Source: an uncultured Gammaproteobacteria bacterium (GTDB lineage Bacteria > Patescibacteriota > Patescibacteriia > Magasanikbacterales > UBA922). From it: a stretch of 64,000 nt of DNA. The notes under the pieces are model-generated. The model was not told the DNA's origin and made no database searches. It saw only the letters and a list, made by a program, of their open reading frames with translations. The DNA is taken from NCBI GenBank assembly GCA_964522435.1, contig CAZFUL010000003.1, positions 57,542 to 121,541 on the forward strand, given 5' to 3'. Positions 1 through 64,000 of the stretch are shown here, in pieces (the stretch's first letter is position 1; the number at the start of each line of letters is the position of its first letter). The position numbers were made by a program, and so were the translations under genes.

Positions 1-971
1 ATGATATCGTATCCTTCTGCCAAAAAGGTATAGTTGTCCCATTTGTATTCACCTAAAAGAATAGCACCAGCACCATTGGTCGTAACGGTCGTATCTACGC
101 GTAACACATTTGGATTTGTTCCAATTAATTCCGCGCCAAATATACGGATATCTACTTGTGGAATTGGCTCACACAAGCTATTGAGTGTTTGTAGATCTAT
201 GGAAGCGTGGCTATCAATAGTAAAGGTTACTTGCGTCAGTGATTGTGCAATAACAGATACGGGGGGTTGTGTTGGGTTTGGATTATCTATGCTACTTGTA
301 TATGTTTGGTCAGAGTTAAAGCCTCCTTTACTAATAGTAATATGGTAGCTTTCTTGACCAGGAGGAAGGTCGACTAAGGTTACTTTTCCATTATTATTGG
401 TGGTATCAGTAAGGTCAATAATTGGATCAGTGTTTGTTGCACTAATATGCACGCTAGCTCCTTGGACGGGTTGGCCGTTTGCATTTAATACTTCAATAAG
501 GAGAGCGCCATGATTGGGATTTCCTTCTAGATATTTGGGAGGAATAAGGGTATTCAAAAAAATAGGTTTTTGTTGAGGACAGGCAACACAACTAATTTCT
601 AAGTTAACAAATTTATAATCTGCAGGAGAAAGGTCGGTGCCTAATTCAATCGTCCCATCAAAGGGGTCATCAATATTCCGTATCGTCCTGGTAATAATAA
701 AATCAATATTGTTTCTTGTTGTGGTTGTTGTGCGGGGCAATACGCCGGCAGGGCTTCCATTTACAATGCCAACATCCTCAAAAGGCATGTTGCGAAGAAT
801 TTCTATCTGTTCATTAAGAATAGCTGTTTCTAAAATTTTTAAACGAGAGTGATACACTGTTTTGAATGTGTATTGAATACTACTATAAATGCCAACAGCA
901 AATAACATAAATATGCCAAGCGCAACAACAATTTCAAGAAGGCTGGTTCCTTGTTTATTTGTGACAGGCAT
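1..971 (-). CDS. Prepilin-like (type IV pilin / pseudopilin) protein, C-terminal part outside window; contains carboxypeptidase-regulatory-like beta domain
   Basis: Reverse-strand translation starting at ATG (complement of 969-971) gives MPVTNKQGTSLLEIVVALGIFMLFAVGIYSS: class III signal/prepilin motif (G|TSLLE, Glu at +5) followed by hydrophobic helix; downstream Gly/Thr/Asn-rich beta-type sequence (NGKVTLVDLPPGQESYHITISKGGF). Open frame continues to window edge; not in ORF track because truncated. Confidence 0.6.
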   Translation of the reverse strand, partial: MPVTNKQGTSLLEIVVALGIFMLFAVGIYSSIQYTFKTVYHSRLKILETAILNEQIEILRNMPFEDVGIVNGSPAGVLPRTTTTTRNNIDFIITRTIRNIDDPFDGTIELGTDLSPADYKFVNLEISCVACPQQKPIFLNTLIPPKYLEGNPNHGALLIEVLNANGQPVQGASVHISATNTDPIIDLTDTTNNNGKVTLVDLPPGQESYHITISKGGFNSDQTYTSSIDNPNPTQPPVSVIAQSLTQVTFTIDSHASIDLQTLNSLCEPIPQVDIRIFGAELIGTNPNVLRVDTTVTTNGAGAILLGEYKWDNYTFLAEGYDI

Positions 972-1012
972 AAAAATAAATGTTGATATACGAGTAGTAT
1001 ATCATACCGTAG

Positions 1013-1516
1013 CTATACTTGTGCTAAGAGTTTTGCTACGGACGCGTGTGCCACCTCTTTTCTTGTTTCTTCTGACCATTCAGGATGTTGTTTTTGTAAG
1101 TCCTGCTCATAGGCAGTAACAAGATCATCTTGCATATGAAGAAGCTCTTCATGGTGTTCCTGTATTTGTTTTTTTAGTTTTGCTATATGTTGTTCATCAT
1201 GTACGAGCGAGGTGCTTGTGTCAGACTGTTGTTGCAGTTGGAGTTGTTTTCGAATAGCGGTGATCATCTGTTGTACCTGGGTCATGTGTAAAAGAATATT
1301 TGCGATTTGCTGTTTATTGCTTTTTACTTCTTTTACCAATAAGTCGGCTCGTTCAAGTGTGGCGGCCGCAAGCAACTCTGGATCAATTTCTTTTTCTTTT
1401 TGTTCGCGAGACTCTCTGTTTTTTTCTTTTTCTGCGGGTGAATATACTTCAGGGCTAGGCATACAATAACAGGATAAAATTTTCTCTAGTATAGTGCAAA
1501 TAGCGTACTCTCGCAA
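1013..1516 (-). CDS. Hypothetical coiled-coil protein (Gln/Glu/Lys-rich); likely true start ATG at 1462 (MPSPEVYSPAEKEK)
   Basis: ORF track 167 aa beginning with a TTG codon that overlaps a sigma70-like promoter; the internal ATG at 1462 is 25 nt downstream of TTGCGA-N17-TATACT. Heptad-like charged sequence, no recognizable domain. Confidence 0.4.
   Translation of the reverse strand: MREYAICTILEKILSCYCMPSPEVYSPAEKEKNRESREQKEKEIDPELLAAATLERADLLVKEVKSNKQQIANILLHMTQVQQMITAIRKQLQLQQQSDTSTSLVHDEQHIAKLKKQIQEHHEELLHMQDDLVTAYEQDLQKQHPEWSEETRKEVAHASVAKLLAQV
1488..1516 (-). promoter_or_regulatory. Sigma70-like promoter TTGCGA-N17-TATACT for the coiled-coil/pilin-like genes
   Basis: Read on minus strand: TTGCGAgagtacgctatttgcacTATACT, 17-nt spacer, about 25 nt upstream of ATG 1462. 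Confidence 0.4.
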
Positions 1517-1522
1517 TAAAAA

Positions 1523-1546
1523 AACCCCGATTCAATCGGGGTTTTT
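1523..1546 (-). terminator. Rho-independent terminator (recurrent CCCCGATTGAATCGGGG hairpin) after rpsR; bidirectional
   Basis: aaCCCCGATTCAATCGGGGttttt; perfect 6-bp GC-rich stem, A-run upstream and T-run downstream. Confidence 0.8.
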
Positions 1547-1547
1547 A

Positions 1548-1766
1548 CTATTTTGAGAATGGGAGGAGTCCTGCGATACGAGCTTGTTTGATTGCTTTTG
1601 CTACTTTGCGTTGAAACATTGAGGAAAGACCACTTCTTCTTCGTGGACGAATTTTTCCATAAGAAGAAAGGAATTTTTTTAATGTTTCTACATCTTTATA
1701 ATCAACATGTTGAATATTGTTTGATTTAAAGTAACATGCGCGTTTTTGTTTTCCTGTTTTTACCAT
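1548..1766 (-). CDS. rpsR: 30S ribosomal protein S18
   Basis: 72 aa; [38 protein letters not shown]...[13 protein letters not shown] matches S18 family; operon context rpsF-ssb-rpsR. Confidence 0.9.
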
Positions 1767-1781
1767 AAGGGAGGGATGTTA

Positions 1782-2222
1782 TTAAAATGGGATATCTTCA
1801 ACTTTTATTTCTTCTCCATCTTCAGGCAGTGGTGGCATAGAGTCACTTGCTCCAGATGAGGAACTAGATCCTGGGTTTGCTGCTCCTTCACCTCGAGGGC
1901 CATCAAGCATAATGAGATTGTCGACAATAATTTCTGTTCTATATCGTTTTACGCCATCTTGCCCATCCCAACTACGGGTTTCAATGCGTCCTTCCATATA
2001 CACTCGGCGACCTTTACTGAGGTATTGTCCGGCGATTTCAGCGAGTTTTCCCCATAACACACAGTTATGAAATTCGCTTCTCTCTTGTTTGACACCGCTT
2101 TTGTCTGTCCAAACGCGGCCGGTAGCAACTGAGATAGTTGCAACCTGTTGACCACTGGGCGTGGTCTTTACTTCTGGGTCTCGGGTTAGTCTCCCGAGAA
2201 TGGTGGCTCTGTTGAGATCCAT
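1782..2222 (-). CDS. ssb: Single-stranded DNA-binding protein
   Basis: 146 aa; OB-fold sequence LNRATILGRLTRDPEVKTTPSGQQVATISVAT, Gly/Ser-rich linker and acidic C-terminal tail ending DIPF. Confidence 0.9.
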   Translation of the reverse strand: MDLNRATILGRLTRDPEVKTTPSGQQVATISVATGRVWTDKSGVKQERSEFHNCVLWGKLAEIAGQYLSKGRRVYMEGRIETRSWDGQDGVKRYRTEIIVDNLIMLDGPRGEGAANPGSSSSSGASDSMPPLPEDGEEIKVEDIPF

Positions 2223-2291
2223 ATGAATGATACGTTAAATATTACCTCCTTTAACCCACGTTTTAGTTAACGTTTAGGATTAAATCTATGT

Positions 2292-2798
2292 TTAAACGTC
2301 TCCGATTGACTCATCACCTAATATTTTATCTAATTCTTTATCAATATCAGCAATAGTTGTTGGGGCTTCAACTGCTTGTTCAGCAGGTTTTTCTGTTTTC
2401 TTTTCTTCTTCTTTTACCGCTACTTCTGCTTCGTCATCGGTATGAAAGGCTGGAGTTTTTTCTCCTTGCGCTTGCATTTCTGCCATACGTGATACGTATT
2501 GATTTTGTTTTTCTTCGTTATATTTTTGAATCATGACACGTAATAAGTCAGTCATGAGGCCTAATTTTTTTTGAATCGCAGGCACTTGTGCTGGATCTGC
2601 TTGAAACAAGGCGCGGTAAAAGTACCCATAGCGGATATGTTTCATTGGGTATGCCAAGCGATTTTTGCCCATGTCAGTAACAGCAACCCCTGTTCCACCT
2701 TGTTCTTCAATTGCGGTTGTAATAGAAGCAATATGAGGAGGAAGTTCGTCTTCAGCAAAAGTCCCTGGGAGAATACAAAGCAGTTCGTATGTATGCAT
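2292..2798 (-). CDS. rpsF: 30S ribosomal protein S6 with acidic C-terminal extension
   Basis: 168 aa; MHTYELLCILPG...GKNRLAYPMKHIRYGYFY matches S6; conserved rpsF-ssb-rpsR order. Confidence 0.85.
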   Translation of the reverse strand: MHTYELLCILPGTFAEDELPPHIASITTAIEEQGGTGVAVTDMGKNRLAYPMKHIRYGYFYRALFQADPAQVPAIQKKLGLMTDLLRVMIQKYNEEKQNQYVSRMAEMQAQGEKTPAFHTDDEAEVAVKEEEKKTEKPAEQAVEAPTTIADIDKELDKILGDESIGDV

Positions 2799-2988
2799 AA
2801 TAAAAATAAATACAGTAGGTAAAATACGGTTTAGTAATAAAAAGATACCACATGTAAAGTGTCGCTACTATATCAGGGGTTTTTGAGGCTGTCAAGGCCA
2901 ATAAAGGCTTTTTTTAGCGTTTTTTTATTATTTTCTGTTCTAAGGGGAGTATGCTATACTTATTCTATAATGTTAGATATATAGTACT

Positions 2989-4026
2989 ATGCGATCTGCG
3001 GTATCTTATTTTTTATTTTTTGCTCTATTAAGCAATTTTTTTCTTCCTCAGCTGGTTCGCGCTAATATGACAGGCGGGGGGTTTGCTATTTATGCGGATT
3101 CGTTTTCTATTGTGAGTGATGAATATACAACTGGGGGTAACTTTGGATTATTTGGAACGGCGGGAGAATTTGGTGCGGGCATTATTCAAAGTCCTATTCA
3201 AGGAAGTATTGTTCAGGTAGATGAATATATTGCTCACTCGAATTTAACCCATGAAATAACTATAGGTGATGGAGTTGTTACAACTACCTTTGCTCTTCGC
3301 AATGGTGCAGGATTATTAAATGGCCAACTATTAGATGGTGTCGGGCCGGAGATTGTTATTGATTGGGGTGGAGCAGCATCAACGAATCAAGGACTATTGT
3401 CTGATAGAATTGCTCAGGCAATTAATGCCGAAACGCATAATCTTGCAATATATGCGCAAAGTGATGGGGTAGACAGTGTTTTTCTTACCAACATTCGAAC
3501 AGAGGGGGCTCAAGCCGTTGCTATTGTAGAAAACATTACCGAAGATGCCATGACTTTTTCAGGCATGTCTCAAAATGGGACACGTTCCTTACGTGGTGGG
3601 TTTCAGGCTATGGAATTAGGCGCAGTTTCTCTTACCTTTAATACCACTACGGTTAATTTATCAGATTTAACGCTTCTAAGTGTTGCGAGTTCGTCTATCA
3701 CTGCAACCGTTACGTCAGATGGGGGGTATGTATTAAGCGCTCAAGAAGATGGGAATTTACGTACGGGTATTCATGATATCGATGATGTTATTGGGGGCGC
3801 CGTTGTTGCAGGAACAGAAGGTTATGGGATACGCACGAGTGGTGATGATGGCCAACAAAATGGCGCCGATGTTGCGTTAACGGGGATTGATCTTACGATT
3901 GCGAGTAATATAGGATCTGTCGTTGGAGAAGATACGATCATTGATTTTCGAGCAGCGATCGATCAAGACAGTATTGGCGGAGACTACAGTCATATTGTTA
4001 CCTTTACTATTACTTCATCATTATGA
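2989..4026 (+). CDS. Secreted hypothetical protein (signal peptide; Gly/Thr/Ser-rich beta-type sequence)
   Basis: 345 aa; N-terminal hydrophobic signal MRSAVSYFLFFALLSNFFLPQLVRA; first gene of a 4-gene plus-strand envelope cluster; stop overlaps next start (ATGA). Confidence 0.55.
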   Translation: MRSAVSYFLFFALLSNFFLPQLVRANMTGGGFAIYADSFSIVSDEYTTGGNFGLFGTAGEFGAGIIQSPIQGSIVQVDEYIAHSNLTHEITIGDGVVTTTFALRNGAGLLNGQLLDGVGPEIVIDWGGAASTNQGLLSDRIAQAINAETHNLAIYAQSDGVDSVFLTNIRTEGAQAVAIVENITEDAMTFSGMSQNGTRSLRGGFQAMELGAVSLTFNTTTVNLSDLTLLSVASSSITATVTSDGGYVLSAQEDGNLRTGIHDIDDVIGGAVVAGTEGYGIRTSGDDGQQNGADVALTGIDLTIASNIGSVVGEDTIIDFRAAIDQDSIGGDYSHIVTFTITSSL

Positions 4027-4877
4027 CCTTGCGTAGGATATATTCATTTTTTATAGCAGGAGTATTTCTTTTTGGATTTCCTCAAGCTTTGTTCGCCCTG
4101 ACCCTTGGTCCTTCTAAACAAACGATTGTGGTTGATCAAGGACAAACAGCCACTGCGAACATTTTTGTTCTCAATGATGGAGAGACTCCCCAAACATATA
4201 TTGGAGAAGTAGATGCCTTCGTTGCTTCTGCAGATGGGGTGACCCCGGTGTTTGGTCAGACGGATGAGGCAAAAAAATGGATATCTATTCAACCCGCTAC
4301 CCTTTCTTTGGACCCAGGAGAAAAAGGAATAATGACCTTTTCTATTTCTATTCCTCAAGGAACGGCCCCAGGCGCACATTATCTTGGATTATTTGCGCGG
4401 CAACAAGCGGCGGAAGGACAAGTAGGAATTGCCAGTCGAGCAGGATCGTTGTTGTTTTTATATGTATCTGGAGCTATTGAGGAAGAGTTGCAGCTACAAG
4501 AACTGAGTGTAGAAGGAAACTTTTTTTCAAAAGAACGAAAGCTTTTTGTACAAACAAAAAATTTGGGAAATATTCATATTATTCCTAAAGGAACAGTGAG
4601 TATAAAAAATATGTCGCAGACTTCCTTGTTTCAACGAGAGCTTAATCCTCACACAAAAAGCGTGTATGTGGGGCAGACCTGGAAATTTCAAGAAGATATG
4701 GTATTGCCAAGTGTACGAGCGATAGGAAAAAATAGCGCAGACCTGCAGGTTCACTATGGGGTATCTGAAAAAATAATAACGGGACAGGTATCATTTTGGT
4801 ATATACCGCTGTGGCTTTTTTATACCGTTGGTGCCATGATTATTGCTGTAAGTATCTTCTTTTTTCGCCGTCGATAA
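4023..4877 (+). CDS. Cell-surface protein: signal peptide, beta-rich ectodomain, C-terminal TM anchor with basic tail (DUF916/CscA-like architecture, inference)
   Basis: 284 aa; N-terminal signal (FIAGVFLFGFPQALFA), C-terminal WYIPLWLFYTVGAMIIAVSIFFFRRR; translationally coupled to upstream gene. Confidence 0.55.
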   Translation: MTLRRIYSFFIAGVFLFGFPQALFALTLGPSKQTIVVDQGQTATANIFVLNDGETPQTYIGEVDAFVASADGVTPVFGQTDEAKKWISIQPATLSLDPGEKGIMTFSISIPQGTAPGAHYLGLFARQQAAEGQVGIASRAGSLLFLYVSGAIEEELQLQELSVEGNFFSKERKLFVQTKNLGNIHIIPKGTVSIKNMSQTSLFQRELNPHTKSVYVGQTWKFQEDMVLPSVRAIGKNSADLQVHYGVSEKIITGQVSFWYIPLWLFYTVGAMIIAVSIFFFRRR

Positions 4878-4883
4878 TACGCT

Positions 4884-7442
4884 ATGACTATTCGGAATCA
4901 ACTTGTATTTCTTTATGGCTGCATGACGGCCTGCTTTTTTTTGAGTAGTATTTTATGGTGGGTGAGTGTTGTTCGAGCACAAGATATTACGATAGATGTA
5001 ACGGTTCCCGCCATTTGTGGTAATGGCGTTCAAGAAGGAGCAGAAGAGTGTGATGAGGCTGATTTAAATGATCAAACTTGTGCTAATGAGGGATTCGCTG
5101 GTGGTGGCAATTTAGCCTGTCAGGTAGATTGTACCTTTGACACCAATGATTGTCGTGTTGGTGGTGGGGGTGGGGGCGGCGGAGGTGGTCCACAACTACC
5201 AGATCCTGAGCCGCAACCAGAACCCGAACCTCCGGTCCTACCTAATCCTGTATGTGGAGATGGTATAAAAGAAGGGGCAGAAGGTTGTGATGACGGAAAT
5301 CTTTTAGATACAGATTTTTGTAATTCCCAGTGCCAACCACGAGTCATTGTTTGTGGAAATGCATTAGTAGAAGTAGATGAACAATGTGACGATGGAAATG
5401 TGCAAAATGCAGATGGCTGTAGTAATCAATGTCGTGTTGAAGCACCGCTTGCTATTTGTGGTAATGGACAAATAGAGGCCGCAGAACAATGTGATGATGG
5501 GAATCTGCAAAATGCGGATGGCTGTAGTAATCAATGTACCATCGAGCTCCCGGCACCGATCTGTGGTAATCGTCAGATAGAACAAGGAGAACAATGTGAT
5601 GATGGAAATGCGCAAAACGCGGATGGGTGTAGTGATCAATGCCGGGTTGAAATTCCTGTTATTCCTCCTCAGGTGATTCCTCCTATCATTAACCCCCCAG
5701 TTGATCCTATTGCTGGTGGAGAAAATGGAGATGGCGGCGGGGGAGCGGATAGAGAACGAATAACTCTGGGACAAGTAGTATTTTGGATCGCAAATGGAGC
5801 TTTTGTGGTAACGCCCGATGAGCAACAACAGTTGCGAACAGTACAGGGGGATGCTCTTATTATTGGAATCCATGAGCATAATATTCCTCAAGCCGATGTT
5901 GCGCAAATTATCATTCGTGTGGGAGAAAAACAATTCGCGTTTACCTATTCTGCAACCGATGGTAGGTATTATGTCACTGTTCCTGTATCATCCGGTGTTG
6001 CCAATGCTACCGTAAGCATTACGTACAAAGAAGGAATGGAAGATCGTATCTCGTTTCGTATTCTTGGGGTACCGCTTGGCCGCATAATAGATGAAGAAAA
6101 AAATCCACTCTCTCAAGTGCGGGTTTCTCTTATCAATAATGAAACGCAACAGCTAGTAAATGTTGCCGTGGTTGGAGGGACAAATCCCTCTGTAACCGTT
6201 GCAGATGGGCAATATTATTTTCTTGTGCCTAATGGTCGCTATAGCTTGCGCATAGAAAAAGAAGGATTTCATATACGCAATACCCTCGCTTTTGTTGTGA
6301 ATGATCACATCATTAATCAAGAATATGTGTTAATAAAAAAACAGGAAACGATTTTAGAGGCTTTGGCAGGACTTGATGAGAATGCCCCTATTACTGAACG
6401 AGCAACCGTATTATCGCAAGCAATCGTAAATAATGTTCAAGAACAAAGCGCGTTAATTACTCAACAAATAACAGAACGTCTTGCCCTTGTTAATGACGTT
6501 GCGGATGATCCGCAAGTAGAAGAAACAGTAGAAATATTTGTAGCCCCGAGTGTTGTTGGGGTATCTGCGGCGATTATTGTTCCTTCCCTATGGTCGAGTA
6601 TTTTTCCCTTGTTGCGCTATATATTTTTACAACCACTTTTGTTATTGGGAAAACGTACCCGTCGAGAATGGGGTATTGTATACAACAGTTTAACAAAACT
6701 TCCTTTGGATTTGGCGGTTGTTCGTCTTATTGATGCCGCCACAGGTAAAGTAAAACAATCTCGCGTAACAGACACGCATGGACGATATTTATTTATTACT
6801 GAACCGGGGGAATATACGGTTGAAGTAGCAAAAGCAGGATTTACCTTTCCTTCTCAAATTATTCGTCATGTGCGCAATGATGGAAAATTTGTAGACGTAT
6901 ATCATGGAGAAACAATTCGGGTAGCATCTGATAATGTTACTATTACTCCCAATGTTCCACTTGATCCTGCCGGAGAAGTAAAAACACCCAAGAGAGTTGT
7001 TTGGGAGACACGATTGCGTATCCTGCAACAGACTATCTCGGTTTTTGGTATTCTCTTGGCGCTTATTTCTGTATATATTAGCCCAACGGTCTTTACGATT
7101 GGTTTTTTGATACTCCATATGGCGATGTATATTGGTTTCCGTGCATGGATTCAACCCAAACAGCCCAAAGGCTGGGGTATTGTATATAATGAAATCAATA
7201 AAGAACCAGTTTCTGGTGCGGTGGTACGACTCTTTACAAAAGAATATAATAAATTGGTCGCAACGCAAATAACGGATCGCAAAGGACGCTACGCGTTTTT
7301 AGTTGGTCCAAGTACGTATTATGTCACGTCACAAAAAACTGGATATGACAGAGTACAAACAGGAGAAATTGCTATCGACACCAACGAAGAACAATCGTTT
7401 TTAAAAGAAGATGTTCCTATGTCGCAGCATCCTAAGGAATAA
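4884..7442 (+). CDS. Large membrane/surface protein with five cysteine-rich repeats (CGNGxxExxExCDDGNxxNxDGCSxxC), Gly and Pro-Glu low-complexity linkers, three carboxypeptidase-regulatory-like domains and internal TM helices
   Basis: 852 aa; N-terminal TM; repeats at aa ~45-260 (Myxococcus-type cysteine-rich repeat, by memory); G11 run then PEPQPEPEPP; three GRY(x)F...G(x)Y beta-sandwich motifs each preceded by a hydrophobic helix. Confidence 0.7.
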   Translation: MTIRNQLVFLYGCMTACFFLSSILWWVSVVRAQDITIDVTVPAICGNGVQEGAEECDEADLNDQTCANEGFAGGGNLACQVDCTFDTNDCRVGGGGGGGGGGPQLPDPEPQPEPEPPVLPNPVCGDGIKEGAEGCDDGNLLDTDFCNSQCQPRVIVCGNALVEVDEQCDDGNVQNADGCSNQCRVEAPLAICGNGQIEAAEQCDDGNLQNADGCSNQCTIELPAPICGNRQIEQGEQCDDGNAQNADGCSDQCRVEIPVIPPQVIPPIINPPVDPIAGGENGDGGGGADRERITLGQVVFWIANGAFVVTPDEQQQLRTVQGDALIIGIHEHNIPQADVAQIIIRVGEKQFAFTYSATDGRYYVTVPVSSGVANATVSITYKEGMEDRISFRILGVPLGRIIDEEKNPLSQVRVSLINNETQQLVNVAVVGGTNPSVTVADGQYYFLVPNGRYSLRIEKEGFHIRNTLAFVVNDHIINQEYVLIKKQETILEALAGLDENAPITERATVLSQAIVNNVQEQSALITQQITERLALVNDVADDPQVEETVEIFVAPSVVGVSAAIIVPSLWSSIFPLLRYIFLQPLLLLGKRTRREWGIVYNSLTKLPLDLAVVRLIDAATGKVKQSRVTDTHGRYLFITEPGEYTVEVAKAGFTFPSQIIRHVRNDGKFVDVYHGETIRVASDNVTITPNVPLDPAGEVKTPKRVVWETRLRILQQTISVFGILLALISVYISPTVFTIGFLILHMAMYIGFRAWIQPKQPKGWGIVYNEINKEPVSGAVVRLFTKEYNKLVATQITDRKGRYAFLVGPSTYYVTSQKTGYDRVQTGEIAIDTNEEQSFLKEDVPMSQHPKE
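5352..5666 (+). repeat. Three tandem 105-bp direct repeats (each encoding one Cys-rich module) inside CDS 4884..7442; two degenerate copies upstream (~5010-5100, ~5252-5340)
   Basis: Repeat units start at 5352, 5457, 5562 (tgtggWaat...gatggNtgtagtaatcaatg), about 85-90% identity, in frame. Confidence 0.8.
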
Positions 7443-7463
7443 TAACTTTCAAGAACCACGAAC

Positions 7464-7490
7464 AGCCCCAAATAATTTGGGGTTGTTTTT
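7464..7490 (+). terminator. Rho-independent terminator after the Cys-rich repeat protein gene
   Basis: agCCCCAAATaatTTTGGGGttgttttt hairpin plus T-run 20 nt after stop. Confidence 0.7.
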
Positions 7491-7567
7491 ATATTTTCAT
7501 TTTTTTTCATTATTTTTTTGCTACTCTTCTAACAGAAAGAGTATTCATTTATGTTAAGGAGGAACAT

Positions 7568-10500
7568 ATGCGTTATCGTATTTTTATTGTGGGTATATTA
7601 GTACTTATTGGCGTGTTAGGCATTTTTTATAATAGTTATACACAAGGTTCTGCAATTATTATTTCCGAAATTGGCGCCAGCGAAGCAAGTGGACTTGAGT
7701 GGATAGAACTCTACAATAGGAGTAATGAGGCAATCGATGTGACTGATTGGATTTTTTTTGAAGCAGAGACAAATCATACCCTAACCCTGGTACAGGGAAC
7801 GAGCACGATTCAGGCGAAAGAATTTTTTGTTGTTGCACAAGATAGCACCCAGTTGCTTGAACGAGATGCATTATCCGGGATTACAGTATTTGATAGTGCC
7901 TGGGGGAGCTTAAACGAAAAAGGAGAATCTCTTGCAATAAAAGATCAAATCGGAAATATTGTTGAGCAATTTGTATATATCGCAAGTAGCAATTTTTCCT
8001 TAGAAAAAATAGATCTTGATGCATTTATCTATTCAGCAGAAAATTGGAAGGAACATCCCACTGGGCATTCTTTAGGAAAAGAAAATTATTGGAGTAGTGT
8101 ACCAACAGAAGATTTGCCGCCTGAAAACGAGGGAGAACCAGATGTTCAAGAACATGGGTTTATCCCTATTGTGATAAACGAAGTGGTATCAGATCCGGAG
8201 AGCGGTGGTGAATGGATAGAGTTACTGTCACTTGCTACGACAAGCGTGCAAGTAGCAAACTGGGAGATCTATGATAGTAGTGGAAAGATAGCTACCGTAT
8301 CAAGCACTCTTGAACCAGGATCTTTTTTTGTGGTGGAGCTTGCACGTTCTGTACTAAATAATACTGGTGACACGGTGATATTGCGGAATCATACTGGCAT
8401 AGAGGTGGAGCGTATCGTCTATGGGGTTGCGGATGGTGCCGTTGTTTCTGCGCCCCAAAAAGGCCAAAGTATTGCAAGAACGATGCCGGCTAGTGGCGAG
8501 TTTGTGATCACAACAACTATTACGAAAGGAGAAAAAAATAGTATCGTTTTTCCTGTACCTGAAGAAGGTTCTTCTCCACAAGAACCACCAGCTTCCCCGA
8601 GTAGCACACCAACCCCCACGGGTGTTATTGGTGATATTGTTATTAATGAATTGGTCTCTGATCCTGCTGATGACTCCGAAGAATTTATTGAATTATATAA
8701 TAGTACTCAGGCCACCGTGAGTATTGATGGCTGGTATATAGAAGATGGAAGTGAAGGTAAAACAGTATTGCAGGGGAATATTCCTGGGCAAGGATTTTTT
8801 GTCGTAGAAAAACCAAAAGGAAGTTTAAATAATGCCGGAGATTTAGTGCTGTTGTTTGATGCGTATCGAGATCAAATGGATAGTGTGGCGTATGGGAGTT
8901 GGGACGATGGAAATAAAGCAGATAATGCTCCGGTGGCAAAAGATCCACAATCCTTGTCGCGCAAATCCGATGGCAGTGACACGGATTATGACTATCATGA
9001 TTTTGTCATAACTGATGTGGTAACACCAGGAGAATCAAATCGTATTCATGAGAGCGGTATGCTTGGGCAAGGAATATATACAAAAGATCTTCGTATTTCA
9101 GAACTCTTTCCCAATCCCAAAGGAAGTGATACGGAACAGGAATTTATTGAACTGTTTAATTACGGAGAGATTCCTATTGCCTTACAAGGCTGGCAGATGG
9201 GGGATAACTCTAAAAAAATTTTTCGTTTTACAGACAACCACGAAATTCATCCCTTTTCATATCTCCTGTTGTATCGTTCTGAAACAGGCATTTCTTTGAA
9301 CAATTCTGGTACAGAAGAAGTACATGTATTTGCACCCAATGGAGAAATAATAGATTCGTTGCAATATAGCGGATCAGTAAAAGAGGAGAGTAGCTTTGCT
9401 CGATTTGGGGATACGAGAACTGACTGGACGACTCTTGCGACGCCAGGAAAAGAAAATGTGTTACAAGGACAAGCCGCGGCACCACAGATTGTTTTTCAAT
9501 CAATACCAGATGCCTTTGTCAATGAACCGATTTCTTTTGATGCGTCAGATACTATTGATGAGGATAGTGATAGCTTGTCTTTTTTTTGGGATCTGGGAGA
9601 CACGACAACCAGTAGTAACGAATCATTTATCCACCGCTATACCCAACCCGGAATATATACGATTCAATTAACGGTTCAAGACAGTGAAGCAAATAGTTCA
9701 ACGATGCAACGCATGATACGTATCAGTGATGTTATTGGGGCGACCGAACAGTTTGCTACGTCGTCGTATCATGCCCTGCGGATTACTGAGTTAGTCCCTA
9801 ATCCAGAAGGGACAGACGATACAGAGTTTATTGAATTATTTAATGCAGGATTTGTGGATATAGATATTTCAGATTTGTTTCTTGATGATGAAGATGGTGG
9901 TTCGAAGCCCTATCGCTTTCCTTCTGGTACGAGTATTGCGGCTCAATCATATCGGGTGTTTTCTCGTACTGAGACAAAATTAGCATTAAATAATACCGCA
10001 GACCATGTGCGTTTGTTGAGTAAAGAAAAAGATATATTATTAGATGTGGCATATGATGGAAGTGTGGAAGGGGCTGCATATGTCCTAGATGATGTCGGAA
10101 ATTGGGTATGGTCACAGCGTATTACTCCAGGAGAAATATCGTATGTTGAGGAATTGGATATCATATTATCTTCTACGAAAAAAAATAATAAAGAAAAAAT
10201 AGTTCTGTCCACCACGATTGCGGGGGCAAAACAACAAGATGTTGGAGATATGGTAGATGTGTATGGCGTTGTTGCCGTTGAACCAGGTGTCTTTGGGACG
10301 CAATATTTTTATATGGTTGATGAAGAACAACAAGCCATACAGGTGTATATGTATAAAAAAGATTTTCCCTCACTTTCTATTGGAGATGGCATGTATGTGC
10401 GAGGTGAATTGGCAATGACAAAAGGAGAGTGGAGAATAAAAACAAGTGACAAAGAAGATATTCGTGCACATGATCACCCGAATCTTGAGGATATTATGAC

Positions 10501-10948
10501 AGAAGACATTGCGCATATTAAAGAGGCGCAGATACAATTTGTTCGTATTGCTGGAGAGGTTACAGAAGCAAAGTCTTCGTATTTGTATGTGGATGATGGG
10601 ACGGATGAAATAAAAATATATCTAAAAAAAGGAGCAAACGTTCCTAAAAAGTTTGTCTCTGTGGGAGACCTTGTTGACGTTACGGGTATATTGATTACGA
10701 GTGGAGAAGAATTACAACTCTTACCCAGATCGTCAAAAGATATAATAAAAACCGGCGTTGTAGAAGAATCAATTATTGATAAAGGAATAGGAGATTCAGT
10801 GAACGAGGGAAGTGTTGCACAAACATATTTAACAGCAACTGCTGGAGGTATTAGTTCATTGCTACTCGGCATGTTAGCTAAAGTGCACGGCGCTACTATT
10901 TGGAGGAGAACAACGTACGTGCTAGAAAAAATTATTCGGCGTGCATAA
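7568..10948 (+). CDS. Giant membrane-anchored surface protein: N-terminal TM, five lamin-tail domains (LTD), one PKD domain, two C-terminal OB-fold-like domains, C-terminal hydrophobic segment
   Basis: 1126 aa; strong SD (aggagg) 8 nt upstream; LTD signatures IIISEIGASE...EWIELYN, IVINEVVSDPESGGEWIEL, IVINELVSDPADDSEEFIELYN, LRISELFPNPKGSDTEQEFIELFN, LRITELVPNPEGTDDTEFIELFN; PKD-like FFWDLGDTTTS...YTQPGIYTIQLTVQD; OB-like VDVYGVVAVEPG...QYFYMVDE and IAGEVTEAK...LYVDDGTDEIKIY; no nuclease catalytic motifs recognized. Confidence 0.75.
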   Translation: MRYRIFIVGILVLIGVLGIFYNSYTQGSAIIISEIGASEASGLEWIELYNRSNEAIDVTDWIFFEAETNHTLTLVQGTSTIQAKEFFVVAQDSTQLLERDALSGITVFDSAWGSLNEKGESLAIKDQIGNIVEQFVYIASSNFSLEKIDLDAFIYSAENWKEHPTGHSLGKENYWSSVPTEDLPPENEGEPDVQEHGFIPIVINEVVSDPESGGEWIELLSLATTSVQVANWEIYDSSGKIATVSSTLEPGSFFVVELARSVLNNTGDTVILRNHTGIEVERIVYGVADGAVVSAPQKGQSIARTMPASGEFVITTTITKGEKNSIVFPVPEEGSSPQEPPASPSSTPTPTGVIGDIVINELVSDPADDSEEFIELYNSTQATVSIDGWYIEDGSEGKTVLQGNIPGQGFFVVEKPKGSLNNAGDLVLLFDAYRDQMDSVAYGSWDDGNKADNAPVAKDPQSLSRKSDGSDTDYDYHDFVITDVVTPGESNRIHESGMLGQGIYTKDLRISELFPNPKGSDTEQEFIELFNYGEIPIALQGWQMGDNSKKIFRFTDNHEIHPFSYLLLYRSETGISLNNSGTEEVHVFAPNGEIIDSLQYSGSVKEESSFARFGDTRTDWTTLATPGKENVLQGQAAAPQIVFQSIPDAFVNEPISFDASDTIDEDSDSLSFFWDLGDTTTSSNESFIHRYTQPGIYTIQLTVQDSEANSSTMQRMIRISDVIGATEQFATSSYHALRITELVPNPEGTDDTEFIELFNAGFVDIDISDLFLDDEDGGSKPYRFPSGTSIAAQSYRVFSRTETKLALNNTADHVRLLSKEKDILLDVAYDGSVEGAAYVLDDVGNWVWSQRITPGEISYVEELDIILSSTKKNNKEKIVLSTTIAGAKQQDVGDMVDVYGVVAVEPGVFGTQYFYMVDEEQQAIQVYMYKKDFPSLSIGDGMYVRGELAMTKGEWRIKTSDKEDIRAHDHPNLEDIMTEDIAHIKEAQIQFVRIAGEVTEAKSSYLYVDDGTDEIKIYLKKGANVPKKFVSVGDLVDVTGILITSGEELQLLPRSSKDIIKTGVVEESIIDKGIGDSVNEGSVAQTYLTATAGGISSLLLGMLAKVHGATIWRRTTYVLEKIIRRA

Positions 10949-11012
10949 AAACATAACAGAAACAAAAAAATTTGTTATACTACAAGACATTATATAGTAT
11001 AACAATATATGT

Positions 11013-12707
11013 ATGATTGATTCTGTTTTTGCTCAGCTCAGTATATTACTTGGGATTACGGTCACTATCGCTTGTGTGATGCGTTTTCTCCGACAACCAT
11101 TAATGGTTGGGTATCTCATATCAGGTATTATTGCTGGACCCTTTGTCTTAAATATTTTTCAAGGACATACGGAACTGTTTGATGCCTTAGCAGAGTTAGG
11201 TGTAGTGTTGTTGCTTTTTGTTGTTGGTCTTAGTTTAAATTTTGATCATATCAAAAGAATTGGGAAAGTGTCTTTGATTGCTGGAGTATCCCAAGTATTA
11301 TTTACCTGTATTTTTGGGTTTTTAATGCTCTTTTTCTTTTTAAACATGGGTTTTTCTTCTGCCTTGTATTTAGCCATAGCAATTACTTTTTCAAGTACTA
11401 TTATTATCATTAAGTTATTGACCGATAAAAAAGATACAGAATCGGTATATGGGCGATATACCATTGGTCTCATGATTGTTCAAGATCTTATCGCGTTATT
11501 TATTATTGTTTTATTGACCTCGTTCAGTGAAGGGGTAACGGGCATGGAATTTATCAGTGCTCTTTTATTAAAAGTGATTGTGTTGTCGGCCTTTGTCTTT
11601 TTTATGGGGCGCTACATTATTCCTCGTGTCATGCCCCATGTTGCTTCTTCATCAGAATTCTTATTTTTATTTACCGTTGCGTGGTGTTTTGGTATTGCCA
11701 GTCTGTTATTTTGGCTAGGTTTTTCTGCGGAAGTAGGTGCACTTATTGCTGGTCTCACATTGGGATCTTCTCCGTATCAGGCAGAAATAAGTAGTCGAGT
11801 AAAGCCGTTACGAGATTTTTTTATTGTGTTATTTTTTATCATTTTGGGAAGTGAATTACACTTAGGAAATATTGGTGATTCACTTATCCCCGGAATTGTA
11901 TTATCCCTCTTTATTTTGATTGGAAACCCACTTATTTTTTATTGGGTATTTCGTCGGTTAAAATTTACTCGACGTAATAGTTTTTTAGCAGGGCTTACTG
12001 CAGCACAGGTGAGTGAGTTTGGTTTCGTGTTATTGCTTACTGGAAAAAAATTAGGTCATATACAAGGGACCGAGATGGAAATATTTACTCTTGTTGCCCT
12101 AGGGACGATTATTATCTCTTCCTATCTGATTACCTATAATGAAAAAATATATCATTGGCTTATGCCGGTGTTTACTCTTTTTGGAAAAGATAAGTATCGT
12201 CAAAAAGAAGAAAAAGAAGCAAGTTATGATGTGTGGCTTTTTGGCTATCATCGCTTAGGGTGGAAAATTTATGAGGCCTTACAACAAAAAGGAATGAGCG
12301 TGGGTGTTGTAGATTTTAATCCAACAACAATTCAAAAATTAAAAGATCGGAATATTCCTGCATACTTTGGGGATGCGGGCGATGTAGAATTTTTAGATCA
12401 ATTGCCTCTTCATAAAGCAAAAATGATTATCTCTACTATGCCGGATGTTGATGATCAAGTGACGCTTATAAAGCATGTGAAAGCAAAGAGTGAAAAACCT
12501 CTTTGTGTGGCAACGACCTATCATTTGGATTATATGCACCAGTTATATGGTGCTGGTGCACACTATGTACTTATGCCTCATGTTATTGGAGGAACCTGGT
12601 TTGCAGAACAATTAGAGGGATCAGCGTGGACTAAAAAAACATTTGCGTTATTAAAAAAACAGCAGAAAGAAGAATTACAGATGAGAGAACATTCTGGTAT
12701 AGCCTAA
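11013..12707 (+). CDS. Monovalent cation:proton antiporter (CPA2/Kef-type) with C-terminal RCK/TrkA-N domain
   Basis: 564 aa; ~12 TM helices then Rossmann-like WLFGYHRLGWKIYEALQQKGMSVGVVDFNP...GDAGDVEFL. Confidence 0.8.
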   Translation: MIDSVFAQLSILLGITVTIACVMRFLRQPLMVGYLISGIIAGPFVLNIFQGHTELFDALAELGVVLLLFVVGLSLNFDHIKRIGKVSLIAGVSQVLFTCIFGFLMLFFFLNMGFSSALYLAIAITFSSTIIIIKLLTDKKDTESVYGRYTIGLMIVQDLIALFIIVLLTSFSEGVTGMEFISALLLKVIVLSAFVFFMGRYIIPRVMPHVASSSEFLFLFTVAWCFGIASLLFWLGFSAEVGALIAGLTLGSSPYQAEISSRVKPLRDFFIVLFFIILGSELHLGNIGDSLIPGIVLSLFILIGNPLIFYWVFRRLKFTRRNSFLAGLTAAQVSEFGFVLLLTGKKLGHIQGTEMEIFTLVALGTIIISSYLITYNEKIYHWLMPVFTLFGKDKYRQKEEKEASYDVWLFGYHRLGWKIYEALQQKGMSVGVVDFNPTTIQKLKDRNIPAYFGDAGDVEFLDQLPLHKAKMIISTMPDVDDQVTLIKHVKAKSEKPLCVATTYHLDYMHQLYGAGAHYVLMPHVIGGTWFAEQLEGSAWTKKTFALLKKQQKEELQMREHSGIA

Positions 12708-12722
12708 AAAATAGATAATAAA

Positions 12723-12748
12723 AAGCCCCGATTATATCGGGGCTTTTT
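12723..12748. terminator. Bidirectional rho-independent terminator (variant of the recurrent GC hairpin) between the antiporter gene and the tRNA-Pro end of the minus-strand tRNA operon
   Basis: aaaGCCCCGATtatATCGGGGCttttt, A-run and T-run on either side. Confidence 0.75.
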
Positions 12749-12749
12749 G

Positions 12750-12824
12750 TCGGAGTGATAGGACTCGAACCTACGACCTCATGGTCCCAAACCACGCGCT
12801 CTAGCCAACTGAGCTACACTCCGC
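12750..12824 (-). tRNA. tRNA-Pro (anticodon UGG)
   Basis: Reverse complement folds as cloverleaf: acceptor CGGAGUG/CACUCCG, anticodon stem CGUGG/CCAUG, loop UUUGGGA (UGG), T-loop GGTTCGAGTCC; CCA not encoded. Confidence 0.8.
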
Positions 12825-12912
12825 CTATGCCTTCGCTACGCTCAGGCTTCGGCGGACATGTCCGCTATTTATAATGAAGCTTCGCGTATAAGAAATTTTC
12901 TTAGCAAAGGAG

Positions 12913-12984
12913 TGCCGAGGGGCAGGATCGAACTGCCGACACGAGGATTTTCAGTCCTCTGCTCTACCACTGAGCTACCTCGGC
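12913..12984 (-). tRNA. tRNA-Phe (anticodon GAA)
   Basis: Reverse complement GCCGAGGTAGCTCAGTGGTAGAGCAGAGGACTGAAAATCCTCGTGTCGGCAGTTCGATCCTGCCCCTCGGCA; anticodon loop CUGAAAA; 7-bp acceptor stem. Confidence 0.85.
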
Positions 12985-13071
12985 CTTATAAAACAAGTAA
13001 CAGGTAACTTGTAACAGCTAACGTCTCGTCGGAGCTTGTTAATTGTTAAAAATTACCTGTTACTTGTTATT

Positions 13072-13147
13072 TGGTGGACCAGAGAGGATTCGAACCCCCT
13101 ACCTCCTCGGTGCAAACGAGGCGCTCTACCAAGTGAGCTACTGGCCC
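13072..13147 (-). tRNA. tRNA-Ala (anticodon UGC), CCA encoded
   Basis: Reverse complement GGGCCAGTAGCTCACTTGGTAGAGCGCCTCGTTTGCACCGAGGAGGTAGGGGGTTCGAATCCTCTCTGGTCCACCA; G3:U70 identity pair, anticodon loop UUUGCAC. Confidence 0.85.
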
Positions 13148-13170
13148 ATAATGTAAATTTATGTGCGAGA

Positions 13171-13199
13171 AGTATAGCAATACACGATAAAGAAGTCAA
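13171..13199 (-). promoter_or_regulatory. Sigma70-like promoter TTGACT-N17-TATACT driving the tRNA-Ala/Phe/Pro operon
   Basis: Minus-strand reading TTGACTtctttatcgtgtattgcTATACT about 25 nt upstream of the tRNA-Ala 5' end. Confidence 0.55.
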
Positions 13200-13276
13200 T
13201 AGAATATACACAGTTGAGAGTTTTATCAATACCCTCTATGATAGAGGGGGTATTGTATATATTATTTTTATGATCT

Positions 13277-14926
13277 ATGAAAGCTGCTGATTTATTAGTA
13301 AAAGCCTTGGAACATGAAGGAGTAAGTTTTATTGTGGGTGTTCCTGGAGAAGAAAATTTGGATGTTGTTGAGTCACTCCGACAATCACGCATCACCCTTA
13401 TCCCTACGCGTCATGAACAGAGTGCGGGATTTATTGCCGCAACCGTAGGAAGGTTAACAGGAAAACCCGGGGTTGCTCTTTCTACCCTTGGGCCGGGCGC
13501 AACTAATTTTGCAACAGCCGCTGCCTATGCAACGTTGGGGGGGATGCCCCTACTTATGATTACCGGACAAAAACCAATTCATTCAAGTAAGCAAGGACAT
13601 TTTCAAATTCTTGATATTGTACAAATGATGCAGCCCTTATGTAAGTCTACGAAACAAATAACGAATGCAAATATGCTTGCTGCTACGGTGCGAGAGTCAT
13701 TTCGTATTGCTACAGAAGAGCGTCCCGGCGCCGTACATATTGAGTTGCCTGAAGACATTGCTGCGGAAGATACCTCCCTGACGACATTATTTCCTATCAC
13801 AAAAATTCGTCGTCCTATTGCCGAACAGAAAGCCATTCAACAAGCTGTAGAGAGTATCCGTGCTGCGAAACATCCCCTGTTGTTGATTGGTGCTGGAGCA
13901 AATAGAAAATTAACCTCAACCATGCTTCTTGAATTTATTGAACAAACACAGATTCCATTTTTTAATACGCAAATGGGGAAAGGGGTTGTTGATGAACGTC
14001 ATCCCTGTTTCATCGGGACTGCCGCTTTGAGTAGTAATGATCTCATCCATAAAGCGGTTGAACATGCCGATGTTATTATCAATATTGGGCATGATGTGGT
14101 AGAAAAACCGCCGTTTATCATGAACAGAGAACAACAGGTTATTCATATAAATTTTTATGGTGCAAAAGTTGATAACATTTATTTTCCCCAAGTAGAAGTA
14201 ATTGGCGATATTGCAAACGCAATTTGGCAAATCAAAGAAGGTTTGCGAGCTCAGCAATCTGAACAGACTTGGGATACCTCTTTTTTCTTTCAAATAAAAC
14301 AGGCAATTGATACACATATCGCTCGAGATACGCAGAACCCAGCGTTTCCTCTTATTCCCCAGCGCATTGTTGCTGATGTACGAAAAATAATGCCAGAAGA
14401 TGGTATTGTTGCGCTCGATAATGGTATGTATAAACTTTGGTTTGCACGTAATTATCGTACGTATGCGTCTAATACGTTGTTATTAGATAACGCGCTTGCA
14501 ACTATGGGGGCAGGATTGCCAAGTGCTATGGCAGCAAAAATGATATATCCGGATAAAGCCGTCCTTGCCGTGTGTGGTGATGGAGGCTTTATGATGAATT
14601 CTCAAGAAATAGAAACCGCGTTACGGTTGCAACTGCATTTGGTTATTTTAATTTTAGATGATGGAGGGTATGGCATGATTAAATGGAAGCAGGAGCTTGG
14701 TGGTTTTATTAATTATGGGTTAGATTTTCATAATCCAGATTTTGTACGCTATGCAGAAAGTTATGGTGCGTATGGCTATAGAGTGACGCATGCTGATGAA
14801 TTGTGCACCCTTATGACTAAGGCATTTGCTATTCCTGGTGTTCACATTATTGATGTTCCGATTGATTATCGACCGAATATAGATGTGTTATCCACAGAAC
14901 TTATGGAGTTAACAAAACAGGTATGA
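13277..14926 (+). CDS. Thiamine-pyrophosphate enzyme of the acetolactate synthase/2-oxoacid decarboxylase family (possible 2-oxoglutarate decarboxylase)
   Basis: 549 aa; N-terminal Pyr domain (GVPGEENLDVVESL...HEQSAGF), C-terminal TPP-binding GDGGFMMN motif; no small regulatory subunit adjacent; coupled to an aldehyde dehydrogenase. Confidence 0.75.
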   Translation: MKAADLLVKALEHEGVSFIVGVPGEENLDVVESLRQSRITLIPTRHEQSAGFIAATVGRLTGKPGVALSTLGPGATNFATAAAYATLGGMPLLMITGQKPIHSSKQGHFQILDIVQMMQPLCKSTKQITNANMLAATVRESFRIATEERPGAVHIELPEDIAAEDTSLTTLFPITKIRRPIAEQKAIQQAVESIRAAKHPLLLIGAGANRKLTSTMLLEFIEQTQIPFFNTQMGKGVVDERHPCFIGTAALSSNDLIHKAVEHADVIINIGHDVVEKPPFIMNREQQVIHINFYGAKVDNIYFPQVEVIGDIANAIWQIKEGLRAQQSEQTWDTSFFFQIKQAIDTHIARDTQNPAFPLIPQRIVADVRKIMPEDGIVALDNGMYKLWFARNYRTYASNTLLLDNALATMGAGLPSAMAAKMIYPDKAVLAVCGDGGFMMNSQEIETALRLQLHLVILILDDGGYGMIKWKQELGGFINYGLDFHNPDFVRYAESYGAYGYRVTHADELCTLMTKAFAIPGVHIIDVPIDYRPNIDVLSTELMELTKQV

Positions 14927-16290
14927 CCACAGAACAAATAAATCCTGCGACAGGAGAAGCTATCGATAGTTATTCATATATGGATTTTTCTGTTGTTGAA
15001 ACTATGTTGCACAACATGCAAGTAGCCCAACATGTTTGGAAAGAACAATCCTTTCAATACAAAGCAGTCTGCTTTCGGTCACTTGCAACATTGTTACGAG
15101 CAGAAAAAGAATCTTGTGCCCGCATGATTACTCGCGAGATGGGAAAAGCAATAACAGAATCTTTTGCCGAAGTGGAAAAGTGTGCAACGTTGGCTGAGTA
15201 TCTTGCAGAACATGCGGAATCTTGGTTAAAACCGAGAACATTGCATGCTGATGGAAAAAAACATGAGTTGCACTTTGACCCCTTGGGGATCATTTGTTTA
15301 GTGATGCCATGGAACTTTCCATTTTGGCAGCCCCTAAAGGTTGGTTTACCGCCACTTTTAGCAGGGAATGCCATCGTGTTAAAACACGCAAAAAATGTTA
15401 GTGGCAGTAGTCTCTTATTAGAGAGGCTTATGGTACAGGCCGGATTTCCTAAAGATATATTTCGTAGTATTATTGTTGATCATTCTGTGTTAGCGCAAGT
15501 AATAGCACACCCAGCGATTGCGGCGGGTTCATTAACAGGAAGTGAAAAAGCTGGTTCTATCTTTGCGGCTCAAGCTGGAAAACAGCTCAAAAAAGTCGTA
15601 ATGGAATTGGGTGGCTCTGATGTGGCGATTGTTTGTAAGGATGCGGACATTCCTTTAGCTGCAAAAGGAATAGCAAAAGGGAGAATGATGAATGCTGGAC
15701 AGGTCTGTATTGCAACAAAACGTATTCTTGTTCATCAATCAATTGAAGTTCAATTTCTACAAGCGCTTGTGCAAGAAGTACGTGCACTGCGCGTAGGTGA
15801 TCCAGAACAAGATGCTATTGATATGGGGCCATTGGTGAATGAACAAGCGGTTAAGGATATGGAATCATTTGTAGAAGACGCATTAAATCAAGGAGCGCAT
15901 TGTGTGTTAGGCGGAAAGCGAATTAACCAATCCGGAGCATATTTTGAACCAACAATTCTTACAAACGTAACACCAAACATGCGAGTGATGCGTGAAGAAG
16001 TATTTGGACCAATTGCTCCTGTCATGGCTTTTACAAATGAGGAAGAAGCAATCACTGTTGCCAATAACAGTACCTATGGATTATCTGCAACTGTGTGGAC
16101 TCGGGATATGCAACAAGGAGAACGGATAGCAAAAGCACTTCAAACAGGATCTGTATTTATTAACTCCTTATCAAAAACTGACCCACGACTTCCTGTGGGT
16201 GGCATAAAGAATAGCGGTTTTGGTCGCGAGTTATCCGAATATGGTATTCGAGAGTTTGTGAACATAAAAACAATAAATGTTTACTCATAG
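14923..16290 (+). CDS. NAD(P)-dependent succinate-semialdehyde dehydrogenase-like aldehyde dehydrogenase (Sad/YneI-type short ALDH)
   Basis: 455 aa; INPATGE...MITREMGKAITESFAEVEKCA...EHAESWLKP closely parallels the E. coli Sad/YneI N-terminus (from memory); catalytic ELGG and GQVCIA Cys motifs; start overlaps upstream stop (ATGA). Confidence 0.75.
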   Translation: MTTEQINPATGEAIDSYSYMDFSVVETMLHNMQVAQHVWKEQSFQYKAVCFRSLATLLRAEKESCARMITREMGKAITESFAEVEKCATLAEYLAEHAESWLKPRTLHADGKKHELHFDPLGIICLVMPWNFPFWQPLKVGLPPLLAGNAIVLKHAKNVSGSSLLLERLMVQAGFPKDIFRSIIVDHSVLAQVIAHPAIAAGSLTGSEKAGSIFAAQAGKQLKKVVMELGGSDVAIVCKDADIPLAAKGIAKGRMMNAGQVCIATKRILVHQSIEVQFLQALVQEVRALRVGDPEQDAIDMGPLVNEQAVKDMESFVEDALNQGAHCVLGGKRINQSGAYFEPTILTNVTPNMRVMREEVFGPIAPVMAFTNEEEAITVANNSTYGLSATVWTRDMQQGERIAKALQTGSVFINSLSKTDPRLPVGGIKNSGFGRELSEYGIREFVNIKTINVYS

Positions 16291-16302
16291 TGGTATAATA
16301 AA

Positions 16303-16334
16303 AAACCAGCGTAACGTCCACGCTGGTTTTTTAT
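16303..16334. terminator. Bidirectional rho-independent terminator between aldehyde dehydrogenase gene (+) and small membrane protein gene (-)
   Basis: aaaaaACCAGCGTaacgtccACGCTGGTtttttatt. Confidence 0.75.
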
Positions 16335-16546
16335 TATACGAGTCGATCAATCGTATAATGGGTAATGGTAATAATGGCAATTCCTAGTAGGAGTGAAAAA
16401 AGATAACTCATGGGAAGATTCCCTGGAAGCAGATACATATCTAAAAATCCCCAAATACCCCGCCATAAACCAATTAAACCAGAAAGAATAATTAAGTTAA
16501 AAACTAATTGATGATGTTTTTTAAGTTTAAATAATTTTTTTAGCAT
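16334..16546 (-). CDS. Small hypothetical membrane protein (two predicted TM helices)
   Basis: 70 aa; LVFNLIILSGLIGLWRGIWGF and YLFSLLLGIAIITITHY hydrophobic segments; terminator immediately downstream. Confidence 0.4.
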   Translation of the reverse strand: MLKKLFKLKKHHQLVFNLIILSGLIGLWRGIWGFLDMYLLPGNLPMSYLFSLLLGIAIITITHYTIDRLV

Positions 16547-16636
16547 AGAAAAATGAACATATCTCGGTAACGTACATAGTATAGCACAGTGTTAAAAAAA
16601 ACGCCTTGGTGGTATTCTATCTAAAATAGATGTTAT

Positions 16637-16891
16637 ATGTTTTATCATCCTATGGAAAATAAAAAAATAATTGTTGGAGGGATATATCAGCATTATAAAC
16701 GTCTTTCTTTGTATCAGATTGTCGCTCTTGCATTACATAGTGAAACAAAAGAAGAGATGGTGGTGTATCAATCAATAGATAAGGAAACAGAATATTGGGT
16801 GCGTCCCCTCGCGTTGTTTTGTGAAAATGTTATTGTTGATGGTATTTCACAACCACGCTTTCGCTATATAAAAATGAATATCTCTCTCTAA
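16637..16891 (+). CDS. DUF1653-family small protein
   Basis: 84 aa; GGIYQHYKRLSLYQIVALALHSETKEEMVVYQSIDKETEYWVRPLALFCENV matches the DUF1653 pattern (Y.HYKG..Y.V...A.HSET.E..VVY..L....WVRP...F); hairpin terminator at ~16895-16935. Confidence 0.55.
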   Translation: MFYHPMENKKIIVGGIYQHYKRLSLYQIVALALHSETKEEMVVYQSIDKETEYWVRPLALFCENVIVDGISQPRFRYIKMNISL

Positions 16892-17046
16892 AACAAAGAA
16901 CTCTCCTTACTTAAGAGGAGAGTTCTTTTTTTGCCATACAGTGCTAGGGGAAACTGTATAGTTATGGAATAATTATAGCAGTTCTTAAAAAAGAACTCAA
17001 TTAGCTACAAGCGTGGGTGTGGATATTCTTTTTTCTTCTGTGGCGA

Positions 17047-17075
17047 TTGACAAATTTGAAACAAGTACGTATACT
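17047..17075 (+). promoter_or_regulatory. Sigma70-like promoter TTGACA-N17-TATACT upstream of tRNA-Gly(UCC)
   Basis: TTGACAaatttgaaacaagtacgTATACT, 20 nt before the tRNA 5' end. Confidence 0.55.
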
Positions 17076-17095
17076 ACGCCTCGTAGCAAATAGCT

Positions 17096-17167
17096 GCGGA
17101 TGTCGTATAATGGTTATTATCTCGGCCTTCCAAGCCGATGACGCCGGTTCGATTCCGGTCATCCGCT
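17096..17167 (+). tRNA. tRNA-Gly (anticodon UCC)
   Basis: GCGGATGTCGTATAATGGTTATTATCTCGGCCTTCCAAGCCGATGACGCCGGTTCGATTCCGGTCATCCGCT; anticodon loop CUUCCAA, U73 discriminator. Confidence 0.85.
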
Positions 17168-17256
17168 CTCGGTAGCAATAAACATTTAGCTATTGACAAT
17201 TGACGTGTTTTCAAAGATAGTGAGTTGGTAGTAGCTAAATGTTTATTGTTAGTTAT

Positions 17257-17329
17257 AGCGAGATAGAGCAATTGGCAGCTCGTCGGGCCCATAACCCGAA
17301 GGTTCCAGGTTCGAGTCCTGGTCTCGCAA
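17257..17329 (+). tRNA. Initiator tRNA-fMet (anticodon CAU) with C at position 33
   Basis: AGCGAGATAGAGCAATTGGCAGCTCGTCGGGCCCATAACCCGAAGGTTCCAGGTTCGAGTCCTGGTCTCGCAA; near-identical to the E. coli tRNA-fMet anticodon arm (TCGGGCTCATAACCCGA) including three consecutive G-C pairs; A1xA72 mismatch typical of bacterial initiators; loop is CCCATAA rather than CUCAUAA. Confidence 0.75.
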
Positions 17330-17340
17330 CAAAAGCCTAT

Positions 17341-17414
17341 GCGGTAATAGCTCAGCTGGCTAGAGCGCCTCCTTGCCAAGGAGGAGGTCGCCGGTTCGAA
17401 TCCGGTTTACCGCT
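17341..17414 (+). tRNA. tRNA-Gly (anticodon GCC)
   Basis: GCGGTAATAGCTCAGCTGGCTAGAGCGCCTCCTTGCCAAGGAGGAGGTCGCCGGTTCGAATCCGGTTTACCGCT; anticodon loop UUGCCAA. Confidence 0.85.
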
Positions 17415-17427
17415 CACATGGATAGAA

Positions 17428-17457
17428 AAAACACCCAGTAGCATGGGTGTTTTTTTG
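17428..17457 (+). terminator. Rho-independent terminator after the tRNA-Gly/fMet/Gly cluster
   Basis: aaaaaACACCCAgtagcaTGGGTGTttttttt. Confidence 0.75.
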
Positions 17458-17487
17458 TATAAGGGGGGTGGGTAGAAAATAGAGAGG

Positions 17488-17943
17488 TTAACATTCTTCC
17501 CATCGACTGTCGTTTGCTGTCTCTCGAGCAAGACGAGGAGTACGACAGTTTGCGCACACAATAGAACAGTCTACCCAACTGTCTGTGTGGATATTCGGGT
17601 TTTCCGTGGCAAACGTTATGGTAGCAACAAGTGCGTTGCTTTTGCCACACCCTGAACACAATTTTTTCGCGTACGCGCGATATTTTTTATACCATGGCAC
17701 GTAGCCTTCTCCTTTTTCTCTTGTTTGCGCAAGTATGCAGGGATATACACTGTTTGTCAACAAGAGAAGGTATTCCTGTACACTGTCTCTGTGTGTGAAG
17801 ATCAAGCCTTGATTGTGTAAGAGCGTGTATGCTAAAGTGACTTCATTATGCACCATATCGACCATATCCGTCTTCATAAAACATCCCTCGACATGCGTTG
17901 GGCAATACTTCGATGTATGCGAGAATGGTTTTGGCAACAACAC
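17488..17943 (-). CDS. Hypothetical cysteine-rich protein with C-terminal CxxC...CxxC zinc-ribbon-like motif; start probably internal (~17877)
   Basis: 151 aa in ORF track; CSGCGKSN...CSIVCANC; 5' end overlaps divergent epmA, so an internal Met start is more likely. No family recognized. Confidence 0.35.
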   Translation of the reverse strand: MLLPKPFSHTSKYCPTHVEGCFMKTDMVDMVHNEVTLAYTLLHNQGLIFTHRDSVQEYLLLLTNSVYPCILAQTREKGEGYVPWYKKYRAYAKKLCSGCGKSNALVATITFATENPNIHTDSWVDCSIVCANCRTPRLARETANDSRWEEC

Positions 17944-18879
17944 TTTATTGAAGTAGAGACACCAATTATATTAGGTTTGCCTGGTCAAGAACCCTACCTA
18001 TCTCCCATGGAACTCACGGTGCATAATGAGCAGGGGAGAGCTTTTTCTGCGTATTTACACACCTCACCAGAATATACATTAAAAAAAATGTTGGCAGCAG
18101 GATATACCAACATTTTTTCGCTTACAAAAACATTTCGTGACTATGAATCATTTGGTGGAACACACAATCCAGAATTTACGATGATTGAGTGGTATCGGAC
18201 AAATGCAACTATTGTTGATCTCATGAATGATGTTGAACAGTTGATGAGACAAGTGTGTAGTTATATAGGACAACACTATCCTGAACAGCAAGAACGATTA
18301 GAATTTATCAATCTGCCACAGGGTATACGGCGAGTGTCTATGAAAGAATTGTGGCAAGAAACAATACAAATAAATTTAGATGAGTATCTAACAACAGAAT
18401 CGTTATATACCCTTTCTATTTCTAAAGGGTACCATCCGCAAAAAGAAGAACGATATGAAGATGTCTTTTATCGCATATTTTTAAACGAAATTGAACCCAG
18501 ATTATCATCTATGGGGGTAGTCATGCTGCATCATTATCCAGCACAAATGGCAGCTTTGTCTCGTTTATCTCCAGATGATTCCCGGTATGCAGAACGAGTA
18601 GAGGTGTATATCGATGGGATAGAATTAGCAAATGGGTTTAGTGAATTAACTCATGCGCAGGAACAACGAGATCGTCTTGTAAGAGAACAACAACACAGAA
18701 AAGAGCTAGGAAAAACGGTATACCCAATTGACGAGGAATTTATTGCCGCCGTTCAACAATTGCCTTCTTGCGCGGGGATTGCCTTGGGAGTTGATCGTTT
18801 AGTGCAGCTCGTAACTGGTTGCAAAAATATTAATGACGTGTTAGTGTTACCCATGTCTCGCATGGTGGATTCTGTATAA
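17848..18879 (+). CDS. epmA: Elongation factor P--(R)-beta-lysine ligase (EpmA/PoxA, class II LysRS paralog)
   Basis: 343 aa; FWQQHFIEVETPII, FRDYESFGGTHNPEFTMIEWY, class II aaRS motifs, no anticodon-binding domain; immediately upstream of efp whose target loop carries Lys. Start may be at the Met of MRWAIL (17893). Confidence 0.75.
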   Translation: MHHIDHIRLHKTSLDMRWAILRCMREWFWQQHFIEVETPIILGLPGQEPYLSPMELTVHNEQGRAFSAYLHTSPEYTLKKMLAAGYTNIFSLTKTFRDYESFGGTHNPEFTMIEWYRTNATIVDLMNDVEQLMRQVCSYIGQHYPEQQERLEFINLPQGIRRVSMKELWQETIQINLDEYLTTESLYTLSISKGYHPQKEERYEDVFYRIFLNEIEPRLSSMGVVMLHHYPAQMAALSRLSPDDSRYAERVEVYIDGIELANGFSELTHAQEQRDRLVREQQHRKELGKTVYPIDEEFIAAVQQLPSCAGIALGVDRLVQLVTGCKNINDVLVLPMSRMVDSV

Positions 18880-18902
18880 ATCATGCATATTTATTTTTAT
18901 TA

Positions 18903-19478
18903 TTGTATTTTATGGCAGATACGAGTGCAATTAAAAAAGGTGCTGTTATTCAACATCAAGGTGACTTGTATGTGGTAACGGTGTTCCAATTTGTAAATCC
19001 AGGTAAAGGCGCGGCGTTTACCAAAACAAAAATGAAAAGTATTTCTACAGGTAAGACAATTGAAATTACCTATAAAAGTAGTGAATCGGTAGATGTGGTA
19101 CAGGTACAACGTCAAAATATGCAATTTTTGTATAAAACAGGCAGTACCTTTTCTTTCATGAATAAAGATACCTATGAAACAATTGACGTTTCAGAAGATA
19201 TTTTAGGTGATGATGGAGCGTATTTAAAAGAAGGGTTAGAAGTTATTGCGGTATTATATAACGATGCGGTAGTGGCAATTGACTTACCAAAAAAGATACA
19301 ATACACGGTTAAAAGTGCGCCACCTGCAGTGAAAGGTGATAGTGCAAGTGGTAATGTTACCAAAGAAATTGAATTAGAAAATGGATTAAAAGTGCAAGCG
19401 CCTATTTTTATTAAAGAAGGCGAAGAAATTTTAGTGAATACCGAAACAGGAGAATACGGTGGGCGAGTAACTGAATAA
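18903..19478 (+). CDS. efp: Translation elongation factor P (lysine-type loop PGKGAA)
   Basis: 191 aa; KKGAVIQHQGDLYVVTVFQFVNPGKGAAFTKTKMKS; three-domain length; adjacent epmA. Confidence 0.85.
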   Translation: MYFMADTSAIKKGAVIQHQGDLYVVTVFQFVNPGKGAAFTKTKMKSISTGKTIEITYKSSESVDVVQVQRQNMQFLYKTGSTFSFMNKDTYETIDVSEDILGDDGAYLKEGLEVIAVLYNDAVVAIDLPKKIQYTVKSAPPAVKGDSASGNVTKEIELENGLKVQAPIFIKEGEEILVNTETGEYGGRVTE

Positions 19479-19492
19479 TATTAATATAAAAA

Positions 19493-19521
19493 ACACCCCG
19501 ATTGAATCGGGGTGTTTTTTA
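19493..19521. terminator. Bidirectional terminator (recurrent CCCCGATTGAATCGGGG hairpin) between efp (+) and tkt (-)
   Basis: aaaACACCCCGATTGAATCGGGGTGTttttttat. Confidence 0.8.
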
Positions 19522-19543
19522 TATCCTACTACCGTAAAACATA

Positions 19544-21454
19544 CTATGTGCGCATGATCTGTTTTACTGTGTTTGTAATTCCCACTGCATCAATCCCCGC
19601 CGCCATATAGAGATCCTCCGCGGTTCCAGATAACTGATATGCATCTACGCCCAGCATGCTGAAAGACTCTACCCTAATTGAGCGAAGCTGTAATTCTCGG
19701 GCGAGCATTGCGCCTATCCCAGAGTGCGTCGTGTGATCTTCTACGGTAATGACCCGCTTTGTTTTTTGGATAGAATCAAATAGGGTTGCATCAAATGTTT
19801 TCGGTGAACTGGCAATGATAATTTCTGCAGAGATATGTTTTTCTTTGAGGGCAGTTTGTGCACGCAGTGCCTCAATAACGATTGGCCCACTTGCCACAAT
19901 GGTGATATCTGTTCCTGTTCGTAACAGGTCACATTTCCCATAGGTATACACATAGGTGTTATCAAAAAACACCTCGCCATTTTCTTTGGTTAATACAGGA
20001 ATTTTATGTCTGCCCATGCGAACATAATAGTTTCCATAATGAGAAGCAACATAGCGAATAATTCGGTCACAATGGTTCGGATCAGCGGGCTCAATGATTC
20101 CGGTATTCAATAATCCTAAAAATGAGCCCATATCATCAATGGCTTGGTGCGTTGGTCCGTCTTCTCCTACAGACAGACCACAGTGGGTTGCCACCATTTT
20201 GACATTTGTTTGGTTGATATCATTCACCCGCGCTTGGTCTTTTGCACGACTCGTCATAAATACACCAAAAGTAGAACAAAAAGGAATTATTCCAGATAAA
20301 CTTAATCCTCCTGCACAAGAAAGCATTTGCTGTTCTGCTACGCCACAATCAATATGTTGGTTGGGCAGGGCTTCTTTTACCTGTTGTGTTTTTACTGATT
20401 CAGCAAGGTCAGCCGTAAGGGCAATAATTTGTTTATTTTTTTGAGCAATATCCAAAAGAGCATTACCATATGCGCTACGGCAATCAGTGAGTGTTTCTTT
20501 TTCATATAGGCGAGGTGTTTCTATTGAAAGAGTTATTTTTTCCCCGATTGGAGAAACTGTTGGTGTTTTTGGTTTCCATTGGATATTTTTTCTCCAAGAT
20601 GTAATCAGATTTTTTTCCTTATCTGTTATTGCATTTTGTGTGAGCCAAGAAGTTGCAAGTTCTTTTGGAGGTGCTTTTCCATGCCAGGTCGCTTTTCGTT
20701 TTTTTCCTTGCTCTTCCATAAACGAAACACCTTTTCCCATAATAGTATGGCCAAGTAACAGTGTTGGACGACGTGTTTCTTTATAAGCAGCCTGTAAGCC
20801 ATGCCACATGTCTTGCATATCATGACCGTTTACTTCAATAACCTGCCACCCTGCAGCAGTCCACTGTTTTTTGGGATTAATCGGCATGATCTGTTTTATT
20901 CCATCAGAGAGTTGTACTTGATTATAATCCATGAAGACAATTAAATTGTGTAATTTATATTTATGAGCAAAGTTCATCATTTCATAGACTTGTCCTTCTT
21001 GAGACTCGCCATCACCAACAAGGGCGAATACTTTTTTTGGTTCTTTCTGTGACTTATATGTTTCTGCTAAGGCAAAGCCAGTGGCTGCAGAAACGCCAAC
21101 ACCAAGCGGACCGGTTCCATACCATACTCCCTTCACATGACGGGTCACATGGCCTTCATAAGGAAAACCAAATTGACGAAATCCGTCACGTAATTTTTTT
21201 CCTGATATATAGCCCGCTTCTGCAAGAATAGCATATGCGGCAGGAGAAATGTGTCCATTTGAAATAACAATTTTTTCACCGCTGACAGAAATAATTTGTG
21301 TATATAAGAGTGCTAGGTAATCAATACAACTCAAAGATCCTCCTGGATGACCGCTTTGTGATTGCACGAGCATATCAATAATTCGCTGTCTGCAAGAACG
21401 GGCGACAAGCTCACTAAGCTGCTGTTGTTTTTTTGATAATGGGGGAAGTGTCAT
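19544..21454 (-). CDS. tkt: Transketolase
   Basis: 636 aa; GHPGGSLS, TPP-binding GDGESQEG, transketolase pyrimidine-binding and C-terminal domains. Confidence 0.85.
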   Translation of the reverse strand: MTLPPLSKKQQQLSELVARSCRQRIIDMLVQSQSGHPGGSLSCIDYLALLYTQIISVSGEKIVISNGHISPAAYAILAEAGYISGKKLRDGFRQFGFPYEGHVTRHVKGVWYGTGPLGVGVSAATGFALAETYKSQKEPKKVFALVGDGESQEGQVYEMMNFAHKYKLHNLIVFMDYNQVQLSDGIKQIMPINPKKQWTAAGWQVIEVNGHDMQDMWHGLQAAYKETRRPTLLLGHTIMGKGVSFMEEQGKKRKATWHGKAPPKELATSWLTQNAITDKEKNLITSWRKNIQWKPKTPTVSPIGEKITLSIETPRLYEKETLTDCRSAYGNALLDIAQKNKQIIALTADLAESVKTQQVKEALPNQHIDCGVAEQQMLSCAGGLSLSGIIPFCSTFGVFMTSRAKDQARVNDINQTNVKMVATHCGLSVGEDGPTHQAIDDMGSFLGLLNTGIIEPADPNHCDRIIRYVASHYGNYYVRMGRHKIPVLTKENGEVFFDNTYVYTYGKCDLLRTGTDITIVASGPIVIEALRAQTALKEKHISAEIIIASSPKTFDATLFDSIQKTKRVITVEDHTTHSGIGAMLARELQLRSIRVESFSMLGVDAYQLSGTAEDLYMAAGIDAVGITNTVKQIMRT

Positions 21455-21480
21455 AAGCCGTGCAGATGCGGAGCAAGAAG

Positions 21481-21801
21481 TTAAAATAAGGCTGATTGTC
21501 TTTGTTGTTGAAGAAGGTAGGTAACAAGAATCGCTGCATGGATGAGAACAATAAGAAATAACACGAACTGAAAGCTGATTTTTTTTGTTTTGTGACGAAA
21601 GAGCATCATCGCAGCGATAGCACCTAAACTACCGCCAATAAAAGCAAAGAACCACAGTGTTTTTTCTGATACCCGTCGTCTCGCTCCATAGGATAATGAT
21701 TTATCTGCCCCATACAGAAAAAACGTAACCACATTGATAAGGATACTATAGATAATAATGCTTTGTGTCAGTAGGGTAAACTCTTGAAATGCTAATGGCA
21801 T
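21481..21801 (-). CDS. DUF1294-family membrane protein
   Basis: 106 aa; YGADKSLSYGARRRVSEKTL and three hydrophobic segments match the DUF1294 pattern. Confidence 0.5.
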   Translation of the reverse strand: MPLAFQEFTLLTQSIIIYSILINVVTFFLYGADKSLSYGARRRVSEKTLWFFAFIGGSLGAIAAMMLFRHKTKKISFQFVLFLIVLIHAAILVTYLLQQQRQSALF

Positions 21802-21804
21802 AGA

Positions 21805-22371
21805 TTACTCAGTATCATCGGAAGCAAGATTTGGGTAATGAAATTTACGATCTATATGAGAAAATTGAATAAGATCTTCTCGTATCTTATTTGGACGGTA
21901 AATATTTTTAAAGACAATATGCACATTATTTGACGCTGTTTTTACGGTAACGGTGCCATAATTAAATACTGTTGCAAATAGGCCGTGTACGTCTGTGGTA
22001 ACATCTTGGATACGAAATAAATCCAGTTCAGATATGGTCCGAGAAAAAAGGCCCAATTGTTCCACATCAACGATACGATCATTCGTTACTACCCACATAT
22101 CAAGATAGAAAATAATGAATTGTTCATAAAAAAATAAAAGAATACCAAGATAATAAATACTTGCAAATAATACACTACAGGTAAAAAATATTTCATTAAA
22201 AAAGAGGGTTGGGAAGAGGGATTGAAAAATAAAATAGACAATAGGGATCGTAGAAATAAGGAGAAGAAAGAGGAGTATTTTGGGTAAAAATGTTATTGGA
22301 TGGCGACGCAAAACATACTCAACTTTTTCATATGATTTTTGTTTAATAAGGTGTGAGACATTCATATACAA
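21805..22371 (-). CDS. Membrane protein with bacterial PH (bPH_2/YdbS-like) domain
   Basis: 188 aa; two N-terminal TM helices then YYLDMWVVTNDRIVDVEQLGLFSRTISELDLFRIQDVT typical of the membrane-flanked PH domain. Confidence 0.5.
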   Translation of the reverse strand: MYMNVSHLIKQKSYEKVEYVLRRHPITFLPKILLFLLLISTIPIVYFIFQSLFPTLFFNEIFFTCSVLFASIYYLGILLFFYEQFIIFYLDMWVVTNDRIVDVEQLGLFSRTISELDLFRIQDVTTDVHGLFATVFNYGTVTVKTASNNVHIVFKNIYRPNKIREDLIQFSHIDRKFHYPNLASDDTE

Positions 22372-22375
22372 AAAA

Positions 22376-22654
22376 CTAAAAAGAAGAAGAGGAAGTAAAT
22401 ATCGTAGATAGCCATGCAGGGTTAAATAAGGTAATGCCGTTTTTCCAATCTATTCCTGCGCCATTTAAGAGCGTTATGGTGACATATAATATCAGTGCGG
22501 TAGCGGAAAATGCAAAAAATGTCATGAAAAAACTCCCAATAGTAAATGAGGCGGTTGATATAATATGATAGAGCATGATGAGCATGAATATCGCAAACAC
22601 CGCTAATGCCAAAATATAGAGAAAGAGGAATATATACAAGGGAAGCGTAATCAT
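22376..22654 (-). CDS. Small hypothetical integral membrane protein
   Basis: 92 aa, three hydrophobic helices; sits between ruvB and the bPH gene on the same strand. Confidence 0.35.
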   Translation of the reverse strand: MITLPLYIFLFLYILALAVFAIFMLIMLYHIISTASFTIGSFFMTFFAFSATALILYVTITLLNGAGIDWKNGITLFNPAWLSTIFTSSSSF

Positions 22655-22668
22655 ACAAAACCGATGAG

Positions 22669-23859
22669 TTAGGAGAGAATATGCTGGTGTGCGAGTATGG
22701 TCGCAATGCGACCGCGAGGGGTTCGCTCTAACATGCCTATTTGCAATAAATAGGGTTCATAAATAGTTTCTATCGTATCAATATCTTCCGCAATAGAAGC
22801 AGAAAGTGTCTGAAGACCAACTGGACCACCTTGAAATTTATGAATAATCGTTGCGAGGAGCTTTCTATCGATAGGGTCGAGTCCGTGGGTGTCTATTTGT
22901 AAAAGAGACAGCGCGTTTATTACTAAATCATCGGTAATTATACCATCTGCTGTTACTTGTGCATAGTCACGGACGCGTCGTAGTAACCGGTTGGCAATAC
23001 GCGGGGTATGACGAGAGCGAGAGCCAATTAATGATGTCGCAGAAGAAGGAATAGTAATACCTAAACGAGAAGCATTTTTTTGAATAATCGTATCAATTTC
23101 TGATGGTGTATAAAAATCTAAATGAAATAAGTGGCCAAAGCGGTCTCTAAGCGGGTTGGAGAGGAGATGTAATTTCGTGGTTGCGCCAACTAAGGTAAAG
23201 GGTTCTACCGGCATGCGAAGGGTTTTTGCTCCAGGGCCTTTTCCTACAATAATATCAATCGCATAATCCTCCATGGCAGTATACAGTACTTCCTCAATGG
23301 TTCTATTAATACGATGGATTTCATCAATAAATAATACATCACCTTTTCCTAAATGAGAGAGAATCGCCGCCAAATCTCCCACTCGCTCTAAGGCTGGGCC
23401 GGCCGTAATGGTCATATGTGCCTCCATTTCTTTTGCAACAATACTCGCCAGAGTTGTTTTTCCTAATCCAGGATTCCCATAAAGAAGCAGATGTTCCATG
23501 GGCTCTTGTCTTTTTTTTGCTGCCTCCATAGAGATCGACAGGGGACGTTTTACCTGTTCTTGACCAATAAAATCAGCCAATCGTTCTGGACGCATGGCAT
23601 AATCATGTTTTATTTCTTCTGGCTGTGTTTTTGCGGTCACGATCCGCTCTTCGTCAAGAAGCTCCGATTCATCAAAAATCATAAAGATAAAGAAGGAATA
23701 GCTATACGGGCTCATCGTACCATAGCTTGAGTGATATGGAAACAGGGATATAGATAAAAAATTGTCTGAGAGAGTTGTTTTTTTATACGAAATCGCAGGC
23801 ACTTTTTTAGGGTTGTATGTTTCTGTGGATAACATGCGGATACGATTATTTTGCGACAT
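22669..23859 (-). CDS. ruvB: Holliday junction ATP-dependent DNA helicase RuvB (true start probably near 23682)
   Basis: RPERLADFIGQEQVK, Walker A GNPGLGKTT, Walker B VLFIDEIHR, sensor and winged-helix regions; the first ~60 codons of the ORF (low-complexity Ser/Tyr/Phe) look like leader read-through. Confidence 0.85.
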   Translation of the reverse strand: MSQNNRIRMLSTETYNPKKVPAISYKKTTLSDNFLSISLFPYHSSYGTMSPYSYSFFIFMIFDESELLDEERIVTAKTQPEEIKHDYAMRPERLADFIGQEQVKRPLSISMEAAKKRQEPMEHLLLYGNPGLGKTTLASIVAKEMEAHMTITAGPALERVGDLAAILSHLGKGDVLFIDEIHRINRTIEEVLYTAMEDYAIDIIVGKGPGAKTLRMPVEPFTLVGATTKLHLLSNPLRDRFGHLFHLDFYTPSEIDTIIQKNASRLGITIPSSATSLIGSRSRHTPRIANRLLRRVRDYAQVTADGIITDDLVINALSLLQIDTHGLDPIDRKLLATIIHKFQGGPVGLQTLSASIAEDIDTIETIYEPYLLQIGMLERTPRGRIATILAHQHILS

Positions 23860-23952
23860 TTTTTTACTGCTTGGTTGTGCATATTTTAATGAAATAGGGT
23901 TTATTCTGGTCGCATGTATGTGAATGTGTTATACTACGTATCCAACGTTGAA

Positions 23953-24000
23953 ACACAATATATCGTGGTGTATATATAAATATGACACTATATATAGTAA
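23953..24000 (+). promoter_or_regulatory. Two candidate NrdR boxes (ACACaATATATcGTG and ACACTATATATAGT) spaced ~32 bp, upstream of nrdA
   Basis: Palindromic ACAC-N-ATATAT-N-GTGT-like 16-mers at 23953-23971 and 23985-24000 in the 220-bp leader of the ATP-cone-containing RNR operon. Confidence 0.45.
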
Positions 24001-24080
24001 TTTATAACGTTTCGTAAGGGGCTGTTTTCATTAAAGCAACAGCACTTTATCGCTCTCATTCACTCTCTTTATTTTATTGT

Positions 24081-26927
24081 ATGGCCCTCACCAGTACTAT
24101 TACGCGTATTGTTAAAAGAAACGGTTCTGTTGTTCCGTTTGAACCGTCTAAAATTAGTGTTGCAATGGAAAAAGCGTTTATTGCCACACGGGGGAGTGTT
24201 GTTCCTGAAGAGCTGCATCGCTTGTTAGTGGCGGTGCTTGGTTTTGCGGAAAATCATTTTGGTGAAAATACGCCAACGGTGGAAGATCTTCAAAATATTG
24301 TTGAAAAAACCCTCATGGAAAACAATTATTTTGATGTGGCAAAACATTATATTATCTATCGCTACGAACACACCAAACAACGCGTAGAAAAAAAACAAGA
24401 AATGGTGAAAAAAATTGAGAGCGGTGGGTTGTATGTCATAAAAAGAAATGGTGATCGGGTGCCATTTTCCATGGAAAAATTGAAAAAAAGTATTCGCTAT
24501 TTTGTTACTGGATTTGAAGACGTGATTAATATCGATGTTATTGCAGAACACTGTCGCTTAGAATTGCATGAAGATATGCCAACAAGAGACATTACTCGTT
24601 CTCTTATTATGATCGTTCGTTCTCTCATAGAGCAAGATCCAGCATATGCTAAAGTAGCGGCACGATTATTACTTGATCAATTAAATAAAGATATTATTGG
24701 CAATGATGTTGTTGATTTTACCCAAAAAGATGCTCAGCTTCGTGCGGCTTTCCCAGAAGCTATTCGTAAAGGGGTTGCTTGTGGTCGCCTTGACCCACGC
24801 TTACTCGCTTTTGATTTATCTGCCCTTGCAAAAGAGTTAGTCTTTGAACGAGACGATGTCCTCGACTACATGGCCATGCAAACTTTAGCTGAACGCTATT
24901 TTGTTCAAGATCCTGTGAGTAAGGCAGTTTTTGAAAATCCTCAATTTTTTTGGATGCGTGTGGCTATGGGCTTGGCCTTGTCTGAAAAAAAACGAGAAGA
25001 ATGGTCAGTTTCGTTTTATCATGTTATGTCTGACATGAAATATACGCCTTCTACCCCAACGTTATTTCATGCGGGAACAACCCATCCTCAAATGAGTTCT
25101 TGCTACTTAAACACGGTAGAAGATTCATTAGATCATATTTTTAAAGTGTTTTCTGACAATGCGCAACTGTCTAAATGGTCTGGGGGTATTGGAACAGATT
25201 GGACAAATTTGCGTGGAACGGGTGCACTTATTCGTGGAACAGGGGTAGCTAGTCAAGGAACCGTCCCATTTTTGAAAATTGCCAATGACACGACCGTTGC
25301 TATTAACCGAAGTGGAAAACGACGTGGAGCAACCTGCGCGTATATGGAATTATGGCACTGGGATGTAGAAGACTTTTTGGAATTACGTAAAAACACTGGA
25401 GACGAACGACGCAGAACTCACGATATGGATACCGCGTTATGGATTCCAGATTTATTTATGGAACGTGTACGCACCAATGGTAAATGGACCTTATTTTCTC
25501 CAGAAGAAACACCAGAATTACATCATGTGTATGGACAAGAATTTGCTCGTCGATATGCAGAGTATGAAGAAAAAGCAGCAGCGGGAGAAATTACTTTATC
25601 AAAAACCTTAGACGCAAAAGATTTGTGGAAAAAGATGGTGACCATGTTATTTGAAACAGGTCATCCATGGATGACCTGGAAAGATCCAAGTAATGTCCGT
25701 TCTCCACAAGATCATGTTGGTGTTGTCCATAACTCTAACTTGTGTACAGAAATTACCTTAAACACCTCAGCAGAAGAAACAGCGGTGTGTAATTTAGGCT
25801 CTGTAAATTTTGCGAGTCATGTGGTTAATGGTGTGTTTGATCACGCTCTCGTACAACAAACCGTTCGTCTTGCGATGCGCATGCTTGATAATGTCATTGA
25901 TTTAAACTTTTACCCAACAAAAGAAGCGTTGTCCTCGAACATGCGGCACCGTCCGGTTGGCTTGGGTATCCTTGGATTTCAAGATGCCTTGTATAAGTTA
26001 GATATTCCTTTTGATAGTGAGGCAGCGGTTCGTTTTGCCGATACCAGTATGGAAATCGTTTCTTACTATGCAATTCTTGGATCATCTGAATTAGCAAAAG
26101 AACGAGGACGCTACCAAAGTTATCGTGGATCAAAATGGGATCGAAATCTCTTTCCTGTTGATACGATTGCGTTATTGGAACAAGAACGAGGAATGATGAT
26201 TAATGTTGATCGGAGTAGTACCATGGATTGGAGTATTGTTCGTGACCATGTTCGCCAATATGGGATGCGTAATTCTAACTGTATGGCTATTGCGCCAACA
26301 GCAACCATATCAACATTAAATGGGACAGTGCCAAGTATTGAACCTATTTACAAAAACATGTATGTAAAATCAAATCAGACAGGAGATTTTATTGTGGTGA
26401 ATGAATATTTAATTGCTGATTTGAAAAAGTTAGGGTTATGGGATTTTGAAATGCTTGGAAAAATTAAATACCATGATGGTTCTATTAAAGAAATTGCAGA
26501 AATTCCAGAAAAGATAAAAACAAAATATAAAGAAGCATTTGATGTTGATCCTCGTTGGGTTATTACGCAAGCCGCGTATCGTGGAAAATGGATTGACCAA
26601 AGTCAATCAGTGAACATTTTTTATGGGGGAAAGAGTGGAAAAGAAATTAGCGAGATATACATGTTCGCGTGGGAAATGGGGTTAAAAACAACCTATTATT
26701 TACGCAGTCTCGGTGCGTCACAAGTTGAAAAATCAACGGTTGATACCAAGCAATATGGATCAACACATGAACGAAAACAATTTTTTGATGCAGCTCCAGC
26801 AGCAGAACCGTTATCTGTTCCTTCTGTTACCCCTGTTATGGTGGCGACAAGTACTCCTGTCGCTGCAGTATCTGCTGACCTAAAATTATGCAAGATTACC
26901 GATCCCAGTTGTGAATCTTGCCAATAA
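24081..26927 (+). CDS. nrdA: Ribonucleoside-diphosphate reductase class Ia alpha subunit with two N-terminal ATP-cone domains
   Basis: 948 aa; ATP-cones VKRNGSVVPFEPSKI and VIKRNGDRVPFSMEKL; catalytic Cys/Asn/Glu region NLCTEI; C-terminal redox Cys pair CESCQ. Confidence 0.9.
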   Translation: MALTSTITRIVKRNGSVVPFEPSKISVAMEKAFIATRGSVVPEELHRLLVAVLGFAENHFGENTPTVEDLQNIVEKTLMENNYFDVAKHYIIYRYEHTKQRVEKKQEMVKKIESGGLYVIKRNGDRVPFSMEKLKKSIRYFVTGFEDVINIDVIAEHCRLELHEDMPTRDITRSLIMIVRSLIEQDPAYAKVAARLLLDQLNKDIIGNDVVDFTQKDAQLRAAFPEAIRKGVACGRLDPRLLAFDLSALAKELVFERDDVLDYMAMQTLAERYFVQDPVSKAVFENPQFFWMRVAMGLALSEKKREEWSVSFYHVMSDMKYTPSTPTLFHAGTTHPQMSSCYLNTVEDSLDHIFKVFSDNAQLSKWSGGIGTDWTNLRGTGALIRGTGVASQGTVPFLKIANDTTVAINRSGKRRGATCAYMELWHWDVEDFLELRKNTGDERRRTHDMDTALWIPDLFMERVRTNGKWTLFSPEETPELHHVYGQEFARRYAEYEEKAAAGEITLSKTLDAKDLWKKMVTMLFETGHPWMTWKDPSNVRSPQDHVGVVHNSNLCTEITLNTSAEETAVCNLGSVNFASHVVNGVFDHALVQQTVRLAMRMLDNVIDLNFYPTKEALSSNMRHRPVGLGILGFQDALYKLDIPFDSEAAVRFADTSMEIVSYYAILGSSELAKERGRYQSYRGSKWDRNLFPVDTIALLEQERGMMINVDRSSTMDWSIVRDHVRQYGMRNSNCMAIAPTATISTLNGTVPSIEPIYKNMYVKSNQTGDFIVVNEYLIADLKKLGLWDFEMLGKIKYHDGSIKEIAEIPEKIKTKYKEAFDVDPRWVITQAAYRGKWIDQSQSVNIFYGGKSGKEISEIYMFAWEMGLKTTYYLRSLGASQVEKSTVDTKQYGSTHERKQFFDAAPAAEPLSVPSVTPVMVATSTPVAAVSADLKLCKITDPSCESCQ

Positions 26928-26945
26928 TTTTCTTTATTCTCCTCT

Positions 26946-27995
26946 TTGATTGTTGTTGCTATGCCTCTCACTAAAACACATGAACGAATTAACATTAATA
27001 ACCGTCGGGTTATTAATGGTGCGGATGCGGATGTTATCCAGCTTTATCCCATGAAGCATACCTTTGCCTGGAATGCCTACAATGTCGGTAATGCCAATCA
27101 TTGGCTTCCAACAGAAATTGCCATGCAAAAAGATATTGAACAATGGCGTTCTCCAACCATTTTAACGGATGATGAACGAAAAGCATTAAAAACCGTCCTT
27201 GGATTTTTTACCACTGCGGATTCTATTGCAGCAAACAATATCGTTATTGCGATGTATCGTCATATCACCAGTCCGGAGTGTCGCATGTACTTATTGCGCC
27301 AAGCGTATGAAGAAGCGATTCATACGCACGCCTATCAATACATTGTTGAATCTTTAGCCTTAGATGAAGGAGAAATTTTTAACATGTATCGAGAAGTAGA
27401 TGCAATTTATAACAAAGCCTCATTTATCTTAAGTTTTAATGAAGGAATCTTTGATCCAAATTTTAAAACAGGAACGTTTGAAAATGACCAAAAATTCTTA
27501 GAAAATATCGCGGTATTTTCATTGATTATGGAAGGTATTTTTTTCTATAGTTCTTTTGCGGTGATGTTTGGATTTCAACGTCAAAGTAAAATGACTGGGA
27601 GTGCTGAACAAATTCAATATATTATGCGTGATGAATCACAGCATTTGAATTTTGGTATTAACCTCATCAACACGATAAAAGAAGAACAACCAGAATTGTG
27701 GACCGAAGCATTTCAACAACGCATTATCAACTTAGTAAAAGAAGCGGCGGTGTTAGAATATACGTTTGCAGAAACGGTATTTCCAAAAGGAATATTTGGC
27801 ATGAATGCTGATGGGTTTAAAAAATATATTGAACACATTGCAGATCGTCGGTTAACTCGTATTGGCTTACCAGAGCAGTTTCATACACCAAATCCATTTC
27901 CTTGGATGAGTGAAGCGATTGACTTATCGAAAGAAAAAAACTTTTTTGAGACACGTGTGACTGAGTATCAAGTGGGTGGAACATTAGATTGGTAA
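26946..27995 (+). CDS. nrdB: Ribonucleoside-diphosphate reductase beta subunit (diiron, tyrosyl radical)
   Basis: 349 aa; EEAIHTHAY (E..H + radical Tyr four residues after His), RDESQHLNFG second iron site. Confidence 0.9.
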   Translation: MIVVAMPLTKTHERININNRRVINGADADVIQLYPMKHTFAWNAYNVGNANHWLPTEIAMQKDIEQWRSPTILTDDERKALKTVLGFFTTADSIAANNIVIAMYRHITSPECRMYLLRQAYEEAIHTHAYQYIVESLALDEGEIFNMYREVDAIYNKASFILSFNEGIFDPNFKTGTFENDQKFLENIAVFSLIMEGIFFYSSFAVMFGFQRQSKMTGSAEQIQYIMRDESQHLNFGINLINTIKEEQPELWTEAFQQRIINLVKEAAVLEYTFAETVFPKGIFGMNADGFKKYIEHIADRRLTRIGLPEQFHTPNPFPWMSEAIDLSKEKNFFETRVTEYQVGGTLDW

Positions 27996-28120
27996 TAAAA
28001 AAATAACAGGCATCGGACGTCAGACCTGCTTTACTTGGTAAATTGTGTCTGAGGTCTGATGCCTGGCTGCAAAGCAGGTTTCTCGTTCAAGCAGACCCTC
28101 CATGCTTGTCGTGTGGAAGA

Positions 28121-28146
28121 GCCCCGATTGTTTCGGGGTTTTTTTG
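28121..28146 (+). terminator. Rho-independent terminator after nrdB (variant of the recurrent GC hairpin)
   Basis: GCCCCGATTGtttCGGGGttttttt. Confidence 0.7.
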
Positions 28147-28151
28147 TTGTA

Positions 28152-28883
28152 TTATTTTCCTTTATTCCTCTTTTGTTCCTGAAACCAGGCAATAGCCTGA
28201 TTCAAATCGTTAGGAGAAAAGGCAGGCCATTGTATTTGTGTAAAGTATAGTTCTGCATAGGTACTTTGCCAGGGGAGATAGTTGGATAATCGTTGGTCAC
28301 CACCCGTGCGAATTACCATATCAACATCAGGAATACCTTTTGTATCTAAATAGGCTTGAACCGTTGCCTCTGTTACCTCTAAGGATGTTAGCCCATCGGA
28401 CATCATGCGTTGTATTGTTCGGACAATTTCGTCTCGGCCGCCATAATTAGCGGCAAGGGTAAGAGTAAGGGTTTTGTTTTGTGCTGTTTGTTCTACAACC
28501 TCTGTCATGTTTCTTTGCACAGAATCTGGAAGTTTGGAAATATCACCAATAAGACGCAAGCGGACATCTTGTTTAAGAAAATCTTCGAGATAATCAACTA
28601 TTTTTTCAAAGAGAGAAAATAAGTAATTCAGTTCTTCTTCGGAACGATTTTTTATATTTTCTGTCGATAAAATATACATGGTAATATAGGGCACGCCAGC
28701 ATCAAGGGCTGCTTGCACAATCCGTTTTACATTTTTTGATCCTTCCATATGCCCCATCATTTTTGGGAGGCCTTTATTTGTTGCCCAGCGACGATTTCCG
28801 TCTAAAATAAGGGCGATATGTTGTGGGGGGGAGAATTGTTCCATAGGAGAACGGTTAGAAGATATAACAAAGAAAGTATACAT
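28152..28883 (-). CDS. uppS: Undecaprenyl-diphosphate synthase (cis-isoprenyl transferase)
   Basis: 243 aa; HIALILDGNRRWA, ...FSTENIKNRSEEE..., RLSNYLPWQSTYAELYF. Confidence 0.9.
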   Translation of the reverse strand: MYTFFVISSNRSPMEQFSPPQHIALILDGNRRWATNKGLPKMMGHMEGSKNVKRIVQAALDAGVPYITMYILSTENIKNRSEEELNYLFSLFEKIVDYLEDFLKQDVRLRLIGDISKLPDSVQRNMTEVVEQTAQNKTLTLTLAANYGGRDEIVRTIQRMMSDGLTSLEVTEATVQAYLDTKGIPDVDMVIRTGGDQRLSNYLPWQSTYAELYFTQIQWPAFSPNDLNQAIAWFQEQKRNKGK

Positions 28884-28967
28884 AGTTCATGGCCAATAGC
28901 CAATACTTTATATAGACTTGAAATTTTTTTTATCTTCTGATATTCTTGTATACGATTAGACACAACT

Positions 28968-29053
28968 GCCCGGGTGGTGGAATGGTAGACACGAGGGACT
29001 TAAAATCCCTTGACCGTAAGGTCGTGCGGGTTCGATCCCCGCCCTGGGTACCA
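28968..29053 (+). tRNA. tRNA-Leu (anticodon UAA), long variable arm, CCA encoded
   Basis: GCCCGGGTGGTGGAATGGTAGACACGAGGGACTTAAAATCCCTTGACCGTAAGGTCGTGCGGGTTCGATCCCCGCCCTGGGTACCA; anticodon loop CUUAAAA. Confidence 0.8.
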
Positions 29054-29064
29054 CTATACAAAAA

Positions 29065-29091
29065 AAGATGGTAAATAACCATCTTTTTTTG
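29065..29091. terminator. Bidirectional terminator between tRNA-Leu (+) and AI-2E transporter gene (-)
   Basis: aaaaaAAGATGGTaaataACCATCTTtttttt. Confidence 0.7.
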
Positions 29092-29108
29092 GTATCAATA
29101 AGCAGTTA

Positions 29109-30164
29109 TTAATTTCTTTGAAGCGGCGTTTTATAGTAATGGTCGTACATGTTCATAACCGCTAAAAACAACGCCATAATGATTGGTCCGATAATAAATC
29201 CAGACATACCAAACAGAACAATACCCCCAAGCGTAGAGAATAATACCAAAATAGGATGCATTTGCGTCTCTTTTTGGATAAGTGCTGGTCGGAGTAAATT
29301 ATCAATGTTACTTATAATAACAGCGCCGACTAATAAAATCGTTACCCCTTCCCACAAATTACCAGTTAAGAGCATAATACAGCCTACAGGGAACCAGACT
29401 AAAAACGAACCTACCGCGGGAATAATTGCAATAACCGTCATAATCACGGCCCAAACAAAGGCTGCTTCTACGCCAGTAATCGCAAAGGTAATCCAACCCA
29501 GTAGCCCTTGGATACCCCCAATAATAAAGGTCCCTTTTAAGGTTGCTCGTGTCATGGAGGTAAACCGTTCAGAAAGCATTTCTTCGTATTTTTCTCCTAA
29601 GGGAGAGAGATGCATGAGACGCTTGAGCATGCGCGTCCCATCTTTAAAAAAGTAATATAGGGTATAGAGCATGATAAAAAACATAAACGTAAAGCGAATA
29701 GAGTTTTGGGTGATGCTCTTTACGTTTTCGAAAATAAAGACACTAATATTTTTTGCAATATTTGCTGCTTGGGTAGACCATTCTGTGCGTATTTTATCTA
29801 CCACAGGGGAGAGGAGTTCGCTATCGAGTTGCAAGGTAACGGCGTCTACTTTTTGAACATAGTCTCCAGCAGATATGCGTTGATAGAGGTTCACTGATTC
29901 ATTTACCAAAAGTGTAGAAATAAGGATTAATGGTAAGAACAGTACGATAATAACGGAAATAACTGAAATAATAGAACTTAAGCTTGGATGTTTCAGATAT
30001 TTATCAATCCATCGATAGAGCGGATGAAATAGGACGGCAATTACTGCAGCCCAAAAAATTGGGAAAAAAAATGGGCGAATAAGATACAGAGCAACAACGC
30101 CAAGTAACACAATCAATGCGAGAAAAAATCCAGACTGCACCGTATTAAATTGAAGTGGACGCAT
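29109..30164 (-). CDS. AI-2E family transporter (UPF0118/PerM-like permease)
   Basis: 351 aa; ~8 TM helices, ...IFWAAVIAVLFHPLY... and C-terminal GGIVLFGMSGFIIGPIIMALF typical of the family. Confidence 0.7.
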   Translation of the reverse strand: MRPLQFNTVQSGFFLALIVLLGVVALYLIRPFFFPIFWAAVIAVLFHPLYRWIDKYLKHPSLSSIISVISVIIVLFLPLILISTLLVNESVNLYQRISAGDYVQKVDAVTLQLDSELLSPVVDKIRTEWSTQAANIAKNISVFIFENVKSITQNSIRFTFMFFIMLYTLYYFFKDGTRMLKRLMHLSPLGEKYEEMLSERFTSMTRATLKGTFIIGGIQGLLGWITFAITGVEAAFVWAVIMTVIAIIPAVGSFLVWFPVGCIMLLTGNLWEGVTILLVGAVIISNIDNLLRPALIQKETQMHPILVLFSTLGGIVLFGMSGFIIGPIIMALFLAVMNMYDHYYKTPLQRN

Positions 30165-30310
30165 AGGACAATAAAACAGAGATAAATGTATATAGCTAGT
30201 GTAGCAACAATACGGACTTGTGTACAGCTGTAAGCCTTCTTTTTGAGATAAGATAAAGTGTGCTATAATTATATATACATACTATTCTTCATGCTCTATT
30301 TTATTTTTTT

Positions 30311-31291
30311 ATGAAAGAACCAACCTATCGCAATGCACTTGCTCATGCCTGGCAGATAACAAAAACACAAAAGATGCTGTGGTTTTTTGGTTTTTTTGCT
30401 GCGTGGTTAGGACAAATGGGGCTTATGGATATGGTGGCGCATATGATTGTTACGCAAAAAGAGTTTGCTTGGTATCCAACGGTATTTAGTATAAAAACGC
30501 AGATTCCTGCTATTCTTCAATCGTTTGAAGCCGTAGATTTTTCTTTTGCTGATAAGTTATGGTTTGGTTGGTTAGGTCTATTTTTACTTGGTGTTGGTAT
30601 TGCCTTGATTTGTGTATCAATTGCCTCCCAAGGAGCGCTTATTCACGGAATTTCTCAATCATTTTCTCGGGTAAAAAAACATATTGATGTTTCAACCGCT
30701 TGGCATAGTGGGGTATCCCATTTGGGAAGATTATTTTTTGTCCAATTACTGAAAAAAGGAATTATTTTTGTGATCACCTTCTTTTTAGGCTTAGCCTTGG
30801 TCAATGTTATTGATACAGGAAAACAGGCACAAGAACTTGTTGTATTTTTTGCCTTATTTATTCTGGGAACCTTTGTGGGGGTTGTGGTCTCATTACTGTC
30901 TGTATATGCGGCGGGATATATTGTCATTGAAAAGTATGGTTTTGTTCAGGCAATTCATGAGGCATGGAATTTATTTAAAGCGCATTGGCTTGTATCGTTA
31001 GAAATTGGCGTTATGTTGTTGTTTGTTAACCTGTTAGCAGCAATGCTTATTTTTTGTATTGGACTTTTCTTTTTAGTAGAAATGGGGATACTGTGGGCAG
31101 CTGCTATCAGCATACAGAGTACATTTTTGTGGATGATCAGTGTATTTTTTGGTATAGGGCTGTTGATTGTAAGTATTGCGGCTGTTGGAACCGCCATGAA
31201 TGTATTTACTACCTCAGTATGGACATATCTCTTTGTTCGTATGCATAAAAAAGGAATGGTGAGTCGTATTCTTCATCTGTTAGTAAAGTAA
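30311..31291 (+). CDS. Hypothetical polytopic membrane protein
   Basis: 326 aa, 7-8 hydrophobic helices, no catalytic motif recognized; stop 3 nt before pilB start. Confidence 0.45.
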   Translation: MKEPTYRNALAHAWQITKTQKMLWFFGFFAAWLGQMGLMDMVAHMIVTQKEFAWYPTVFSIKTQIPAILQSFEAVDFSFADKLWFGWLGLFLLGVGIALICVSIASQGALIHGISQSFSRVKKHIDVSTAWHSGVSHLGRLFFVQLLKKGIIFVITFFLGLALVNVIDTGKQAQELVVFFALFILGTFVGVVVSLLSVYAAGYIVIEKYGFVQAIHEAWNLFKAHWLVSLEIGVMLLFVNLLAAMLIFCIGLFFLVEMGILWAAAISIQSTFLWMISVFFGIGLLIVSIAAVGTAMNVFTTSVWTYLFVRMHKKGMVSRILHLLVK

Positions 31292-31294
31292 CCT

Positions 31295-33022
31295 ATGGGA
31301 ACAGGATTTAGTTCGATTGAAGACTTACTTGGTGCATCAAAAAAAACAGGGTCATCAGGAAAAGCACCAGCATATGGTAGTCCAGAAGATCTGTTTCACA
31401 AAAAGATGAAGCAAGTCTCTCAAAAAGAAAAAGAAGTTGAGGTGCAACGATCGGCTGCCCTTGTTTCTGTTCCGTATATTTCGTTAGAACATTTTCCGGT
31501 GAGCCATGAAGCCTTGCGTCAAATTCCAGAACAAGAGGCCCGAGACAAACAAGTGGTCTGTTTTTTTGCTACACCAGAAGAGTTTCGTTTAGGAGCCGTA
31601 TCTCCGACAGATGGGCAGGCAGATGAGCTCTTGCATGTTCTTGAAGAAAAAAATAACTCGCACGGAAAAATATATTCTATTTCTGAAGCCAGTTTGCAGC
31701 ATGTGTTGTTGTTATATAAAACGCTTCCTGTGGTACATGCAATTAGTAAAGACGTTTCGATTCAAGCATCCGAATTAGAGCAAGTACAAGCCTCGGTGAA
31801 TGATTTTTTGCAGTTTCAAGAACAATTACGCAAGAGTACGACAACAGATTTGCTCACCTTTATTATGGGGGCTGCGTTAAAGCTAGAAGCCTCTGATGTG
31901 CATATTGAAGCAGAAGAACAGCGGATTGTGTTGCGTTTTCGTATTGATGGTATTTTGCACGATGCGGCAAGTATTACTTCTGAGCAGTATAAAAAACTGG
32001 TTTCTCGGTTAAAATTACTGTCCTCATTAAAAATCAATATCACGGATAAACCGCAAGATGGACGCTTTACCGTAAAAACAAGTACGGGAGATATTGATAT
32101 TCGTGTTTCTCTTATTCCAACTATTTATGGAGAGAGTATTGTTATGCGTTTGTTGGTACAACGCCAAGAAGCCTATTCTTTTGAAGAGTTGGGTTTACGT
32201 GGGCAACAGCTTGACCGGTTAAAACGAGAGATGGATCGTCCCAATGGTATGATTATTACGACTGGGCCAACAGGGTCGGGGAAGACAACAACGTTATATG
32301 CCATGATGCATCAGTTAAATAAACCAGATGTTAAAATTATTACGCTCGAAGATCCAGTAGAATATAAAATGCCGGGCATTAACCAAAGTCAAATTGATAG
32401 GAGCAGTGATTATACATTTGCAAAAGGATTACGTTCATTATTACGCCAAGATCCTGATATTGCCATGGTGGGAGAAATTCGTGACTTAGAAACAGCTGAC
32501 ATTGCCATTCAGGCAGCATTAACAGGTCATTTAATGCTTTCTACGGTGCATACGAATGACGCTTTTGGGGCCATTGCTCGATTTTTATCTATGGGAGTAC
32601 AACCCTTTTTATTAGCCCCTGCATTAAACTGTGTGATTGGACAGCGCTTAGTTCGACGCTTGCGTGATGATTTGAAGCAACCAACGACCTTAACGGCAAG
32701 TCAACAAGAACGAGTGACGGCACTTATTGAAGATCTACCAGAACCTCTCCGTGCGGAAGTAAAAAATAGACCGCAAGTATTTTATTCTGTTCCAGAAGAA
32801 AATCCTCAAGGTGAGTTAGGATACCAAGGACGCTTAGGTATTTATGAGGTGTTTGTGGTTGATGATGACATTGAAGCTGCGATTAGTGCGGGAAACGTTG
32901 GAGAAGTCGATATTCGTCGTCTTGCAAAGAAACAAGGTACCATTACCATGGCGCAAGACGGTATATTAAAAGCGCTTGATGGCCTTACCTCTGTTGAAGA
33001 AGTCTTTCGTGTGATAGAATAG
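31295..33022 (+). CDS. pilB: Type IV pilus assembly / type II secretion ATPase (GspE/PilB family)
   Basis: 575 aa; N-terminal GspE_N-like region, Walker A TGPTGSGKTTT, Asp box LEDPVEY, Walker B/His box MVGEIRD...TGHLMLSTVHTN. Confidence 0.85.
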   Translation: MGTGFSSIEDLLGASKKTGSSGKAPAYGSPEDLFHKKMKQVSQKEKEVEVQRSAALVSVPYISLEHFPVSHEALRQIPEQEARDKQVVCFFATPEEFRLGAVSPTDGQADELLHVLEEKNNSHGKIYSISEASLQHVLLLYKTLPVVHAISKDVSIQASELEQVQASVNDFLQFQEQLRKSTTTDLLTFIMGAALKLEASDVHIEAEEQRIVLRFRIDGILHDAASITSEQYKKLVSRLKLLSSLKINITDKPQDGRFTVKTSTGDIDIRVSLIPTIYGESIVMRLLVQRQEAYSFEELGLRGQQLDRLKREMDRPNGMIITTGPTGSGKTTTLYAMMHQLNKPDVKIITLEDPVEYKMPGINQSQIDRSSDYTFAKGLRSLLRQDPDIAMVGEIRDLETADIAIQAALTGHLMLSTVHTNDAFGAIARFLSMGVQPFLLAPALNCVIGQRLVRRLRDDLKQPTTLTASQQERVTALIEDLPEPLRAEVKNRPQVFYSVPEENPQGELGYQGRLGIYEVFVVDDDIEAAISAGNVGEVDIRRLAKKQGTITMAQDGILKALDGLTSVEEVFRVIE

Positions 33023-33050
33023 TATCAGTATTTTTTAATTTGCCTGTTAT

Positions 33051-34193
33051 ATGGTGTCTCGTCGTTCACAAACAAGTATTGTTCAGGAACAGCCAGTTCG
33101 TTTTTATAAACTTATTGCCTTAACATTTTTGGTATTAACCATTGCCTTATTAGGTATTGTTGTATTTATGTCTGCGAAGCGAGCAGAAATTACTATTAGT
33201 ACAAAAGTTGCTCCTATTGATATTACTTCTGACATTGTATTTTCTTCTGATCAAACACATGGCGTTGCCTATGAAATGGCAACTACCACAATAACTGAAG
33301 AGCGTCAATTTAAACCAAGTGGAACTAGAGAAGAGTTAGGAATTGCCGAAGGTATGGTGACCTTGCATAATGAAAGTACCCTTGATCAACCCTTGGTTGC
33401 GACAACCCGACTTCAGCAAGGAGATATTGTCTTTCGACTAAAAGAACGAGTTGTTGTTCCTGCGAAAGCGACGGTACAAAACGTTGCTGTGTATGCTGAT
33501 AAAGAGGGGGCTGAGTATCATTTACCGCCCACACGCTTTATTATTCCTGGTTTGCAAGAAGCAAAACAAAAAGAAATATATGCAACGAGCGATGCGCCTA
33601 TGACTGGCGGGATACGAAATATTGGTATTATTTCTTCTGAAGATATGGAGCAGGCGATTGCCAGTATGCGTGCGTATATTGAAAAAAAAGCCGCAGAAAC
33701 ATTTTCACCCGAATCAAGCAGTGGCAAACAAGCGCTTTTTCATGTGCAATCATTAGCCGTGGTACCCTCGCATGAGGTGGGTGAAGAAATTGATGCCTTT
33801 ACCCTTCAAGCAACTGCTGAGGTATTGATTGTGTCTTATGCGAGTGATGCCCTGCAGCAATGGGCGAAACAGGAGCTCACTAAACGTTCTTTAGAACATA
33901 CAGATCTTATACAACCGAGTGATAAAGCCCCTACCGTCACCTTTGTTCATTATGATGCGTCTAAGCAAGAAGCCACCGCACGTGTATTTTATGATGGGAC
34001 GGTAAGTTTATCCGCCGAAAGTAAACAAATAGAAAAGGCATTATTTTTTGGAAAAGATAAAAATGAAGTACGTCGATATTTATTAGGATTGGACCATGTA
34101 CATAGTGTTGACGTGAAATTACATCCTGCTTGGATTCAAACAGTGCCACACATTGCAGATCATGTAACCGTTATTATCCAAGAAGTAGAATAA
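33051..34193 (+). CDS. Hypothetical membrane-anchored protein (single N-terminal TM, large extracytoplasmic domain) downstream of pilB
   Basis: 380 aa; KLIALTFLVLTIALLGIVVFMSA anchor; no family recognized. Confidence 0.4.
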   Translation: MVSRRSQTSIVQEQPVRFYKLIALTFLVLTIALLGIVVFMSAKRAEITISTKVAPIDITSDIVFSSDQTHGVAYEMATTTITEERQFKPSGTREELGIAEGMVTLHNESTLDQPLVATTRLQQGDIVFRLKERVVVPAKATVQNVAVYADKEGAEYHLPPTRFIIPGLQEAKQKEIYATSDAPMTGGIRNIGIISSEDMEQAIASMRAYIEKKAAETFSPESSSGKQALFHVQSLAVVPSHEVGEEIDAFTLQATAEVLIVSYASDALQQWAKQELTKRSLEHTDLIQPSDKAPTVTFVHYDASKQEATARVFYDGTVSLSAESKQIEKALFFGKDKNEVRRYLLGLDHVHSVDVKLHPAWIQTVPHIADHVTVIIQEVE

Positions 34194-34202
34194 AAAATTT
34201 TC

Positions 34203-34480
34203 TTGACAAAAATATATCGCGAGCGTACTATGTAGGTACGCTCTTTTGTTTCGTTTGTATAAGAATCAACCCAGAGTACACCGCTCGTTATAGAGAGGGA
34301 AAAGAGTTGCTGAAACTTTTCCTAACGAGAATTGCTCATGGTACCAGTCTTAAAGAAACCACAATACATAAAAGTAAAATAATTGGGTGGAACCGCCTTT
34401 GTTAACAGTTATTCTCAGGCCCCGATATAGTAGGTAATAAACGTCTTGTTTGTTGCATACTATATCGGGGTTTTTTATAT
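34203..34480 (+). promoter_or_regulatory. T-box riboswitch leader of thrS: promoter TTGACA-N17-TACTAT, Stem I with AGAGA and Thr codons, T-box sequence AAUUGGGUGGAACCGCC, terminator hairpin + U-run
   Basis: Promoter 34203-34231; T-box consensus AATTGGGTGGAACCGCC at 34381-34397; 13-bp terminator stem CCCCGATATAGTA...TACTATATCGGGG (34420-34470) followed by TTTTTT; GAAACU (34312-34317) and AAACC (34356-34360) provide ACU/ACC Thr specifier candidates; 23 nt from U-run to thrS ATG. Confidence 0.7.
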
Positions 34481-34502
34481 ATAATTAATTATTTATCTAT
34501 CT

Positions 34503-36260
34503 ATGAGTATGCATGACAAACAGTATCTTGAACACCTTCGTCATTCTGCTGCGCATTTGCTTGCCGCTGCCATTATGGAATTATGGCCAAACAGCAAAAG
34601 AACGATTGGTCCTTCTATAGAAAATGGGTTTTATTTTGATTTCGATTTTGGTGATATAAAAATTTCTGAAGCAGATTTTCCTGCTATTGAAAAAAAAATG
34701 CATGACTTGCTGCCCAGTTGGAAAGGGTTTGAACGGCATGAACTCTCCGGGGATGACGCAAAAAAAGAATATCCAGACAATGCGTTTAAGCATGAATTAA
34801 TTGATGAATTTACCAAAAATGGAGAACTGGTATCTTTTTATAAATCAGGAAATTATTGGGATTTATGTCGTGGGGGGCATGTGAATCATCCGGATCAAGA
34901 AGTACAATATTTTAAGCTGCTTTCTGTTGCTGGAGCCTACTGGCGTGGAAGTGAAAAAAATCCTATGCTTACCCGCATTTATGGGACAGCATTTCCTTCT
35001 CAACAAGCATTAGATGAACATTTACAGATGCTTGAAGAAGCAAAAAAACGTGATCATAGAAAAATTGGTCAAGAACAAGGATTGTTTTTTATTGATGACA
35101 TGGTAGGAAAAGGGTTGGTGTTATGGCAACCAAACGGCATGATTATTCGTGAACAAGTAGAACAGTTGGCAAAAGAAAAAGAACGGGCTGCGGGCTATAA
35201 ACGGGTCGCAACACCGCATCTCGCCAAAGAAGAGCTTTTTTTAACCTCAGGACATTTGCCTTATTATAAAGAGGGGATGTATCCTCCAATGGTGATGGAT
35301 GATGGCACATATTATTTAAAAGCCATGAATTGTCCGCATCATCATATTATCTATAACCATGAGCCGCATAGCTATCGCCAATTACCGTTGCGATTAGCAG
35401 AATATGGAACCTGTTATCGAAACGAGCTGTCTGGGACCCTTGCTGGGCTATTACGGGTGCGGGGACTGGCCATGAACGATGCGCATATCTATTGTCGAAA
35501 AGATCAAATTGAAGAAGAATTTCGTTCTGTTATGACCTTAACCATGGAGTATTTTGCGATTTTTGGTTTACAAAATTATTGGTTCCGCTTGTCAAAATGG
35601 AGTAAAGATCATACAGACAAATATATTAATGAACCAGAACATTGGGAATATGCAGAAGGAGTATTGCGTACCGTCCTTCAAGATATGAAGGTACCGTTTG
35701 TGGAAGTCGATGATGAAGCAGCGTTCTATGGACCAAAAGTCGATGTACAGTTTAAATCAGCCGTTGGAAGAGAAGAAACCATGTCTACCATTCAATTAGA
35801 TTTTGCTGCAAAAAAACGTTTTGGATTAGTATATACGGATCAAGAAGGCAAAGAAAATAACGAGGTATTTGTGATTCATCGTGCCCCACTATCAACGCAC
35901 GAACGCTTTACCGCCTTTTTGATTGAACATTACGCAGGAGTATGGCCTGTGTGGCTTGCACCGGTTCAAGTAGCTATCTTACCTGTTTCTACAGACAAAC
36001 ATCTTTCTGGCGCACAAGCATTTGCAAAAGAATGTGAGAAAAAAGGATTGCGGGTCTGGGTGGATGATGCTGCTGAAACGGTTGGGAAAAAAATCCGTAA
36101 TGCCTCTAAGAGTAAAATTCCGTATGTGCTTGTGATGGGAGATAAAGAATTATCTGGTGACCTGTTAACTGTTCGTTTTCGAGGGCAAGAGGAACAACGA
36201 GAAATGCTGAAACAACAGTTTATTGACCAGGTTTCTCAAGAAATAGCAGAAAAAAAATAG
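34503..36260 (+). CDS. thrS: Threonyl-tRNA synthetase (lacks N-terminal TGS domain; editing domain present)
   Basis: 585 aa; editing-site HxxxH (HLRHSAAHLL) and Cys (WDLCRGGH); class II core CPHHHIIYNHEPHSYRQLPLRLAEYGTCYRNE; anticodon-binding domain. Confidence 0.9.
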   Translation: MSMHDKQYLEHLRHSAAHLLAAAIMELWPNSKRTIGPSIENGFYFDFDFGDIKISEADFPAIEKKMHDLLPSWKGFERHELSGDDAKKEYPDNAFKHELIDEFTKNGELVSFYKSGNYWDLCRGGHVNHPDQEVQYFKLLSVAGAYWRGSEKNPMLTRIYGTAFPSQQALDEHLQMLEEAKKRDHRKIGQEQGLFFIDDMVGKGLVLWQPNGMIIREQVEQLAKEKERAAGYKRVATPHLAKEELFLTSGHLPYYKEGMYPPMVMDDGTYYLKAMNCPHHHIIYNHEPHSYRQLPLRLAEYGTCYRNELSGTLAGLLRVRGLAMNDAHIYCRKDQIEEEFRSVMTLTMEYFAIFGLQNYWFRLSKWSKDHTDKYINEPEHWEYAEGVLRTVLQDMKVPFVEVDDEAAFYGPKVDVQFKSAVGREETMSTIQLDFAAKKRFGLVYTDQEGKENNEVFVIHRAPLSTHERFTAFLIEHYAGVWPVWLAPVQVAILPVSTDKHLSGAQAFAKECEKKGLRVWVDDAAETVGKKIRNASKSKIPYVLVMGDKELSGDLLTVRFRGQEEQREMLKQQFIDQVSQEIAEKK

Positions 36261-36273
36261 CGTGTTGCTCTAT

Positions 36274-36305
36274 AAAAAAACCCCGATTGAATCGGGGTTT
36301 TTTAT
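36274..36305. terminator. Bidirectional terminator (recurrent CCCCGATTGAATCGGGG hairpin) between thrS (+) and hypothetical gene (-)
   Basis: aaaaaaaCCCCGATTGAATCGGGGttttttat. Confidence 0.8.
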
Positions 36306-36313
36306 CATATATG

Positions 36314-38098
36314 TTATTGCTGTACTGACATCGATTCAATAACCCAATTTCCTCCTTTTTTCGCAGCTACAACTTTATCTCCAACATGAACTAAATTAGG
36401 TACTTTTGCTATTGGTTGTAAAAGGTCATTATCATTGGTAATGTTACTACTTTCACGTACCACTTTTCTCGCAATAGCGATTGCTTCTTTAGGCGATACC
36501 TTATCTGCTTCTGCAATCGTACGAGCAAGTGCTTTAATAACACCCATTCCCTCTGCTTGTTCAAAAACAATAGTATATGCATCACTATGGTGTTTTTCAA
36601 TCCGTAATCCATCTACTGAGTAAATACCACGAATTCCTTTTTTTTCTGGAGCAGCAGCTTGTTGGGTTTTTTCAGAAACAGCTGAATCCTTTTCTCGTGT
36701 TGCTGTTTCAATGGTATGCTTAGGTTTTGATTGTTCCGCTGCAGTGGTTGTTTCTTGATGTCTCCCATCAATAGAATTGCTGTCTGGAGTTGCTCTGCCA
36801 GCTGTGAGTCCTAAAAATAATCCTACTGCTGTTAACCCTCTTCCAATTTTACCAAAGAATCCTTTTTTGGCTACTGGTGGGGTTGGAGTGACTACCGTTG
36901 CTACCGGAATAGCTGTTACCCTGACGGTAGGGTCAACACTTTTTGATTTTTTTTCTGGGGGAATGGTTGTGTCTTCTGGGGATGTACGCGCTATTTCTAC
37001 CACTGGGTGGAGTGATTTTTTTGGGCTAGGTGCTTGTCCTTCTTTAAATGCTGCAAATAGAACATCTAATTCCCTTGTATCATATTGCACTTGTATGTTT
37101 CCACGGTCTTGCTCTTGTTGATCTAAAAATCCGAGTAACATTCTTGGATCTTCTGATAGATGGTTTGTTATAAATTCTCTAAAATAATTGTTTACTCTAT
37201 AATACGAAAATAATTTTATATGCTCTGATCGTGCGGTTACGTCATTTTTTGATAGATCGAGTACATATAAACATGCTAATTTTGTGTCAGCGGCGGTGGT
37301 AGGGTTAAGTGCCAACACCATTTCTACTTTTTCAACTATTTCTCCATTTGTGTAATGAGGCATTAGTTCATTAACAATATCAGCCACTTGTGGATTACCC
37401 TTTGTTTCGTAACTTGGTGTATCAGCTGATAAATCCTTTTTAATTTTTTGGTTCAATTGTTCCAAGCTGTGGGTTTGGGTAACGTGATCTGTTGTTAATG
37501 CAAAATCGTCTGTTTCATAATCATCAACAGGAGGTGTTGCTGCTCTAATTGGTTCGATGCCAACGTTAATAATAGTAGATGAAGGCGCTTGTTCTGTTCC
37601 TCGAATTGTATCAACACCGATGGCGTGTATAACAGCGGCTGGTTTTTCTTCTTGTGTGGTTTCGCTTCTTTCAGTTTCTTGAAATTGTTCTTTAGAAAGA
37701 CGAATATGAATGCGGTTTATTTTTTTTGCGAGGGGGTTGAGTTTTTCTGGTGGCATTCTTTTCCAGGCAGTACCCTTAAATTCTTCTATACCAAGACCTA
37801 TAAGCGTATCCTTCCCATGTTGAAGAATATAGCCTTCTATTTCTTGTAAGAGATCCGCTTTTTCTTGATCTCTTTTTTTATACATTTCTGATAAATCTCG
37901 TGCAATAATATCTAAATCATTAGCTACTTTTTTTCGTTCAGCAGCTTGCTCGTCGATGTGGCTTAAAGCCTGTCTTATTTTGAGACCTTTTTCATTATCC
38001 CCTCTTACTTCTTTAGGATCAGGAATTTGAGTTGCCTTTTTTTTATCTACCAAGGGGTTACGTTGACCAGGTTCGTAAATGGGTGGTTTTTCTGGCAT
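36314..38098 (-). CDS. Hypothetical bitopic membrane protein: ~450-aa charged cytoplasmic region, one TM (GFFGKIGRGLTAVGLFLGLTAG), ~130-aa C-terminal ectodomain
   Basis: 594 aa; no recognizable catalytic motif; Pro/Thr-rich segment before the TM. Confidence 0.4.
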   Translation of the reverse strand: MPEKPPIYEPGQRNPLVDKKKATQIPDPKEVRGDNEKGLKIRQALSHIDEQAAERKKVANDLDIIARDLSEMYKKRDQEKADLLQEIEGYILQHGKDTLIGLGIEEFKGTAWKRMPPEKLNPLAKKINRIHIRLSKEQFQETERSETTQEEKPAAVIHAIGVDTIRGTEQAPSSTIINVGIEPIRAATPPVDDYETDDFALTTDHVTQTHSLEQLNQKIKKDLSADTPSYETKGNPQVADIVNELMPHYTNGEIVEKVEMVLALNPTTAADTKLACLYVLDLSKNDVTARSEHIKLFSYYRVNNYFREFITNHLSEDPRMLLGFLDQQEQDRGNIQVQYDTRELDVLFAAFKEGQAPSPKKSLHPVVEIARTSPEDTTIPPEKKSKSVDPTVRVTAIPVATVVTPTPPVAKKGFFGKIGRGLTAVGLFLGLTAGRATPDSNSIDGRHQETTTAAEQSKPKHTIETATREKDSAVSEKTQQAAAPEKKGIRGIYSVDGLRIEKHHSDAYTIVFEQAEGMGVIKALARTIAEADKVSPKEAIAIARKVVRESSNITNDNDLLQPIAKVPNLVHVGDKVVAAKKGGNWVIESMSVQQ

Positions 38099-38209
38099 AG
38101 GTACGGTTTAAGTATTAAGAGACTGAATATAAATATCATATCACAAGATGAACTTTTTATTCCAGTGATATAAAAAACCAACGAAGGGATACTCGTTGGT
38201 TTTAGAATA

Positions 38210-38809
38210 TTATGCACGTTTAAATAACCCACTAAATAATCCAGAAACACGCGACCATGCTGATTTTTTTGGTGAAGAAGTAAACTGTGGTATAACTGGG
38301 TCTGTCACTGATGACATTTTTTGTTCCGCTGGTTGTGGAGGAACATTTGGGTAATGGTTAAGAAGGTCATTTCGTGCGGCAGCAATGCGCGCCAACCGTT
38401 CTTGTTTCGGTCTATCTTCTTTCAAAAAGTCTATGGTTGGGGGAGGAAGCTTTTCCATTGCCTCTCTAATTTTGGGATCAGTAATATGTTCAGGAATTTC
38501 TGAATATACATCCTCATCATTCATAAATGGGGCTTCTGCTTCTTCGTAAATTTTATTATATTCTTCTTCTCCTAATAAGGCTCTCGCTTCGTCTACACGT
38601 CGTTTTTCTTCTGCATCACTCATTATTGGAGAAATTTCTAATAAGGGTTTACTTGGGTTGTTTTTTGGTTTTTCTGCGAATTCTGCAATAGGAGGAAGAT
38701 AGGCTTCTGGCGGCAGTGGCGGTCTTGGAATGTCTCTATACCGTTTTTTATCACTTTTTACTAAAGAATCATTAAAACAGACATTCGAATGTTGTAATAC
38801 GACTGGCAT
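38210..38809 (-). CDS. Hypothetical acidic, Pro/Glu-rich protein
   Basis: 199 aa, low-complexity; hairpin terminator at ~38167-38195 downstream. Confidence 0.35.
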   Translation of the reverse strand: MPVVLQHSNVCFNDSLVKSDKKRYRDIPRPPLPPEAYLPPIAEFAEKPKNNPSKPLLEISPIMSDAEEKRRVDEARALLGEEEYNKIYEEAEAPFMNDEDVYSEIPEHITDPKIREAMEKLPPPTIDFLKEDRPKQERLARIAAARNDLLNHYPNVPPQPAEQKMSSVTDPVIPQFTSSPKKSAWSRVSGLFSGLFKRA

Positions 38810-38950
38810 AAAGAGTTACGTTATTTTTAGCTAAATTAAGCCAAAATACACTTCTATTATAGCATAAAAAAGCGGTTTTGTCAATCCGTGGTAGTTTTGT
38901 CGCTCTGTTTCTTGATTTTTTTTATATAAAAAGGTACACTTTGTCTCGTA

Positions 38951-40303
38951 TTGAGACAAATTATGCACAAATTAGCAAAAAAATACGCCTATCACATCAT
39001 GACCTTTGGCTGCCAAATGAATAAAAATGACTCAGAGCGGCTTGCTACGCTCTTGAATGGCTTATCTATGACAGAAAGCCCAACCGTAGAGGCGGCCGAT
39101 ATCATTATCATGAATAGTTGTAGTGTGCGGGAACGGGCAGAACACCGTATGTATGGCTTAGCACGGCGCTTTGCAGAGATGAAAAAGACCAAACCAGAGC
39201 TATTATTGTGTATTACGGGTTGTATGCCGGGGCGCGATAAGGATCAGGCGATGCGTAAAAAATTGCCTATGGTGGACTTTTTTTTCCCCACCAAAGACAT
39301 GACGCAGCTTCCTACCTGGCTTGCACAAGTGCGTCCAGAATTACGCCCCATGGAAGATTTAGATAAAGACTACTTATCCTTGCGGCCAAGTATAAAAAAG
39401 AAATATCAAGCATTTATCACCATTCAAACGGGTTGTAATCATTTTTGCAGCTATTGTGTGGTGCCCTTTTCTCGTGGGTTAGAACAAAATCGCTCACTGC
39501 ACGATATTCTTGCTGAAGCGCGTGCGTTGGCAGAACAGGGCTGTGTTGAAATAACCCTCTTAGGGCAAATTGTGAACCATTATATTGCCCCAGATCCGCA
39601 ATATTTTTCTCCTAATAATCCGTATACAAAAAGTCATTTTGCCAAATTACTGTGGGAAATGAATCACATACCAGGCATTGAACGAGTGCATTTTACCGCG
39701 CCACATCCTATTTTTATGACAGAGGAGGTTATTGATGCGCTGACACTTCCCAAACAACTTAACTATCTGCACCTTCCTGTTCAATCTGGAAATAACGACG
39801 TATTGCGCCGCATGAACCGTCGGCATACGCGAGAATTCTATATTGATTTGATCAAAAAAATTCGTGCAAAAAAACCAGATATTGCTATTGGGACAGATAT
39901 TATTGTCGGTTTCTGTGGAGAGACAGAAGAACAATTTCAAGATACAATAGAGTTGTATACGCAATGCGATTTTGATATTTCGTATACTGCACAATACTCT
40001 AGTCGCACGGGTACCCTGGCAGTAAAAATTTTTGAAGATGATGTCTCTATAGAAGAAAAAAAGAAACGCTGGTGGACATTGCAGCAGCAAATGGAACAAA
40101 CGGTGTTACGAAAAAATCAACAATATCTTAATACCACGGTATCCGTTTTGGTAGAAGAATGTCATGCCGGATGGTGTACAGGCAATTCACGAGAAATGAA
40201 ACGAATAAAATTTAAAGGAGATGCGTCGTTAATTGGAAAGATTGTATTGGTTGATATTTATAAAATAAGTGAATGGGTCTTGTGGGGGAGAAAAAGTCTA
40301 TGA
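38951..40303 (+). CDS. miaB: tRNA-2-methylthio-N6-dimethylallyladenosine synthase (radical SAM methylthiotransferase, MiaB type)
   Basis: 450 aa; MTF domain YHIMTFGCQMNKNDSE, radical SAM CNHFCSYCVVP, C-terminal TRAM; followed by miaA. Confidence 0.85.
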   Translation: MRQIMHKLAKKYAYHIMTFGCQMNKNDSERLATLLNGLSMTESPTVEAADIIIMNSCSVRERAEHRMYGLARRFAEMKKTKPELLLCITGCMPGRDKDQAMRKKLPMVDFFFPTKDMTQLPTWLAQVRPELRPMEDLDKDYLSLRPSIKKKYQAFITIQTGCNHFCSYCVVPFSRGLEQNRSLHDILAEARALAEQGCVEITLLGQIVNHYIAPDPQYFSPNNPYTKSHFAKLLWEMNHIPGIERVHFTAPHPIFMTEEVIDALTLPKQLNYLHLPVQSGNNDVLRRMNRRHTREFYIDLIKKIRAKKPDIAIGTDIIVGFCGETEEQFQDTIELYTQCDFDISYTAQYSSRTGTLAVKIFEDDVSIEEKKKRWWTLQQQMEQTVLRKNQQYLNTTVSVLVEECHAGWCTGNSREMKRIKFKGDASLIGKIVLVDIYKISEWVLWGRKSL

Positions 40304-41259
40304 CAGATATGCAAAAAAATTCATTACAAAAAGTAGTGGTAATCGTTGGACCAACCGCAAGTGGAAAAACCTCTTTTGTGTTAGATATTGCGAAACATCT
40401 TCCTATTGAAGTTATTTCTGCAGATTCACGACAGCTGTATAAAAAAATGACTATTGGAACAGCGAAGCCTACTGGTGAATGGAAATGGCACACGAGTTGG
40501 CGTGGATTACGCCATACGTTTTATGTTGATGCAGTGGCGCATCACTTAGTCGATATTATTGATCCTGGTACTCGCTTTACGGTGGCGGAATTTCGAGATC
40601 GTGCCATGAAATATATAAAATTAGCCTATAAAAATGATCGTATTCCTTTTGTTGTTGGTGGAACTGGCTTATACGTATCCTCTTTGGTTGATAATTATAA
40701 AATTCCTCGTATTGCGGCGAATAAAAAATTACGAAATTCTTTAGAAGAAAAAAGTCATGAGCAATTGCTTCGATTATTAACAGAAATGGATCCCTTAAGC
40801 GCTGAAACAATTGATAAACATAATAAACGTCGATTGATTCGTGCGCTAGAGGTGTGTATATTATCCGGAGGTAAATTTTCTGCACATCGCCAAAAAGGAG
40901 AACCCATGTTTGATTTTTTACAAGTGGGTATTGATGTCCCACGGCCGCTTTTATATGAACGAATTAATACGCGCATTGATGCCATGATGGCTGAAGGGCT
41001 TCTTGATGAAATACAAGCACTCCGTAAGCAAAAATATAGCTGGGAATTACCGAGTATGAGTGGTATTGGCTATCGTCAGTTTAAAGAGCATTTGGATGGG
41101 GATATGTCACTTGAAACAGCGGTAGAACAATTAAAAAGAGACACGCGGCGTTACGCACGGCGACAAATGAGTTGGTTTCGACGCGATAAACGGATTGAAT
41201 GGTTTTCTGATGCGTTAGCGCTGGAACAGCGAGTGAAAGAATTTCTTGAATTACCTTAA
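40273..41259 (+). CDS. miaA: tRNA dimethylallyltransferase
   Basis: 328 aa; P-loop VVIVGPTASGKTS, DSRQLYKKMTIGTAKPT; overlaps miaB stop by 31 nt. Confidence 0.85.
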   Translation: MGLVGEKKSMTDMQKNSLQKVVVIVGPTASGKTSFVLDIAKHLPIEVISADSRQLYKKMTIGTAKPTGEWKWHTSWRGLRHTFYVDAVAHHLVDIIDPGTRFTVAEFRDRAMKYIKLAYKNDRIPFVVGGTGLYVSSLVDNYKIPRIAANKKLRNSLEEKSHEQLLRLLTEMDPLSAETIDKHNKRRLIRALEVCILSGGKFSAHRQKGEPMFDFLQVGIDVPRPLLYERINTRIDAMMAEGLLDEIQALRKQKYSWELPSMSGIGYRQFKEHLDGDMSLETAVEQLKRDTRRYARRQMSWFRRDKRIEWFSDALALEQRVKEFLELP

Positions 41260-41306
41260 GAGTAGCGGCCGTTGTGTCGCTGTGGTACACTAACTACCTA
41301 GAGTGA

Positions 41307-42014
41307 TTGTCCGTAGTATATTTGTATATGCCTGGCGTATTACCTCCTACATTACCTTCTTCTCACCCGTCAACTGGTGCACCGTTTGGATTGCCAAAAC
41401 CGAACATCAAAAGTTCTGTATTTAGCGACGAAAGAAAACAGGCGGTTGTCTCTATCCATCAAAAAGAAGTTGGCGATAATCGGCCAAGTACCTCTATAAC
41501 GCATATTGGGGCAGAGGGAGAAACAGCCACAACCTCTGTTGCCCGTGAACAACAACATGCGGCAAGAACCTCTATTTATGGTGAGGAAAGACAAGAGACT
41601 GATCCAGGGCAAGATGAACGCCGCTATGACTATATTCGTCGTATTGTTCGGGCGCGTCAAGCAAAACAAGCTGCAGAAGCAGAAGAGCAAGCGGCTCAGA
41701 AAGCGGCAAGTGCTTCTCAAGGAGGTATATTTCATCCGGGAAAAGGGGCAGGTTTTGGCAAAGTTGGATTCCACAAAAAGATTCGATCATTTTTTAGTGA
41801 TAATCGGGAAAAATATAAAAATATTTCTGTTGAAGATAGACAAGTCTTAGAAAATATTGTCAGTGAACGAGCCACACACAAGTCTGTTGGGCAAGGATTT
41901 ACTGGAAGAGATAAAAGACAAATGCGCTTAGCAGCAAAACGGGCAAAATTACGAGGAGAAATTTCTAAAGAAGACGTAAAAGATTTTACAAAAATTATTA
42001 GTTCGTTAGAATAG
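41307..42014 (+). CDS. Hypothetical basic/acidic low-complexity protein
   Basis: 235 aa; Arg/Lys/Glu/Gln-rich, no domain recognized; bidirectional hairpin terminator 42044-42078 downstream. Confidence 0.35.
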   Translation: MSVVYLYMPGVLPPTLPSSHPSTGAPFGLPKPNIKSSVFSDERKQAVVSIHQKEVGDNRPSTSITHIGAEGETATTSVAREQQHAARTSIYGEERQETDPGQDERRYDYIRRIVRARQAKQAAEAEEQAAQKAASASQGGIFHPGKGAGFGKVGFHKKIRSFFSDNREKYKNISVEDRQVLENIVSERATHKSVGQGFTGRDKRQMRLAAKRAKLRGEISKEDVKDFTKIISSLE

Positions 42015-42092
42015 TCAATGACCAACGAACAATGAGTAAATAAAAAACCATCTTTATGGTATGCATAGATGGTTTTTTATTTTTGTTCATTG

Positions 42093-43658
42093 CTAATCCT
42101 TGATTGCTAATTTATTGGTAAAAGCTTGCTCCAATAGCTGTGGATCTGCCGTTCCTTCGGACGCCTTCATCGCCATACCAACAAGAAATTGTAAGACCGT
42201 GGTTTTTCCCTCTTGATATTCTTTTACTTGTTTAGGATAACTGATAAGAACCGTATCAACCAGCTGTTGAATAGTTGCGTCATCGCGGACTTGTCCATAG
42301 CCTTTTTCTTCCATAATATGATTGGGATCAACATCAGTACCCAGAGTAAGCATATCAGCAAGAAGTTTTTGTGCGTTGGTAGAATTTATTTTTTCTGTAT
42401 ATATCAAAAAGATAAGCTCAGCAAAATTTTCTGCAGAAATACGCACATCAGTGATTACCATTGCTCGTTCATAGAGTTGTCCTTGCAATTTCGTTCCTAA
42501 CCAGCCACCAACCAAGCGAGCAATTTTTTGTTTTTTTTCTTCCAAAATTTCATCACTGTCTTTATCTATCTCTGGTGAAGCGTGCAGCCATTCAATAGTC
42601 TCACTCATAACAGCTTCGGTAAATGCCGCAAGGTGGCGATCGGTACTGAGTAAGCGGGCGTCAGCATAGGAAAAACCATATTCTTCTCGAAAGCGTTGTC
42701 GTTTTGCAATGGGGAGTTCTGGCAGCGCAATATGGCCGGCGATTATTTCTGGATGGAAAGGAGGAATATCTGGTTCGGGAAAATAGCGATAATCAGCGGC
42801 ATTTTCTTTCAGCCGTTGCATAACGGTTTCTCCTGTTTTATCATCCCACCCCCTTGTTTGTTGCTGCCAAGATTCTCCCTGTTCGAGTAATCCGGTTTGG
42901 CGGTGTATTTCGTAGAGGATCGCTTTTTCAACCGCCTTAAATGAATTAAGATTTTTAATTTCGACTTTTGCATTAAGGCGATAGCCCTCTTTGGGCACCA
43001 CTGCGCCGTCAATAATATCAAAACGCCCTTCTTCTTGGAGAGAAATGTTTACTTCACAACGCATGTGCCCTTTTTCCATATCGGCATCACTTACCTGAAG
43101 CGCTTTAAGAAGGAGTTGTAATTCTTGGCAATATACTTTTGCTTCTGTGGCGGATTGGATATCTGGGTCTGTAACAATTTCAACTAAAGGCGTGCCAGAA
43201 CGGTTAAAGTCAACGAGCGTACTGCCATCTGCTTGGTGAATAAGTTTTGCTGTATCTTCTTCTAAATGAATACGACGAATGCCAATAGTAGCGGCGGGTC
43301 GATTATTCTCTTCTAATTCAAACGTTAGCGTGAACGATCCATGCTCTGCGATAGGTTGGTCGTATTGAGAAATTTGGTAGCCTTTAGGAAGATCTGGATA
43401 AAAATAATGTTTCCGATCAAATTTTGAAAGGGGACGAATAGTACAATTAAGGGCTTTCCCTATGGCTACGGTCCAGGCGATTGCTTGTTTATTTACTAAG
43501 GGCAATGTCCCTGGATGACCGAGACAAATAGGACAAATATGATGATTGGCTTCTTTTGTATCCGGATTATTAGTACACGCGCAAAACATGCCACTCTTTG
43601 TTTTTAACTCTACATGCACTTCCATGCCAATAATTGGGGTATATGTTTTTTTACTCAT
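42093..43658 (-). CDS. gatB: Aspartyl/glutamyl-tRNA(Asn/Gln) amidotransferase subunit B
   Basis: 521 aa; MEVHVELKTKSGMFCACTN N-terminus, GatB/YqeY C-terminal domain. Confidence 0.85.
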   Translation of the reverse strand: MSKKTYTPIIGMEVHVELKTKSGMFCACTNNPDTKEANHHICPICLGHPGTLPLVNKQAIAWTVAIGKALNCTIRPLSKFDRKHYFYPDLPKGYQISQYDQPIAEHGSFTLTFELEENNRPAATIGIRRIHLEEDTAKLIHQADGSTLVDFNRSGTPLVEIVTDPDIQSATEAKVYCQELQLLLKALQVSDADMEKGHMRCEVNISLQEEGRFDIIDGAVVPKEGYRLNAKVEIKNLNSFKAVEKAILYEIHRQTGLLEQGESWQQQTRGWDDKTGETVMQRLKENAADYRYFPEPDIPPFHPEIIAGHIALPELPIAKRQRFREEYGFSYADARLLSTDRHLAAFTEAVMSETIEWLHASPEIDKDSDEILEEKKQKIARLVGGWLGTKLQGQLYERAMVITDVRISAENFAELIFLIYTEKINSTNAQKLLADMLTLGTDVDPNHIMEEKGYGQVRDDATIQQLVDTVLISYPKQVKEYQEGKTTVLQFLVGMAMKASEGTADPQLLEQAFTNKLAIKD

Positions 43659-43766
43659 ACAGTACTGATAAAAGCCGTATCAGGATTGTATCATGAGGGG
43701 GTAAAATTACAAGTTCGGAACAGTATAAAAACAGACATCAGGGTTGTTTGCCCTGATGGTTGTTGA

Positions 43767-44501
43767 TTATGCCTTTGTTTGTTTGAGTTCTTCGTACAAA
43801 ATGGTAATGGCACTCGTAGATAACGGCGTGAGGAGGAGACTGAGCAATGTTGATAGTAATGCGATCATACCAGAGAGGGCTAACGCAATTGTAGGGGTAG
43901 CCGTTTCTGGTAAGACAAATGATAGTATGAGAGAAAGGATGCCATCTGCGATAAGCGCAAAGAGAATAAACACTACGGTGGGTGCTACTAAACGACCAAG
44001 TACAGGGAAGAATCTTCCGGCTACTAACATTTTACTTTCTTTGAGTGCAGCCATTCCTTTTGTTCCATCAATACTTACATGATAAAAGGCAAAAACATAC
44101 CAAATAATAAAGACAATGCCTGGGATAAATAAGAGAAATAGTCCTCCAAGAACAATGAGTCCTGTTAATATGGATACCCAAAGTGTTGGAAGAAAAAGAG
44201 CGCTTGCTTCTTTGAGTGATGCGTTGATAGGGCCAGTGGTTTGCGTGGTGTAGGCTTTTGCCGTAGCGCGGATAAAGGCAATAGAAATCCAGAGGCTACT
44301 ACTATATACAATGACAAACAAGACAATACTCAGAATTCGCGCAGCGAGGCCTTGAAGTTCCGCCATTGCCCCAAGGATGCTGATCATTACTGCTAGGGCT
44401 GTTGGAATAAATAAAAGAAGCATGTAGCGGATAAATACTCTGTAATGGACTTTGTATAAAAAGATGCTACGTTTAATAATATCTGTAGAAGAGAGGAGCA
44501 T
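43767..44501 (-). CDS. Hypothetical polytopic membrane protein
   Basis: 244 aa, 6 hydrophobic helices; no family recognized. Confidence 0.4.
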   Translation of the reverse strand: MLLSSTDIIKRSIFLYKVHYRVFIRYMLLLFIPTALAVMISILGAMAELQGLAARILSIVLFVIVYSSSLWISIAFIRATAKAYTTQTTGPINASLKEASALFLPTLWVSILTGLIVLGGLFLLFIPGIVFIIWYVFAFYHVSIDGTKGMAALKESKMLVAGRFFPVLGRLVAPTVVFILFALIADGILSLILSFVLPETATPTIALALSGMIALLSTLLSLLLTPLSTSAITILYEELKQTKA

Positions 44502-44559
44502 AGAAAAAATCTAAAATCAAAATATATAGATGAAGTATAGCAAAAAGTAAGAAATAAGA

Positions 44560-45141
44560 CTATTGGCGTATCTGTGTGTTGACGATCTGCCACAGGTGTT
44601 CATGAATGCTGTCGATTGATTGATTCGCGTCTATTGGCAGCCAGCCACGTTCTTGCGCCAGTTGTTTATGTGCCTCACGGACGACCGTCATAAGCGCATC
44701 ATTGGTTTCATGTTTATGGCCTTGTTCTGTTGCTTCGGTAAATCGTTCTCCATCAAACAAAAAAGCAAGATCTTCTTGTAATAAGTGCGCATTAATGGTT
44801 TCGAGGTATGGTTTATCAACCCCTGCACCAATTCCCCAGGCAATGCCTGTTCCGGTATAATCTTCTGCAACAATATGTATTCCCTTTGCCAAGAATTGTT
44901 TGAGTGTTTCTTCGTATTGGGTTCTGTTTAACGCGTAAATTGTTTGACCTTCTCTTGCAGAGAGGTTGAAGGGGTTACCTTGTCGTAAATACGCATTGAG
45001 CATTGTGCCAGAGGGATGAATATCATAAATAGGGTATTTAAGATATTGTGCAGGATAGCCTTCTTTATTCAAGCGCTCTACCAATTTTTTTGCTTGAGTG
45101 GATTTTCCCAGGTTGTTGATACCGTAGAGGACAATGAACAT
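44560..45141 (-). CDS. tmk: Thymidylate kinase-like P-loop kinase (last gene of thyA-folA-tmk unit)
   Basis: 193 aa; P-loop IVLYGINNLGKST, EDY...GIAWGIGAG resembles the Tmk DRY/LID region; operon context with thyA and folA. Confidence 0.5.
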   Translation of the reverse strand: MFIVLYGINNLGKSTQAKKLVERLNKEGYPAQYLKYPIYDIHPSGTMLNAYLRQGNPFNLSAREGQTIYALNRTQYEETLKQFLAKGIHIVAEDYTGTGIAWGIGAGVDKPYLETINAHLLQEDLAFLFDGERFTEATEQGHKHETNDALMTVVREAHKQLAQERGWLPIDANQSIDSIHEHLWQIVNTQIRQ

Positions 45142-45149
45142 ACAAAATA

Positions 45150-45620
45150 TTATTTTTTGATATAGGTGACAAAAGAAAATAGGGGATGATCTTCTCGTTC
45201 AATTTCTTTCCATATTGTCGGGTCGATTGCGGGGAAAAAGGCATCACCATCTACTGTTTGATCAACATGCGTGATATATAAGCGATCTGAGAGAGCAATG
45301 GTTTGCGCATAGAGTTCTGCGCCACCAATAATAAAGAGCTGTTCGTTTGCATGGGCATCGAGTGCCGCTTGCGGCGAGCCATAGCGAAGAACCTCTTGGG
45401 GAAGAGGGTATTGTTCTTGTCGAGTAATAACAATATTTTTTCTATTTGGCAGGGGACGAAATTGTTCTGGGAGAGATTCCCATGTTTTTCTTCCCATCAT
45501 AACCGTTGCGTCAGTTGTGAGGCGTTTAAAATGCGCCAAATCTTCTGGAAGATGCCACGGCAGTGTGCCATTGTTTCCAATACAATTATTTTTAGCAATC
45601 GCGGCAATTAATGCAATCAT
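45150..45620 (-). CDS. folA: Dihydrofolate reductase
   Basis: 156 aa; MIALIAAIAKNNCIGNNGTLPWHLPEDLAHFKRLT...VMMGRKTWESL. Confidence 0.9.
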   Translation of the reverse strand: MIALIAAIAKNNCIGNNGTLPWHLPEDLAHFKRLTTDATVMMGRKTWESLPEQFRPLPNRKNIVITRQEQYPLPQEVLRYGSPQAALDAHANEQLFIIGGAELYAQTIALSDRLYITHVDQTVDGDAFFPAIDPTIWKEIEREDHPLFSFVTYIKK

Positions 45621-46495
45621 ACAGCAATAGGAAAAGAAATACGGGGATGACTTTGGTAATTTTTGAGAATGGTATCTGTGTAGGTCCAGTCAAATATACT
45701 TGAGAAGCTGCTTGTTTCAATCTGAGGTAGAGGATAGAGATGGGGATCTCTTTGTAATTGTTCTTTTGCTCCCTCAATATGATTAAGATAAATATGGGTG
45801 TCTGCCAAAAAGCCAACCAATTTTCCTTCTTGTAATCCAGATTCTTTTGCTAAGAGATGTAATAATAAAGCATAACTCGCGATATTAAATGGCAAACCCA
45901 ACATAACATCTACCGATCGTTGGTTCCAGAGTAAATTCAATTTACCGTCAATAACGGTTATTTGAAAATTATAATGACAAGGGGGGAGTGCCATCTGGTT
46001 CATCATGCTTGGGTTCCATGCGCACACTAATAGGCGACGGCTAGACGGATCTTTTTTCAGGGTATCAACTAATTGTTTGAGTTGATCAATCCCTTGTCCA
46101 TCATAATTACTATCCCAATTTTCATAGCGTGCATTATAATGCCGCCATTGAAATCCATACACGGGGCCAAGATCACGCTCTTGTTGCATCCGTTCTTTTG
46201 CGGCTTCATCGTGGCCATAGGCTGCTTTTTGTGGATTTGCCCATTCATCCCAAATATGATTATTTCTGTCTTTGAGCCATTGCTTGTCTGTAATGCCTTT
46301 AATAAAAAATTCTAACTCAGAGGCAATCAGAGAGAAGGGCATTTTTTTTGTGGTTAACAGAGGAAATCCTTGTGCCATGTCGTGTTCAAACATGGTGCCC
46401 GCAATGGCAAGGGTACCGGTACCGGTTCTATCTTCTTTTTTGACGCCGGTAGTGAGTACCTGGCGGACAATATTCAAATATGCATCCATAATCAA
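45617..46495 (-). CDS. thyA: Thymidylate synthase (ThyA, folate-dependent)
   Basis: 292 aa; RTGTGT, ...LPPCHYNFQ active-site Cys region; stop overlaps folA start. Confidence 0.9.
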   Translation of the reverse strand: MIMDAYLNIVRQVLTTGVKKEDRTGTGTLAIAGTMFEHDMAQGFPLLTTKKMPFSLIASELEFFIKGITDKQWLKDRNNHIWDEWANPQKAAYGHDEAAKERMQQERDLGPVYGFQWRHYNARYENWDSNYDGQGIDQLKQLVDTLKKDPSSRRLLVCAWNPSMMNQMALPPCHYNFQITVIDGKLNLLWNQRSVDVMLGLPFNIASYALLLHLLAKESGLQEGKLVGFLADTHIYLNHIEGAKEQLQRDPHLYPLPQIETSSFSSIFDWTYTDTILKNYQSHPRISFPIAV

Positions 46496-46506
46496 ACAAT
46501 TAACGC

Positions 46507-48639
46507 TTATGCTGGTGTTTGGGGTGGTTTTTTCAATAATTTACCTTTGCGAATATCTGGTGGTTTTACTACTGTCGCGGGTGTAGGAGGGGTACTTACT
46601 TTTTGTGATCGAGGTTGTGGGGTACTGATGAAAACATCATCATCCTCCTCTTGTGATGCAGCTTGTACCATGGCCTCTTGTGCGAATGAGGCTTCGACTA
46701 ATTGAGCGATATTTGCTTCAATATCTTGTTTTTGTCTTGCTTCAAATTGTGCGAACTTTTCTTCTTGACTGATCGCGGGTCCTTCTGGGTACGTATCTTT
46801 TTCTTCAGTATTTAAGATACGAATCGGTTCTTCAGGAGAAGGAGTATCTTCTAAAAAGGTAGGAGAAAACGCCTCTTTGTAGCTAGCGCCAAGTGCCTCT
46901 GATTGATCTGTCATGAGTGGCTGTGAAGGATCACCTTTGGCGGTGGTTGTGTCGGCGAGATCTTCTATTGCTTGAGAGATGTCTCCTTTAAAGGAGGATT
47001 GTCTATTTTTTTCTTTTACTGCTGTTGTTATTTTTTCACGAGCTGAGACATGATCTGCGCCTATTTGATCAACAAATGTTTTGAGCGTATCTTTCCAATT
47101 TGGTTCGGTAATGTTAATCACCATTGTATTATCTTCTTTTTCACGTGTAGATTCTTTATCACTAAAATAGACACGGATTGGCTTGTCTTTTGGGATATCT
47201 AAAAGAGGATCCGCCATAAGGATTGTTTCTATATCTTTTCCATGTTCTTCTATAAAATCTTTTGGGATATGTTCTACATCCGCTCTAACGCGCATAATAA
47301 CAGGAACCTCTGGCATACGCTCGCGAAGCTGCGCGGTGAGGGTACGTTCAGTTGCGAAGCGTTTTGCGTTCTTCATGCTGTCAATGGCACGTGTCAATTT
47401 TTCTTGCCAATTAAATTCTTTAAGGTTTACGTTAATAATCGGAGATGCTGGATCCTCGAGTGGATTACCCGTTGGTTCATGAAGACTAAAAAAGAAAAAG
47501 GTTCCTTTCCATACATCATGAGATAATTTTTCTTGTAATATATCAGAAAGATCAGCAAGTGTTGCTTCACTCATCTGTTCATACACCGCGCGATCTTTGG
47601 GGTTTTGCATATCGCGGGTTGCAAAGTCTGCCAAAAATTTTCCTAAGAATGGTCGGAATTTTTCTGTGAGTTGTTGTAGCTGGTCCTCTTTACCTGGATC
47701 ACTATCTATTCGATCCACCATAGCCGTGATTTCTTCATTTGAAACATCGTTAAGTGTTTCTGCTGGAGTTATTTTTTCCATTGACCAAGTTCCATTGTCT
47801 ATATTTTTTTGTAGTTCCTCAAATAAATCCGTGGACCAAGGAAGAAGCTCCCATTCCTGATCACCTGTTGTGATCATTTGTTTTGTCTTTGTATCATAGC
47901 CAACAATAATCATCTCTGTTGTATCACCACTTGCGGGCTCCCTGATGCTATATTTTTCTCCTGGAATAAATTCTTGTCCACCAAAAATAAATGCATTTTT
48001 TGTATCAATATCTTTTTGATATGCTTGGTCAACAATAACAGAAGGTTCTTCTTCATCTGGCGTATTATTTATGGTATCAGCCTCCGCTTGCATTGCTGCT
48101 AAGTCTTCTGGGCTAATGAGTGGTTTATCTTGAACCACCTCAGTATCATCCGCATTTATATCTGCTGCTTCTTTTTCCCATGCTGCTAATTGTGCAGGGT
48201 CAATAAGAGGTTCTTTATCTAATAAAGGTGCCACTGCTGTATCCACCGCTTCTGCTACTGCTTGATCTGCTTGTACTTCTGCTTCTAATGCCGCAATTTC
48301 TTCTGCCGCGTCAGTTTGTCCACTCTCTTGTAATACCTTCTTTTTGGTATCCATGTTTCTGAGGATAGAGAGGGCATTGTCAATTGTTTTTACTTTTTCT
48401 TGAGAAAGTTGTTCTGCCTTTTGTTTCAGTTCTGCTTCTTCTTTGGCGTACTCAGCTTCTGTCATACCCATGAGTTTCATGTATTCTTTTTTCCAACGGT
48501 CTCCTTTTCCAAAACTATCTTTTGCTTTGTCTACAGTACCAACATCAGCCGATTTTTTTTCCAAAACGACAGGAGCTTCTTGTGAGGGGGCTTTTTCTTC
48601 TTCTGCAAGTTGTACATTTTTTTTAAACCAATTTGGCAT
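46507..48639 (-). CDS. Large hypothetical acidic, low-complexity protein encoded immediately upstream of thyA
   Basis: 710 aa; Glu/Asp/Lys-rich with Ala/Glu repeat stretches; no recognized domain; stop 12 nt before thyA start. Confidence 0.45.
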   Translation of the reverse strand: MPNWFKKNVQLAEEEKAPSQEAPVVLEKKSADVGTVDKAKDSFGKGDRWKKEYMKLMGMTEAEYAKEEAELKQKAEQLSQEKVKTIDNALSILRNMDTKKKVLQESGQTDAAEEIAALEAEVQADQAVAEAVDTAVAPLLDKEPLIDPAQLAAWEKEAADINADDTEVVQDKPLISPEDLAAMQAEADTINNTPDEEEPSVIVDQAYQKDIDTKNAFIFGGQEFIPGEKYSIREPASGDTTEMIIVGYDTKTKQMITTGDQEWELLPWSTDLFEELQKNIDNGTWSMEKITPAETLNDVSNEEITAMVDRIDSDPGKEDQLQQLTEKFRPFLGKFLADFATRDMQNPKDRAVYEQMSEATLADLSDILQEKLSHDVWKGTFFFFSLHEPTGNPLEDPASPIINVNLKEFNWQEKLTRAIDSMKNAKRFATERTLTAQLRERMPEVPVIMRVRADVEHIPKDFIEEHGKDIETILMADPLLDIPKDKPIRVYFSDKESTREKEDNTMVINITEPNWKDTLKTFVDQIGADHVSAREKITTAVKEKNRQSSFKGDISQAIEDLADTTTAKGDPSQPLMTDQSEALGASYKEAFSPTFLEDTPSPEEPIRILNTEEKDTYPEGPAISQEEKFAQFEARQKQDIEANIAQLVEASFAQEAMVQAASQEEDDDVFISTPQPRSQKVSTPPTPATVVKPPDIRKGKLLKKPPQTPA

Positions 48640-48857
48640 AGAAAAACATTAAAGGGTATCGATGGTTTTGTGAATGTTGGTTAAATCAGCCTGCTCTTTT
48701 TGCTGTATCGCAGTAGTAAAGATCTGGTTGGCTTTTTGTTGGAGCGCATCATCTTTTTGTTGTATAGCAAACAAACGCTGCAAGAGAGTGTCGAAATGTT
48801 TTTTAATAGAAGGGAAGTTCATATACTTGTTAGTATAGCGAAATTTTTTTATCTTGC

Positions 48858-49295
48858 CTATCCTGTTGTCCCAAATCCACCACGATTTTTTTTATTCATA
48901 CTCTCTACTTCTACCAGTGTTGCTTGATCCGCGCGTACGAGCAGTGCTTGGGCAATACGTTCTCCTTTTTCTATGCGAACCGCTTCATCAGTAAGATTTT
49001 GTACGAGAAGGTAAATCTCGTCAGCATCACCACAATAATCTTGATCAATAACAGCAATGCCATTTCGCATAGACAGACCCTTCTTTTTGGCAGAGCTAGA
49101 GCGGGCTGCAATAATAAGCGCATAGCCCTGTGGTATCTCTACCACAATATTTGCGGGTAATAACAAAAATTCCCGAGGGGGAATGGTGGCTTCAATTCTT
49201 GTGTACAGATCAAATGCCACTGCCCCGGGAGTTTGGTAAGCTGGGAGCGGCAGCGTGGTGTCAATACGTTTAATGCGTAACTCCATAGCGTTCAA
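48858..49295 (-). CDS. dut: dUTP diphosphatase
   Basis: 145 aa; AFDLY, ...IIAARSSSAKKKGL, ...IDQDYCGD..., GERIAQ dUTPase motifs. Confidence 0.85.
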   Translation of the reverse strand: MNAMELRIKRIDTTLPLPAYQTPGAVAFDLYTRIEATIPPREFLLLPANIVVEIPQGYALIIAARSSSAKKKGLSMRNGIAVIDQDYCGDADEIYLLVQNLTDEAVRIEKGERIAQALLVRADQATLVEVESMNKKNRGGFGTTG

Positions 49296-49845
49296 TAAGT
49301 GTGGTTAATTGGCGATGAAGATCTTGTTTATCACCATTATTATCAATATGTTCTGTACTGTGTTGTATGACCTCTAAAATACTCAATTCTGTTGATCGTT
49401 CATGATCCGCTAAAAATTGTTCATAGGTCTTTTTTTGATCATCCGCGTTCTCGCTTCTTGCGATAAGACGTTCATAACGAATACGGGGATCCGCAGATAC
49501 GTCTACTAAGACAAATCCTGGAATTGCTTGTAAATAAGCAATATCTGCCATACGGCGGATACCATCAACGACGATTAATTGGTGGGAATCTTCTTGTACA
49601 TCATGGGCAATAGTTTTTGCCAACACATCTTCTCCAAAATCGTTGCGGAGACTTTCAGAAATTTTTATTAAATGATCACGCGTATGTTCTACATACACCC
49701 GATCTAATATATCTCGTAAAATAGTAGAAAAACGGTAGCTTTTGGCTCCAAAGGTTTGTTCGAGGTACGCAGCACAGGTTCCTTTGCCACTGGCAAGGAG
49801 GCCTGTTAATCCAATAATACAGCGTTTGTTGTTATTGTCCTGCAT
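49270..49845 (-). CDS. P-loop nucleotide/deoxynucleotide monophosphate kinase-like protein
   Basis: 191 aa; CIIGLTGLLASGKGT Walker A, IVVDGIRR; placed between dut and dCMP deaminase. Confidence 0.4.
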   Translation of the reverse strand: MQDNNNKRCIIGLTGLLASGKGTCAAYLEQTFGAKSYRFSTILRDILDRVYVEHTRDHLIKISESLRNDFGEDVLAKTIAHDVQEDSHQLIVVDGIRRMADIAYLQAIPGFVLVDVSADPRIRYERLIARSENADDQKKTYEQFLADHERSTELSILEVIQHSTEHIDNNGDKQDLHRQLTTLIERYGVTH

Positions 49846-50353
49846 ATTGTTCTACCATGTCATCAAAATAATGTAGCGCTATACCCACTTGACGGAACAT
49901 ATCTTCACTTTCTGCTCCGGCATGATATTTCTTTTCGCACACTACCCGCACAATGCCCGCATTAATAATCATTTGGGCACACACGCGGCAGGGGGTCATT
50001 TTGCAATATAATACAGAGCCTTCAATACTGACGCCTAGTTTTGCGGCTTGAACAATAGCATTTTGTTCGGCATGGGTGGTGCGAACACAGTGTTGGGTTT
50101 CGTGACCATCTTGGTGACGAACAATTTTAAATAAATGGCCAAGCTCATCACAATGAGGTAATCCTGCGGGAGCACCAACATAGCCGGTTACGAGAATTTG
50201 TTTGTTTTTTGCAATCACACAGCCAGAACGACCGCGATCACAGGTTGCCCGTTGCGCAACGGCTCTTGCTACCTCCATAAAATACTCATCCCACGAAGGG
50301 CGATAATGTTGTTCTTGGGTCATATAAAAGAGGATAAAAAAGACAGGCAGCAA
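49832..50353 (-). CDS. dCMP deaminase (cytidine/deoxycytidylate deaminase family)
   Basis: 173 aa; zinc motifs HAEQNAI and PCRVCAQ. Confidence 0.8.
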   Translation of the reverse strand: MLPVFFILFYMTQEQHYRPSWDEYFMEVARAVAQRATCDRGRSGCVIAKNKQILVTGYVGAPAGLPHCDELGHLFKIVRHQDGHETQHCVRTTHAEQNAIVQAAKLGVSIEGSVLYCKMTPCRVCAQMIINAGIVRVVCEKKYHAGAESEDMFRQVGIALHYFDDMVEQYAGQ

Positions 50354-50399
50354 GCAAAGTGTAGCAAGTTTTTAGAGGACAATCAAATCAGGTGAGAGA

Positions 50400-50437
50400 T
50401 GGGAGGATAAAAAAATCCTGCACCATTCTGGTGCAGG
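50400..50437 (-). terminator. Rho-independent terminator after rplA
   Basis: Minus-strand reading ATCCTGCACCagaaTGGTGCAGGATtttttttatcc. Confidence 0.7.
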
Positions 50438-50456
50438 ATTTTATGTATCTGATATA

Positions 50457-51260
50457 TTAGGCTGTTACGTCAACTTTTACACTTGGCCCCATTGCAGAGG
50501 TAAGATACAGTGCTTTGATGTAGGTTCCTTTTGCGGTATTTGGTTTTGCACGGCGAAGCGCATCAAGGAACGCAACGATGTTTTCTTTTAATTGTTGTTC
50601 TGAAAAACTGACTTTTCCTACCACTTGGTGAATATTTGCGGTATCGTCATTTTTACAAGAGATTTTTCCTTTTTTGAGCTCTGTTACCATTTTAGCCACG
50701 TCAGTACCAACAGTATCAGTCTTTGGATTCGGCATGAGCCCTCGGGGTCCAAGAACACGAGCGATCATCGCGAGTTTCGGCATCATATCTGGGGTAGCAA
50801 TAGCGACATCAAAATCTACTTTACCGGTGTCTTTAATAGTTTTAATATCTTCGTCAGTAAAGATAAAGTCTGCTCCAGCATCTTTTGCTGCTTTTTCACT
50901 GTTTGGGTTTACAAAGGCAGCGACGCGTTTTGTTTTACCCACACCATGTGGAAGGGTAAGGGTCATACGAATGTGTTGGTCTGTTTTTTTGGTATTAATA
51001 CCAAGACGAGCATGCACTTCTACAGATGCGTCGAATTTTACGGTGCTTGTTGCTTTAATCAGCGGAAGGGCTTGATCAAGCGAATACAGCTTTGTACGGT
51101 CGATTTGGGCTGCCGCAGCAGTCATTCTTTTAGACATATATATGGATATACCCGACTTTGCTACGCTTCGTCGGGCACGCGTGGTACATACCTCTGAATG
51201 ATCAGAGTCCCACATAAAAATAAGTAGGCTGACTATACGAAAAAAATGCGATATTGTCAA
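50457..51260 (-). CDS. rplA: 50S ribosomal protein L1 (true start probably ATG at 51137, MSKRMTAAAAQ)
   Basis: L1 signature ...KFDASVEVHARLGINTKKTDQHIRMTLTLPHG...; the first 41 codons of the ORF are non-L1 sequence. Confidence 0.85.
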   Translation of the reverse strand: MTISHFFRIVSLLIFMWDSDHSEVCTTRARRSVAKSGISIYMSKRMTAAAAQIDRTKLYSLDQALPLIKATSTVKFDASVEVHARLGINTKKTDQHIRMTLTLPHGVGKTKRVAAFVNPNSEKAAKDAGADFIFTDEDIKTIKDTGKVDFDVAIATPDMMPKLAMIARVLGPRGLMPNPKTDTVGTDVAKMVTELKKGKISCKNDDTANIHQVVGKVSFSEQQLKENIVAFLDALRRAKPNTAKGTYIKALYLTSAMGPSVKVDVTA

Positions 51261-51271
51261 GCACTCAGGGC

Positions 51272-52402
51272 TTATTGGTTGAGTTGCATAGGCATAGCCC
51301 AGCGTGTTTCAAGCCTCCCTTTGCCAATAGCTTCTTGATCAATAGTGCCCATACCGAGTGGAGCCAGAGCCCCAAGAATACGTTCTGTCGTGCTTGCATT
51401 TGCTATAAATGGCTGGCTCAGGGTATTTATGCTAATAGGAATAAGGTCATAGCTTGCTTGAATGTGCTCATCGGTTTTTTCTATTGTTATACCAAGGGTT
51501 AAGCCCTGCATGGTTTCTTCAGAAAAATATTGATCAAAAATAAAGTTTCCGAGACTATAAAAAATAAGCCGATCATTATATTGTTCAATTGGTTGAATAA
51601 CATGCGGATGTGCCCCAATCACCATGTCTACGCCAGCATCAATAAGGGCATGAGCTTCTTGGATTTGTTGGGTATTTGGTTTGTCTGTGACATATTCTGT
51701 TCCCCAGTGTGGCATAGCAATAAGAACATCTACCTCGCTATTTAATCGTTCTGCTTCGTTGACCACCTCATCAAATCCACTACCAATAAGTTCATGAAAG
51801 CCAAGAAATCCTAAGGTAATACCATGGCTACTGGTCGTAAATGATAAAAACAAGGGATCGTTATTGGGATCACCAAAAAAAGCAATGCCCGTCTCTGTTA
51901 ACACTGTTTTGGTTTGCTCTAATCCTGCTTGGCCAAAGTTATGGGTATGATTATTTGCCAAACTGAGGATATCAAAACGTCTGGATAATGGTTCTGCGAA
52001 TAATGGCGAAAAGGTAAAGGTAAAGCGGGCGCCCCCGGTGCCATTGGCAATAGATTGAAAGTTGGTGATAGGGCCTTCTAAGTTGCCGAGCCGAAGGTCG
52101 TAGTCAGAAAATAATGCGTCAATCAACAAAAAGGGGTGATCATAGCTCCCGGCTGCTTTGGTTTTTAACCAAACACTGCGGTCAAGCATCATATCTCCCA
52201 CGGCTAATAAGCGGACTACCTCTTTGGAGGGTATTTCTGGGGCTGCGGCAAGCTCCAGCTGAGATGGCGTATTAGGAAAAGGAAGAGTCGTTTTTGGAAA
52301 TAGGGATCTATTAAACAGCAATACAACAACGCTTGTTGCAAGAAACACCAGCAAACAAATAATCGCAATCAGAACATATCGTTGTGCAGCAGATAAGGGC
52401 AT
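51272..52402 (-). CDS. CapA/PGA-capsule-synthesis-family metallophosphoesterase-like protein, N-terminal TM
   Basis: 376 aa; LLAVGDMMLDR, LGNLEGP, ANNHTHNFG, IAMPHWGTEY, GAHPHVIQP motifs of the CapA (PGA_cap) family. Confidence 0.7.
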   Translation of the reverse strand: MPLSAAQRYVLIAIICLLVFLATSVVVLLFNRSLFPKTTLPFPNTPSQLELAAAPEIPSKEVVRLLAVGDMMLDRSVWLKTKAAGSYDHPFLLIDALFSDYDLRLGNLEGPITNFQSIANGTGGARFTFTFSPLFAEPLSRRFDILSLANNHTHNFGQAGLEQTKTVLTETGIAFFGDPNNDPLFLSFTTSSHGITLGFLGFHELIGSGFDEVVNEAERLNSEVDVLIAMPHWGTEYVTDKPNTQQIQEAHALIDAGVDMVIGAHPHVIQPIEQYNDRLIFYSLGNFIFDQYFSEETMQGLTLGITIEKTDEHIQASYDLIPISINTLSQPFIANASTTERILGALAPLGMGTIDQEAIGKGRLETRWAMPMQLNQ

Positions 52403-52412
52403 GTGAAGAAGA

Positions 52413-53339
52413 TTATTTTTTGAGAATCACCGTACAAGAACTTGGGCTGCTATCTTCGTCAAATCCTGCAGGGCAGCTATTGTTGAGGTCGTTACTCGGG
52501 TTACACATAAGAGTCCCATCTGCACGATAGAGGGTACTAAAACAGTTGGGACAGTTTTCTATTTGAAGATAATAGGTATTTCCTGCAACGCGACAACGTG
52601 CCACTGAGGCTGATTGTACAGAAGGGTTGTCTTTTAAAAGAGAAAATGGAACGGCTACCCAATCTGGAATACCTTGTTCTGTATAAATGGGTTCTGGCGC
52701 ACTGTAATCTGGAACCGTCGGAGGAGGAGTATTAGAATTATTTTGGGATTCATTATTTGACTGTTGTTGTGAGGATCCTGTTTGAGATCCTGGTCGGCTG
52801 GGTTCTGGAACAATAGGAGGATTTGTTGGTTCTTGGCCAATAGAGCAGGTGCCTATATGTGCTACGGTTACCTGTTGTTGAGCCGCAATACATTCGTTAC
52901 TATAGGTTCTTCCGTTTGTCCCACAGATGGGGTTTGCAATGGGTTCACAAAAACGTGGAGCGTCATACACATCTTCTGCATTCGCACTGGTTGTTGGTGT
53001 ACTCAGCGCTAAAGCCGTATCAATGCCGCAGTCGCCAGATAAAAAGGCAAGGGCGTCACAACGACGTGCATCGGTTAAGACGCAATCAAACACATAGCCT
53101 TGGTCGGTCGTAATAATATCAAAGCTATTTCCATTATAGACACACCAGGCATAGGCTTGTTGCTCTTGTGTACTTGGCACGACGGTTTCATTATTGGTTA
53201 CGGGGGGTTGTTCTGTTTCTTCTTGAACACGAGAACAGCCAGCACCAAGAATAACCAAGATGCTGAGTGAAAGGAGAATACGCAAAAGAGGAATACGCAT
53301 AACACTATGACAAAACCATGTTACTGGGCGAATGAGCAA
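52413..53339 (-). CDS. Lipoprotein with Kazal-type serine protease inhibitor domain and additional Cys-rich modules
   Basis: 308 aa; lipobox LVILGAGC; CEPIANPICGTNGRTYSNECIAAQQQVTVAHIGTC matches the Kazal spacing (C-x6-C-x7-C-x6-Y-x3-C-x..-C) with the PxCG.nG.TY.N.C core; Ser/Gln/Asn/Pro-rich linker. Confidence 0.65.
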   Translation of the reverse strand: MLIRPVTWFCHSVMRIPLLRILLSLSILVILGAGCSRVQEETEQPPVTNNETVVPSTQEQQAYAWCVYNGNSFDIITTDQGYVFDCVLTDARRCDALAFLSGDCGIDTALALSTPTTSANAEDVYDAPRFCEPIANPICGTNGRTYSNECIAAQQQVTVAHIGTCSIGQEPTNPPIVPEPSRPGSQTGSSQQQSNNESQNNSNTPPPTVPDYSAPEPIYTEQGIPDWVAVPFSLLKDNPSVQSASVARCRVAGNTYYLQIENCPNCFSTLYRADGTLMCNPSNDLNNSCPAGFDEDSSPSSCTVILKK

Positions 53340-54504
53340 GATAGCTATGAATATTTTCTATACCTGTATCTAAAATACGTTGAATTGCTTCTTGGCTGTT
53401 AAAGGCATTATGTGGGGTAACGAGTACTTGGGGATGATCAACGAGCACGTTATTAATAAGACTGACCCGTGTTTCTTCAGCAGAATGCTGTGAGAGTAAT
53501 TTTATCGAATCTTGCATCACATCTTCCCCTTCTAATACGTCTAAGCCAGCTCCTGCAACAATCTTGTTGTTGAGGCCATAGAGGAGTGCCTCTGAATCAA
53601 TAAGTGCGCCACGAGCCGTGTTAATAAGAATAACACCTGGTTTCATTTTTTTTATGGCTTTTTTATCTATAAGATGATAGGTGCTGTCAAACAACGGAAC
53701 ATGTAACGAAATAATATCTGATTGTTTTAAGAGTTGTGAAAGCGAAACATAGCGAAAACGATATTCTTGTTGTAATTCTTTTTTTGGCATGGTGTCAAAG
53801 GCAACAATATTTGTATGGAATCCTTGCAACATACGAATGGTGTGAATGCCAATTTTTCCTGTTCCAATAATGCCCACGGTTTTATCTTTTAAATCCATGC
53901 CGCATAAACCATGATAGTCAAAATTGCCTTCTTTTACCCGTTTAATCGCTGGAAACATTTGGCGACTTAAACAAAGCATAAGGGCAATGGTATATTCTGC
54001 CACCGTATGTTCGCCATAATTAGGAACATTGCACACGGGAATATGTTTTTTCTTTGCGTAACCAATATCAATATGATCATAGCCCGTTGAGAGCGTAACA
54101 ATCAATTGTAATTTTGGTAACGCATCAATGATTTTTTTTGATACAGGAGAATCTACAAACACCACCAGGATATTCGTTTCTTTATCAAGCGTTTCTTGGC
54201 TGAGTGGGGTATGACAAACACGCAGCGTAAGGCCGCGCAGTTTTGTGCGAAGATATGTTTTGTGTTCTGGAGTAAGCGTAAGGTAGGCGCTCACGATCGT
54301 TTTTTTCTTTAGCATAGTATCCGTAGTATAACAAAACTCGCCAGAGTTGGCGAGTTTCGTATATTGTATATGCGTACGTCCCTTCTCGGTATACAAGCAC
54401 GAAAACGTCCTCGCGTTAGGGTACCTGCTGTACCCTGCGCTGTGGATGTTTTCTTTGCCTGTATACCGTAGCGGGACTGATAGATGTGGCAGATTAGCCT
54501 TCAA
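53305..54504 (-). CDS. D-isomer-specific 2-hydroxyacid dehydrogenase (true start probably 54315, MLKKKTIV)
   Basis: NAD-binding [12 protein letters not shown], catalytic Arg/Glu/His region LINTARG...D; N-terminal 63 codons of ORF overlap rplK 3' region and look non-coding. Confidence 0.75.
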
Positions 54505-54919
54505 TTTTTACGCCCATTTGTTTTGCGGTTCCAGCAATAATCTTCATTGCTGCGTCCACATCATTTGCGTTTAAGTCAGGCATTTTGGTTTCTGCGATTT
54601 CACGGAGTTGCGCTTTGGTAATAGTACCTGCTTTATCTTTTAATGGATTTGCAGCACCAGATTTAATACCAGCTGCTTTTTTAATCAATGAACTTGCCGG
54701 AGCAACTTTCATGATAAAGTCAAAACTGCGGTCGTCGTACACACTAATAACCACAGGAACAACTTCTCCTTTTTTGTCTGCAGTTCTATTATTAAACTGT
54801 CCACAAAAATCTTGAATGTTTAACCCGTGTTGTCCAAGTGCTGGACCGACTGGAGGTGCTGGGTTAGCAGCGCCACCAACAATTTGTAATTTAATTTGGG
54901 TGACTAATTTTTTTGCCAT
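54494..54919 (-). CDS. rplK: 50S ribosomal protein L11
   Basis: 141 aa; [36 protein letters not shown]. Confidence 0.9.
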
Positions 54920-55040
54920 AGGTTTGATAGGATCAACTGCCTAAATAATCGACAGGAGTAAATACATTCTATTAGGGGAGAAGCTTCTGTGTTGTATTGC
55001 AGAACGCCCTAAATAAAATGTACTTACCCGACTAAAGAAA

Positions 55041-55586
55041 TTATACTTTTTTTACTTGTAAGGCATCTAATTCAACCGGTGTTTCTCGGCCAAACATGTT
55101 TACAAATACTTTAATTTTTCCACGAGTTTCGTCTACCGCGTTTACTTTTCCTTCAAATCCTTTAAACGGACCGTCGACAATCTGTACCATATCGTTCATG
55201 TTCACATCAATCTTGTGACTTGGGTCATTCACGCCCATACGTTTTTGTAAGGCATCCATTTCTTTTGCATCAATGGGGGTAGGGGTAACGCCAGAACCAA
55301 CGAATCCCGTAACATTTGGGGTGTTACGCACCACATACCAAGAATCATCGTTGACGACCATTTCTACCAACACATACCCAGGGAAGATTTTTTCTTCCAC
55401 GACTAAACGTTTTCCATTTTTAATTTTAATTTTCTTTTCTTTTGGAACCAATACCGCAAAAATACGGTCTTCCATACCAAAGGTTTCAACACGTTGCTCT
55501 AAGTTCCGTTTTACATTTTCTTCGTAACCACTGTAGGTGTGAAGAACATACCAACGTTTTCCAAGATCCTGGGTTTGTTTTGCCAT
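55041..55586 (-). CDS. nusG: Transcription termination/antitermination factor NusG
   Basis: 181 aa; NGN domain RWYVLHTYSGYEENV, C-terminal KOW GFEGKV. Confidence 0.85.
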   Translation of the reverse strand: MAKQTQDLGKRWYVLHTYSGYEENVKRNLEQRVETFGMEDRIFAVLVPKEKKIKIKNGKRLVVEEKIFPGYVLVEMVVNDDSWYVVRNTPNVTGFVGSGVTPTPIDAKEMDALQKRMGVNDPSHKIDVNMNDMVQIVDGPFKGFEGKVNAVDETRGKIKVFVNMFGRETPVELDALQVKKV

Positions 55587-55640
55587 ATAGATGAAGAACT
55601 AGGGTTGTGGTGGTGGGCACCAGCAAAAAGAAGTAAATAA

Positions 55641-55823
55641 TTATGAAATAAGAGAAGAAAGTCCAAGGTTGAGGAAGTAATCGAGAAGTCCAAAAAAGAG
55701 GGCAACCGTAATACTTAAAATAACCACTACTGCTGAGTAATAGGTCGTTTGTTTCTTGGTTGGCCAAGTGACTTTTTTCATTTCATGAATTGCTTCAATG
55801 AGATAGTTTTTGAGGGCGGTCAT
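55641..55823 (-). CDS. secE: Preprotein translocase subunit SecE (short form; ORF track extension 55824-55988 is leader)
   Basis: MTALKNYLIEAIHEMKKVTWPTKKQTTYYSAVVVILSITVALFFGLLDYF; 61 aa from ATG 55823. Confidence 0.7.
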   Translation of the reverse strand: MTALKNYLIEAIHEMKKVTWPTKKQTTYYSAVVVILSITVALFFGLLDYFLNLGLSSLIS

Positions 55824-55935
55824 AAAAAAAGAGTTAAAAGGCTTAAGGGGAGTACAGAGCACTGAGCTATTGCTCTCTATTCCTATTGAGCCTTTTTTTG
55901 TATCTAAAAACCGGCTTTTGGCCAGTTCTTTGCTT

Positions 55936-55964
55936 AGTATAGGGAAAAATATCTTGTTTGTCAA
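55936..55964 (-). promoter_or_regulatory. Sigma70-like promoter TTGACA-N17-TATACT for secE-nusG-rplK
   Basis: Minus-strand reading TTGACAaacaagatatttttcccTATACT ~110 nt upstream of secE ATG. Confidence 0.5.
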
Positions 55965-56001
55965 TATGGGAGGAGGGGATAACCTCATACATTGGTGTTA
56001 T

Positions 56002-56445
56002 TTAATCGGTGCTTACGGGAAAGCTATTTGCTATATCCTTAAATGTCGTATATCGGATAATTGAAGGAAGATTCCATTCTTTATTGGCCGGATTTTCTGA
56101 GAACAAGGCTTCGGTATAAGGAATTGAGAGACTTTGTTCTATTGCCATAATGGTTGGCTTACCCATACCAGCAAAGTACCCTGCGTCCCAGCCTCGGCCT
56201 TCGCTACTATCATCGGTCGGAAATAGACAAAGGGCGACATCGCATTGTTTACACAATGCATATGCCTGTCGCACTGCTTCTGATTTTGACAGGACATTTG
56301 TATCCAAATTCCACCCTTGAATATTGCTAATCATGGTAACTACTTCATGGCCATTATTTTCTAATAATACAACTAGCTCATTGAGTTGTTTTTTCAATGT
56401 CTCTAAATCAGCACCGCGAAATTTATAGGCTAACCAAATTTTCAT
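56002..56445 (-). CDS. Nucleoside 2-deoxyribosyltransferase-like protein
   Basis: 147 aa; KIWLAYKFRGAD...CDVALCLFPTDDSSEGRGWDAGYFAGMGKPTIMAIE resembles the Nuc_deoxyrib_tr/Rcl fold pattern (flavodoxin-like, conserved acidic residue, GKP). Confidence 0.45.
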   Translation of the reverse strand: MKIWLAYKFRGADLETLKKQLNELVVLLENNGHEVVTMISNIQGWNLDTNVLSKSEAVRQAYALCKQCDVALCLFPTDDSSEGRGWDAGYFAGMGKPTIMAIEQSLSIPYTEALFSENPANKEWNLPSIIRYTTFKDIANSFPVSTD

Positions 56446-56494
56446 AGGTTCTTTTATTGTATATAGTAATCCAATTTATAGCCGCACGCAACAA

Positions 56495-56524
56495 ATAAAA
56501 AACACCCCATATTTGGGGTGTCGT
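56495..56524 (-). terminator. Rho-independent terminator after gyrB
   Basis: Minus reading aaacgACACCCCAAATATGGGGTGTttttatttg. Confidence 0.7.
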
Positions 56525-56539
56525 TTATTATGATAGGAT

Positions 56540-58597
56540 TTAGATATCCAAATTCTTCACTGCTTTCGCATGTGTTTGAATAAACTTTTTGCGAGGGACA
56601 ACGTCGCTGCCCATAAGAATATCAAAGATTTCACTGGCTTTTTCTGCGTCTTCAATCACCACTTGTTTCACCACACGGCTTTCTGGATTCATGGTTGTTT
56701 CCCACAATTGTTCTGGGTTCATTTCTCCCAACCCTTTATAACGTTGGATGTTGAGTTTGGATTTACTTGCCGCCTTTGTTTCTACCACAGCTTTTTCTTC
56801 GGTGTCTTCCGTTTCAGAACCTTCTTCATAATTCACTTCCAAATCTTCACTTTTTACACCGTACTTTTGTTTAAAGGTTTCCAAATCATGTTCATTATAT
56901 ATCCAGGTCATTTCTTTTCCTTGTTTAATACTAAACAGGGGAGGCTGGGCAATATATAAGTGTCCCATATTAATAACATCTGGGAAGTAGCGGAAGAACA
57001 AGGTTAACAGCAGGGTACGAATGTGAGATCCGTCCACGTCCGCATCGGTCATGATAATAATTTTGTGATAGCGGAGTTTACTTAAATCAAACATTTCGCC
57101 AATGTTGGTACCCATGGCAATAATCAAAGATTTCAACTCATTATTAGTTAAAATTTTATCCAAGCGTGCTCGTTCTACATTTAATACTTTTCCACGCAGT
57201 GGCAAAATGGCTTGGGTTTCTCGGTCGCGTCCTTGTTTGGCACTTCCACCAGCTGAGTCACCCTCTACAATGAAAATTTCTGAATTTTCTGCTTTGCGAC
57301 TAGAACAGTCGGCTAATTTTCCAGGTAGGGTAAAGCCATCGAGGGCGCCTTTGCGTAATACCGCATCACGCGCAGAGCGTGCGGCTTTGCGTGCTTTGGA
57401 CGCCAACACACATTTTCCAATAATCGCTTCACCGTCCCGAGGATTTTCTTCAAGAAAAATCATGAAGGCATCAGAAAAAACCGTATCAACGGCGGGGCGT
57501 ACTTCTGGGTTTCCTAATTTTCCTTTGGTTTGTCCTTCAAATTGAGGATCAGGAATTTTTACAGAAATAACAGCAGTTAACCCTTCGCGCACATCTTCAC
57601 CACCCAAATTATCATCTTTTTCTTTTAAAAGATTTTTTTTGCGTGCATAGGTATTAATAGCGCGAGTAAGGGCACTTCTAAATCCTGCCACATGCATCCC
57701 ACCTTCTGGATTGGTAATGTTATTGGCAAAGGGATGGAGAGATTCGGTATATTCATCGGTATATTGTAAGGCAACTTCAACAAGTACATGCTCTACTTGT
57801 TTTTCGACATAAAAGATATTGCTGTGTTTTGCTTCGCGGTTGCGGTTAATGTATTTTACATAACTCGCAATACCACCTTCAAAATAAAATTGATATTTTC
57901 CTGCTTGCTCAACAATAGCGCTACTATCGGCTTTTTTATCTTCCTCCGTACGTTCATCAGTAACCGTAATTTTTACGCCTTTGTTTAAGTAGGCTTGTTG
58001 GCGCAAATGGTCGATAATGGTTTTCCAAGAAAAATCAATGGTATCAAAAATTTTATTATCTGGTTGAAAGCTAATAATGGTCCCGCGTTTTTTGGTGGTA
58101 CCAATAGACTTTACTTTTGCTTTTGGTTTTCCGTAGGTATATTCTTGTACCCAAATTTTTCCTTCACGGTGCACTTCTGCTTTTACGTTTACTGATAACG
58201 CGTTTACGACAGAAACACCTACCCCGTGTAACCCACCAGATACTTTATAGCCGCCATCACCAAATTTTCCTCCGGCATGAAGGGTGGTTAATACGACTTC
58301 TAAGGCACTGACTTTTTTTTGTGGATGAATGTCAACAGGAATACCACGTCCATTATCTTCTACAGAGATCCAATGATCAGGGAGGAGGGTAATGGTAATT
58401 TCATTACAGTGTCCAGCCATGGCTTCGTCAAACGAATTATCCACGACTTCCCAAATCATATGGTGCAACCCCGCAGTACCTGTTGACCCAATATACATAC
58501 CCGGGCGTTTTCGCACGGCTTCGAGTCCTTCTAAGACGCTAATGCTCGCGGCGCTGTATTCACCTGGTTTTTTTGTTTTTTGTTTAGTTTCAGCCAT
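56540..58597 (-). CDS. gyrB: DNA gyrase subunit B
   Basis: 685 aa; GHKL ATPase (VVDNSFDEAMAGH), TOPRIM (EGDSAGGSAKQGRDRETQAILPLRGK), C-terminal tail. Confidence 0.85.
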   Translation of the reverse strand: MAETKQKTKKPGEYSAASISVLEGLEAVRKRPGMYIGSTGTAGLHHMIWEVVDNSFDEAMAGHCNEITITLLPDHWISVEDNGRGIPVDIHPQKKVSALEVVLTTLHAGGKFGDGGYKVSGGLHGVGVSVVNALSVNVKAEVHREGKIWVQEYTYGKPKAKVKSIGTTKKRGTIISFQPDNKIFDTIDFSWKTIIDHLRQQAYLNKGVKITVTDERTEEDKKADSSAIVEQAGKYQFYFEGGIASYVKYINRNREAKHSNIFYVEKQVEHVLVEVALQYTDEYTESLHPFANNITNPEGGMHVAGFRSALTRAINTYARKKNLLKEKDDNLGGEDVREGLTAVISVKIPDPQFEGQTKGKLGNPEVRPAVDTVFSDAFMIFLEENPRDGEAIIGKCVLASKARKAARSARDAVLRKGALDGFTLPGKLADCSSRKAENSEIFIVEGDSAGGSAKQGRDRETQAILPLRGKVLNVERARLDKILTNNELKSLIIAMGTNIGEMFDLSKLRYHKIIIMTDADVDGSHIRTLLLTLFFRYFPDVINMGHLYIAQPPLFSIKQGKEMTWIYNEHDLETFKQKYGVKSEDLEVNYEEGSETEDTEEKAVVETKAASKSKLNIQRYKGLGEMNPEQLWETTMNPESRVVKQVVIEDAEKASEIFDILMGSDVVPRKKFIQTHAKAVKNLDI

Positions 58598-58644
58598 ACA
58601 TTAATCATACAAAATAATACAGGCCTATAGTACCACAGGGGAGG

Positions 58645-59646
58645 TTGGCTCACAAGAGGACGATGAAGAGGTGCGGGGAGAGGCATTTTGGTGTATACTA
58701 TGTAGGGATATTAGTAACATATTTTCTCATGTCTCTTTTTTCTAAAAAACCTAAAGACCCGCTTTTTCGCTACCAAGACCCAACAGGTGAATTTGATAAT
58801 CGCCAGTTAACGAGAGGGTTATGGTTTGCCAAACATCGCGAACAATTGCGTAAAGCTCTTATTATAACCGCCATTATTTGGTGTGTGTTGAGTGTGGGTG
58901 GAAGTGTTGTCCTTTGGATAAAATATGTGAGCTACGATCTTTGGATTGATAACGCGGCTCTTATTCGGCAAACACAGGAATTTACCAATTTTACCGAGGT
59001 GCAAGAACAATATCGCGCCCTTCCATTACAATTTGCTCCAAGTCAGGTATTTCAAAGTAATAGTAACCGCTATGATTTTGTCACACCCGTAAAAAATGAC
59101 AATGAGCGTTTTTTGGCACGCGTGTTTTATCATTATGAATATGCAGGGGGAGAAACCCCAGCGCAGACAATACTCTTATTACCATCAAGCGAGGCGGTGC
59201 TTATTGCTTTAGGACAAGAGACCGGCAGCGGGTTTCCTTCTCAAGCTCGCTTGGTTATTGATGATATTCGTTGGAAACGGATTAATCCACATGTGATTGC
59301 TGATATCGAGCAGTATACAAAAGATCACCTCATGATTCCCATGAGTGACTTTGTGTTTCAACCAGAACAAATAGCTCAAGGGTTATTTCATTCAGAAGTT
59401 TCTTTTACTATAACTAATAATACCGCGTATTCGTACTGGGAAATGCCTATCCAAGTGGTATTATTTCGCGGCCAAAATATGGTTGGCGTGTTATATACCT
59501 TGTTGCCAGAATTTTTATCTGGGGAGCAACGTCGGATAGAGTTATTTACTCCTGCACCATTATCTTCTGTGGATAGTATTGAGCTCCATCCTATTATCAA
59601 TATTTTTGATCCATCGGTATATATTGACGTGGGTACGAATATATAA
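58645..59646 (+). CDS. Hypothetical membrane-anchored protein upstream of ftsW
   Basis: 333 aa; TM at ALIITAIIWCVLSVGGSVVLWI; no family recognized; start uncertain. Confidence 0.4.
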   Translation: MAHKRTMKRCGERHFGVYYVGILVTYFLMSLFSKKPKDPLFRYQDPTGEFDNRQLTRGLWFAKHREQLRKALIITAIIWCVLSVGGSVVLWIKYVSYDLWIDNAALIRQTQEFTNFTEVQEQYRALPLQFAPSQVFQSNSNRYDFVTPVKNDNERFLARVFYHYEYAGGETPAQTILLLPSSEAVLIALGQETGSGFPSQARLVIDDIRWKRINPHVIADIEQYTKDHLMIPMSDFVFQPEQIAQGLFHSEVSFTITNNTAYSYWEMPIQVVLFRGQNMVGVLYTLLPEFLSGEQRRIELFTPAPLSSVDSIELHPIINIFDPSVYIDVGTNI

Positions 59647-59693
59647 TCTGTTGTGTTGCAAGCTGCTCCAAGTCAGGGTAGTATAGTGACGAT

Positions 59694-60800
59694 ATGCATC
59701 GTCTATTTTTATTTTTAAAATTATTTGATTGGGTATTATTGTTACCCGTTTTTTTGTTATCTATTATTGGCCTATCTGCGATTTATAGTATTGATATTTC
59801 TCGCAACGACACGCTTATTTTTTTTCCGACGCAATCCATTGCATTGGGTTTGGGAATGATGACTGTTATGATAGCGACGCTTATTCATAAAACGCGCTAC
59901 GAGTCATTGGCAAAAATTGGGTATATTATTGGCTTAGTGTTATTAGTGTCTGTATTATTTTTTGGGGTAACCATTCGTGGAACAACCGGATGGTTTCGGT
60001 TGGCTGGATTTTCTTTTCAACCAGCAGAAGTTGCAAAAATTTCTTTAATTTTATTATTGGCTTGGCTTATTCAAAAACAGGGTAGACGGTTTGAAAAAAT
60101 GGAGTTTGTGGTTTCGAGTATCTTTGCGGTAGGATTTTATGCTGGGCTTATACTCTTGCAGCCGGATTTAGGGTCAACGTTAGTATTGGGGGGTATTTGG
60201 TTTGGGTTATTATTGGCTGCAGGTATTCCTAAAAAATATATTATTACCTTTATCAGTATCGCCCTTTTCGTCGCCAGTTGTGCCTGGCTATTTTTATTCC
60301 AGGATTACCAAAAAGAACGGGTACTCACCTTTTTGCATCCTGAGCGTGACCCCCTTGGCAGTGGCTATAATGTCAATCAATCGTTGATTGCTATAGGATC
60401 TGGCCAGTTATTTGGGCGTGGGTTAGGATTTGGTTCACAAAGCCAGCTGCACTTTTTACCAGAAGCCCAAACAGATTTTATTATTGCGGTTATTGGCGAA
60501 GAATTGGGCTTTGTGGGCTTATGTGTCGTATTGCTGTTGTTTTATCTCTTATTATGGCGCTTGCTCTGGTTAAGTCAACGAGTAAAAGATGATTTTTCTT
60601 CGTATACCCTTATTGGGATTGCCTGCTTATTTTTTATCCAGCTGAGCGTGAATATTGGGGGAGCCACCGGATTGTTACCGGTTACGGGGGTTACCTTGCC
60701 GTTTGTGAGTTATGGGGGATCATCTATATTGATTAATTATGCCTTAATTGGCATTGCGGGGAGTATTGCACAAAGTAATGCTCGCTTTCGTCTATCCTAG
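59694..60800 (+). CDS. ftsW: SEDS-family peptidoglycan glycosyltransferase (FtsW/RodA)
   Basis: 368 aa; 10 TM; QPDLGST, ...DPLGSGYNVNQSLIAIGSGQLFGRGLG..., TDFIIAVIGEELGF. Confidence 0.8.
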   Translation: MHRLFLFLKLFDWVLLLPVFLLSIIGLSAIYSIDISRNDTLIFFPTQSIALGLGMMTVMIATLIHKTRYESLAKIGYIIGLVLLVSVLFFGVTIRGTTGWFRLAGFSFQPAEVAKISLILLLAWLIQKQGRRFEKMEFVVSSIFAVGFYAGLILLQPDLGSTLVLGGIWFGLLLAAGIPKKYIITFISIALFVASCAWLFLFQDYQKERVLTFLHPERDPLGSGYNVNQSLIAIGSGQLFGRGLGFGSQSQLHFLPEAQTDFIIAVIGEELGFVGLCVVLLLFYLLLWRLLWLSQRVKDDFSSYTLIGIACLFFIQLSVNIGGATGLLPVTGVTLPFVSYGGSSILINYALIGIAGSIAQSNARFRLS

Positions 60801-60838
60801 AAGACTTGTCTGATTACGATAAAAAGGGTATAGTATGA

Positions 60839-61267
60839 ATGTATCGTATAGCGTCTCTTCTTGACAGACCTACGTTGTTTTGTTATTATTTGCCCGCTAC
60901 TATGAGTCAGCAACAACCCTCACAACCTGGGGCTCAAGCATCATCTTTTTTGCCAAAAATGATACAGCAGTGTCCTTTATGCACAAAAGAATATGCACAG
61001 ACCGATGTGCTCTTGGTTGGAGAAGCAGATGGAACACAGCTTATTCATATTACTTGCCCGTCTTGTAAGCATGCGATTGTTGCTTTAATCGTATTATCAC
61101 AAGTAGGAGTAAGTTCTATTGGTATGTTAACTGACTTAAACGCACAAGAATTACGTCGTTTATTGCACAAAACACCTATAGCCGATACAACGGTACTGGG
61201 CTTTCACGATCTTCTTGTAAAACAACCCTCACATTTGATTTATTTACTTTCACAGCAAACCGTATGA
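60839..61267 (+). CDS. Hypothetical zinc-ribbon protein (CPLC...CPSC)
   Basis: 142 aa; likely start at MSQQQPSQ (60902); stop overlaps rplY start. Confidence 0.35.
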   Translation: MYRIASLLDRPTLFCYYLPATMSQQQPSQPGAQASSFLPKMIQQCPLCTKEYAQTDVLLVGEADGTQLIHITCPSCKHAIVALIVLSQVGVSSIGMLTDLNAQELRRLLHKTPIADTTVLGFHDLLVKQPSHLIYLLSQQTV

Positions 61268-61920
61268 ATCTAACGCTGAACGCACAAAAACGTATTGGAA
61301 AAGTTGAAGCTATTCGTGCACAAGGAAATATTCCTGCCGTTGTGTATGGTCCTCATATGGAGGCAATGTCTTTTTCTGTTGATGCATCAACCTTTAACAA
61401 AATTTACCAAGAAGCAGGGGAATCAACCTTGATTAATTTGTCTATTGATGGAGCAGAACCACTCATGGTGTTGATCCAAGACATTCAAGTAGATCCTGTA
61501 AAAAGAACCATTATCCATGCTGATTTTCGTCATGTAACCATGGGAGAAGAAATGGATGTTACAATCCCATTGGTATTTGTTGGCGTTTCTCTTGCCGAAA
61601 AAGAACAAGGTGGTACCTTATTGAAACCAAAAGAAGAGCTCAATGTTCGTTGTTTACCACAAAATTTGGTGGACCACATTGATATTGATTTAAGTGTGTT
61701 AAAAACCTTTAGTGATGCAATTCATGTAAGCGATATCGTGCTTCCTCCAGGGTTAACCGTATTAGATGGTGCAGAAGAAATGATCGCTACGGTGAACCCA
61801 CCATTATCTGCAGATCAACTTGCTGCCTTAGAACAACCCGTTGACGTAAGTCTAGACAAGATTGAAGTAGAAGCAAAAGGCAAGAAAGAAGAAGAAAGTG
61901 CTGATGCTGACAAAAAATAA
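61264..61920 (+). CDS. rplY: 50S ribosomal protein L25 / general stress protein Ctc form
   Basis: 218 aa; QKRIGKVEAIRAQGNIPAVVYG..., two-domain Ctc architecture with acidic tail. Confidence 0.8.
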   Translation: MNLTLNAQKRIGKVEAIRAQGNIPAVVYGPHMEAMSFSVDASTFNKIYQEAGESTLINLSIDGAEPLMVLIQDIQVDPVKRTIIHADFRHVTMGEEMDVTIPLVFVGVSLAEKEQGGTLLKPKEELNVRCLPQNLVDHIDIDLSVLKTFSDAIHVSDIVLPPGLTVLDGAEEMIATVNPPLSADQLAALEQPVDVSLDKIEVEAKGKKEEESADADKK

Positions 61921-61932
61921 GTATACAAATAA

Positions 61933-61960
61933 ACACCCCGATTGAATCGGGGTGTTTTGT
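61933..61960 (+). terminator. Rho-independent terminator (recurrent ACACCCCGATTGAATCGGGGTGT hairpin) after rplY
   Basis: aaACACCCCGATTGAATCGGGGTGTtttgtt. Confidence 0.8.
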
Positions 61961-62000
61961 TATTGTCAAAAACAGTATGATTCGGTATTATTGATTCACT

Positions 62001-63086
62001 ATGAAAAAACACATTCTTTCTTTTATAAAAAGTATTCCACAAACAACCTGGCTCTATGTGTTTGCTGGGGTAATTATAAGTATTGCTCTTGGATTGATTG
62101 CGTGGTTTTGGTATCAGTCTGTTCATGAAAAAGCACGCGAGGTGATTACCTTTGATGAGCCACAAGGGAATAGTAGTTCAACGGCCTATTGTGAATTTTC
62201 TCATGTATTGGATGGTGTTTGTGTCGCGTCTGTGGAAGAACAACAAACTCGTATTATTGGGGTCATGGTAGAAAACCATTATGAAGCACAACCTCTTGCT
62301 GGGATTGCGGCGGCTTCTCTTGTGTATGAATCTCCTGTTGAAGGAGGGATTCCTCGCTTATTTGCGGTATACAAAGAAGGAACTGTTGTGGCAAAAGTTG
62401 GTCCGGTGCGCAGTGCGCGTGCGTATTACCTTGATTGGTTGGCAGAATATGGCAGTGCGATGTATATGCATGTGGGCGGCTCACCTGAGGCCATTGATCT
62501 TATTGAAAAGCGACAAGTATTTGACCTCAACGAATTTTATCGTGGTTGGTATTATTATCGCAGTGATGATAGGTCTGCTCCTCATAATGTTTACAGCAAT
62601 AGTGAATTATGGGAATCTGCCTTAGCACGCTATGCCCCGTCTACGACGGAGCCATTTGTTGGTTGGAGCTTTCGCCACATAGATGCGTGTACCAATGCCT
62701 GTACGAAGGGAGTCGATATTATATATGGCGGTGGCTATGATGTATCATGGCAATTTAATTCAAGTACGAAACAATATGACCGTCGGCAGTTTGGTAAATT
62801 TCATCGTGATCAAGACGGAACGCCCTATGTTGCGGATACCGTCTTGATTCAAGAAGTAGAGGCAAAGGTATTAGATGATATTGGCCGCTTGGGAATCGAA
62901 ACAATGGGTTCTGGAAAAGGGTATATATTACGAGATGGATTTTTATTTGATGCGACTTGGCGTAAAGAGTCTCTTACCCAAAGAACCCGATGGTATGATG
63001 AACAGGATCAAGAAATTTCCTTAAAACCTGGGAAAATTTGGGTGGAGATTGTAACGAAATTTCAGAGAGTGGAGATAGTAGAATAA
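62001..63086 (+). CDS. DUF3048-domain protein (YerB-like), N-terminal TM
   Basis: 361 aa; GVMVENHYEAQPLAGIAAASLVYESPVEGGIPRLFAVY...VGPVRSARAYY matches the DUF3048 pattern. Confidence 0.55.
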   Translation: MKKHILSFIKSIPQTTWLYVFAGVIISIALGLIAWFWYQSVHEKAREVITFDEPQGNSSSTAYCEFSHVLDGVCVASVEEQQTRIIGVMVENHYEAQPLAGIAAASLVYESPVEGGIPRLFAVYKEGTVVAKVGPVRSARAYYLDWLAEYGSAMYMHVGGSPEAIDLIEKRQVFDLNEFYRGWYYYRSDDRSAPHNVYSNSELWESALARYAPSTTEPFVGWSFRHIDACTNACTKGVDIIYGGGYDVSWQFNSSTKQYDRRQFGKFHRDQDGTPYVADTVLIQEVEAKVLDDIGRLGIETMGSGKGYILRDGFLFDATWRKESLTQRTRWYDEQDQEISLKPGKIWVEIVTKFQRVEIVE

Positions 63087-63090
63087 AAAA

Positions 63091-63116
63091 AATTCCGAGG
63101 TACCTCGGAATTTTTT
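63091..63116. terminator. Bidirectional terminator between DUF3048 gene (+) and isomerase gene (-)
   Basis: aaaaaaaATTCCGAGGTACCTCGGAATtttttat. Confidence 0.75.
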
Positions 63117-63138
63117 ATGTATCATATATTCATGCGAG

Positions 63139-64000
63139 TTATCCAATCATTTTCTTAAACTCTTCGACCATCGGGACTTGTTCTGATTCCAAGCCATAGT
63201 GTGCTGCAATTGCGACCGCTGTCCAATCTGCTAACAATAGTGATTGAAATATTTTTTGTTGTACTGTTGATCCTTCTAACAAAATACTCTCTACGGCTAA
63301 GCCCCGTTTTTTATATAACTTCTTCATGACCGCCATGCGTTGTTGATTTTTTGGGTGATCAGTTTTATCTTCTAAAAATAAAAAGATGAATGATTTGGAT
63401 AGATGCGCGCTTGACGCTGCCACATCAAAGCCGGTCATTTCATTATGATTGAGTTCTGGAAATATATTATAGAATGCAGGAATTTTTCCTGTTTCATTGA
63501 GTTTAATTTTCCAGTTGTAGGCAACGGCCAGATTGGCTTTTGAACTATATATAACAGGAACTCGATCCACTAATTTTTTTGCCAGTGCTTTTCCTTTTGC
63601 TTCCCATTTTTTTGGTTGAAGGGTTTTATGAAGGGATTGAAGTTCTTTTGCTAATTTGCTTTCTCCCATAAGAGCAAGAAGGCCAACAACACTAAATCCC
63701 AAGGCACTGCGTGGTTGAATACCCGTGTTCGGTACTTGAATATAGGCTAACTTTTTTTGCTTTGCGATATCAATCATTTTTCCCCCAACCGAAATAACCG
63801 CAACCGCTAATTTTTGTTTGAGTGCAAGCTGTAGTCCTTCAAGTACTTCTTCTGTATTCCCCGAGTATGAACTAGCAATAATCAAGCTGTCTTGTAACTC
63901 TTGTTTTGATAGGGAGGGTAAGCCGTAGTCGCTATACACCATAAGAGGAAGTGTTGGTTTTATGGCAGCAATCACATCCGCGCCTAAATGAGATCCGCCC
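63139..64000 (-). CDS. Bifunctional phosphoglucose/phosphomannose isomerase-family SIS protein (N-terminus probably beyond window edge)
   Basis: SIS-domain sequence ...IIASSYSGNTEEVLEGLQLALKQKLAVAVISVGG...; ORF track begins at a GTG at 63975 but the frame stays open to the window end. Confidence 0.6.
   Translation of the reverse strand, partial: GGSHLGADVIAAIKPTLPLMVYSDYGLPSLSKQELQDSLIIASSYSGNTEEVLEGLQLALKQKLAVAVISVGGKMIDIAKQKKLAYIQVPNTGIQPRSALGFSVVGLLALMGESKLAKELQSLHKTLQPKKWEAKGKALAKKLVDRVPVIYSSKANLAVAYNWKIKLNETGKIPAFYNIFPELNHNEMTGFDVAASSAHLSKSFIFLFLEDKTDHPKNQQRMAVMKKLYKKRGLAVESILLEGSTVQQKIFQSLLLADWTAVAIAAHYGLESEQVPMVEEFKKMIG

Follow-up and report, generated by a model that had tools for sequence, protein, structure and literature searches.

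The G-rich tract and the tandem repeats of the cysteine-rich gene are probably an old hinge and a set of old DUF4215/TIGR02232 modules, respectively, in a conserved surface protein of Magasanikbacteria-like (CPR) genomes, rather than a contingency locus. The protein is built, in order, of a predicted signal peptide, a six-Cys head module, a Gly10 tract with a Pro/Glu-rich stretch, an array of four DUF4215/TIGR02232 modules in tandem, another Pro/Gly linker, a Cys-free beta-sandwich region, and an anchor in which three predicted TM segments are combined with two transthyretin-like domains. The four cysteines of each tandem module probably form two disulfides, and the ectodomain may project from the membrane as a disulfide-stiffened acidic stalk or as an adhesive array. 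Module number would shift by rare unequal recombination or deletion over genus- or family-level divergence. Frequent slippage would not be the source of these changes, and the gene would therefore not be a locus of phase or length switching. The window referred to below is the whole stretch of DNA analysed (64 kb), and the gene and the parts of its product are as follows:

4884..7442, plus strand: cysteine-rich repeat gene, 852 aa, a predicted membrane-anchored surface protein; all the features below lie inside this one ORF
4884..4979, plus strand: predicted signal peptide, aa 1–32 (hydropathy scan, hydrophobic core at aa 7–30)
5016..5153, plus strand: module 1, aa 45–90, a six-Cys DUF4215 variant located after the family-invariant TVPAICGN motif
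5160..5189, plus strand: Gly10 tract, GGT GGT GGG GGT GGG GGC GGC GGA GGT GGT
5190..5252, plus strand: Pro/Glu-rich linker between the Gly10 tract and module 2, PQLPDPEPQPEPEPPVLPNPV
5253..5351, plus strand: module 2, aa 124–156, a DUF4215 unit, diverged and 99 nt long
5352..5456, plus strand: module 3, 105 nt and 35 aa (unit 1 of the original prediction)
5457..5561, plus strand: module 4, 105 nt and 35 aa (unit 2 of the original prediction)
5562..5666, plus strand: module 5, 105 nt and 35 aa (unit 3 of the original prediction)
5667..5759, plus strand: second Pro-rich/Gly-rich linker, aa 262–292, including GGENGDGGGGAD
5760..6473, plus strand: Cys-free middle ectodomain, aa 293–530
6534..6608, plus strand: predicted TM segment 1, aa 551–575
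6672..6968, plus strand: transthyretin-like (CarboxypepD_reg) beta-sandwich A (domain search, structure model and Foldseek)
6990..7151, plus strand: helical hairpin corresponding to predicted TM segments 2–3 (hydropathy scan and structure model)
7176..7421, plus strand: transthyretin-like (CarboxypepD_reg) beta-sandwich B (domain search, structure model and Foldseek)

The NCBI-derived collection contains a protein 100% identical to the 852-aa product (P0001), encoded on a contig of 139 kb. The assignment of this product to the cell surface, already made in the original prediction, agrees with the predicted signal peptide, for which VRA|QD is the likely cleavage site, with the position of all 22 cysteines (22/22) in the ectodomain, within aa 45–255 and N-terminal of the first TM segment, and with the C-terminal TM anchor. 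On these sequence features, the protein is a surface protein, predicted to be exported. TM segment 1 is preceded by acidic residues and followed by KRTRRE, which, by the positive-inside rule, suggests an N-out, C-in orientation, and the two transthyretin-like domains may be cytoplasmic. An AF2 model of aa 510–852 (pLDDT 77) contained two transthyretin-like sandwiches, and a Foldseek search with this C-terminal model retrieved only generic transthyretin/CnaB-like sandwiches. A further CarboxypepD_reg-like beta-sandwich lies at about aa 419–482, inside the Cys-free middle ectodomain that the protein has in common with P0002, P0022, P0024, P0025, P0030, and P0044. For the repeat region (aa 33–299, alignment of 26 sequences), the AF2 model had a mean pLDDT of 55, a pTM of 0.20 and scarcely any secondary structure, and was judged unusable. 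A minus-strand ORF at 5364–5933 (189 aa, TTG start) was considered spurious, as it lies inside a well-supported plus-strand gene.

In profile searches, the 852-aa protein scored 81.9 bits against PF13948 (DUF4215; cut-off 27) and 141.2 bits against TIGR02232 (cut-off 20.8, E=6e-42), with four stretches matched in each case. Modules 2–5 have the Cys spacing C-x10-C-x10-C-x3-C, with four Cys per unit of about 30–35 aa and a CDDGN...DGC core, and the tandem copies (five modules) follow the predicted signal peptide, through which export is inferred. By these profile and motif matches, the modules are clear members of the known DUF4215/TIGR02232 family of cysteine-rich acidic repeats. The three in-frame units of 105 nt starting at 5352, 5457, and 5562 were placed exactly by the original prediction, and TRF independently detected the period of 105 (5379–5651, 2.6 copies, 76% matches, score 322). 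The set of three was nevertheless incomplete, with the modules at 5253 and 5016 having been omitted; the array is one of 1 + 4 modules, in which module 2 shows 60–63% identity to the other units. No second copy of any part of 5000–5700 was found in the 64-kb window, and for this reason the locus was rejected as a candidate target of a diversity-generating retroelement.

The modules resemble DUF4215 (PF13948)/TIGR02232 (myxo_disulf_rpt) repeats in the motif CGNG-x-E-x-GE-x-CDDGN-x4-DGCS-x2-C, in their four cysteines and in their tandem arrangement in secreted proteins. However, the members described so far are mostly large proteins of myxobacteria, with far higher copy numbers and with partner domains such as fibro-slime or MYXO-CTERM, whereas the protein described here has only five modules, a Gly/Pro hinge and an anchor that combines three TM segments with two transthyretin-like domains. 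This combination of anchor and hinge was seen only in sequences from Magasanikbacteria-like and related Patescibacteria. When solved structures were searched with the repeat region, the only matches were a trivial one to poly-Gly and a marginal one to ADAM17 (PDB 2i47; E=0.017, 18 bits). The latter is based on the motif CGN-x-x-V/I-E/D-x-GE-E/Q-CD at the start of the disintegrin domain, but it covers the first half of one module only and is a sequence comparison alone. A DUF4215 protein has also been described in diatom adhesive trails (bioRxiv 10.1101/2023.03.06.531300).

Modules 3–5 are old duplicates, and purifying selection on the protein fold, together with codon bias, accounts in full for their likeness. 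The original prediction put their identity at 85–90%, but whole units are 72.4, 72.4, and 69.5% identical in nucleotide sequence (24/35 residues in amino-acid sequence). The first 83 nt are 76–83% identical, and values of 87–93% are confined to a 54-nt core encoding EQCDDGNxQNADGCSxQC; the 24-nt inter-module linker is 29–58% identical. The longest exact runs common to pairs of units are 21, 11, and 18 nt, and the near-identical DNA units and long exact stretches of recombining tandem repeats were not found in modules 3–5. Mismatches are concentrated at third codon positions (12–16 of 29–32), and synonymous sites are near saturation (pS 0.59–0.72, dS 1.1–2.4, dN about 0.2), with dS values of about 1 or more even inside the C1–C4 part. 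The same codon is used at 16–17 of the 24 identical residues, versus 13 expected from codon usage (P=0.08–0.16). Since dS is near saturation, codon sharing is as expected and no exact run exceeds 21 nt, these units are old duplicates under selection at the protein level and not homogenised substrates of recombination.

A recent lineage-specific expansion or concerted evolution, with modules 3–5 young by duplication or gene conversion and the array still dynamic, seems unlikely. The high identity of the 54-nt core would be consistent with such an origin, as would the sequence QNADGCS(N/D)QC, which is shared by modules 3–5 and absent from the orthologues (QNGDGCS), and the slightly greater closeness of these modules to each other (21–22/28 aa) than to those of P0002 or P0044 (16–21/28). 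However, this excess over the unit identity between species corresponds to only 1–3 residues, the excess of shared codons is not significant, and the low identity of the inter-unit linkers and the dS of the C1–C4 part, reported above, both speak against it. We consider it highly improbable that the repeat number is an assembly artefact, due to collapse or expansion of the array. The contig is metagenome-derived and without an independent copy, but the units differ at about 30 of 105 positions, with no more than 21 consecutive bases in common, so each is unique at the usual k-mer and read lengths. Moreover, the array is in frame throughout and its units are regularly spaced (99, 105, and 105 nt).

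The age of the modules also bears on the view that this is a contingency locus, in which the G-rich tract and/or the 105-nt array would switch length at high frequency by slipped-strand mispairing or RecA-mediated unequal exchange, so that one population would contain surface proteins of unequal length. The repeats of recombining surface proteins are close to 100% identical. In Gram-positive surface proteins of the alpha C/Rib type, the DNA repeats are almost identical, and their number varies from strain to strain and in the course of infection. The protein analysed here resembles the latter in having in-frame tandem domain repeats in an anchored surface protein, with repeat number setting the length of the ectodomain, but modules 3–5 are only 70–72% identical, with saturated synonymous sites and no sign of homogenisation.

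The glycine tract points in the same direction. It had been reported as eleven glycines at 5158–5195; a G-rich poly-Gly tract does exist there, but it consists of ten glycines at 5160–5189. The PQLPDPEPQPEPEPP stretch described after it was borne out by the translation. The tract is the most G-rich 30-mer of the window (the sole 30-nt window with at least 22 G in 64 kb) and contains short direct repeats (TGGGGG, CGG, and GGT, two copies of each, TGGGGG being the largest perfect repeat), features that could favour slippage. Bacterial switching tracts are perfect homopolymers of about 7–8 or more bases, or consist of several perfect short units, and neither arrangement is present in the Gly10 tract. 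All four Gly codons are mixed and the G runs (2, 2, 5, 5, 2, 2, 2, and 2) are interrupted every 2–5 bases, with a longest run of 5, as against 44 runs of at least 5, up to 7, in the window. The Gly10 tract is probably an old hinge, and it is without the DNA marks of a fast-switching site. A Gly run and a Pro-rich stretch are found directly after module 1 in nearly all members of the family, and in this protein the Gly10 tract and the Pro/Glu-rich stretch would provide a flexible hinge between module 1 and the array.

It had also been suggested that such arrays change in length, and a comparison of repeat copy number in related genomes was proposed. Both module number and Gly-run length do differ between distant lineages, but module number is the same in the few orthologue pairs at least 90% identical. 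Syntenic orthologues from Magasanikbacteria-like genomes have 1 (P0022, P0030), 7 (P0002) or 8 (P0016, P0004) modules, and Gly runs of 3–5 were observed in those of other Magasanikbacteria-like genomes. In the wider family, there are 1, 5, 7, 8, 9, 10, or 12 modules and Gly runs of 2 to 10, the longest being that of the source genome. This variation would be compatible with length switching, and so would the differences between strains reported for large extracellular proteins of Peribacteria, of which some are cysteine-rich (PMC4736985). However, module number is unchanged in close orthologues: it is equal in P0006/P0134, without any unit-sized indel, the differences in P0020/P0131/P0132 and P0013/P0135 are at the called start only, and P0012 and P0121 are of equal length. 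This comparison comprises only four pairs or clusters at least 90% identical, some of which possibly belong to the same population. P0004 was identical in 6 assemblies, with no variant in its cluster. L014 and L015 had seemed to be two strains with the same orthologue, but their sequences do not differ over 13 kb, and they were not taken as independent.

Length differences within 90%-identity clusters mostly correspond to alternative start codons or fragments, and not to repeat changes. A clean deletion of two modules (65 aa) was found within one such cluster (P0079/P0191), in an unrelated DUF4215 protein, and speaks in favour of rapid change; unless it is an assembly artefact, which is possible, DUF4215 arrays could change copy number between close relatives. 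Apart from P0001, no relative closer than 48% in amino-acid sequence (852-aa protein) or 79% (GyrB) was found, and scans of genome and metagenome contigs returned only distant DUF4215 proteins (39–64% identical in parts of the repeat region), all of them from other species. Overall, a contingency locus appears quite unlikely. The hypervariability and slipped-strand substrate of the original prediction are at odds with units 70–72% identical, saturated synonymous sites, and an interrupted G tract with no G run longer than 5. We therefore suggest that the site not be classed as a contingency locus, its DNA being without the properties for quick repeat switching.

The Cys-rich gene closes a cassette of three genes, which is syntenic across Magasanikbacteria-like (CPR) genomes and always adjoins rpsF-ssb-rpsR. 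The other elements of the cassette in the window are:

2989..4026, plus strand: ORF-A, 345 aa, predicted to be secreted, with an N-terminal hydrophobic leader; first gene of the cassette
4023..4877, plus strand: ORF-B, 284 aa, with a leader, a beta-sandwich-like region and, at the C-terminus, a TM segment followed by an RRR tail
7460..7488, plus strand: terminator-like hairpin, a 13-pair stem then a T run, 18 nt past the stop codon (consensus scan only)

ORF-A and ORF-B overlap by 4 nt, the end of ORF-B is separated from the Cys-rich gene by 6 nt, and the terminator-like hairpin is the likely end of a three-gene transcription unit. ORF-A had no Pfam/NCBIfam match, and its syntenic counterparts were found in L011, L013, L014, L016, and L017. 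The Pfam matches of ORF-B were weak only (NPCBM_assoc, E=0.007), with no match to PF06030 (WxLIP_PGBD) in the profile search, and its L014 orthologue matched WxLIP_PGBD with 26.1 bits (E=9.4e-6), below the cut-off of 27.3.

A close parallel in another CPR lineage is provided by the large cysteine-rich proteins of Candidatus Peribacter riflensis, which likewise carry a signal peptide and, in their extracellular part, a Cys-rich region like the Myxococcus repeats, and for which a role in attachment has been proposed (PMC4736985). These proteins have a mean length of 1,655 aa, are encoded by a 14-gene cluster and display very weak similarity to the repeat family (PMC4736985), whereas the protein described here, of 852 aa, clearly belongs to the family and is encoded in a three-gene cassette beside rpsF-ssb-rpsR. 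It is conceivable, and we propose it only tentatively, that ORF-A, the WxLIP-like ORF-B and the Cys-rich stalk make up a cell-surface apparatus, not described before and present throughout the Magasanikbacteria-like CPR lineage, perhaps for host attachment. If so, the reach of the head module would be tuned by the Gly/Pro hinge and by how many DUF4215 modules the protein has. The cassette documents a conserved set of surface proteins in an uncultured CPR lineage, the members of which are thought to be attached to other cells. The ectodomain is about 430–630 aa in most members, while module number spans 1 to 10, and the same anchor with one to ten cysteine-rich modules offers a natural series for relating the length and composition of the ectodomain to attachment.

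The whole feature lies within a single ORF (4884-7442, + strand, 852 aa), which encodes the Cys-rich protein, and its three units of 105 nt each are in frame and begin at 5352, 5457 and 5562, exactly where the original prediction had placed them. Tandem Repeats Finder independently called the array (5379-5651, period 105, 2.6 copies, 76% matches, score 322). The identity of 85-90% first attributed to these units was too high: whole-unit DNA identity is 72.4, 72.4 and 69.5%, protein identity is 24/35 residues, and values of 87-93% are confined to a 54-nt core encoding EQCDDGNxQNADGCSxQC. The first 83 nt of the units are 76-83% identical and the linker codons 29-58%. The same array has two extra modules: one at 5253, which is more diverged and has a 99-nt spacing, and one at 5016, a variant with six cysteines that lies 5' of the glycine run.

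The modules matched Pfam DUF4215 (PF13948; 81.9 bits, cut-off 27) and NCBIfam TIGR02232, the 'cysteine-rich acidic repeat' or Myxococcus cysteine-rich repeat (141 bits, cut-off 20.8, E=6e-42), with a cysteine spacing of C-x10-C-x10-C-x3-C. Judged by these profiles, the repeats are plain members of this curated family, whereas the large cysteine-rich extracellular proteins of Peribacteria (CPR) resemble it weakly. The latter were described from complete genomes, with a proposed role in attachment and with strain variation (PMC4736985), and the proteins of diatom adhesive trails also include a DUF4215 protein (bioRxiv 10.1101/2023.03.06.531300). The module start, CGN-x-x-I/V-E-x-GE-QCD (5352-5600), weakly resembles the start of the human ADAM17 disintegrin domain (PDB 2i47, E=0.017).

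The original prediction described this region as hypervariable-looking, a reading without support from the DNA. The longest exact stretches common to two units are 21, 11 and 18 nt, and 12-16 of the 29-32 differences fall at third codon positions. Nei-Gojobori estimates between units gave a pS of 0.59-0.72, corresponding to a dS of 1.1-2.4, with a dN of about 0.2. Identical residues were encoded by the same codon at 16-17 of 24 positions, against 13 expected from the codon usage of the window (simulated P=0.08-0.16), and the DNA similarity of the units is therefore what fold conservation and codon bias would produce. The codon-sharing test gave no sign that the units had recently been duplicated or had undergone gene conversion. 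No second copy of any part of the repeat region was found in the rest of the window, so a retroelement template repeat can be excluded, and the divergence of the units makes mis-assembly of the array unlikely. Divergence, substitution pattern, codon sharing and the lack of a second copy thus all argue against a fast-changing substrate. The initial observation was real but overstated, and the locus is of low interest as a variable site.

The G-rich glycine tract is present, but it encodes ten glycines rather than the eleven initially proposed (5160-5189, GGT GGT GGG GGT GGG GGC GGC GGA GGT GGT), and is followed by PQLPDPEPQPEPEPPVLPNPV. No other 30-nt stretch of the 64-kb window contains as many as 22 G. 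All four glycine codons are used, and the longest unbroken G run is 5 bases; the window contains 44 G runs of at least 5, the longest being of 7. A glycine run and a proline-rich stretch immediately follow module 1 in nearly all family members, the run having 2-10 residues and being longest in the protein from this genome, so that the hinge is a conserved feature with a drifting length.

With an HMM built from the modules, we counted five modules in the Cys-rich protein and seven in its closest orthologue (P0002, 48% identity, syntenic). Among the other syntenic relatives, P0016 and P0004 have eight modules, and P0022 and P0030 have one; the counts among 37 sequences with the same anchor motif include 1, 5, 7, 8, 9, 10 and 12. 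Length does vary between distant lineages. Module number and hinge length clearly change slowly over evolution, and the proposal of length change is supported in that sense, but hypervariability is not supported. Whatever the number of modules (1 to 10), the start of the anchor motif falls within residues 430-630 in most members, and in one-module members an extra sandwich or long spacers, acidic or proline-rich, take the place of the modules; total ectodomain length may therefore be the constrained quantity.

No close relative turned up in scans of species-representative genomes and of metagenome contigs. Data between close relatives are limited and show stability: P0006 and P0134 differ at many positions and both have ten modules, P0012 and P0121 are of equal length, the called start codon is the sole difference within P0020/P0131/P0132 and within P0013/P0135, and P0004 is identical in six assemblies, with no variant in its cluster. 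Two versions (P0079 and P0191, one 90%-identity cluster) of an unrelated 'fibro-slime' DUF4215 protein differ by a clean 65-residue deletion, which spans two whole modules and runs from one PEQCDDG motif to another. Unless it reflects a collapse during metagenome assembly, real changes in copy number do therefore happen in the DUF4215 family.

The protein begins with a hydrophobic leader (VRA|QD site), and all 22 cysteines lie within residues 45-255, the other ~600 residues being Cys-free. The modules are followed by a second Pro/Gly linker and by a middle region that lacks cysteines and contains a CarboxypepD_reg-like sandwich. Next comes a hydrophobic segment (551-575) with an acidic flank upstream and KRTRRE downstream; the C-terminal part has two CarboxypepD_reg domains and a helical hairpin (~718-752) flanked by basic residues. 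The positive-inside rule would place the cysteine-rich part outside the cell and may put the two C-terminal sandwiches in the cytoplasm. The AlphaFold model of residues 510-852 (mean pLDDT 77; >80 from residue 590 on) has the order sandwich, helical hairpin, sandwich, and the top single-domain structural match was the carboxypeptidase D transthyretin-like domain (TM 0.82, rmsd 2.0 A). The model of the repeat region was not usable (pLDDT 55), so we infer its disulfide pattern and rod- or adhesin-like behaviour.

The Cys-rich gene is the third and last of three close-packed genes, starting 6 nt after the end of ORF-B. The other two genes and a hairpin lie at:
2989-4026, ORF-A, with a leader and without a family match
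4023-4877, ORF-B, with a leader and, C-terminally, a TM segment that carries an RRR tail
7460-7488, terminator-like hairpin of 13 pairs

Each related locus examined (L011, L013, L014, L016 and L017) has the same gene order: the opposite strand carries rpsR-ssb-rpsF (without a called rpsR in L013 and L017), next to which come ORF-A, ORF-B and finally the Cys-rich anchor protein, followed directly or one small gene later by a very large surface protein. In the window, the gene directly downstream (7568-10948, +) encodes 1126 aa with five lamin-tail domains, one PKD domain and an OB-fold at the C-terminus; at this position the related loci have large surface proteins that vary in their domain content. 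One ORF-B orthologue scored 26.1 bits against Pfam WxLIP_PGBD (threshold 27.3), a possible link to be taken as a lead only, because the ORF-B of the window does not near this threshold. The combination of the repeats with the three-TM, two-sandwich anchor and the conserved three-gene cassette was not described in the literature searched, although public databases already contain it under generic names like 'DUF4215 domain-containing protein'. As a side finding, this conserved surface cassette of CPR bacteria is of modest interest. GyrB (56540-58597, -) had a best non-self match of 79% identity, and its named matches were overwhelmingly from Candidatus Magasanikbacteria (Patescibacteria/CPR).

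Two further long ORFs, at 46507-48639 (-, 710 aa) and 36314-38098 (-, 594 aa), had no Pfam match at E<=1e-5. The window also contains:
12750-13147 (-) and 17096-17414 (+), tRNA clusters of three genes each, ~4 kb apart
28968-29050 (+), single tRNA
24081-26927 (+), large subunit of a ribonucleotide reductase, containing two ATP-cone stretches
31295-33022 (+), type II/IV secretion ATPase (T2SSE)
1516-1546, 12717-12747, 19487-19517, 28113-28143, 36272-36302 and 61927-61957, copies of a palindromic element

Two of the tRNAs make up the inverted-repeat pair I1. The six near-identical palindromic elements, AAAAA-CCCCGATTGAATCGGGG-TTTTT, are intergenic and look like a bidirectional intrinsic terminator reused after unrelated genes; a terminator scan also found one copy, at 12720-12748.

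Follow-up and report, generated by a model that had tools for sequence, protein, structure and literature searches.

Organization of the locus

The window, i.e. the whole 64-kb stretch of DNA analysed here, carries a complete gene for a protein of 1126 aa that contains five lamin-tail domains (LTDs), hereafter the LTD gene. The features of this locus are as follows, with window coordinates and strand:

7460..7488, + strand: terminator-like hairpin (13-bp stem and T run; scan and sequence), closing the upstream envelope-protein cluster
7556..7562, + strand: Shine-Dalgarno-like AAGGAGG read from the sequence, with the ATG 5 nt further on
7568..10948, + strand: complete ORF, stop codon included, coding for 1126 aa (P0001; identical protein in a public collection)
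7568..7642, + strand: N-terminus (aa 1-25), MRYR and then a hydrophobic helix of 17 residues, interpreted as signal peptide or signal anchor
7643..8101, + strand: LTD1 (aa 26-178), Pfam 50.2 bits; confident all-beta domain in the full-length model
8159..8563, + strand: LTD2 (aa 198-332), Pfam 51.7 bits; paralogue of LTD3 (39% identical)
8612..9052, + strand: LTD3 (aa 349-495), Pfam 58.8 bits; family core
9077..9472, + strand: LTD4 (aa 504-635), Pfam 61.9 bits; paralogue of LTD5
9476..9733, + strand: PKD domain (aa 637-722), PKD_4 E=4e-17, 62.4 bits
9761..10162, + strand: LTD5 (aa 732-865), Pfam 52.1 bits; 47% identity; motif DDE(D/E)GGS; family core
10193..10483, + strand: OB fold 1 (aa 876-972), conserved motifs PGV.G.QYFY and QVYMYKKDFP
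10520..10762, + strand: OB fold 2 (aa 985-1065), PF01336 / DUF5689-C type
10763..10945, + strand: C-terminal helix (aa 1066-1126), predicted TM anchor made of stalk, motif, hydrophobic segment and tail
11013..12707, + strand: Kef-like cation/proton antiporter (Na_H_Exchanger and TrkA_N, Pfam), 64 nt downstream of the LTD gene
12720..12748, - strand: terminator-like hairpin (13-bp stem) past the antiporter gene; the same is read on both strands

Since a terminator-like hairpin lies at 7460..7488, a new transcription unit apparently begins at the LTD gene. The 64-nt gap preceding the antiporter gene contains a promoter-like site and no terminator, and the two genes could form a two-gene unit closed by the hairpin at 12720..12748.

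The N-terminal hydrophobic helix has a Kyte-Doolittle value of 2.38, residues 2-21 are helical in the full-length structure model, and the n/h/c layout of this region is common to the orthologues. Cleavage of the signal peptide would probably occur close to TQG/S. A cluster look-up of the 1126-aa protein returned no name and no accession.

Domain composition and C-terminal anchor

All five repeats exceed the Pfam cut-off for LTD (PF00932; 246 bits overall, 50-62 bits per repeat) and are thus the LTDs that the initial annotation had recognized. The PKD domain, which had also been proposed there, is established by the PKD_4 match, by PF18911/PF00801 scores over the gathering threshold and by its fold, which matches collagenase PKD structures with a TM-score of 0.88-0.90 (normalised to the target). 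The two OB folds proposed there are likewise confirmed. PF01336 reaches 33.7 bits for a cut-off of 27; OB fold 1 by itself is under the Pfam threshold and was confirmed structurally. The closest fold matches of the two C-terminal barrels are Ten1, RPA, Stn1, anticodon domains of aminoacyl-tRNA synthetases, the PolC OB, POT1 and HIN-200. Both barrels fall into the nucleic-acid-binding class of OB folds. Sequence searches of the PDB, with the single sequence as well as with a profile, gave matches for PKD only and none for LTD or OB.

Conservation differs strongly along the protein. Its best conserved part is the core formed by LTD3, LTD5, OB1, OB2 and the TM segment. LTD3 is the best conserved domain, with a mean identity of 55% and 42% of its columns at least 80% conserved, and LTD1 is the least conserved LTD type (mean identity of 38% across orthologues). 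OB fold 2 has five invariant residues (E1014, G1040, P1053, R1054 and D1058), and Y915, Y927, F933, R956 and K958 in OB fold 1 are conserved as well.

The C-terminal helix begins with a stalk that is poorly conserved across the family, followed by the family motif (E)KYLTATAGG, a hydrophobic segment (aa 1085-1105) and a basic tail (+4), in agreement with the hydrophobic anchor predicted by the initial annotation. Within the window, the end of the LTD gene is the only place with this motif, and its 44 occurrences in 1.26 Mb of related loci all correspond to the end of LTD-gene homologues. Falkowbacteria-type relatives have KYLLIIAGG instead, where an ordinary TM begins. None of the NCBIfam sorting-signal models, GlyGly-CTERM included, matched any of six tails of the family; the protein has no LPXTG, and no rhomboid gene was seen within the window. 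The NCBIfam result, the confinement to a single gene and the Falkowbacteria-type tails speak against motif, TM and basic tail as a general sorting signal of the LPXTG or GlyGly-CTERM type, and we keep this tail as a putative family-specific anchor.

A family with HhH and SNase variants and a conserved neighbour

The protein belongs to a large, so far uncharacterised patescibacterial family (Magasanikbacteria, Falkowbacteria and others), which is found in at least 336 GTDB species and is annotated as 'lamin tail domain-containing protein' and nothing more. More than 100 full-length orthologues are 33-47% identical to the window protein, which has all the elements of the family core: an LTD3-type and an LTD5-type domain, the tandem OB, and the C-terminal KYL..(A/T)GG hydrophobic helix with its basic tail. 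Among 252 collected homologues of the OB tandem, seven begin with a ComEA-type HHH_3 domain and two contain SNase; P0229 carries both (SP-HHH_3-LTD-SNase-LTD-PKD-LTD-OB-OB-TM). When the best 120 relatives of the HhH variant P0160 were considered, 33 combined PF12836 with LTD, nearly all of them also having PF01336, and some P0160 relatives are named 'competence ComEA-like helix-hairpin-helix protein' by JGI. The minimal HhH variants keep LTD3 and LTD5 and lack LTD4.

P0160 aligns with the window protein at LTD3 (aa 354-492) and over aa 740-1125, which comprise LTD5, both OB folds and the KYLTATA tail. At its locus, which is positionally orthologous, AsnS and EF-P lie upstream of the gene and a Kef-like gene follows after 80 nt, and the loci L044 and L065 are arranged in the same way; these three HhH variants lie directly upstream of the Kef-like antiporter gene. 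In the literature searched on the lamin tail domain with Patescibacteria/CPR or ComEA, there was one passing mention, of an LTD protein beside a cysteine-rich protein in Roizmanbacteria, and we found no publication describing this CPR family, its anchor and conserved core, or the variants with HhH and SNase.

The Kef-like antiporter gene is the only strongly conserved neighbour, present at 41 of the 82 related loci (19 for the next cluster). It lies on the same strand and at most 3 kb downstream in 27 of the 36 Magasanik-type loci with enough downstream sequence. Falkowbacteria-type loci have an FtsK-like gene downstream in 14 of 15 cases and Kef in none of the 15. The antiporter is thus a conserved partner gene in Magasanikbacteria-type genomes, and its functional tie to the LTD protein is putative. 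Synteny lends no support to a partnership with the window's type IV pilus genes, as suggested by the initial annotation. The pilB gene (31295-33022) is 20 kb from the LTD gene, with housekeeping genes and tRNAs between them. Nor did the neighbourhood comparison reveal an association of the orthologues with comEC or pil genes: a pilB homologue lies within 10 kb at one of the 82 related loci, no comEC-like neighbour is conserved among them, and no ComEC was seen. We therefore discarded a type IV pilus or competence synteny as unsupported. Genes for ComM, LspA and DksA-like proteins are found near 12-14 loci, in variable position and orientation.

Candidate functions of the LTD protein

Relatives that carry HhH or SNase share both core and position with the window protein. 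The window copy would therefore be the version of a surface scaffold for DNA handling that has neither HhH nor nuclease and has expanded its LTDs. Given the ComEA-type DNA-binding domain or nuclease of relatives at this position, its most likely function appears to be that of a non-catalytic receptor binding DNA outside the cell. We consider it on balance probable that the family as a whole provides a scaffold handling extracellular DNA, of which the window protein is a catalytically inert form lacking HhH, with an OB tandem that captures DNA at the surface. The surface DNA-binding scaffold proposed by the initial annotation is in this respect favoured, albeit indirectly, by relatives with ComEA-type HhH and a few with SNase. 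The ectodomain, on the other hand, is strongly acidic (pI 4.3), as is every domain in it, and a test of net charge gave no sign of a basic surface for DNA binding, which is counter-evidence to such binding.

Could the protein be an ordinary nuclease of the ExeM/YhcR type, with a catalytic domain diverged past recognition? SNase is present in two relatives, and 'DNA/RNA endonuclease YhcR with UshA esterase domain' is the name that JGI assigns automatically to some of the orthologues; this name is due to the OB match alone. As the initial annotation had stated, there is no nuclease domain: searches of Pfam, NCBIfam, PDB sequences and PDB folds gave no match to EEP or to another nuclease. All 1126 residues are assigned, to five LTDs, PKD, two OB folds, six low-confidence linkers (8-19 aa) and two terminal helices, so that no stretch of more than ∼20 aa is left, and there is no alpha/beta domain. 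Across 73 orthologues, no His or Cys is invariant or ≥90% conserved, and the window protein has no Cys at all. Moreover, nothing in the window matches the SNase segment of P0206. On the basis of the domain and fold searches, the full residue accounting and the lack of conserved His or Cys, we reject a cryptic nuclease as scarcely credible.

A role as extracellular sensor or accessory subunit of the downstream antiporter, with the TATAGG..S...G TM motif packing on the transporter and an outside ligand modulating ion flux, is improbable. It would fit the frequent pairing described above, which is kept in the HhH variant, the terminator-free gap with hairpins bounding the gene pair, and a TM motif that is family-specific and nearly invariant. 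However, Falkowbacteria-type relatives have another tail and an FtsK-like neighbour, so adjacency to Kef may be lineage synteny, and a promoter-like site lies within the gap. We know of no precedent for such a role. Less unlikely is a function at the surface as adhesin, spacer or S-layer-like component of the envelope. LTD and PKD would then form a stalk or lattice, the ligand of the OB tandem would not be a nucleic acid but a polymer of the cell wall, an oligosaccharide or a protein of a host or partner, and HhH and SNase would be lineage-specific add-ons. Against this, the OB tandem is equally conserved in HhH-less and HhH-bearing forms and is by sequence PF01336, the OB type of extracellular nucleases, and the only non-structural domains fused to the core in our sample bind or cut DNA. 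Even as an adhesin, the protein would still be among the largest conserved envelope proteins of the lineage.

For the DNA receptor, we infer export, topology, DNA as the ligand and a downstream partner as follows. On a Magasanikbacteria-related cell, a Sec signal would place the N-terminus outside, and the C-terminal helix would act as membrane anchor with the short basic tail in the cytoplasm (type-I-like). The tandem OB module would then adjoin the bilayer, and a string of ∼900 residues of beta-sandwiches would reach outward in the order LTD5, PKD, LTD4, LTD3, LTD2 and LTD1. Extracellular DNA would be captured there by the OB tandem, possibly with the help of the conserved LTD3 and LTD5, and kept on the cell for machinery encoded by other genes, whether this is ComEC-type uptake or, for the salvage of nucleotides, secreted nucleases.

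Among known systems, nucleases of the ExeM (Shewanella oneidensis), Xds (Vibrio cholerae) and NucH type share with the window protein the signal peptide, an LTD at the N-terminus, an OB region of the YhcR type and a C-terminal hydrophobic Gly-Gly anchor with a basic tail and cell-envelope association, which is predicted here. The window protein differs from ExeM and Xds by the absence of the EEP catalytic domain, by five LTDs and a PKD domain instead of one LTD, by a membrane-proximal, C-terminal OB tandem, by a tail without a GlyGly-CTERM model match and by its CPR host. The Firmicutes wall-anchored nucleases YhcR, SWAN, SsnA and SpnA resemble it by a surface-attached extracellular OB of the YhcR/PF01336 type. 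Theirs is combined with SNase, EEP or 5'-nucleotidase domains and LPXTG, whereas the window protein has none of these; it lacks the SNase and 5'-nucleotidase domains and the LPXTG of YhcR and shares only the OB part with it. ComEA, the competence DNA receptor, which binds dsDNA and is required for transformation, is likewise membrane-anchored and extracellular, as predicted for the window protein, and its HHH_3 domain is found in positional orthologues; the window protein nevertheless lacks HhH (PF12836/PF00633), which is missing from the entire window, has a C-terminal instead of an N-terminal anchor and shows no comEC/pil linkage. Canonical ComEA is not known to have LTD, PKD or OB modules.

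The activity of the LTD-OB-EEP nucleases ExeM and Xds depends on an OB of the type found in the window protein, whereas they can do without their LTD, or nearly so (PMC6085458; PMC6746945). The 'DNA-degradation loci' of Ca. Izemoplasmatales, a DNA-foraging organism, encode a 1,049-aa LTD/nucleic-acid-binding/nuclease protein (PMC8289736), which is similar in its large size and in its combination of lamin-tail and nucleic-acid-binding domains. Unlike the window protein, it has a nuclease domain and is encoded amid nucleases and nucleoside transporters. Mans et al. (2004) recorded LTD-only and LTD plus OB secreted proteins in a general census that gave no function.

ComEC and type IV pili are widespread in Patescibacteria, but ComEA is reported for some genomes only (PMC13293708; PMC10633639). 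The family might be the Magasanikbacteria/Falkowbacteria counterpart of ComEA, i.e. a C-terminally anchored tandem-OB receptor in whose majority form, that of the window, HhH was replaced by extra LTDs; we regard this as unlikely. If it were true, bacterial LTDs themselves would be modules capturing DNA or polyanions, so that a domain left without a function since 2004 would acquire one, and the receptor might be mechanistically coupled to the downstream Kef-like antiporter. The minimal HhH variants define the core (LTD3, LTD5, OB, OB and anchor) and constitute a natural experiment on the function of bacterial lamin tails. Patescibacteria have very limited biosynthesis and are thought to rely on outside DNA and nucleotides, and for the DNA-capture step that is missing, this conserved and abundant family, whose N-terminal module swaps between ComEA-type HhH, SNase and extra LTDs, is a concrete candidate.

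Domain architecture and the search for a nuclease

At about 40% GC, the window is chromosomal DNA typical of Patescibacteria (CPR). Besides housekeeping genes and tRNAs it contains a block for nucleotide salvage and a cysteine-rich DUF4215 envelope protein. The gene considered here occupies exactly the ORF assigned to it in the initial annotation, with AAGGAGG five bases 5' of its ATG.

Coding region, and Pfam stretches of the lamin tail domains (LTD1-LTD5) from pieces scanned separately
7568..10948, +: LTD-OB ORF, ATG start, 1126 aa
aa 26-138: LTD1
aa 201-286: LTD2
aa 354-443: LTD3
aa 505-601: LTD4
aa 731-823: LTD5

In the whole protein, Pfam recognized LTDs (PF00932, E=5e-74, five stretches), a PKD_4 domain (aa 637-711, E=4e-17) and a PF01336 OB fold (aa 992-1052, 33.7 bits against a cut-off of 27). 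Scanned as separate pieces, the five LTDs each exceeded the gathering score alone (50-62 bits versus 34.3), and the LTD signature described initially is present in all of them, with variations (ISE/INE/ITE; NNxGD/NEKGE/NNTAD). The full-length model (pLDDT 87.1, pTM 0.32) consists of independent beta domains on a string, with low-confidence linkers at aa 179-197, 333-348, 496-503, 723-731, 866-875 and 1073-1087; helices of more than five residues are limited to aa 2-21 and 1066-1125. Scans and model thus agree with the initial reading of five LTDs, PKD, OB folds and anchor. The protein has no cysteine. With a net charge of -102 and a pI of 4.28, its predicted ectodomain is extremely acidic, each LTD contributing between -7 and -20.

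The five LTDs are, judging by their sequences, old paralogues. They share 29-39% identity, the closest pairs being LTD2 with LTD3 and LTD4 with LTD5, and each is closer to its own orthologues than to the neighbouring LTDs. Conservation is highest in LTD3 (55% mean identity), above the OB folds; next come LTD5, OB1, OB2 and the hydrophobic helix. The parts that vary across orthologues are LTD1, LTD2, the PKD domain and all linkers.

No nuclease was detected in this protein by Pfam, by NCBIfam, by PDB sequence searches with single sequence and profile, or by Foldseek with the full model, whose neighbours were adhesins, S-layer proteins and PKD modules. Every residue falls in an LTD, the PKD domain, an OB fold, a short linker or a terminal helix, so that neither an EEP domain (about 250 aa) nor an SNase domain (about 140 aa) could be accommodated. 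An alignment of 73 sequences contained no invariant or ≥90% conserved His or Cys, and neither HhH nor SNase sequence was found anywhere within the 64-kb window. The absence of a nuclease domain, as first proposed, is thereby upheld.

A conserved core with variable heads

Full-length orthologues number more than 100, at 33-47% identity; where named, they are called 'lamin tail domain-containing protein' or 'PKD domain-containing protein' of Candidatus Magasanikbacteria or Patescibacteria. When each GTDB species was represented by one genome, relatives of the C-terminal module turned up in 336 species or more, Falkowbacteria and 'Parcubacteria' among them. A phmmer search of 1.84 billion representatives with the OB tandem gave 1824 matches at E<=1e-3, of which 154 reached E<=1e-30. 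Many GTDB/ENA MAG records of the family gene are titled 'uncultured Gammaproteobacteria bacterium' (L014, L023, L028-L030, L035, L038 and others among the related loci); the gene and its neighbours are clearly patescibacterial, and these titles look like default or wrong labels.

A Pfam scan of 54 diverse OB-tandem homologues, chosen as representatives, found PF01336 in 53, LTD in 45, DUF5689 in 27, PKD in 17, a ComEA-type helix-hairpin-helix domain (HhH; HHH_3, PF12836) in two and SNase in one. In the set of 252 homologues searched, seven carry an N-terminal HhH and two an SNase.

Homologues bearing HhH or SNase domains
P0229: SP-HHH_3-LTD-SNase-LTD-PKD-LTD-OB-OB-TM
P0164, P0157, P0184: SP-HHH_3-LTD(s)-PKD-LTD-OB-OB-TM
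P0160, P0145, P0194: SP-HHH_3-LTD-LTD-OB-OB-TM
P0206: SP-LTD-SNase-LTD-OB(x4)-TM

PF12836 and LTD occur together in 33 of the 120 best database matches of P0160, nearly all 33 having PF01336 too, and some of these relatives are named 'competence ComEA-like helix-hairpin-helix protein' by JGI; the HhH-bearing members form a sizeable subfamily. LTD3 of the window protein aligns with P0160, as does an uninterrupted stretch from LTD5 through OB1 and OB2 to the KYLTATA tail. The family core is therefore LTD3, LTD5, the two OB folds and the anchor. What varies is the N-terminal module, either LTD1-LTD2 or HhH, and an LTD4-PKD insert is optional. The P0160 gene takes the position that the window gene has, downstream of AsnS and EF-P and 80 nt ahead of a Kef-like gene; loci L044 and L065 in GTDB hold further HhH forms directly followed by a Kef-like gene.

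Other proteins carry the OB-tandem module in several copies (5-6 matched stretches): P0125 (1511 aa), P0128 (1411 aa), P0189 (1448 aa), P0121 and P0133. There is no LTD match in P0125, P0121 and P0133 and a sub-threshold one in P0189; several multi-OB proteins match DUF4131 (ComEC N-terminal OB), BOF or RMI2 weakly. These proteins seem to have an architecture of their own, an 'OB array'.

Among orthologues the C-terminus is almost invariant, with a (E)KYLTATAGG(L/I)T..L.GL.AK motif followed by a basic tail. We considered a sorting signal common to other proteins; none of the NCBIfam models for sorting domains matched. The window contains the motif a single time, and its 44 occurrences in 1.26 Mb of related loci all lie at the end of this gene. 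In Falkowbacteria-type relatives KYLLIIAGG opens an ordinary TM with a short basic tail. For these reasons the region is best read as a predicted family-specific, small-residue-rich C-terminal transmembrane anchor; the hydrophobicity of the helix is moderate (Kyte-Doolittle 1.42 over 19 residues). At Falkowbacteria-type loci L060-L083, the family gene ends in another conserved tail, QVLGE..EW..RDKKLELFKYLLIIAGG, plus a TM.

Genomic neighbourhood

Neighbouring features
2989-7442: co-directional cluster of three exported or membrane proteins, just upstream
11013-12707, +: Kef-like cation/proton antiporter (Na_H_Exchanger and TrkA_N)
31295-33022: pilB (PilB-type ATPase), 20 kb from the LTD-OB gene

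A Kef-like antiporter gene lies directly downstream of the family gene, on the same strand, in half of the 82 related loci (41). Of the Magasanik-type loci whose sequence extends at least 2.5 kb downstream, 27 of 36 have it, and the intervening gap is mostly 25-700 nt long. No other neighbour is strongly conserved in Magasanikbacteria-type genomes (the next cluster is found in 19 loci), and the antiporter gene is kept beside the HhH variant too (L086). In the window, the 64-nt gap between the two genes has no terminator and includes a promoter-like site, ATAACA-17-TATACT with a TG (10953-10981). Strong terminator-like hairpins with 13-bp stems, at 7460-7488, where the preceding cluster ends, and at 12720-12748, bracket the pair, which suggests a two-gene unit. 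The adjacency may be lineage synteny, not functional coupling, since an FtsK/SpoIIIE-like gene takes that place in 14 of 15 Falkowbacteria-type loci. There, an MBL-fold hydrolase and a 193-aa protein follow 3-8 kb downstream.

Gene order does not support the cooperation with pilus genes proposed initially: apart from the distance to pilB in the window, a pilB homologue lies within 10 kb in one of the 82 loci, which also lack a conserved ComEC-like neighbour. Two ORFs (326 and 380 aa) without Pfam match even at E<=0.01 flank pilB within 30311-34193; no PilC or prepilin family was detected among the ORFs scanned, of at least 120 aa, a length below which prepilins would fall.

In the upstream cluster, the first two ORFs (345 aa; 284 aa with a C-terminal TM) overlap by 4 nt and have no Pfam match. 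The third protein (852 aa) combines several DUF4215 cysteine-rich repeats (four stretches by Pfam) with a G10 run, a PEPEP linker, three CarboxypepD_reg domains and several TM segments; in Roizmanbacteria, a 'secreted cysteine-rich protein' has been reported near a 'lamin tail domain protein' (PMC6509639). Genes of nucleotide metabolism occur at 44560-50353 and 24081-27995. They comprise a dense nucleotide-salvage and dNTP block (thymidylate kinase, DHFR, thymidylate synthase, a 709-aa ORF without Pfam match at 46507-48639, dUTPase, P-loop kinase, dCMP deaminase) and, apart from it, the large and small subunits of a class I ribonucleotide reductase. A 307-aa protein (52413-53339) with a DUF6970 match and a Kazal-type serine-protease-inhibitor domain, which is unusual in bacteria, adjoins a PGA_cap protein.

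A candidate receptor for extracellular DNA

We consider it somewhat better than an even chance that the protein binds extracellular DNA and leaves it uncut, serving separate machinery as receptor or tether. It would be exported and anchored in the membrane through its C-terminal helix, the OB tandem lying beside the bilayer and the LTD/PKD string reaching outward; uptake or degradation of the bound DNA would be carried out by products encoded separately. This reading rests on several observations. The OB fold is of the type that extracellular nucleases require for activity (PMC6085458; PMC6746945; PMC4118848). Among the relatives sampled, the only functional domains fused to the core are the DNA-binding HhH and the DNA-cutting SNase, and by position the HhH forms are orthologous to the window gene. 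It also fits the biology of the phylum, in which ComEC and T4P are widespread and ComEA is present in some genomes only (PMC13293708; PMC10633639). The initial idea of a surface DNA scaffold is strengthened, indirectly.

Against DNA binding stand the very acidic ectodomain (net -102, pI 4.3) and OB tandem (pI 4.7), and the best structural matches include OB folds that work through protein contacts. An adhesin or spacer with a non-DNA ligand is a possible, if rather unlikely, alternative, against which stand the HhH and SNase fusions. A role as accessory or sensor of the Kef-like transporter is improbable, the frequent adjacency of the two genes being set against its replacement in Falkowbacteria-type loci. 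A cryptic nuclease is scarcely credible given the complete domain assignment.

Returning to non-cleaving DNA capture, the protein would work most like the non-catalytic half of ExeM/Xds/NucH, and like ComEA, and it belongs to neither group: unlike the former it has no EEP domain, and unlike ComEA no HhH. It differs from YhcR, SWAN and SsnA in having neither a catalytic domain nor an LPXTG signal. Secreted LTD plus OB and multi-LTD proteins were noted, in generic terms, in 2004; our literature search found no paper describing a patescibacterial LTD-OB anchor family, and a widespread CPR family with a conserved core and interchangeable HhH/SNase/LTD heads appears to be undescribed. Not mechanistically exotic, the protein is a concrete, testable candidate for the capture of DNA by CPR bacteria and offers a way into the function of bacterial lamin tail domains.

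Follow-up and report, generated by a model that had tools for sequence, protein, structure and literature searches.

A coupled ThDP-dependent enzyme and succinate-semialdehyde dehydrogenase-type gene pair in a probable Patescibacteria bacterium: a predicted route from 2-oxoglutarate to succinate

The 64-kb stretch of DNA analysed here (hereafter the window) probably comes from a member of the Patescibacteria with kinship to Magasanikbacteria, as judged from synteny and the best named homologues, and carries a two-gene operon that probably converts 2-oxoglutarate (2-OG) to succinate via succinic semialdehyde. The first gene encodes a thiamine diphosphate (ThDP)-dependent enzyme that would decarboxylate 2-OG non-oxidatively to succinic semialdehyde and CO2, and the second encodes an aldehyde dehydrogenase (ALDH) that would oxidize this reactive aldehyde to succinate, yielding NAD(P)H. 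The substrate, the cofactor and the physiological role are what we infer from sequence, and are worded accordingly below. The operon comprises the following features:

13214..13242, plus strand: promoter-like site TTGAGA-17-TATGAT, 35 nt 5′ of the start codon (consensus scan, 10/12 matches)
13277..14926, plus strand: ThDP-dependent enzyme gene, 549 aa, ATG start; proposed 2-OG decarboxylase of 'clade B', the sister group of OgdA
14923..14926, plus strand: ATGA stop/start overlap of the ThDP enzyme and ALDH genes, read from the sequence
14923..16290, plus strand: ALDH gene, 455 aa, ATG start; divergent member of the Sad/YneI/SsaD-type succinate-semialdehyde dehydrogenases (SSADHs)
16293..16339, plus strand: intrinsic terminator hairpin, 20-bp stem with A and T runs on either side, 3 nt past the ALDH stop

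As the initial annotation had described, a 549-aa ThDP enzyme overlaps the start of an ALDH by 4 nt, the shared letters being the ATGA at 14923–14926. This overlap suggests translational coupling, through which both enzymes would be made together and the aldehyde kept from accumulating. The terminator hairpin folds at −27.8 kcal/mol (z = −6.75, equalled by 0 of 200 shuffles) and is probably bidirectional, since A and T runs flank its stem. Shuffled sequence yields promoter-like sites at least as often, which makes the one at 13214–13242 weak evidence. Three minus-strand tRNA genes lie upstream of the ThDP enzyme gene, and the intergenic region holding the promoter-like site must also house the divergent promoter of this tRNA cluster. 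No riboswitch or leader was found in the 5′ region of the gene pair, and the folding of an 11-bp inverted repeat there is not unusual (z = −1.6). We read the two genes as a self-contained operon, with the promoter-like site at one end and the strong terminator at the other. Although tRNA genes flank the pair, recent horizontal acquisition was rejected, since GC and GC3 of the operon are in line with those of housekeeping genes and the Tkt/EpmA neighbourhood in the window is syntenic with a Magasanikbacteria contig.

The ThDP enzyme contains all three Pfam domains of its superfamily (PF02776, PF00205 and PF02775) and scores 843.7 bits with the NCBIfam model NF006187, whose cut-off is 509. This model carries the product name 'acetolactate synthase large subunit', and the closest solved structure (PDB 13bb, 558 aa, 478 bits) is also labelled 'acetolactate synthase'; both labels speak for a true acetolactate synthase, either catabolic (acetoin pathway) or anabolic, beside a functionally unrelated ALDH. 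However, NF006187 also captures OgdA, a decarboxylase: the cyanobacterial OgdA homologues L082 and L083, which were found by using the PDB sequence of the Synechococcus 7002 SSADH and then taking the gene next to its homologues, score 866 and 863 bits, likewise above the cut-off. The window enzyme itself misses the thresholds of the two AlsS models (NF006378, 455 versus 510; TIGR02418, 411 versus 551) and of the biosynthetic model TIGR00118 (349 versus 538), and is 27% identical to E. coli IlvI. It resembles AlsS (B. subtilis 4rjj, K. pneumoniae 1ozf; ∼300 bits by phmmer) in its three-domain ThDP fold and in having no regulatory subunit, but differs in its sub-cut-off score and in its coupled partner, an ALDH in place of an acetolactate decarboxylase. 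In accordance with the initial annotation, which had remarked on the lack of an adjacent regulatory subunit, a tblastn search with E. coli IlvH detected no IlvH/IlvN-like small subunit in the 64-kb window (best E = 1.6), and neither ilvC/ilvD nor an acetolactate decarboxylase lies beside the enzyme, whose neighbours are the tRNA genes upstream and the ALDH directly downstream. In B. subtilis AlsS, Q424 and Q487 hold the second pyruvate in place for carboligation (PMC9469723); in OgdA and clade B alike, their equivalents are Ala408 and Lys471. Because of the sub-cut-off scores, the lack of a small subunit in the window and the replacement of both acceptor-site glutamines, the ThDP enzyme belongs neither to the AlsS type nor to the anabolic type of acetolactate synthase. 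Together with an ALDH directly downstream in 56 of 84 clade-B loci, these observations make a true acetolactate synthase very improbable.

Phylogenetic placement of the enzyme, which had been proposed as a check, set it apart from anabolic acetohydroxyacid synthases and AlsS. In a bootstrapped neighbour-joining tree rooted on E. coli IlvI, AlsS branches outside a group (support 94) in which OgdA is sister to 13bb plus clade B (support 99), and clade B itself, which includes the window enzyme, is supported at 100. The enzyme is therefore not nested among the characterised OgdA/KGD enzymes but takes a sister position to them, with 42% identity to a cyanobacterial OgdA homologue. PDB 13bb lies outside clade B and has Met at K386, Leu at Y465 and Met at W470.

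The active site has much in common with OgdA. The GDGGF motif reported earlier is present at residues 434–438, and in the alignment E47, G434-D435-G436 and D462 match E50, D435 and D462 of the Microcystis enzyme MaKGD; M410, K386, W470 and K471 are conserved, and Y465 is likewise common to the window enzyme and cyanobacterial OgdA. K386 and K471 of MaKGD have been placed on 2-OG by docking into an AlphaFold model rather than from a crystal structure (PMC10418658). K386 occurs in 84 of 84 clade-B sequences and K471 in 83 of 84, and neither is found in AlsS or IlvI. At the proposed MaKGD contacts with 2-OG, the window enzyme keeps K386, K471 and A408, and differs by Q254 to S (its residue 252), V382 to N and L467 to M; among the docked 2-OG/ThDP contact positions, H385 is also changed, to Y. 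The active-site comparison that had been suggested thus gives a mixed outcome, with the two lysines and A408 as in OgdA and three substitutions (Q254S, V382N and H385Y) setting the enzyme apart. Across clade B, the pocket residues hardly vary.

These residues bear on a pyruvate decarboxylase-like route, in which a fermenter would convert pyruvate to acetaldehyde and acetate with a gain of NAD(P)H. The host does resemble a fermentative small-genome bacterium, with a D-lactate dehydrogenase-like gene, an archaeal-type PGI/PMI and a transketolase in the window, and the ThDP family is derived from pyruvate-using, acetolactate synthase-like enzymes. In contrast, the two pocket lysines suggest a dicarboxylic substrate, and pyruvate is not a substrate of the cyanobacterial KGDs (PMC10418658). 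The partner ALDH, described below, falls in an SSADH clade and has a basic residue and a hydroxyl at its carboxylate-binding positions, which would be superfluous for acetaldehyde. Overall, we consider the pyruvate route improbable.

The genomic neighbourhoods of clade B suggest that the intermediate shared by these proposed decarboxylases and their ALDH partners is succinic semialdehyde. The partners are either SsaD-type or ALDH21-type, two families whose characterised members are SSADHs. Forty-six are ALDH21-type and share ∼54% identity with the moss enzyme ALDH21, which has been characterised as an NADP-dependent SSADH (PMC7823795), and the residues that bind succinic semialdehyde in the moss enzyme (Arg121/Tyr296/Arg457; bioRxiv 10.64898/2026.01.13.699213) are retained in 38 of the 39 such partners with an alignment across all three positions. 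SsaD-type ALDHs lie directly downstream of the closest relatives of the window enzyme (L085–L087, 69–74% identity) and of the named Patescibacteria loci (L002, L023 and L045); those of L085, L087, L002 and L023 are 50–54% identical to cyanobacterial SsaD. The most basal clade-B members also pair with an SsaD-type ALDH, as does the outgroup OgdA. Because two different SSADH families are coupled to one decarboxylase clade with a near-invariant pocket, we favour succinic semialdehyde as the probable common product.

In 23 of the 84 loci there is no adjacent ALDH, and P. putida has a clade-B enzyme of this unpartnered kind; such loci would fit a 2-OG-dependent carboligase (MenD- or HOAS-like) that passes succinyl-semialdehyde-ThDP to an acceptor while the ALDH only scavenges leaked aldehyde; enzymes of the acetolactate synthase family are, moreover, often carboligases. 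However, neighbourhood clustering of 80 clade-B loci found no conserved third gene that could supply or use a ligation product, and in the window the two genes form a tight operon with its own terminator, so that we hold carboligation to be highly improbable. In high-GC clade-B loci, the simple ORF caller gave spurious antisense ORFs.

Clade B is widespread. Its members were confirmed in at least 80 GTDB species, with at least 595 relatives among the matches listed, and range over Patescibacteria, a DPANN archaeon, Burkholderia, Pseudomonas, Alteromonadaceae, methanotrophs, methylotrophs, Nitrosomonas, Planctomycetota, Bacteroidota and Myxococcota; in databases they all bear the name 'acetolactate synthase large subunit'. 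The literature on methanotrophs, Pseudomonas 'KGDC' and candidate phyla radiation (CPR) bacteria yielded no characterised member, and the P. fluorescens 'KGDC' work was set aside as evidence on clade B, since the gene at which its qPCR primers are aimed is listed as alkB. We see an even chance that clade B is a second, non-cyanobacterial family of 2-OG decarboxylases, each hard-wired to an SSADH from one of two families.

The ALDH of the window (Pfam Aldedh PF00171, 458 bits) had been likened to E. coli Sad/YneI on the basis of its INPATGE, MITREMGK and AEVEKCA motifs, all of which are present, and this likeness holds up. Its seven top PDB matches are every one Sad, YneI or the Synechococcus PCC 7002 SSADH (SySSADH), led by E. 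coli Sad (8qmq; 383 bits, 41% identity, gapless over 447 residues), SySSADH and Salmonella YneI (3efv; 370 bits). Sad and YneI are NAD(P)+-dependent SSADHs, and the window ALDH shares with them the short ALDH type of ∼455–462 aa. Compared with GabD, AldA, PatD, BetB and ALDH21-type enzymes, the window ALDH falls inside the Sad/SsaD clade with 100% bootstrap support; a position outside the SSADH clades, which would have spoken against the earlier reading, was not what we found. Unlike the window ALDH, E. coli Sad has no decarboxylase partner. ALDH21-type SSADHs (moss PpALDH21, PDB 5mz5; Burkholderia structural-genomics ALDHs 5j6b/5kf0/5jry, which are structures of clade-B partners) catalyze the same reaction as proposed here and are the usual clade-B partner in Proteobacteria, Planctomycetota, Bacteroidota and other phyla, but they belong to another ALDH family, 27–31% identical to the window ALDH, and are absent from the window.

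In SySSADH numbering, with residue roles as described in PMC7510979, the catalytic N131 (oxyanion Asn), E228 (general base) and C262 (catalytic Cys) are all present in the alignment, and of the positions that bind the carboxylate of succinic semialdehyde, W135 is kept while R139K and S419T are conservative changes. K139 is also found in the L086 ALDH and T419 in that of L002, whereas R139/S419 are kept in the L085, L087 and L023 ALDHs. K139, T419 and K157 contrast with R, S and P in E. coli Sad, and K154 together with K157 leans towards NADP+ as the predicted cofactor. The window ALDH is the most divergent SsaD-type partner, being 40–46% identical to all others except L086, and scores below the cut-off of every NCBIfam SSADH model (NF006915, 469 versus 730; NF010575, 424 versus 855; TIGR01780, 352 versus 646). 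A cyanobacterial SsaD homologue is also below its best NCBIfam cut-off (678 versus 730).

This divergence leaves some room for another acidic 2-oxo acid as substrate, with the pair converting oxaloacetate via malonate semialdehyde to malonate, or 2-oxoadipate via glutarate semialdehyde to glutarate. The ThDP enzyme is just 42% identical to OgdA and has S252, N382 and Y385 unlike it; K139 and T419 in the ALDH, the former shared with its closest relative L086, could shift chain-length preference; and promiscuity is known from Sad-type enzymes (PMC11480449). Nevertheless, the characterised members of both partner ALDH families are SSADHs and both families keep the residues for a C4 omega-carboxylate, K386 and K471 are common to clade B and OgdA, and SsaD-type partners accompany both basal clade B and the outgroup OgdA. 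We therefore rate a different acidic 2-oxo acid as unlikely and retain 2-OG as the probable substrate.

Among the closest known counterparts of the operon is the cyanobacterial OgdA/SsaD bypass (SynPCC7002_A2770/A2771, sll1981 and Microcystis MaKGD; Zhang & Bryant 2011, as described in PMC5160925 and PMC10418658), whose architecture the initial annotation had recognised in this gene pair. The likeness stands in that an ALS-family ThDP enzyme passing NF006187 adjoins a Sad/SsaD-type ALDH in both, and the ALDHs fall in one clade. The two systems differ in other respects: the proposed decarboxylase of the window falls in a sister clade, is 42% identical and has the substitutions given above, the ALDH is 40–41% identical to SsaD and carries R139K and S419T, and the gene order is reversed, with the decarboxylase first and overlapping in the window and ssaD followed by ogdA across a gap of 45–82 nt in cyanobacteria. 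The host also differs, being non-photosynthetic and probably without a TCA cycle.

CPR bacteria are considered to be without a TCA cycle, and no TCA-cycle genes were found within the 64-kb window. Of the 2-OG-to-succinate shunt proposed earlier, the conversion itself is supported, by inference from family, clade and adjacency, whereas a bypass within the TCA cycle is unlikely in a genome of probable Patescibacteria origin. A stand-alone step from 2-OG to succinate is more likely than a bypass within a complete TCA cycle, and so is a role in disposing of, or oxidizing, glutamate-derived 2-OG with a gain of NAD(P)H.

This kind of system is already known from cyanobacteria; added here are its likely occurrence in Patescibacteria and the breadth of clade B, which had gone unrecognised. 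If our reading is correct, the database name of the ThDP enzyme gene is wrong, as are those of many relatives named through NF006187, and metabolic reconstructions that rely on them would be distorted, with false branched-chain amino-acid or acetoin synthesis and a missed link between 2-OG and succinate. The cyanobacterial-style route through succinic semialdehyde would then be far commoner than is now appreciated, and largely overlooked. For Patescibacteria, a group whose energy and redox metabolism are poorly understood, the operon would supply a concrete piece of central-carbon metabolism, and if the reading of clade B as 2-OG decarboxylases holds, it would represent a stand-alone, NAD(P)H-yielding step in CPR bacteria.

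Both reading frames were recovered just as the initial annotation has them, and the 4-nt overlap it had claimed between them is the tetranucleotide ATGA. The gene pair and its surroundings comprise:

12749-13147, - strand, tRNA cluster Pro, Phe, Ala, on one flank of the gene pair
13214-13242, promoter-like site TTGAGA-17-TATGAT, upstream of the ThDP gene
13277-14926, + strand, ORF of the ThDP enzyme, 549 aa
14923-16290, + strand, ORF of the aldehyde dehydrogenase (ALDH), 455 aa
16293-16339, very stable hairpin (z = -6.75) flanked by A and T runs, 3 nt past the ALDH stop codon
17096-17415, + strand, tRNA cluster Gly, Met, Gly, on the other flank

Because a promoter-like site lies upstream and a stable hairpin directly follows the second stop codon, the two genes look like a self-contained bicistronic operon. 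An Rfam search found no riboswitch or leader upstream of the ThDP gene. By the promoter-like site, upstream of the start codon, lies a perfect 11-bp inverted repeat, CAATACCCTCT...AGAGGGGGTATTG (13227-13255), whose fold is not unusual (z = -1.6); it may act as an operator or form a small hairpin in the leader. A GC-rich hairpin with A/T-run flanks at 12720-12748, between a KefC-like gene (end 12707) and tRNA-Pro (- strand), is probably a bidirectional terminator. The pair has the GC and GC3 of the housekeeping genes, so the operon is native to the lineage, and the same values rule out a recent insertion.

The ThDP enzyme has the three canonical domains of its class (Pfam). The only NCBIfam model whose cut-off it reaches is NF006187/PRK08322 (843.7 bits, cut-off 509), to which the product name 'acetolactate synthase large subunit' is attached, and it stays under the cut-offs of both models for catabolic acetolactate synthase, AlsS (455 vs 510 and 411 vs 551), and of the biosynthetic model (349 vs 538). 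The absence of an adjacent regulatory subunit extends to the whole 64-kb window, in which E. coli IlvH has no counterpart. We also scored against NF006187 two homologues of the cyanobacterial 2-oxoglutarate (2-OG) decarboxylase OgdA, taken from genes adjoining succinic semialdehyde dehydrogenase (SSADH) genes in Synechococcus sp. NIES-970 and Halothece PCC 7418 (L082:6411-8048, L083:6448-8085). Both are homologous to SynPCC7002_A2770, whose biochemistry has been characterised (PMC5160925, PMC10418658), and reach 866 and 863 bits, respectively; the NF006187 family therefore includes a proven 2-oxoglutarate decarboxylase. The model's curated equivalog name conflicts with this published activity of the OgdA family.

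The ThDP enzyme is only 42% identical to the two OgdA homologues, and 57-74% identical to a very large multi-phylum protein set; each of the best 120 clusters in a protein search has at least 64% identity. GTDB species genomes hold at least 595 relatives, the best 80 of which come from Burkholderia, Paraburkholderia, Pseudomonas, Paraglaciecola, Alteromonas, Methylococcaceae, Methylophagaceae, Nitrosomonas, Planctomycetota, Bacteroidota, Myxococcota, KSB1, Patescibacteria (Magasanikbacteria, Uhrbacteria, Paceibacteria) and one Woesearchaeota archaeon. A bootstrapped neighbour-joining (NJ) tree rooted on E. coli IlvI has the topology AlsS | (OgdA | (PDB 13bb | clade B)), the successive nodes having support of 94, 99 and 100. 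The window enzyme thus belongs to a tight clade ('clade B') that is sister to the cyanobacterial decarboxylases; it groups on the OgdA side and away from AlsS, outside the acetolactate synthases. The Woesearchaeota (DPANN) enzyme, on a groundwater contig (L007:228-1937), is 63% identical and has no neighbouring ALDH; it pairs with an Uhrbacteria enzyme in the tree, a placement that suggests gene exchange among ultra-small lineages.

The active site was compared in alignment numbering. In B. subtilis AlsS the second pyruvate is positioned for carboligation by Gln424 and Gln487 (PMC9469723), and these glutamines are replaced by Ala408 and Lys471 in OgdA and clade B alike. In a model of Microcystis KGD, docked 2-OG touches Gln254, Lys386 and Lys471 (PMC10418658); of the 84 clade-B sequences, all have Lys386 and 83 have Lys471. 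Both lysines, shared by OgdA and the window enzyme, are found in neither AlsS nor IlvI, and Lys386 is missing from 13bb. Three further positions (S252, N382, Y385) are unlike OgdA and near-invariant inside clade B. Since the pocket is essentially constant whatever gene comes next, the residues argue for what would be a single substrate throughout the clade.

The ALDH matches the structures of E. coli Sad (383 bits), Synechococcus 7002 SSADH (370) and Salmonella YneI (370) best, in gapless alignments of about 447 residues, with 41% identity to Sad and 40-41% to the cyanobacterial SSADH, SsaD. An NJ tree that included E. coli GabD, AldA, PatD, BetB and ALDH21-type enzymes places it inside the Sad/SsaD clade at 100% bootstrap, bearing out the earlier Sad/YneI assignment. 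The catalytic residues Asn131, Glu228 and Cys262 are kept. In structure 3VZ3 the substrate carboxylate is ringed by Trp135, Arg139 and Ser419 (PMC7510979); the window protein keeps the tryptophan and carries Lys139 and Thr419. It lies under every NCBIfam SSADH cut-off, as does a cyanobacterial SsaD homologue (678 vs 730), and is best regarded as a divergent representative of the Sad/SsaD SSADH clade. Its nearest relative, at locus L086, is 58% identical and shares K139.

In the 80 clade-B loci that are the best of the at least 595 relatives, the sole conserved neighbour is a same-strand ALDH directly downstream. Across 84 loci (these 80, the three nearest relatives L085-L087 and the window), this ALDH is closest to the SsaD reference in 10 and of a second type in 46; it is absent in 23, and the contig ends before the partner position in 5. 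Eight of the 10 are clear Sad/SsaD types, 41-54% identical to SsaD (window, L085-L087, Patescibacteria L002, L023 and L045, KSB1 L004); those of L036 and L068 (31-36%) are not clearly so. The ThDP enzymes of L085-L087 are 69-74% identical to that of the window. The ALDHs of L085, L087, L002, L023 and L004 have 50-55% identity to SsaD, all keeping Arg139 and Ser419 except L002, with T419. SsaD-type pairing occurs in both outgroup OgdA and basal clade-B members.

The second partner type belongs to the ALDH21 family. The Paraglaciecola partner scores 720-750 bits against 5j6b, 5kf0 and 5jry, uncharacterised structures labelled 'aldehyde dehydrogenase' only, which we take to be Burkholderia structural-genomics entries, and 583 bits (about 54% identity) against moss PpALDH21 (PDB 5mz5). 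PpALDH21 is a characterised NADP+-dependent SSADH (PMC7823795) that holds the substrate carboxylate with Arg121, Tyr296 and Arg457 (bioRxiv 10.64898/2026.01.13.699213). This triad is kept in 38 of the 39 partners aligned over all three positions, including a divergent subgroup of about 35% identity. ALDH21-type partners, with about 54% identity to the moss enzyme, follow the clade-B gene in Burkholderia, Paraglaciecola, Alteromonas, Planctomycetota, Xanthomonadales and others (e.g. L025:6001-9082, L012:6001-9110).

Since SSADHs from two different ALDH families partner a single decarboxylase clade whose pocket hardly varies, the intermediate common to them would most simply be succinic semialdehyde, clade B forming it from 2-OG and the partner oxidising it to succinate. 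The route from 2-oxoglutarate to succinate in the initial annotation is thereby supported by clade, pocket residues and partners, and we consider it fairly probable for the window pair. A literature search found no characterised clade-B enzyme.

Both components are homologous to those of the cyanobacterial OgdA/SsaD bypass, like which the pair may work. It differs in that its decarboxylase sits in a sister clade at 42% identity, three pocket positions and two ALDH substrate-site residues are changed, the decarboxylase gene comes first with a 4-nt overlap (in cyanobacteria ssaD precedes ogdA across a 45-82 nt gap), and the host biology is different.

Clustered at 90% identity, the window's proteins are singletons. 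Three observations place the host, probably among Patescibacteria related to Magasanikbacteria. Among named proteins, Patescibacteria supply the best homologues of the ThDP enzyme; a Candidatus Magasanikbacteria contig (L002) shows synteny with the neighbourhood, having the ThDP enzyme, the ALDH, transketolase (63% identity), EpmA (56%) and a transaldolase-like gene; and the upstream KefC-like antiporter is shared with L087 (50%). Just downstream of the pair lie EpmA (EF-P lysine aminoacylase), EF-P and transketolase (17848-21454), EpmA being unexpected in a CPR-like genome. The remainder consists of housekeeping genes (RuvB, NrdAB, ThrRS, GatB, MiaA, MiaB, ThyA, Tmk, DHFR, GyrB, NusG, L1, L25, S6, FtsW and a PilB-like ATPase) and many genes without family matches. 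An 852-aa protein (4884-7442) has several acidic cysteine-rich repeats (TIGR02232, 'myxo_disulf_rpt'); the 1126-aa protein after it (7568-10948) has no NCBIfam match, and a short stretch of it resembles an LTD-containing protein upstream in L087. A Kazal-type protease-inhibitor domain protein (52413-53339, - strand) adjoins a PGA_cap capsule-synthesis protein (51272-52402, - strand) that is 62% identical to a counterpart near the pair in L085. Towards the window edge lies an archaeal-type bifunctional phosphoglucose/phosphomannose isomerase (63139-63975, - strand). A 399-aa D-lactate/D-2-hydroxyacid dehydrogenase-like protein (53305-54504, - strand), extended at its N-terminus by about 100 residues, may bear on fermentative redox balance or, conceivably, on 2-oxo acid metabolism.

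The 64-kb window contains no TCA-cycle genes, and in such a host the pair probably does not serve to close a gap in that cycle. More plausibly, it would oxidise 2-OG, supplied for instance by deamination or transamination of glutamate, to succinate with a gain of NAD(P)H. Clade B as a whole may be a widespread 2-OG decarboxylase family that has gone unrecognised under the misnomer acetolactate synthase.

Follow-up and report, generated by a model that had tools for sequence, protein, structure and literature searches.

The recurrence of a G+C-rich 17-nt hairpin core in the 64-kb stretch of DNA analyzed here (the window) is real and non-random, and the function of the hairpins is ordinary. They are probably bidirectional Rho-independent terminators that make up a genome-specific family, with short-patch copying or descent from one hairpin as its likeliest origin. 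What was established directly is the sequence of the hairpins, their predicted structure, their flanks, where they lie with respect to genes and their specificity to this genome, and termination at these sites is what such sequences would be expected to bring about. Whatever is said of the genome is drawn from these 64 kb. The view of the preliminary description that a conserved GC hairpin is used as a terminator core far more often than chance allows is borne out by shuffling, Markov ranking, flanks and gene positions.

The core has the sequence CCCCGATT(G/C)AATCGGGG, with the arm words CCCCGATT and ACCCCGAT. A search of the 64-kb window with the pattern CCCCGATTSAATCGGGG returned four exact copies, and the same pattern had no match in 100 dinucleotide-preserving shuffles of the window. 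All four sites named previously were recovered, although two of the starting positions given for them, 19497 and 61937, were one base too high (Table 1). When up to three mismatches to the 17-mer were allowed, only two extra short sites appeared, at 12726 (CCCCGATTATATCGGGG) and 28122 (CCCCGATTGTTTCGGGG), bringing the total to six short sites. A search of the window for CCCGA...TCGGG arms added one further site, a long hairpin upstream of thrS. The variants at 12725, 28121 and 34420 share the arms just as originally described.

CCCCGAT is present 14 times on the two strands of the window, against an expectation of 4.3. Six hairpins account for twelve of these occurrences through their paired arms, the variant at 28122 supplies another with its left arm, and the only one outside any hairpin lies at 20542, within the transketolase gene (tkt). 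Under an order-3 Markov model, CCCCGAT is the most over-represented 7-mer of the window (14 versus 3.0) and CCCCGATT the most over-represented 8-mer (11, counted on both strands, versus 0.8). Ten of the 11 copies of CCCCGATT fall within six hairpins; outside hairpins, the single coding copy in tkt (20542) compares with 0.8 expected, so that the word shows no excess there in the 64-kb window. Motif sites occur about once per 9–16 kb, and all hairpin copies are singletons, spaced 9–25 kb. At 40% G+C the window is only moderately AT-rich; the earlier mention of an AT-rich genome holds in this moderate sense and not in a strong one. A GANTC site lies within the 17-mer core, and GANTC is mildly under-represented in the window (140 versus 170 ± 14), which is uninformative. 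Other over-represented words (CTCAGCTGG, TGAGCCGCA, GCCTTACAA and others) were considered as alternative uptake signals and rejected; they were treated as noise because they are scattered through coding sequence and lack a common context.

As RNA, the short sites have a predicted 7-bp stem (CCCCGAU/AUCGGGG) with four basal G-C pairs and a 3-nt loop, and A-U pairs extend the stem. Together with their flanks they fold at −17.1 to −28.7 kcal/mol, with z-scores of −4.2 to −9.2 on either strand. At all six short sites, one strand or both have at least 4–7 T immediately behind GGGG(TG). A mirrored A-run is present in five of the six, which would make these five bidirectional. The outer frame of the exact copies is AAAAA...TTTTT in two and AAACA...TGTTT in the other two; the copies are identical over 27–28 nt, forming two subtypes. 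The ACA/TGT frame is also found at the non-family terminators 17426 and 56502. The short cores lie 7–127 nt past gene ends (rpsR; KefC-like/tRNA-Pro; efp/tkt; nrdB/uppS; thrS; rplY). None is inside a gene, and the setting is mostly between convergent genes. The placement reported before, flanked by A/T runs and between convergent or tandem genes, is therefore correct. At 12720..12748, the hairpin can work both ways because the KefC-like gene on one strand and tRNA-Pro on the other both end there. The terminated transcript reads CCCCGAUUG at both one-sided sites (rpsR and rplY), and in the convergent pairs (efp/tkt; thrS/uncharacterized gene) this reading falls to the translation-related gene.

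Table 1. Putative terminators and leader hairpin with the shared arms in the 64-kb window
Position	Strand	Class	Sequence	Core	Fold (kcal/mol)	Gene context
1520..1546	-	exact-core putative terminator	AAAAACCCCGATTCAATCGGGGTTTTT	1525-1541, C form on + strand	-24.9 with flanks	starts 7 nt past rpsR stop (rpsR 1548-1766, - strand), end of rpsF-ssb-rpsR operon; loop region of terminated transcript would read UUGAA
12720..12748	.	variant putative terminator	AAAAAGCCCCGATTATATCGGGGCTTTTT	12725-12743, GCCCCGATTATATCGGGGC; same 7-bp arms, loop TAT	-21.6	19 nt after KefC-like gene (+), 7 nt after tRNA-Pro 3' end (-)
19484..19524	.	exact-core putative terminator	ATATAAAAAACACCCCGATTGAATCGGGGTGTTTTTTATAT	19496-19512, G form, inside 41-nt perfect palindrome	-25.9 and -28.7 on the two strands	between convergent efp (stop 19478) and transketolase (stop 19544)
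28113..28147	+	variant putative terminator	GCCCCGATTGTTTCGGGGTTTTTTT	28122-28138 (28121, GCCCCGATTGTTTCGGGG); 6-bp arms CCCCGA/TCGGGG, loop TTGTT	-22.1	127 nt after nrdB (+; nrdAB), 14 nt from uppS stop (-); T-run on + strand only
34417..34476	+	long-stem hairpin, probable leader attenuator	CCCCGATATAGTA...TACTATATCGGGG then TTTTTT	hairpin 34420-34470; arms CCCCGAT/ATCGGGG	-34.5	27 nt upstream of thrS start
36275..36303	.	exact-core putative terminator	AAAAAACCCCGATTGAATCGGGGTTTTTT	36281-36297, G form	-17.1	between convergent thrS (stop 36260) and uncharacterized 594-aa gene (stop 36314)
61931..61957	+	exact-core putative terminator	AAACACCCCGATTGAATCGGGGTGTTT	61936-61952, G form	-19.3	16 nt after rplY/ctc (stop 61920), ahead of next + strand gene (62001)

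A simple terminator scan ranked the hairpins at 1520, 12720, 19483 and 28113 among the strongest. Scanning for perfect stems of at least 7 bp gave 16 terminator-like hairpins in the window, one of which (47858) is inside a gene, and CCCCGAT is the inner arm in five of the 16. With the site at 28122 and a long-loop terminator at ∼42046, the total was taken as ∼17 operon-end terminators plus one leader attenuator. The exact core is thus used in 4 of ∼17 window terminators (24%) and the arms in 6 of ∼17 (35%). The remaining two-thirds or so lack the motif and have diverse sequences. A C4...G4 frame occurs in eight terminators of the window, and those at 7466 (CCCCAAATAATTTGGGG) and 56502 (ACACCCCATATTTGGGGTGT) have this frame alone in common with the family.

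The hairpin ahead of thrS is a loose relative of the terminator family and not a copy, the shared arms enclosing an unrelated 37-nt interior. Its sequence and place suggest that it is probably the leader attenuator of the gene. The description of this hairpin as a T-box terminator fared less well: the thrS upstream region scored 17.1 bits (E = 0.097) against Rfam RF00230, for which the gathering score is 93, and an Rfam search at the gathering threshold gave no T-box match upstream of thrS. A T-box-like GGGTGGAACCGCC box is nevertheless present at ∼34386, ahead of the leader hairpin, and a divergent T-box is possible on this sequence.

The window's transketolase matches one NCBI protein at 100% identity; the homologues ranked after it (≤67% identity) are named Candidatus Magasanikbacteria or Patescibacteria and assign the window to a Magasanikbacteria-like CPR bacterium. 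Profile annotation identified a PilB-type ATPase and a nucleotide-salvage cluster, along with large surface proteins that carry lamin-tail, PKD and OB-fold domains, and this gene content fits a CPR bacterium. An origin in a Firmicute with a T-box was ruled out by the Magasanikbacteria-like transketolase homologues together with the subthreshold T-box match. The pilus and DNA-binding surface proteins mentioned previously are supported to the extent that the PilB-type ATPase and, at 7568–10948, an LTD/PKD/OB-fold protein are encoded in the window. None of the ∼60 window ORFs scanned with Pfam or NCBIfam was a transposase, RAYT, ComEC or ComEA gene.

Related genomes were represented by five Magasanikbacteria-like loci (L118, L119, L164, L165 and L166; ∼96 kb) in which tkt is 62%–66% identical and the neighborhood is partially syntenic with the window. 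Each of the 19 terminator-like hairpins in these loci has a unique inner arm; the motif hairpin is absent from all five, and CCCCGAT occurs at background frequency. Since the relatives are distant, they form a weak test of word sharing. The orthologous efp terminator of L119, AAAACCTCTCTTTTTTAAAGAGAGGTTTT, agrees in architecture, with a 13-bp stem, a 3-nt loop and runs of A and T, and differs in sequence; in L165 efp and tkt overlap and the terminator between them is absent. The lack of recurrence in the five relatives indicates that the repeated hairpin is a property of this genome or of close unsampled kin. A contig with two near-identical palindromes (L126) was set aside; it is Levybacteria-like, its second copy is coding, and it is not kin of the source.

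When all JGI metagenome contigs were scanned to completion for the flanked pattern AMACCCCGATTSAATCGGGGTKT, the flanked motif turned up in only 15 stretches. Fourteen of these have a single exact copy, and the remaining one (L130) has two copies with identical flanks; four exact copies in this window thus compare with typically one per JGI contig. The 15 contigs range from 30% to 61% G+C, with the motif 5–92 nt past ORF ends and with no orientation preference. These matches look like sporadic, independent terminators of unrelated organisms. Among viral contigs, the bare 17-mer was found in 8 stretches, a frequency similar to that of three control hairpins with shuffled stems, matched to it in shape and composition, which were found in 15, 4 and 1. 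In an energy ranking of C4-N3-loop3-N3′-G4 hairpins, 3003 of 4096 are predicted to be more stable than the 17-mer hairpin. A hairpin that is universally preferred was ruled out by the JGI scan, the viral controls and the energy ranking, and the 17-mer hairpin has neither a thermodynamic nor a universal advantage. In a scan of genome contigs, the bare 17-mer was present in at least 117 stretches from many phyla. Among the genome-contig matches listed, terminator-like flanks accompany ∼15 of 125 copies, a good number of which are from Bacteroidota, and the matches listed from other CPR genomes place the 17-mer mostly inside long ORFs, where it encodes P-D-S-I-G or P-I-Q-S-G.

If the hairpins are terminators, RNA polymerase from either strand would transcribe the G+C-rich hairpin and U-tract, and the transcript would be released. 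The 5′ A-run would pair with the 3′ U-run, lengthening the 7-bp stem right after the last gene of the operon, and the hairpin probably also shields the 3′ end of the mRNA. Descent of one successful hairpin, or short-patch copying, within the lineage would have produced the identical cores, and variation would then affect only the loop or take the form of compensated changes in the stem. Copying or descent, rather than sequence-specific selection, is weakly favored as the cause of the identity because the identity spans 27–28 nt in two subtypes and because the long perfect palindromes look young. The arms of the thrS leader around an unrelated interior and the ACA/TGT frame in non-family terminators would, on the other hand, fit selection in place. 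Beyond the core the copies have only A and T runs in common, which lends copying no direct support. Target-site duplications were not seen at the hairpin copies in the window, and a unit of 17–28 bp is short for homologous exchange.

Chance or composition could produce such a pattern if independent terminators came to resemble each other through a common frame of A-run, CCCC...GGGG and T-run. The C4...G4 frame is indeed common in the window, and the same 17-mer arose independently as a terminator in unrelated organisms. With six free positions (4096 combinations), however, the probability of four identical cores among ∼17 terminators is ∼1e-7, no shuffled window contained the motif, and the relatives show zero recurrence; chance is effectively refuted as an explanation of the recurrence and retains a negligible likelihood. 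A preferred terminator or a REP-like element, both of which had been listed before as alternatives, is possible. The second would be a REP-like or miniature mobile palindrome dispersed into 3′ UTRs by a RAYT, an IS200/IS605-type Y1 transposase or similar, the hairpin then serving as terminator and stabilizer, as E. coli REPs do. Such dispersal would suit the identical 27–28-nt units, which occupy unrelated and exclusively extragenic sites, either at the 3′ end of a gene or where two genes converge, in a family that is genome specific and missing from relatives. Perfect palindromes of up to 41 nt suggest young copies, and the relative L118 has a Y1 transposase gene (16274–16717). REPs have been reported to act likewise, as terminators and mRNA stabilizers between convergent genes (bioRxiv 10.64898/2026.03.23.713779). 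The 64-kb window has no transposase or RAYT gene, however, and the copies show no conserved flanking tetranucleotide, target-site duplication, or clustered or doublet (BIME/REPIN) arrangement. In addition, the core is only 17 nt, the remainder being runs of A and T such as every terminator requires, and the variants differ in the loop and not by random decay. A mobile origin is accordingly judged unlikely. Alternatively, a lineage-specific protein could recognize the hairpin in RNA or the palindrome in DNA, with selection holding the terminators to one sequence; such a protein might, for example, bind or process 3′ ends, take part in termination or be a dimer that binds DNA. The identity of four copies includes the loop, the sequence has no thermodynamic rationale or general preference behind it, and the arms are kept even in the otherwise unrelated thrS leader hairpin. 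The consistent CCCCGAUUG reading, from the rpsR and rplY transcripts and from the translation-related gene of both convergent pairs, would also be accounted for. In a survey of 30 genomes, a repeated specific terminator sequence was found in two Pasteurellaceae genomes alone, those of H. influenzae, whose USS is known, and A. pleuropneumoniae, which has a USS-like motif (PMC5217627). The rarity of repeated-sequence terminators in that survey means that the pattern seen here is not ordinary and makes a sequence-specific reader, be it a protein or the uptake machinery, conceivable. Nonetheless, the protein is hypothetical, about two-thirds of the window terminators lack the motif, the orientation evidence comes from four sites only, and the same hairpin shows no orientation preference elsewhere. 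A dedicated reader is therefore quite doubtful.

The preliminary description had raised a DNA-uptake signal as one reading. Here the competence machinery of a CPR bacterium would prefer DNA with AAAA(C)CCCCGATT or with the whole palindrome (a USS/DUS-like signal), uptake bias and recombination would spread the word, and inverted pairs would come to serve as terminators, the situation known from Neisseria and Pasteurellaceae. USS are words of 9–11 nt present in 1000 or more copies per genome, and they are found in 17%–29% of Pasteurellaceae terminators and ∼55% in Neisseria; in the +/− configuration the extended motif has its A-run outside the stem, and in H. influenzae only 34% of the USS copies found in intergenic regions with a terminator are part of that terminator (Kingsford et al., 2007; PMC1852404). 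The motif described here occurs in ∼24%–35% of terminators in the same A-run-out (+/−) configuration, near the 17%–55% of USS genomes (PMC1852404), and repeated terminator sequences are otherwise known only from the two USS or USS-like Pasteurellaceae genomes of the survey (PMC5217627). Its rarity in other organisms is as expected for a self-tag. Genes for a PilB-type pilus ATPase and for a surface protein that combines five lamin-tail domains with an OB-fold lie in the window, and Saccharibacteria are naturally competent according to [quoted passage not shown] (PMC10187176). The share of terminators is, however, the only respect in which the motif resembles a USS. The arm word has no excess outside the hairpins of the 64-kb window, and about one site per 9–16 kb is far below the ∼1000 or more USS per genome, or ∼1 per kb. 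The loop is kept together with the arms, which indicates that the unit is the hairpin and not the word. The motif is also absent from the five related genomes, and the scanned window ORFs include no ComEC or ComEA gene. The uptake reading is thus not upheld in the 64-kb window, and a signal of this type is highly improbable. In a variant of it, a naturally competent CPR bacterium would recognize its own DNA during uptake or recombination by the whole 17-bp palindrome, which would therefore be tolerated almost only in terminators; this version, too, has very little probability.

If the hairpins are indeed a terminator family, they are ordinary gene punctuation, and their main use lies in annotation, where they would show the limits of operons in a CPR genome that is poorly understood. 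What terminators normally have in common is structure, not sequence, so that a quarter to a third of them with one core points to a process undescribed for CPR bacteria; terminator copying, a mobile mini-palindrome and a sequence-specific reader are the candidates. A literature search found no paper on CPR terminators. Were the uptake version true, an uptake sequence would for the first time be known from beyond the Proteobacteria, and from an organism believed to depend on scavenged DNA, and it would bear on the handling of foreign DNA by ultrasmall symbionts; the evidence here is against it.

Among known systems, the USS/DUS of Pasteurellaceae and Neisseriaceae resemble the present motif in having a word preceded by an A-run, in its +/− inverted pairing and in forming the stem of a sizeable fraction of terminators. 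In contrast, there is here no single-word or coding-region excess, the density is far lower, the loop is conserved and the relatives lack the word. The RAYT-associated REP/BIME elements of Enterobacteria and Pseudomonas are likewise short, repeated extragenic palindromes in 3′ UTRs and between convergent genes, but the hairpins of this window are much shorter, are perfect palindromes with a U-tract and have no GTAG-type flank, clusters or doublets. Features of MITEs, namely terminal inverted repeats around an internal segment and a target-site duplication, were not found, the unit being a simple palindrome of 17–41 nt whose interior and flanks show no conserved sequence. Catalogues of repeated stem-loops in bacterial genomes describe families that are genome specific, short, foldable and often intergenic, and the present family resembles them in these respects (PMC2267715; PMC1590033). 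With ordinary bidirectional intrinsic terminators, the hairpins share the GC-rich stem-loop, the 3′ U-tract, the mirrored 5′ A-tract and a position no more than tens of nucleotides from the stop codons of one gene or of two converging ones. Whereas ordinary terminators are defined by their structure and not by any repeated sequence (PMC5217627), a 17-nt core is here reused at 4 of ∼17 sites, with its arms at two to three more.

Copies of the 17-mer hairpin core were also found outside the window, and among the matches listed from the search of genome contigs about one-quarter were CPR loci. In other Patescibacteria MAGs, mostly of the Microgenomates type, the listed matches place the 17-mer within long ORFs, where it encodes the peptide P-D-S-I-G or P-I-Q-S-G. 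The Patescibacteria MAG loci that carry it include L005, L025, L028, L035, L049, L058, L061, L068, L093, L098, and L116. Two near-identical palindromes lie less than 9 kb apart in a Levybacteria-like metagenome contig (L126, 1410-1426 and 10186-10202); one is a predicted terminator that follows a ComFC-like gene at a distance of 5 nt, and the other, with a central T, is inside an ORF with a LytR_C domain. The 17-mer is also contained in a 40-nt tandem repeat, GTCTCCGGTCTCCCCCCGATTCAATCGGGGCCGGTCTCCG, present in 3.3 copies at L064 302-434 in the Prolixibacteraceae MAG CAYMXK01. In this MAG the 17-mer recurs on six or more contigs (among them L064, L031, L070, L079, L099, and L107); these copies belong to a different repeat family, unrelated to the hairpins of the window.

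In the Magasanikbacteria-like relative GCA_041294365.1 (L118), an IS200-type Y1 transposase gene (PF01797; 16274-16717) sits within the pentose-phosphate gene cluster. No gene of this type was found within the 64-kb window.

Features of the window discussed here
Feature	Position	Strand	Remark
852-aa protein	4884-7442		CarboxypepD_reg repeats
1126-aa protein	7568-10948		five lamin-tail domains, PKD domain, OB-fold nucleic-acid-binding domain
tRNA-synt_2 gene and efp	17848-19478
PilB-type T2SSE ATPase	31295-33022		within 30311-34193
thrS leader	34265-34476		T-box-like box at ~34386
dNTP-metabolism cluster	43767-50353	-	tmk, folA, thyA, 710-aa protein, dut, kinase-like AAA protein, dCMP deaminase
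rplA	50457-51260	-
Predicted terminator	54334-54357		directly after rplK
rplK	54494-54919	-

The adjoining genes for the 1126-aa and 852-aa proteins encode candidate surface proteins, which are possibly DNA-binding. The two ORFs on either side of the PilB-type ATPase (326 and 380 aa) gave no Pfam matches. The genes of dNTP metabolism are clustered, and the 710-aa protein among them likewise has no Pfam match. The genes rplK and rplA are usually neighbors; here three non-ribosomal genes, encoding a 2-hydroxyacid dehydrogenase, a Kazal-domain protein, and a PGA_cap protein, lie between them.

The leader of thrS contains the T-box-like box GGGTGGAACCGCC and a strong putative attenuator hairpin. 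Against the Rfam T-box model (RF00230) it scored only 17.1 bits, compared with a gathering score of 93. The leader could represent a divergent form of T-box in CPR bacteria. Immediately ahead of efp lies a truncated class II tRNA-synthetase-like gene (343 aa, tRNA-synt_2), and this pairing is kept in the relatives L119, L165, and L166. Its position beside efp is consistent with a putative EF-P modifying enzyme of the EpmA/PoxA type.
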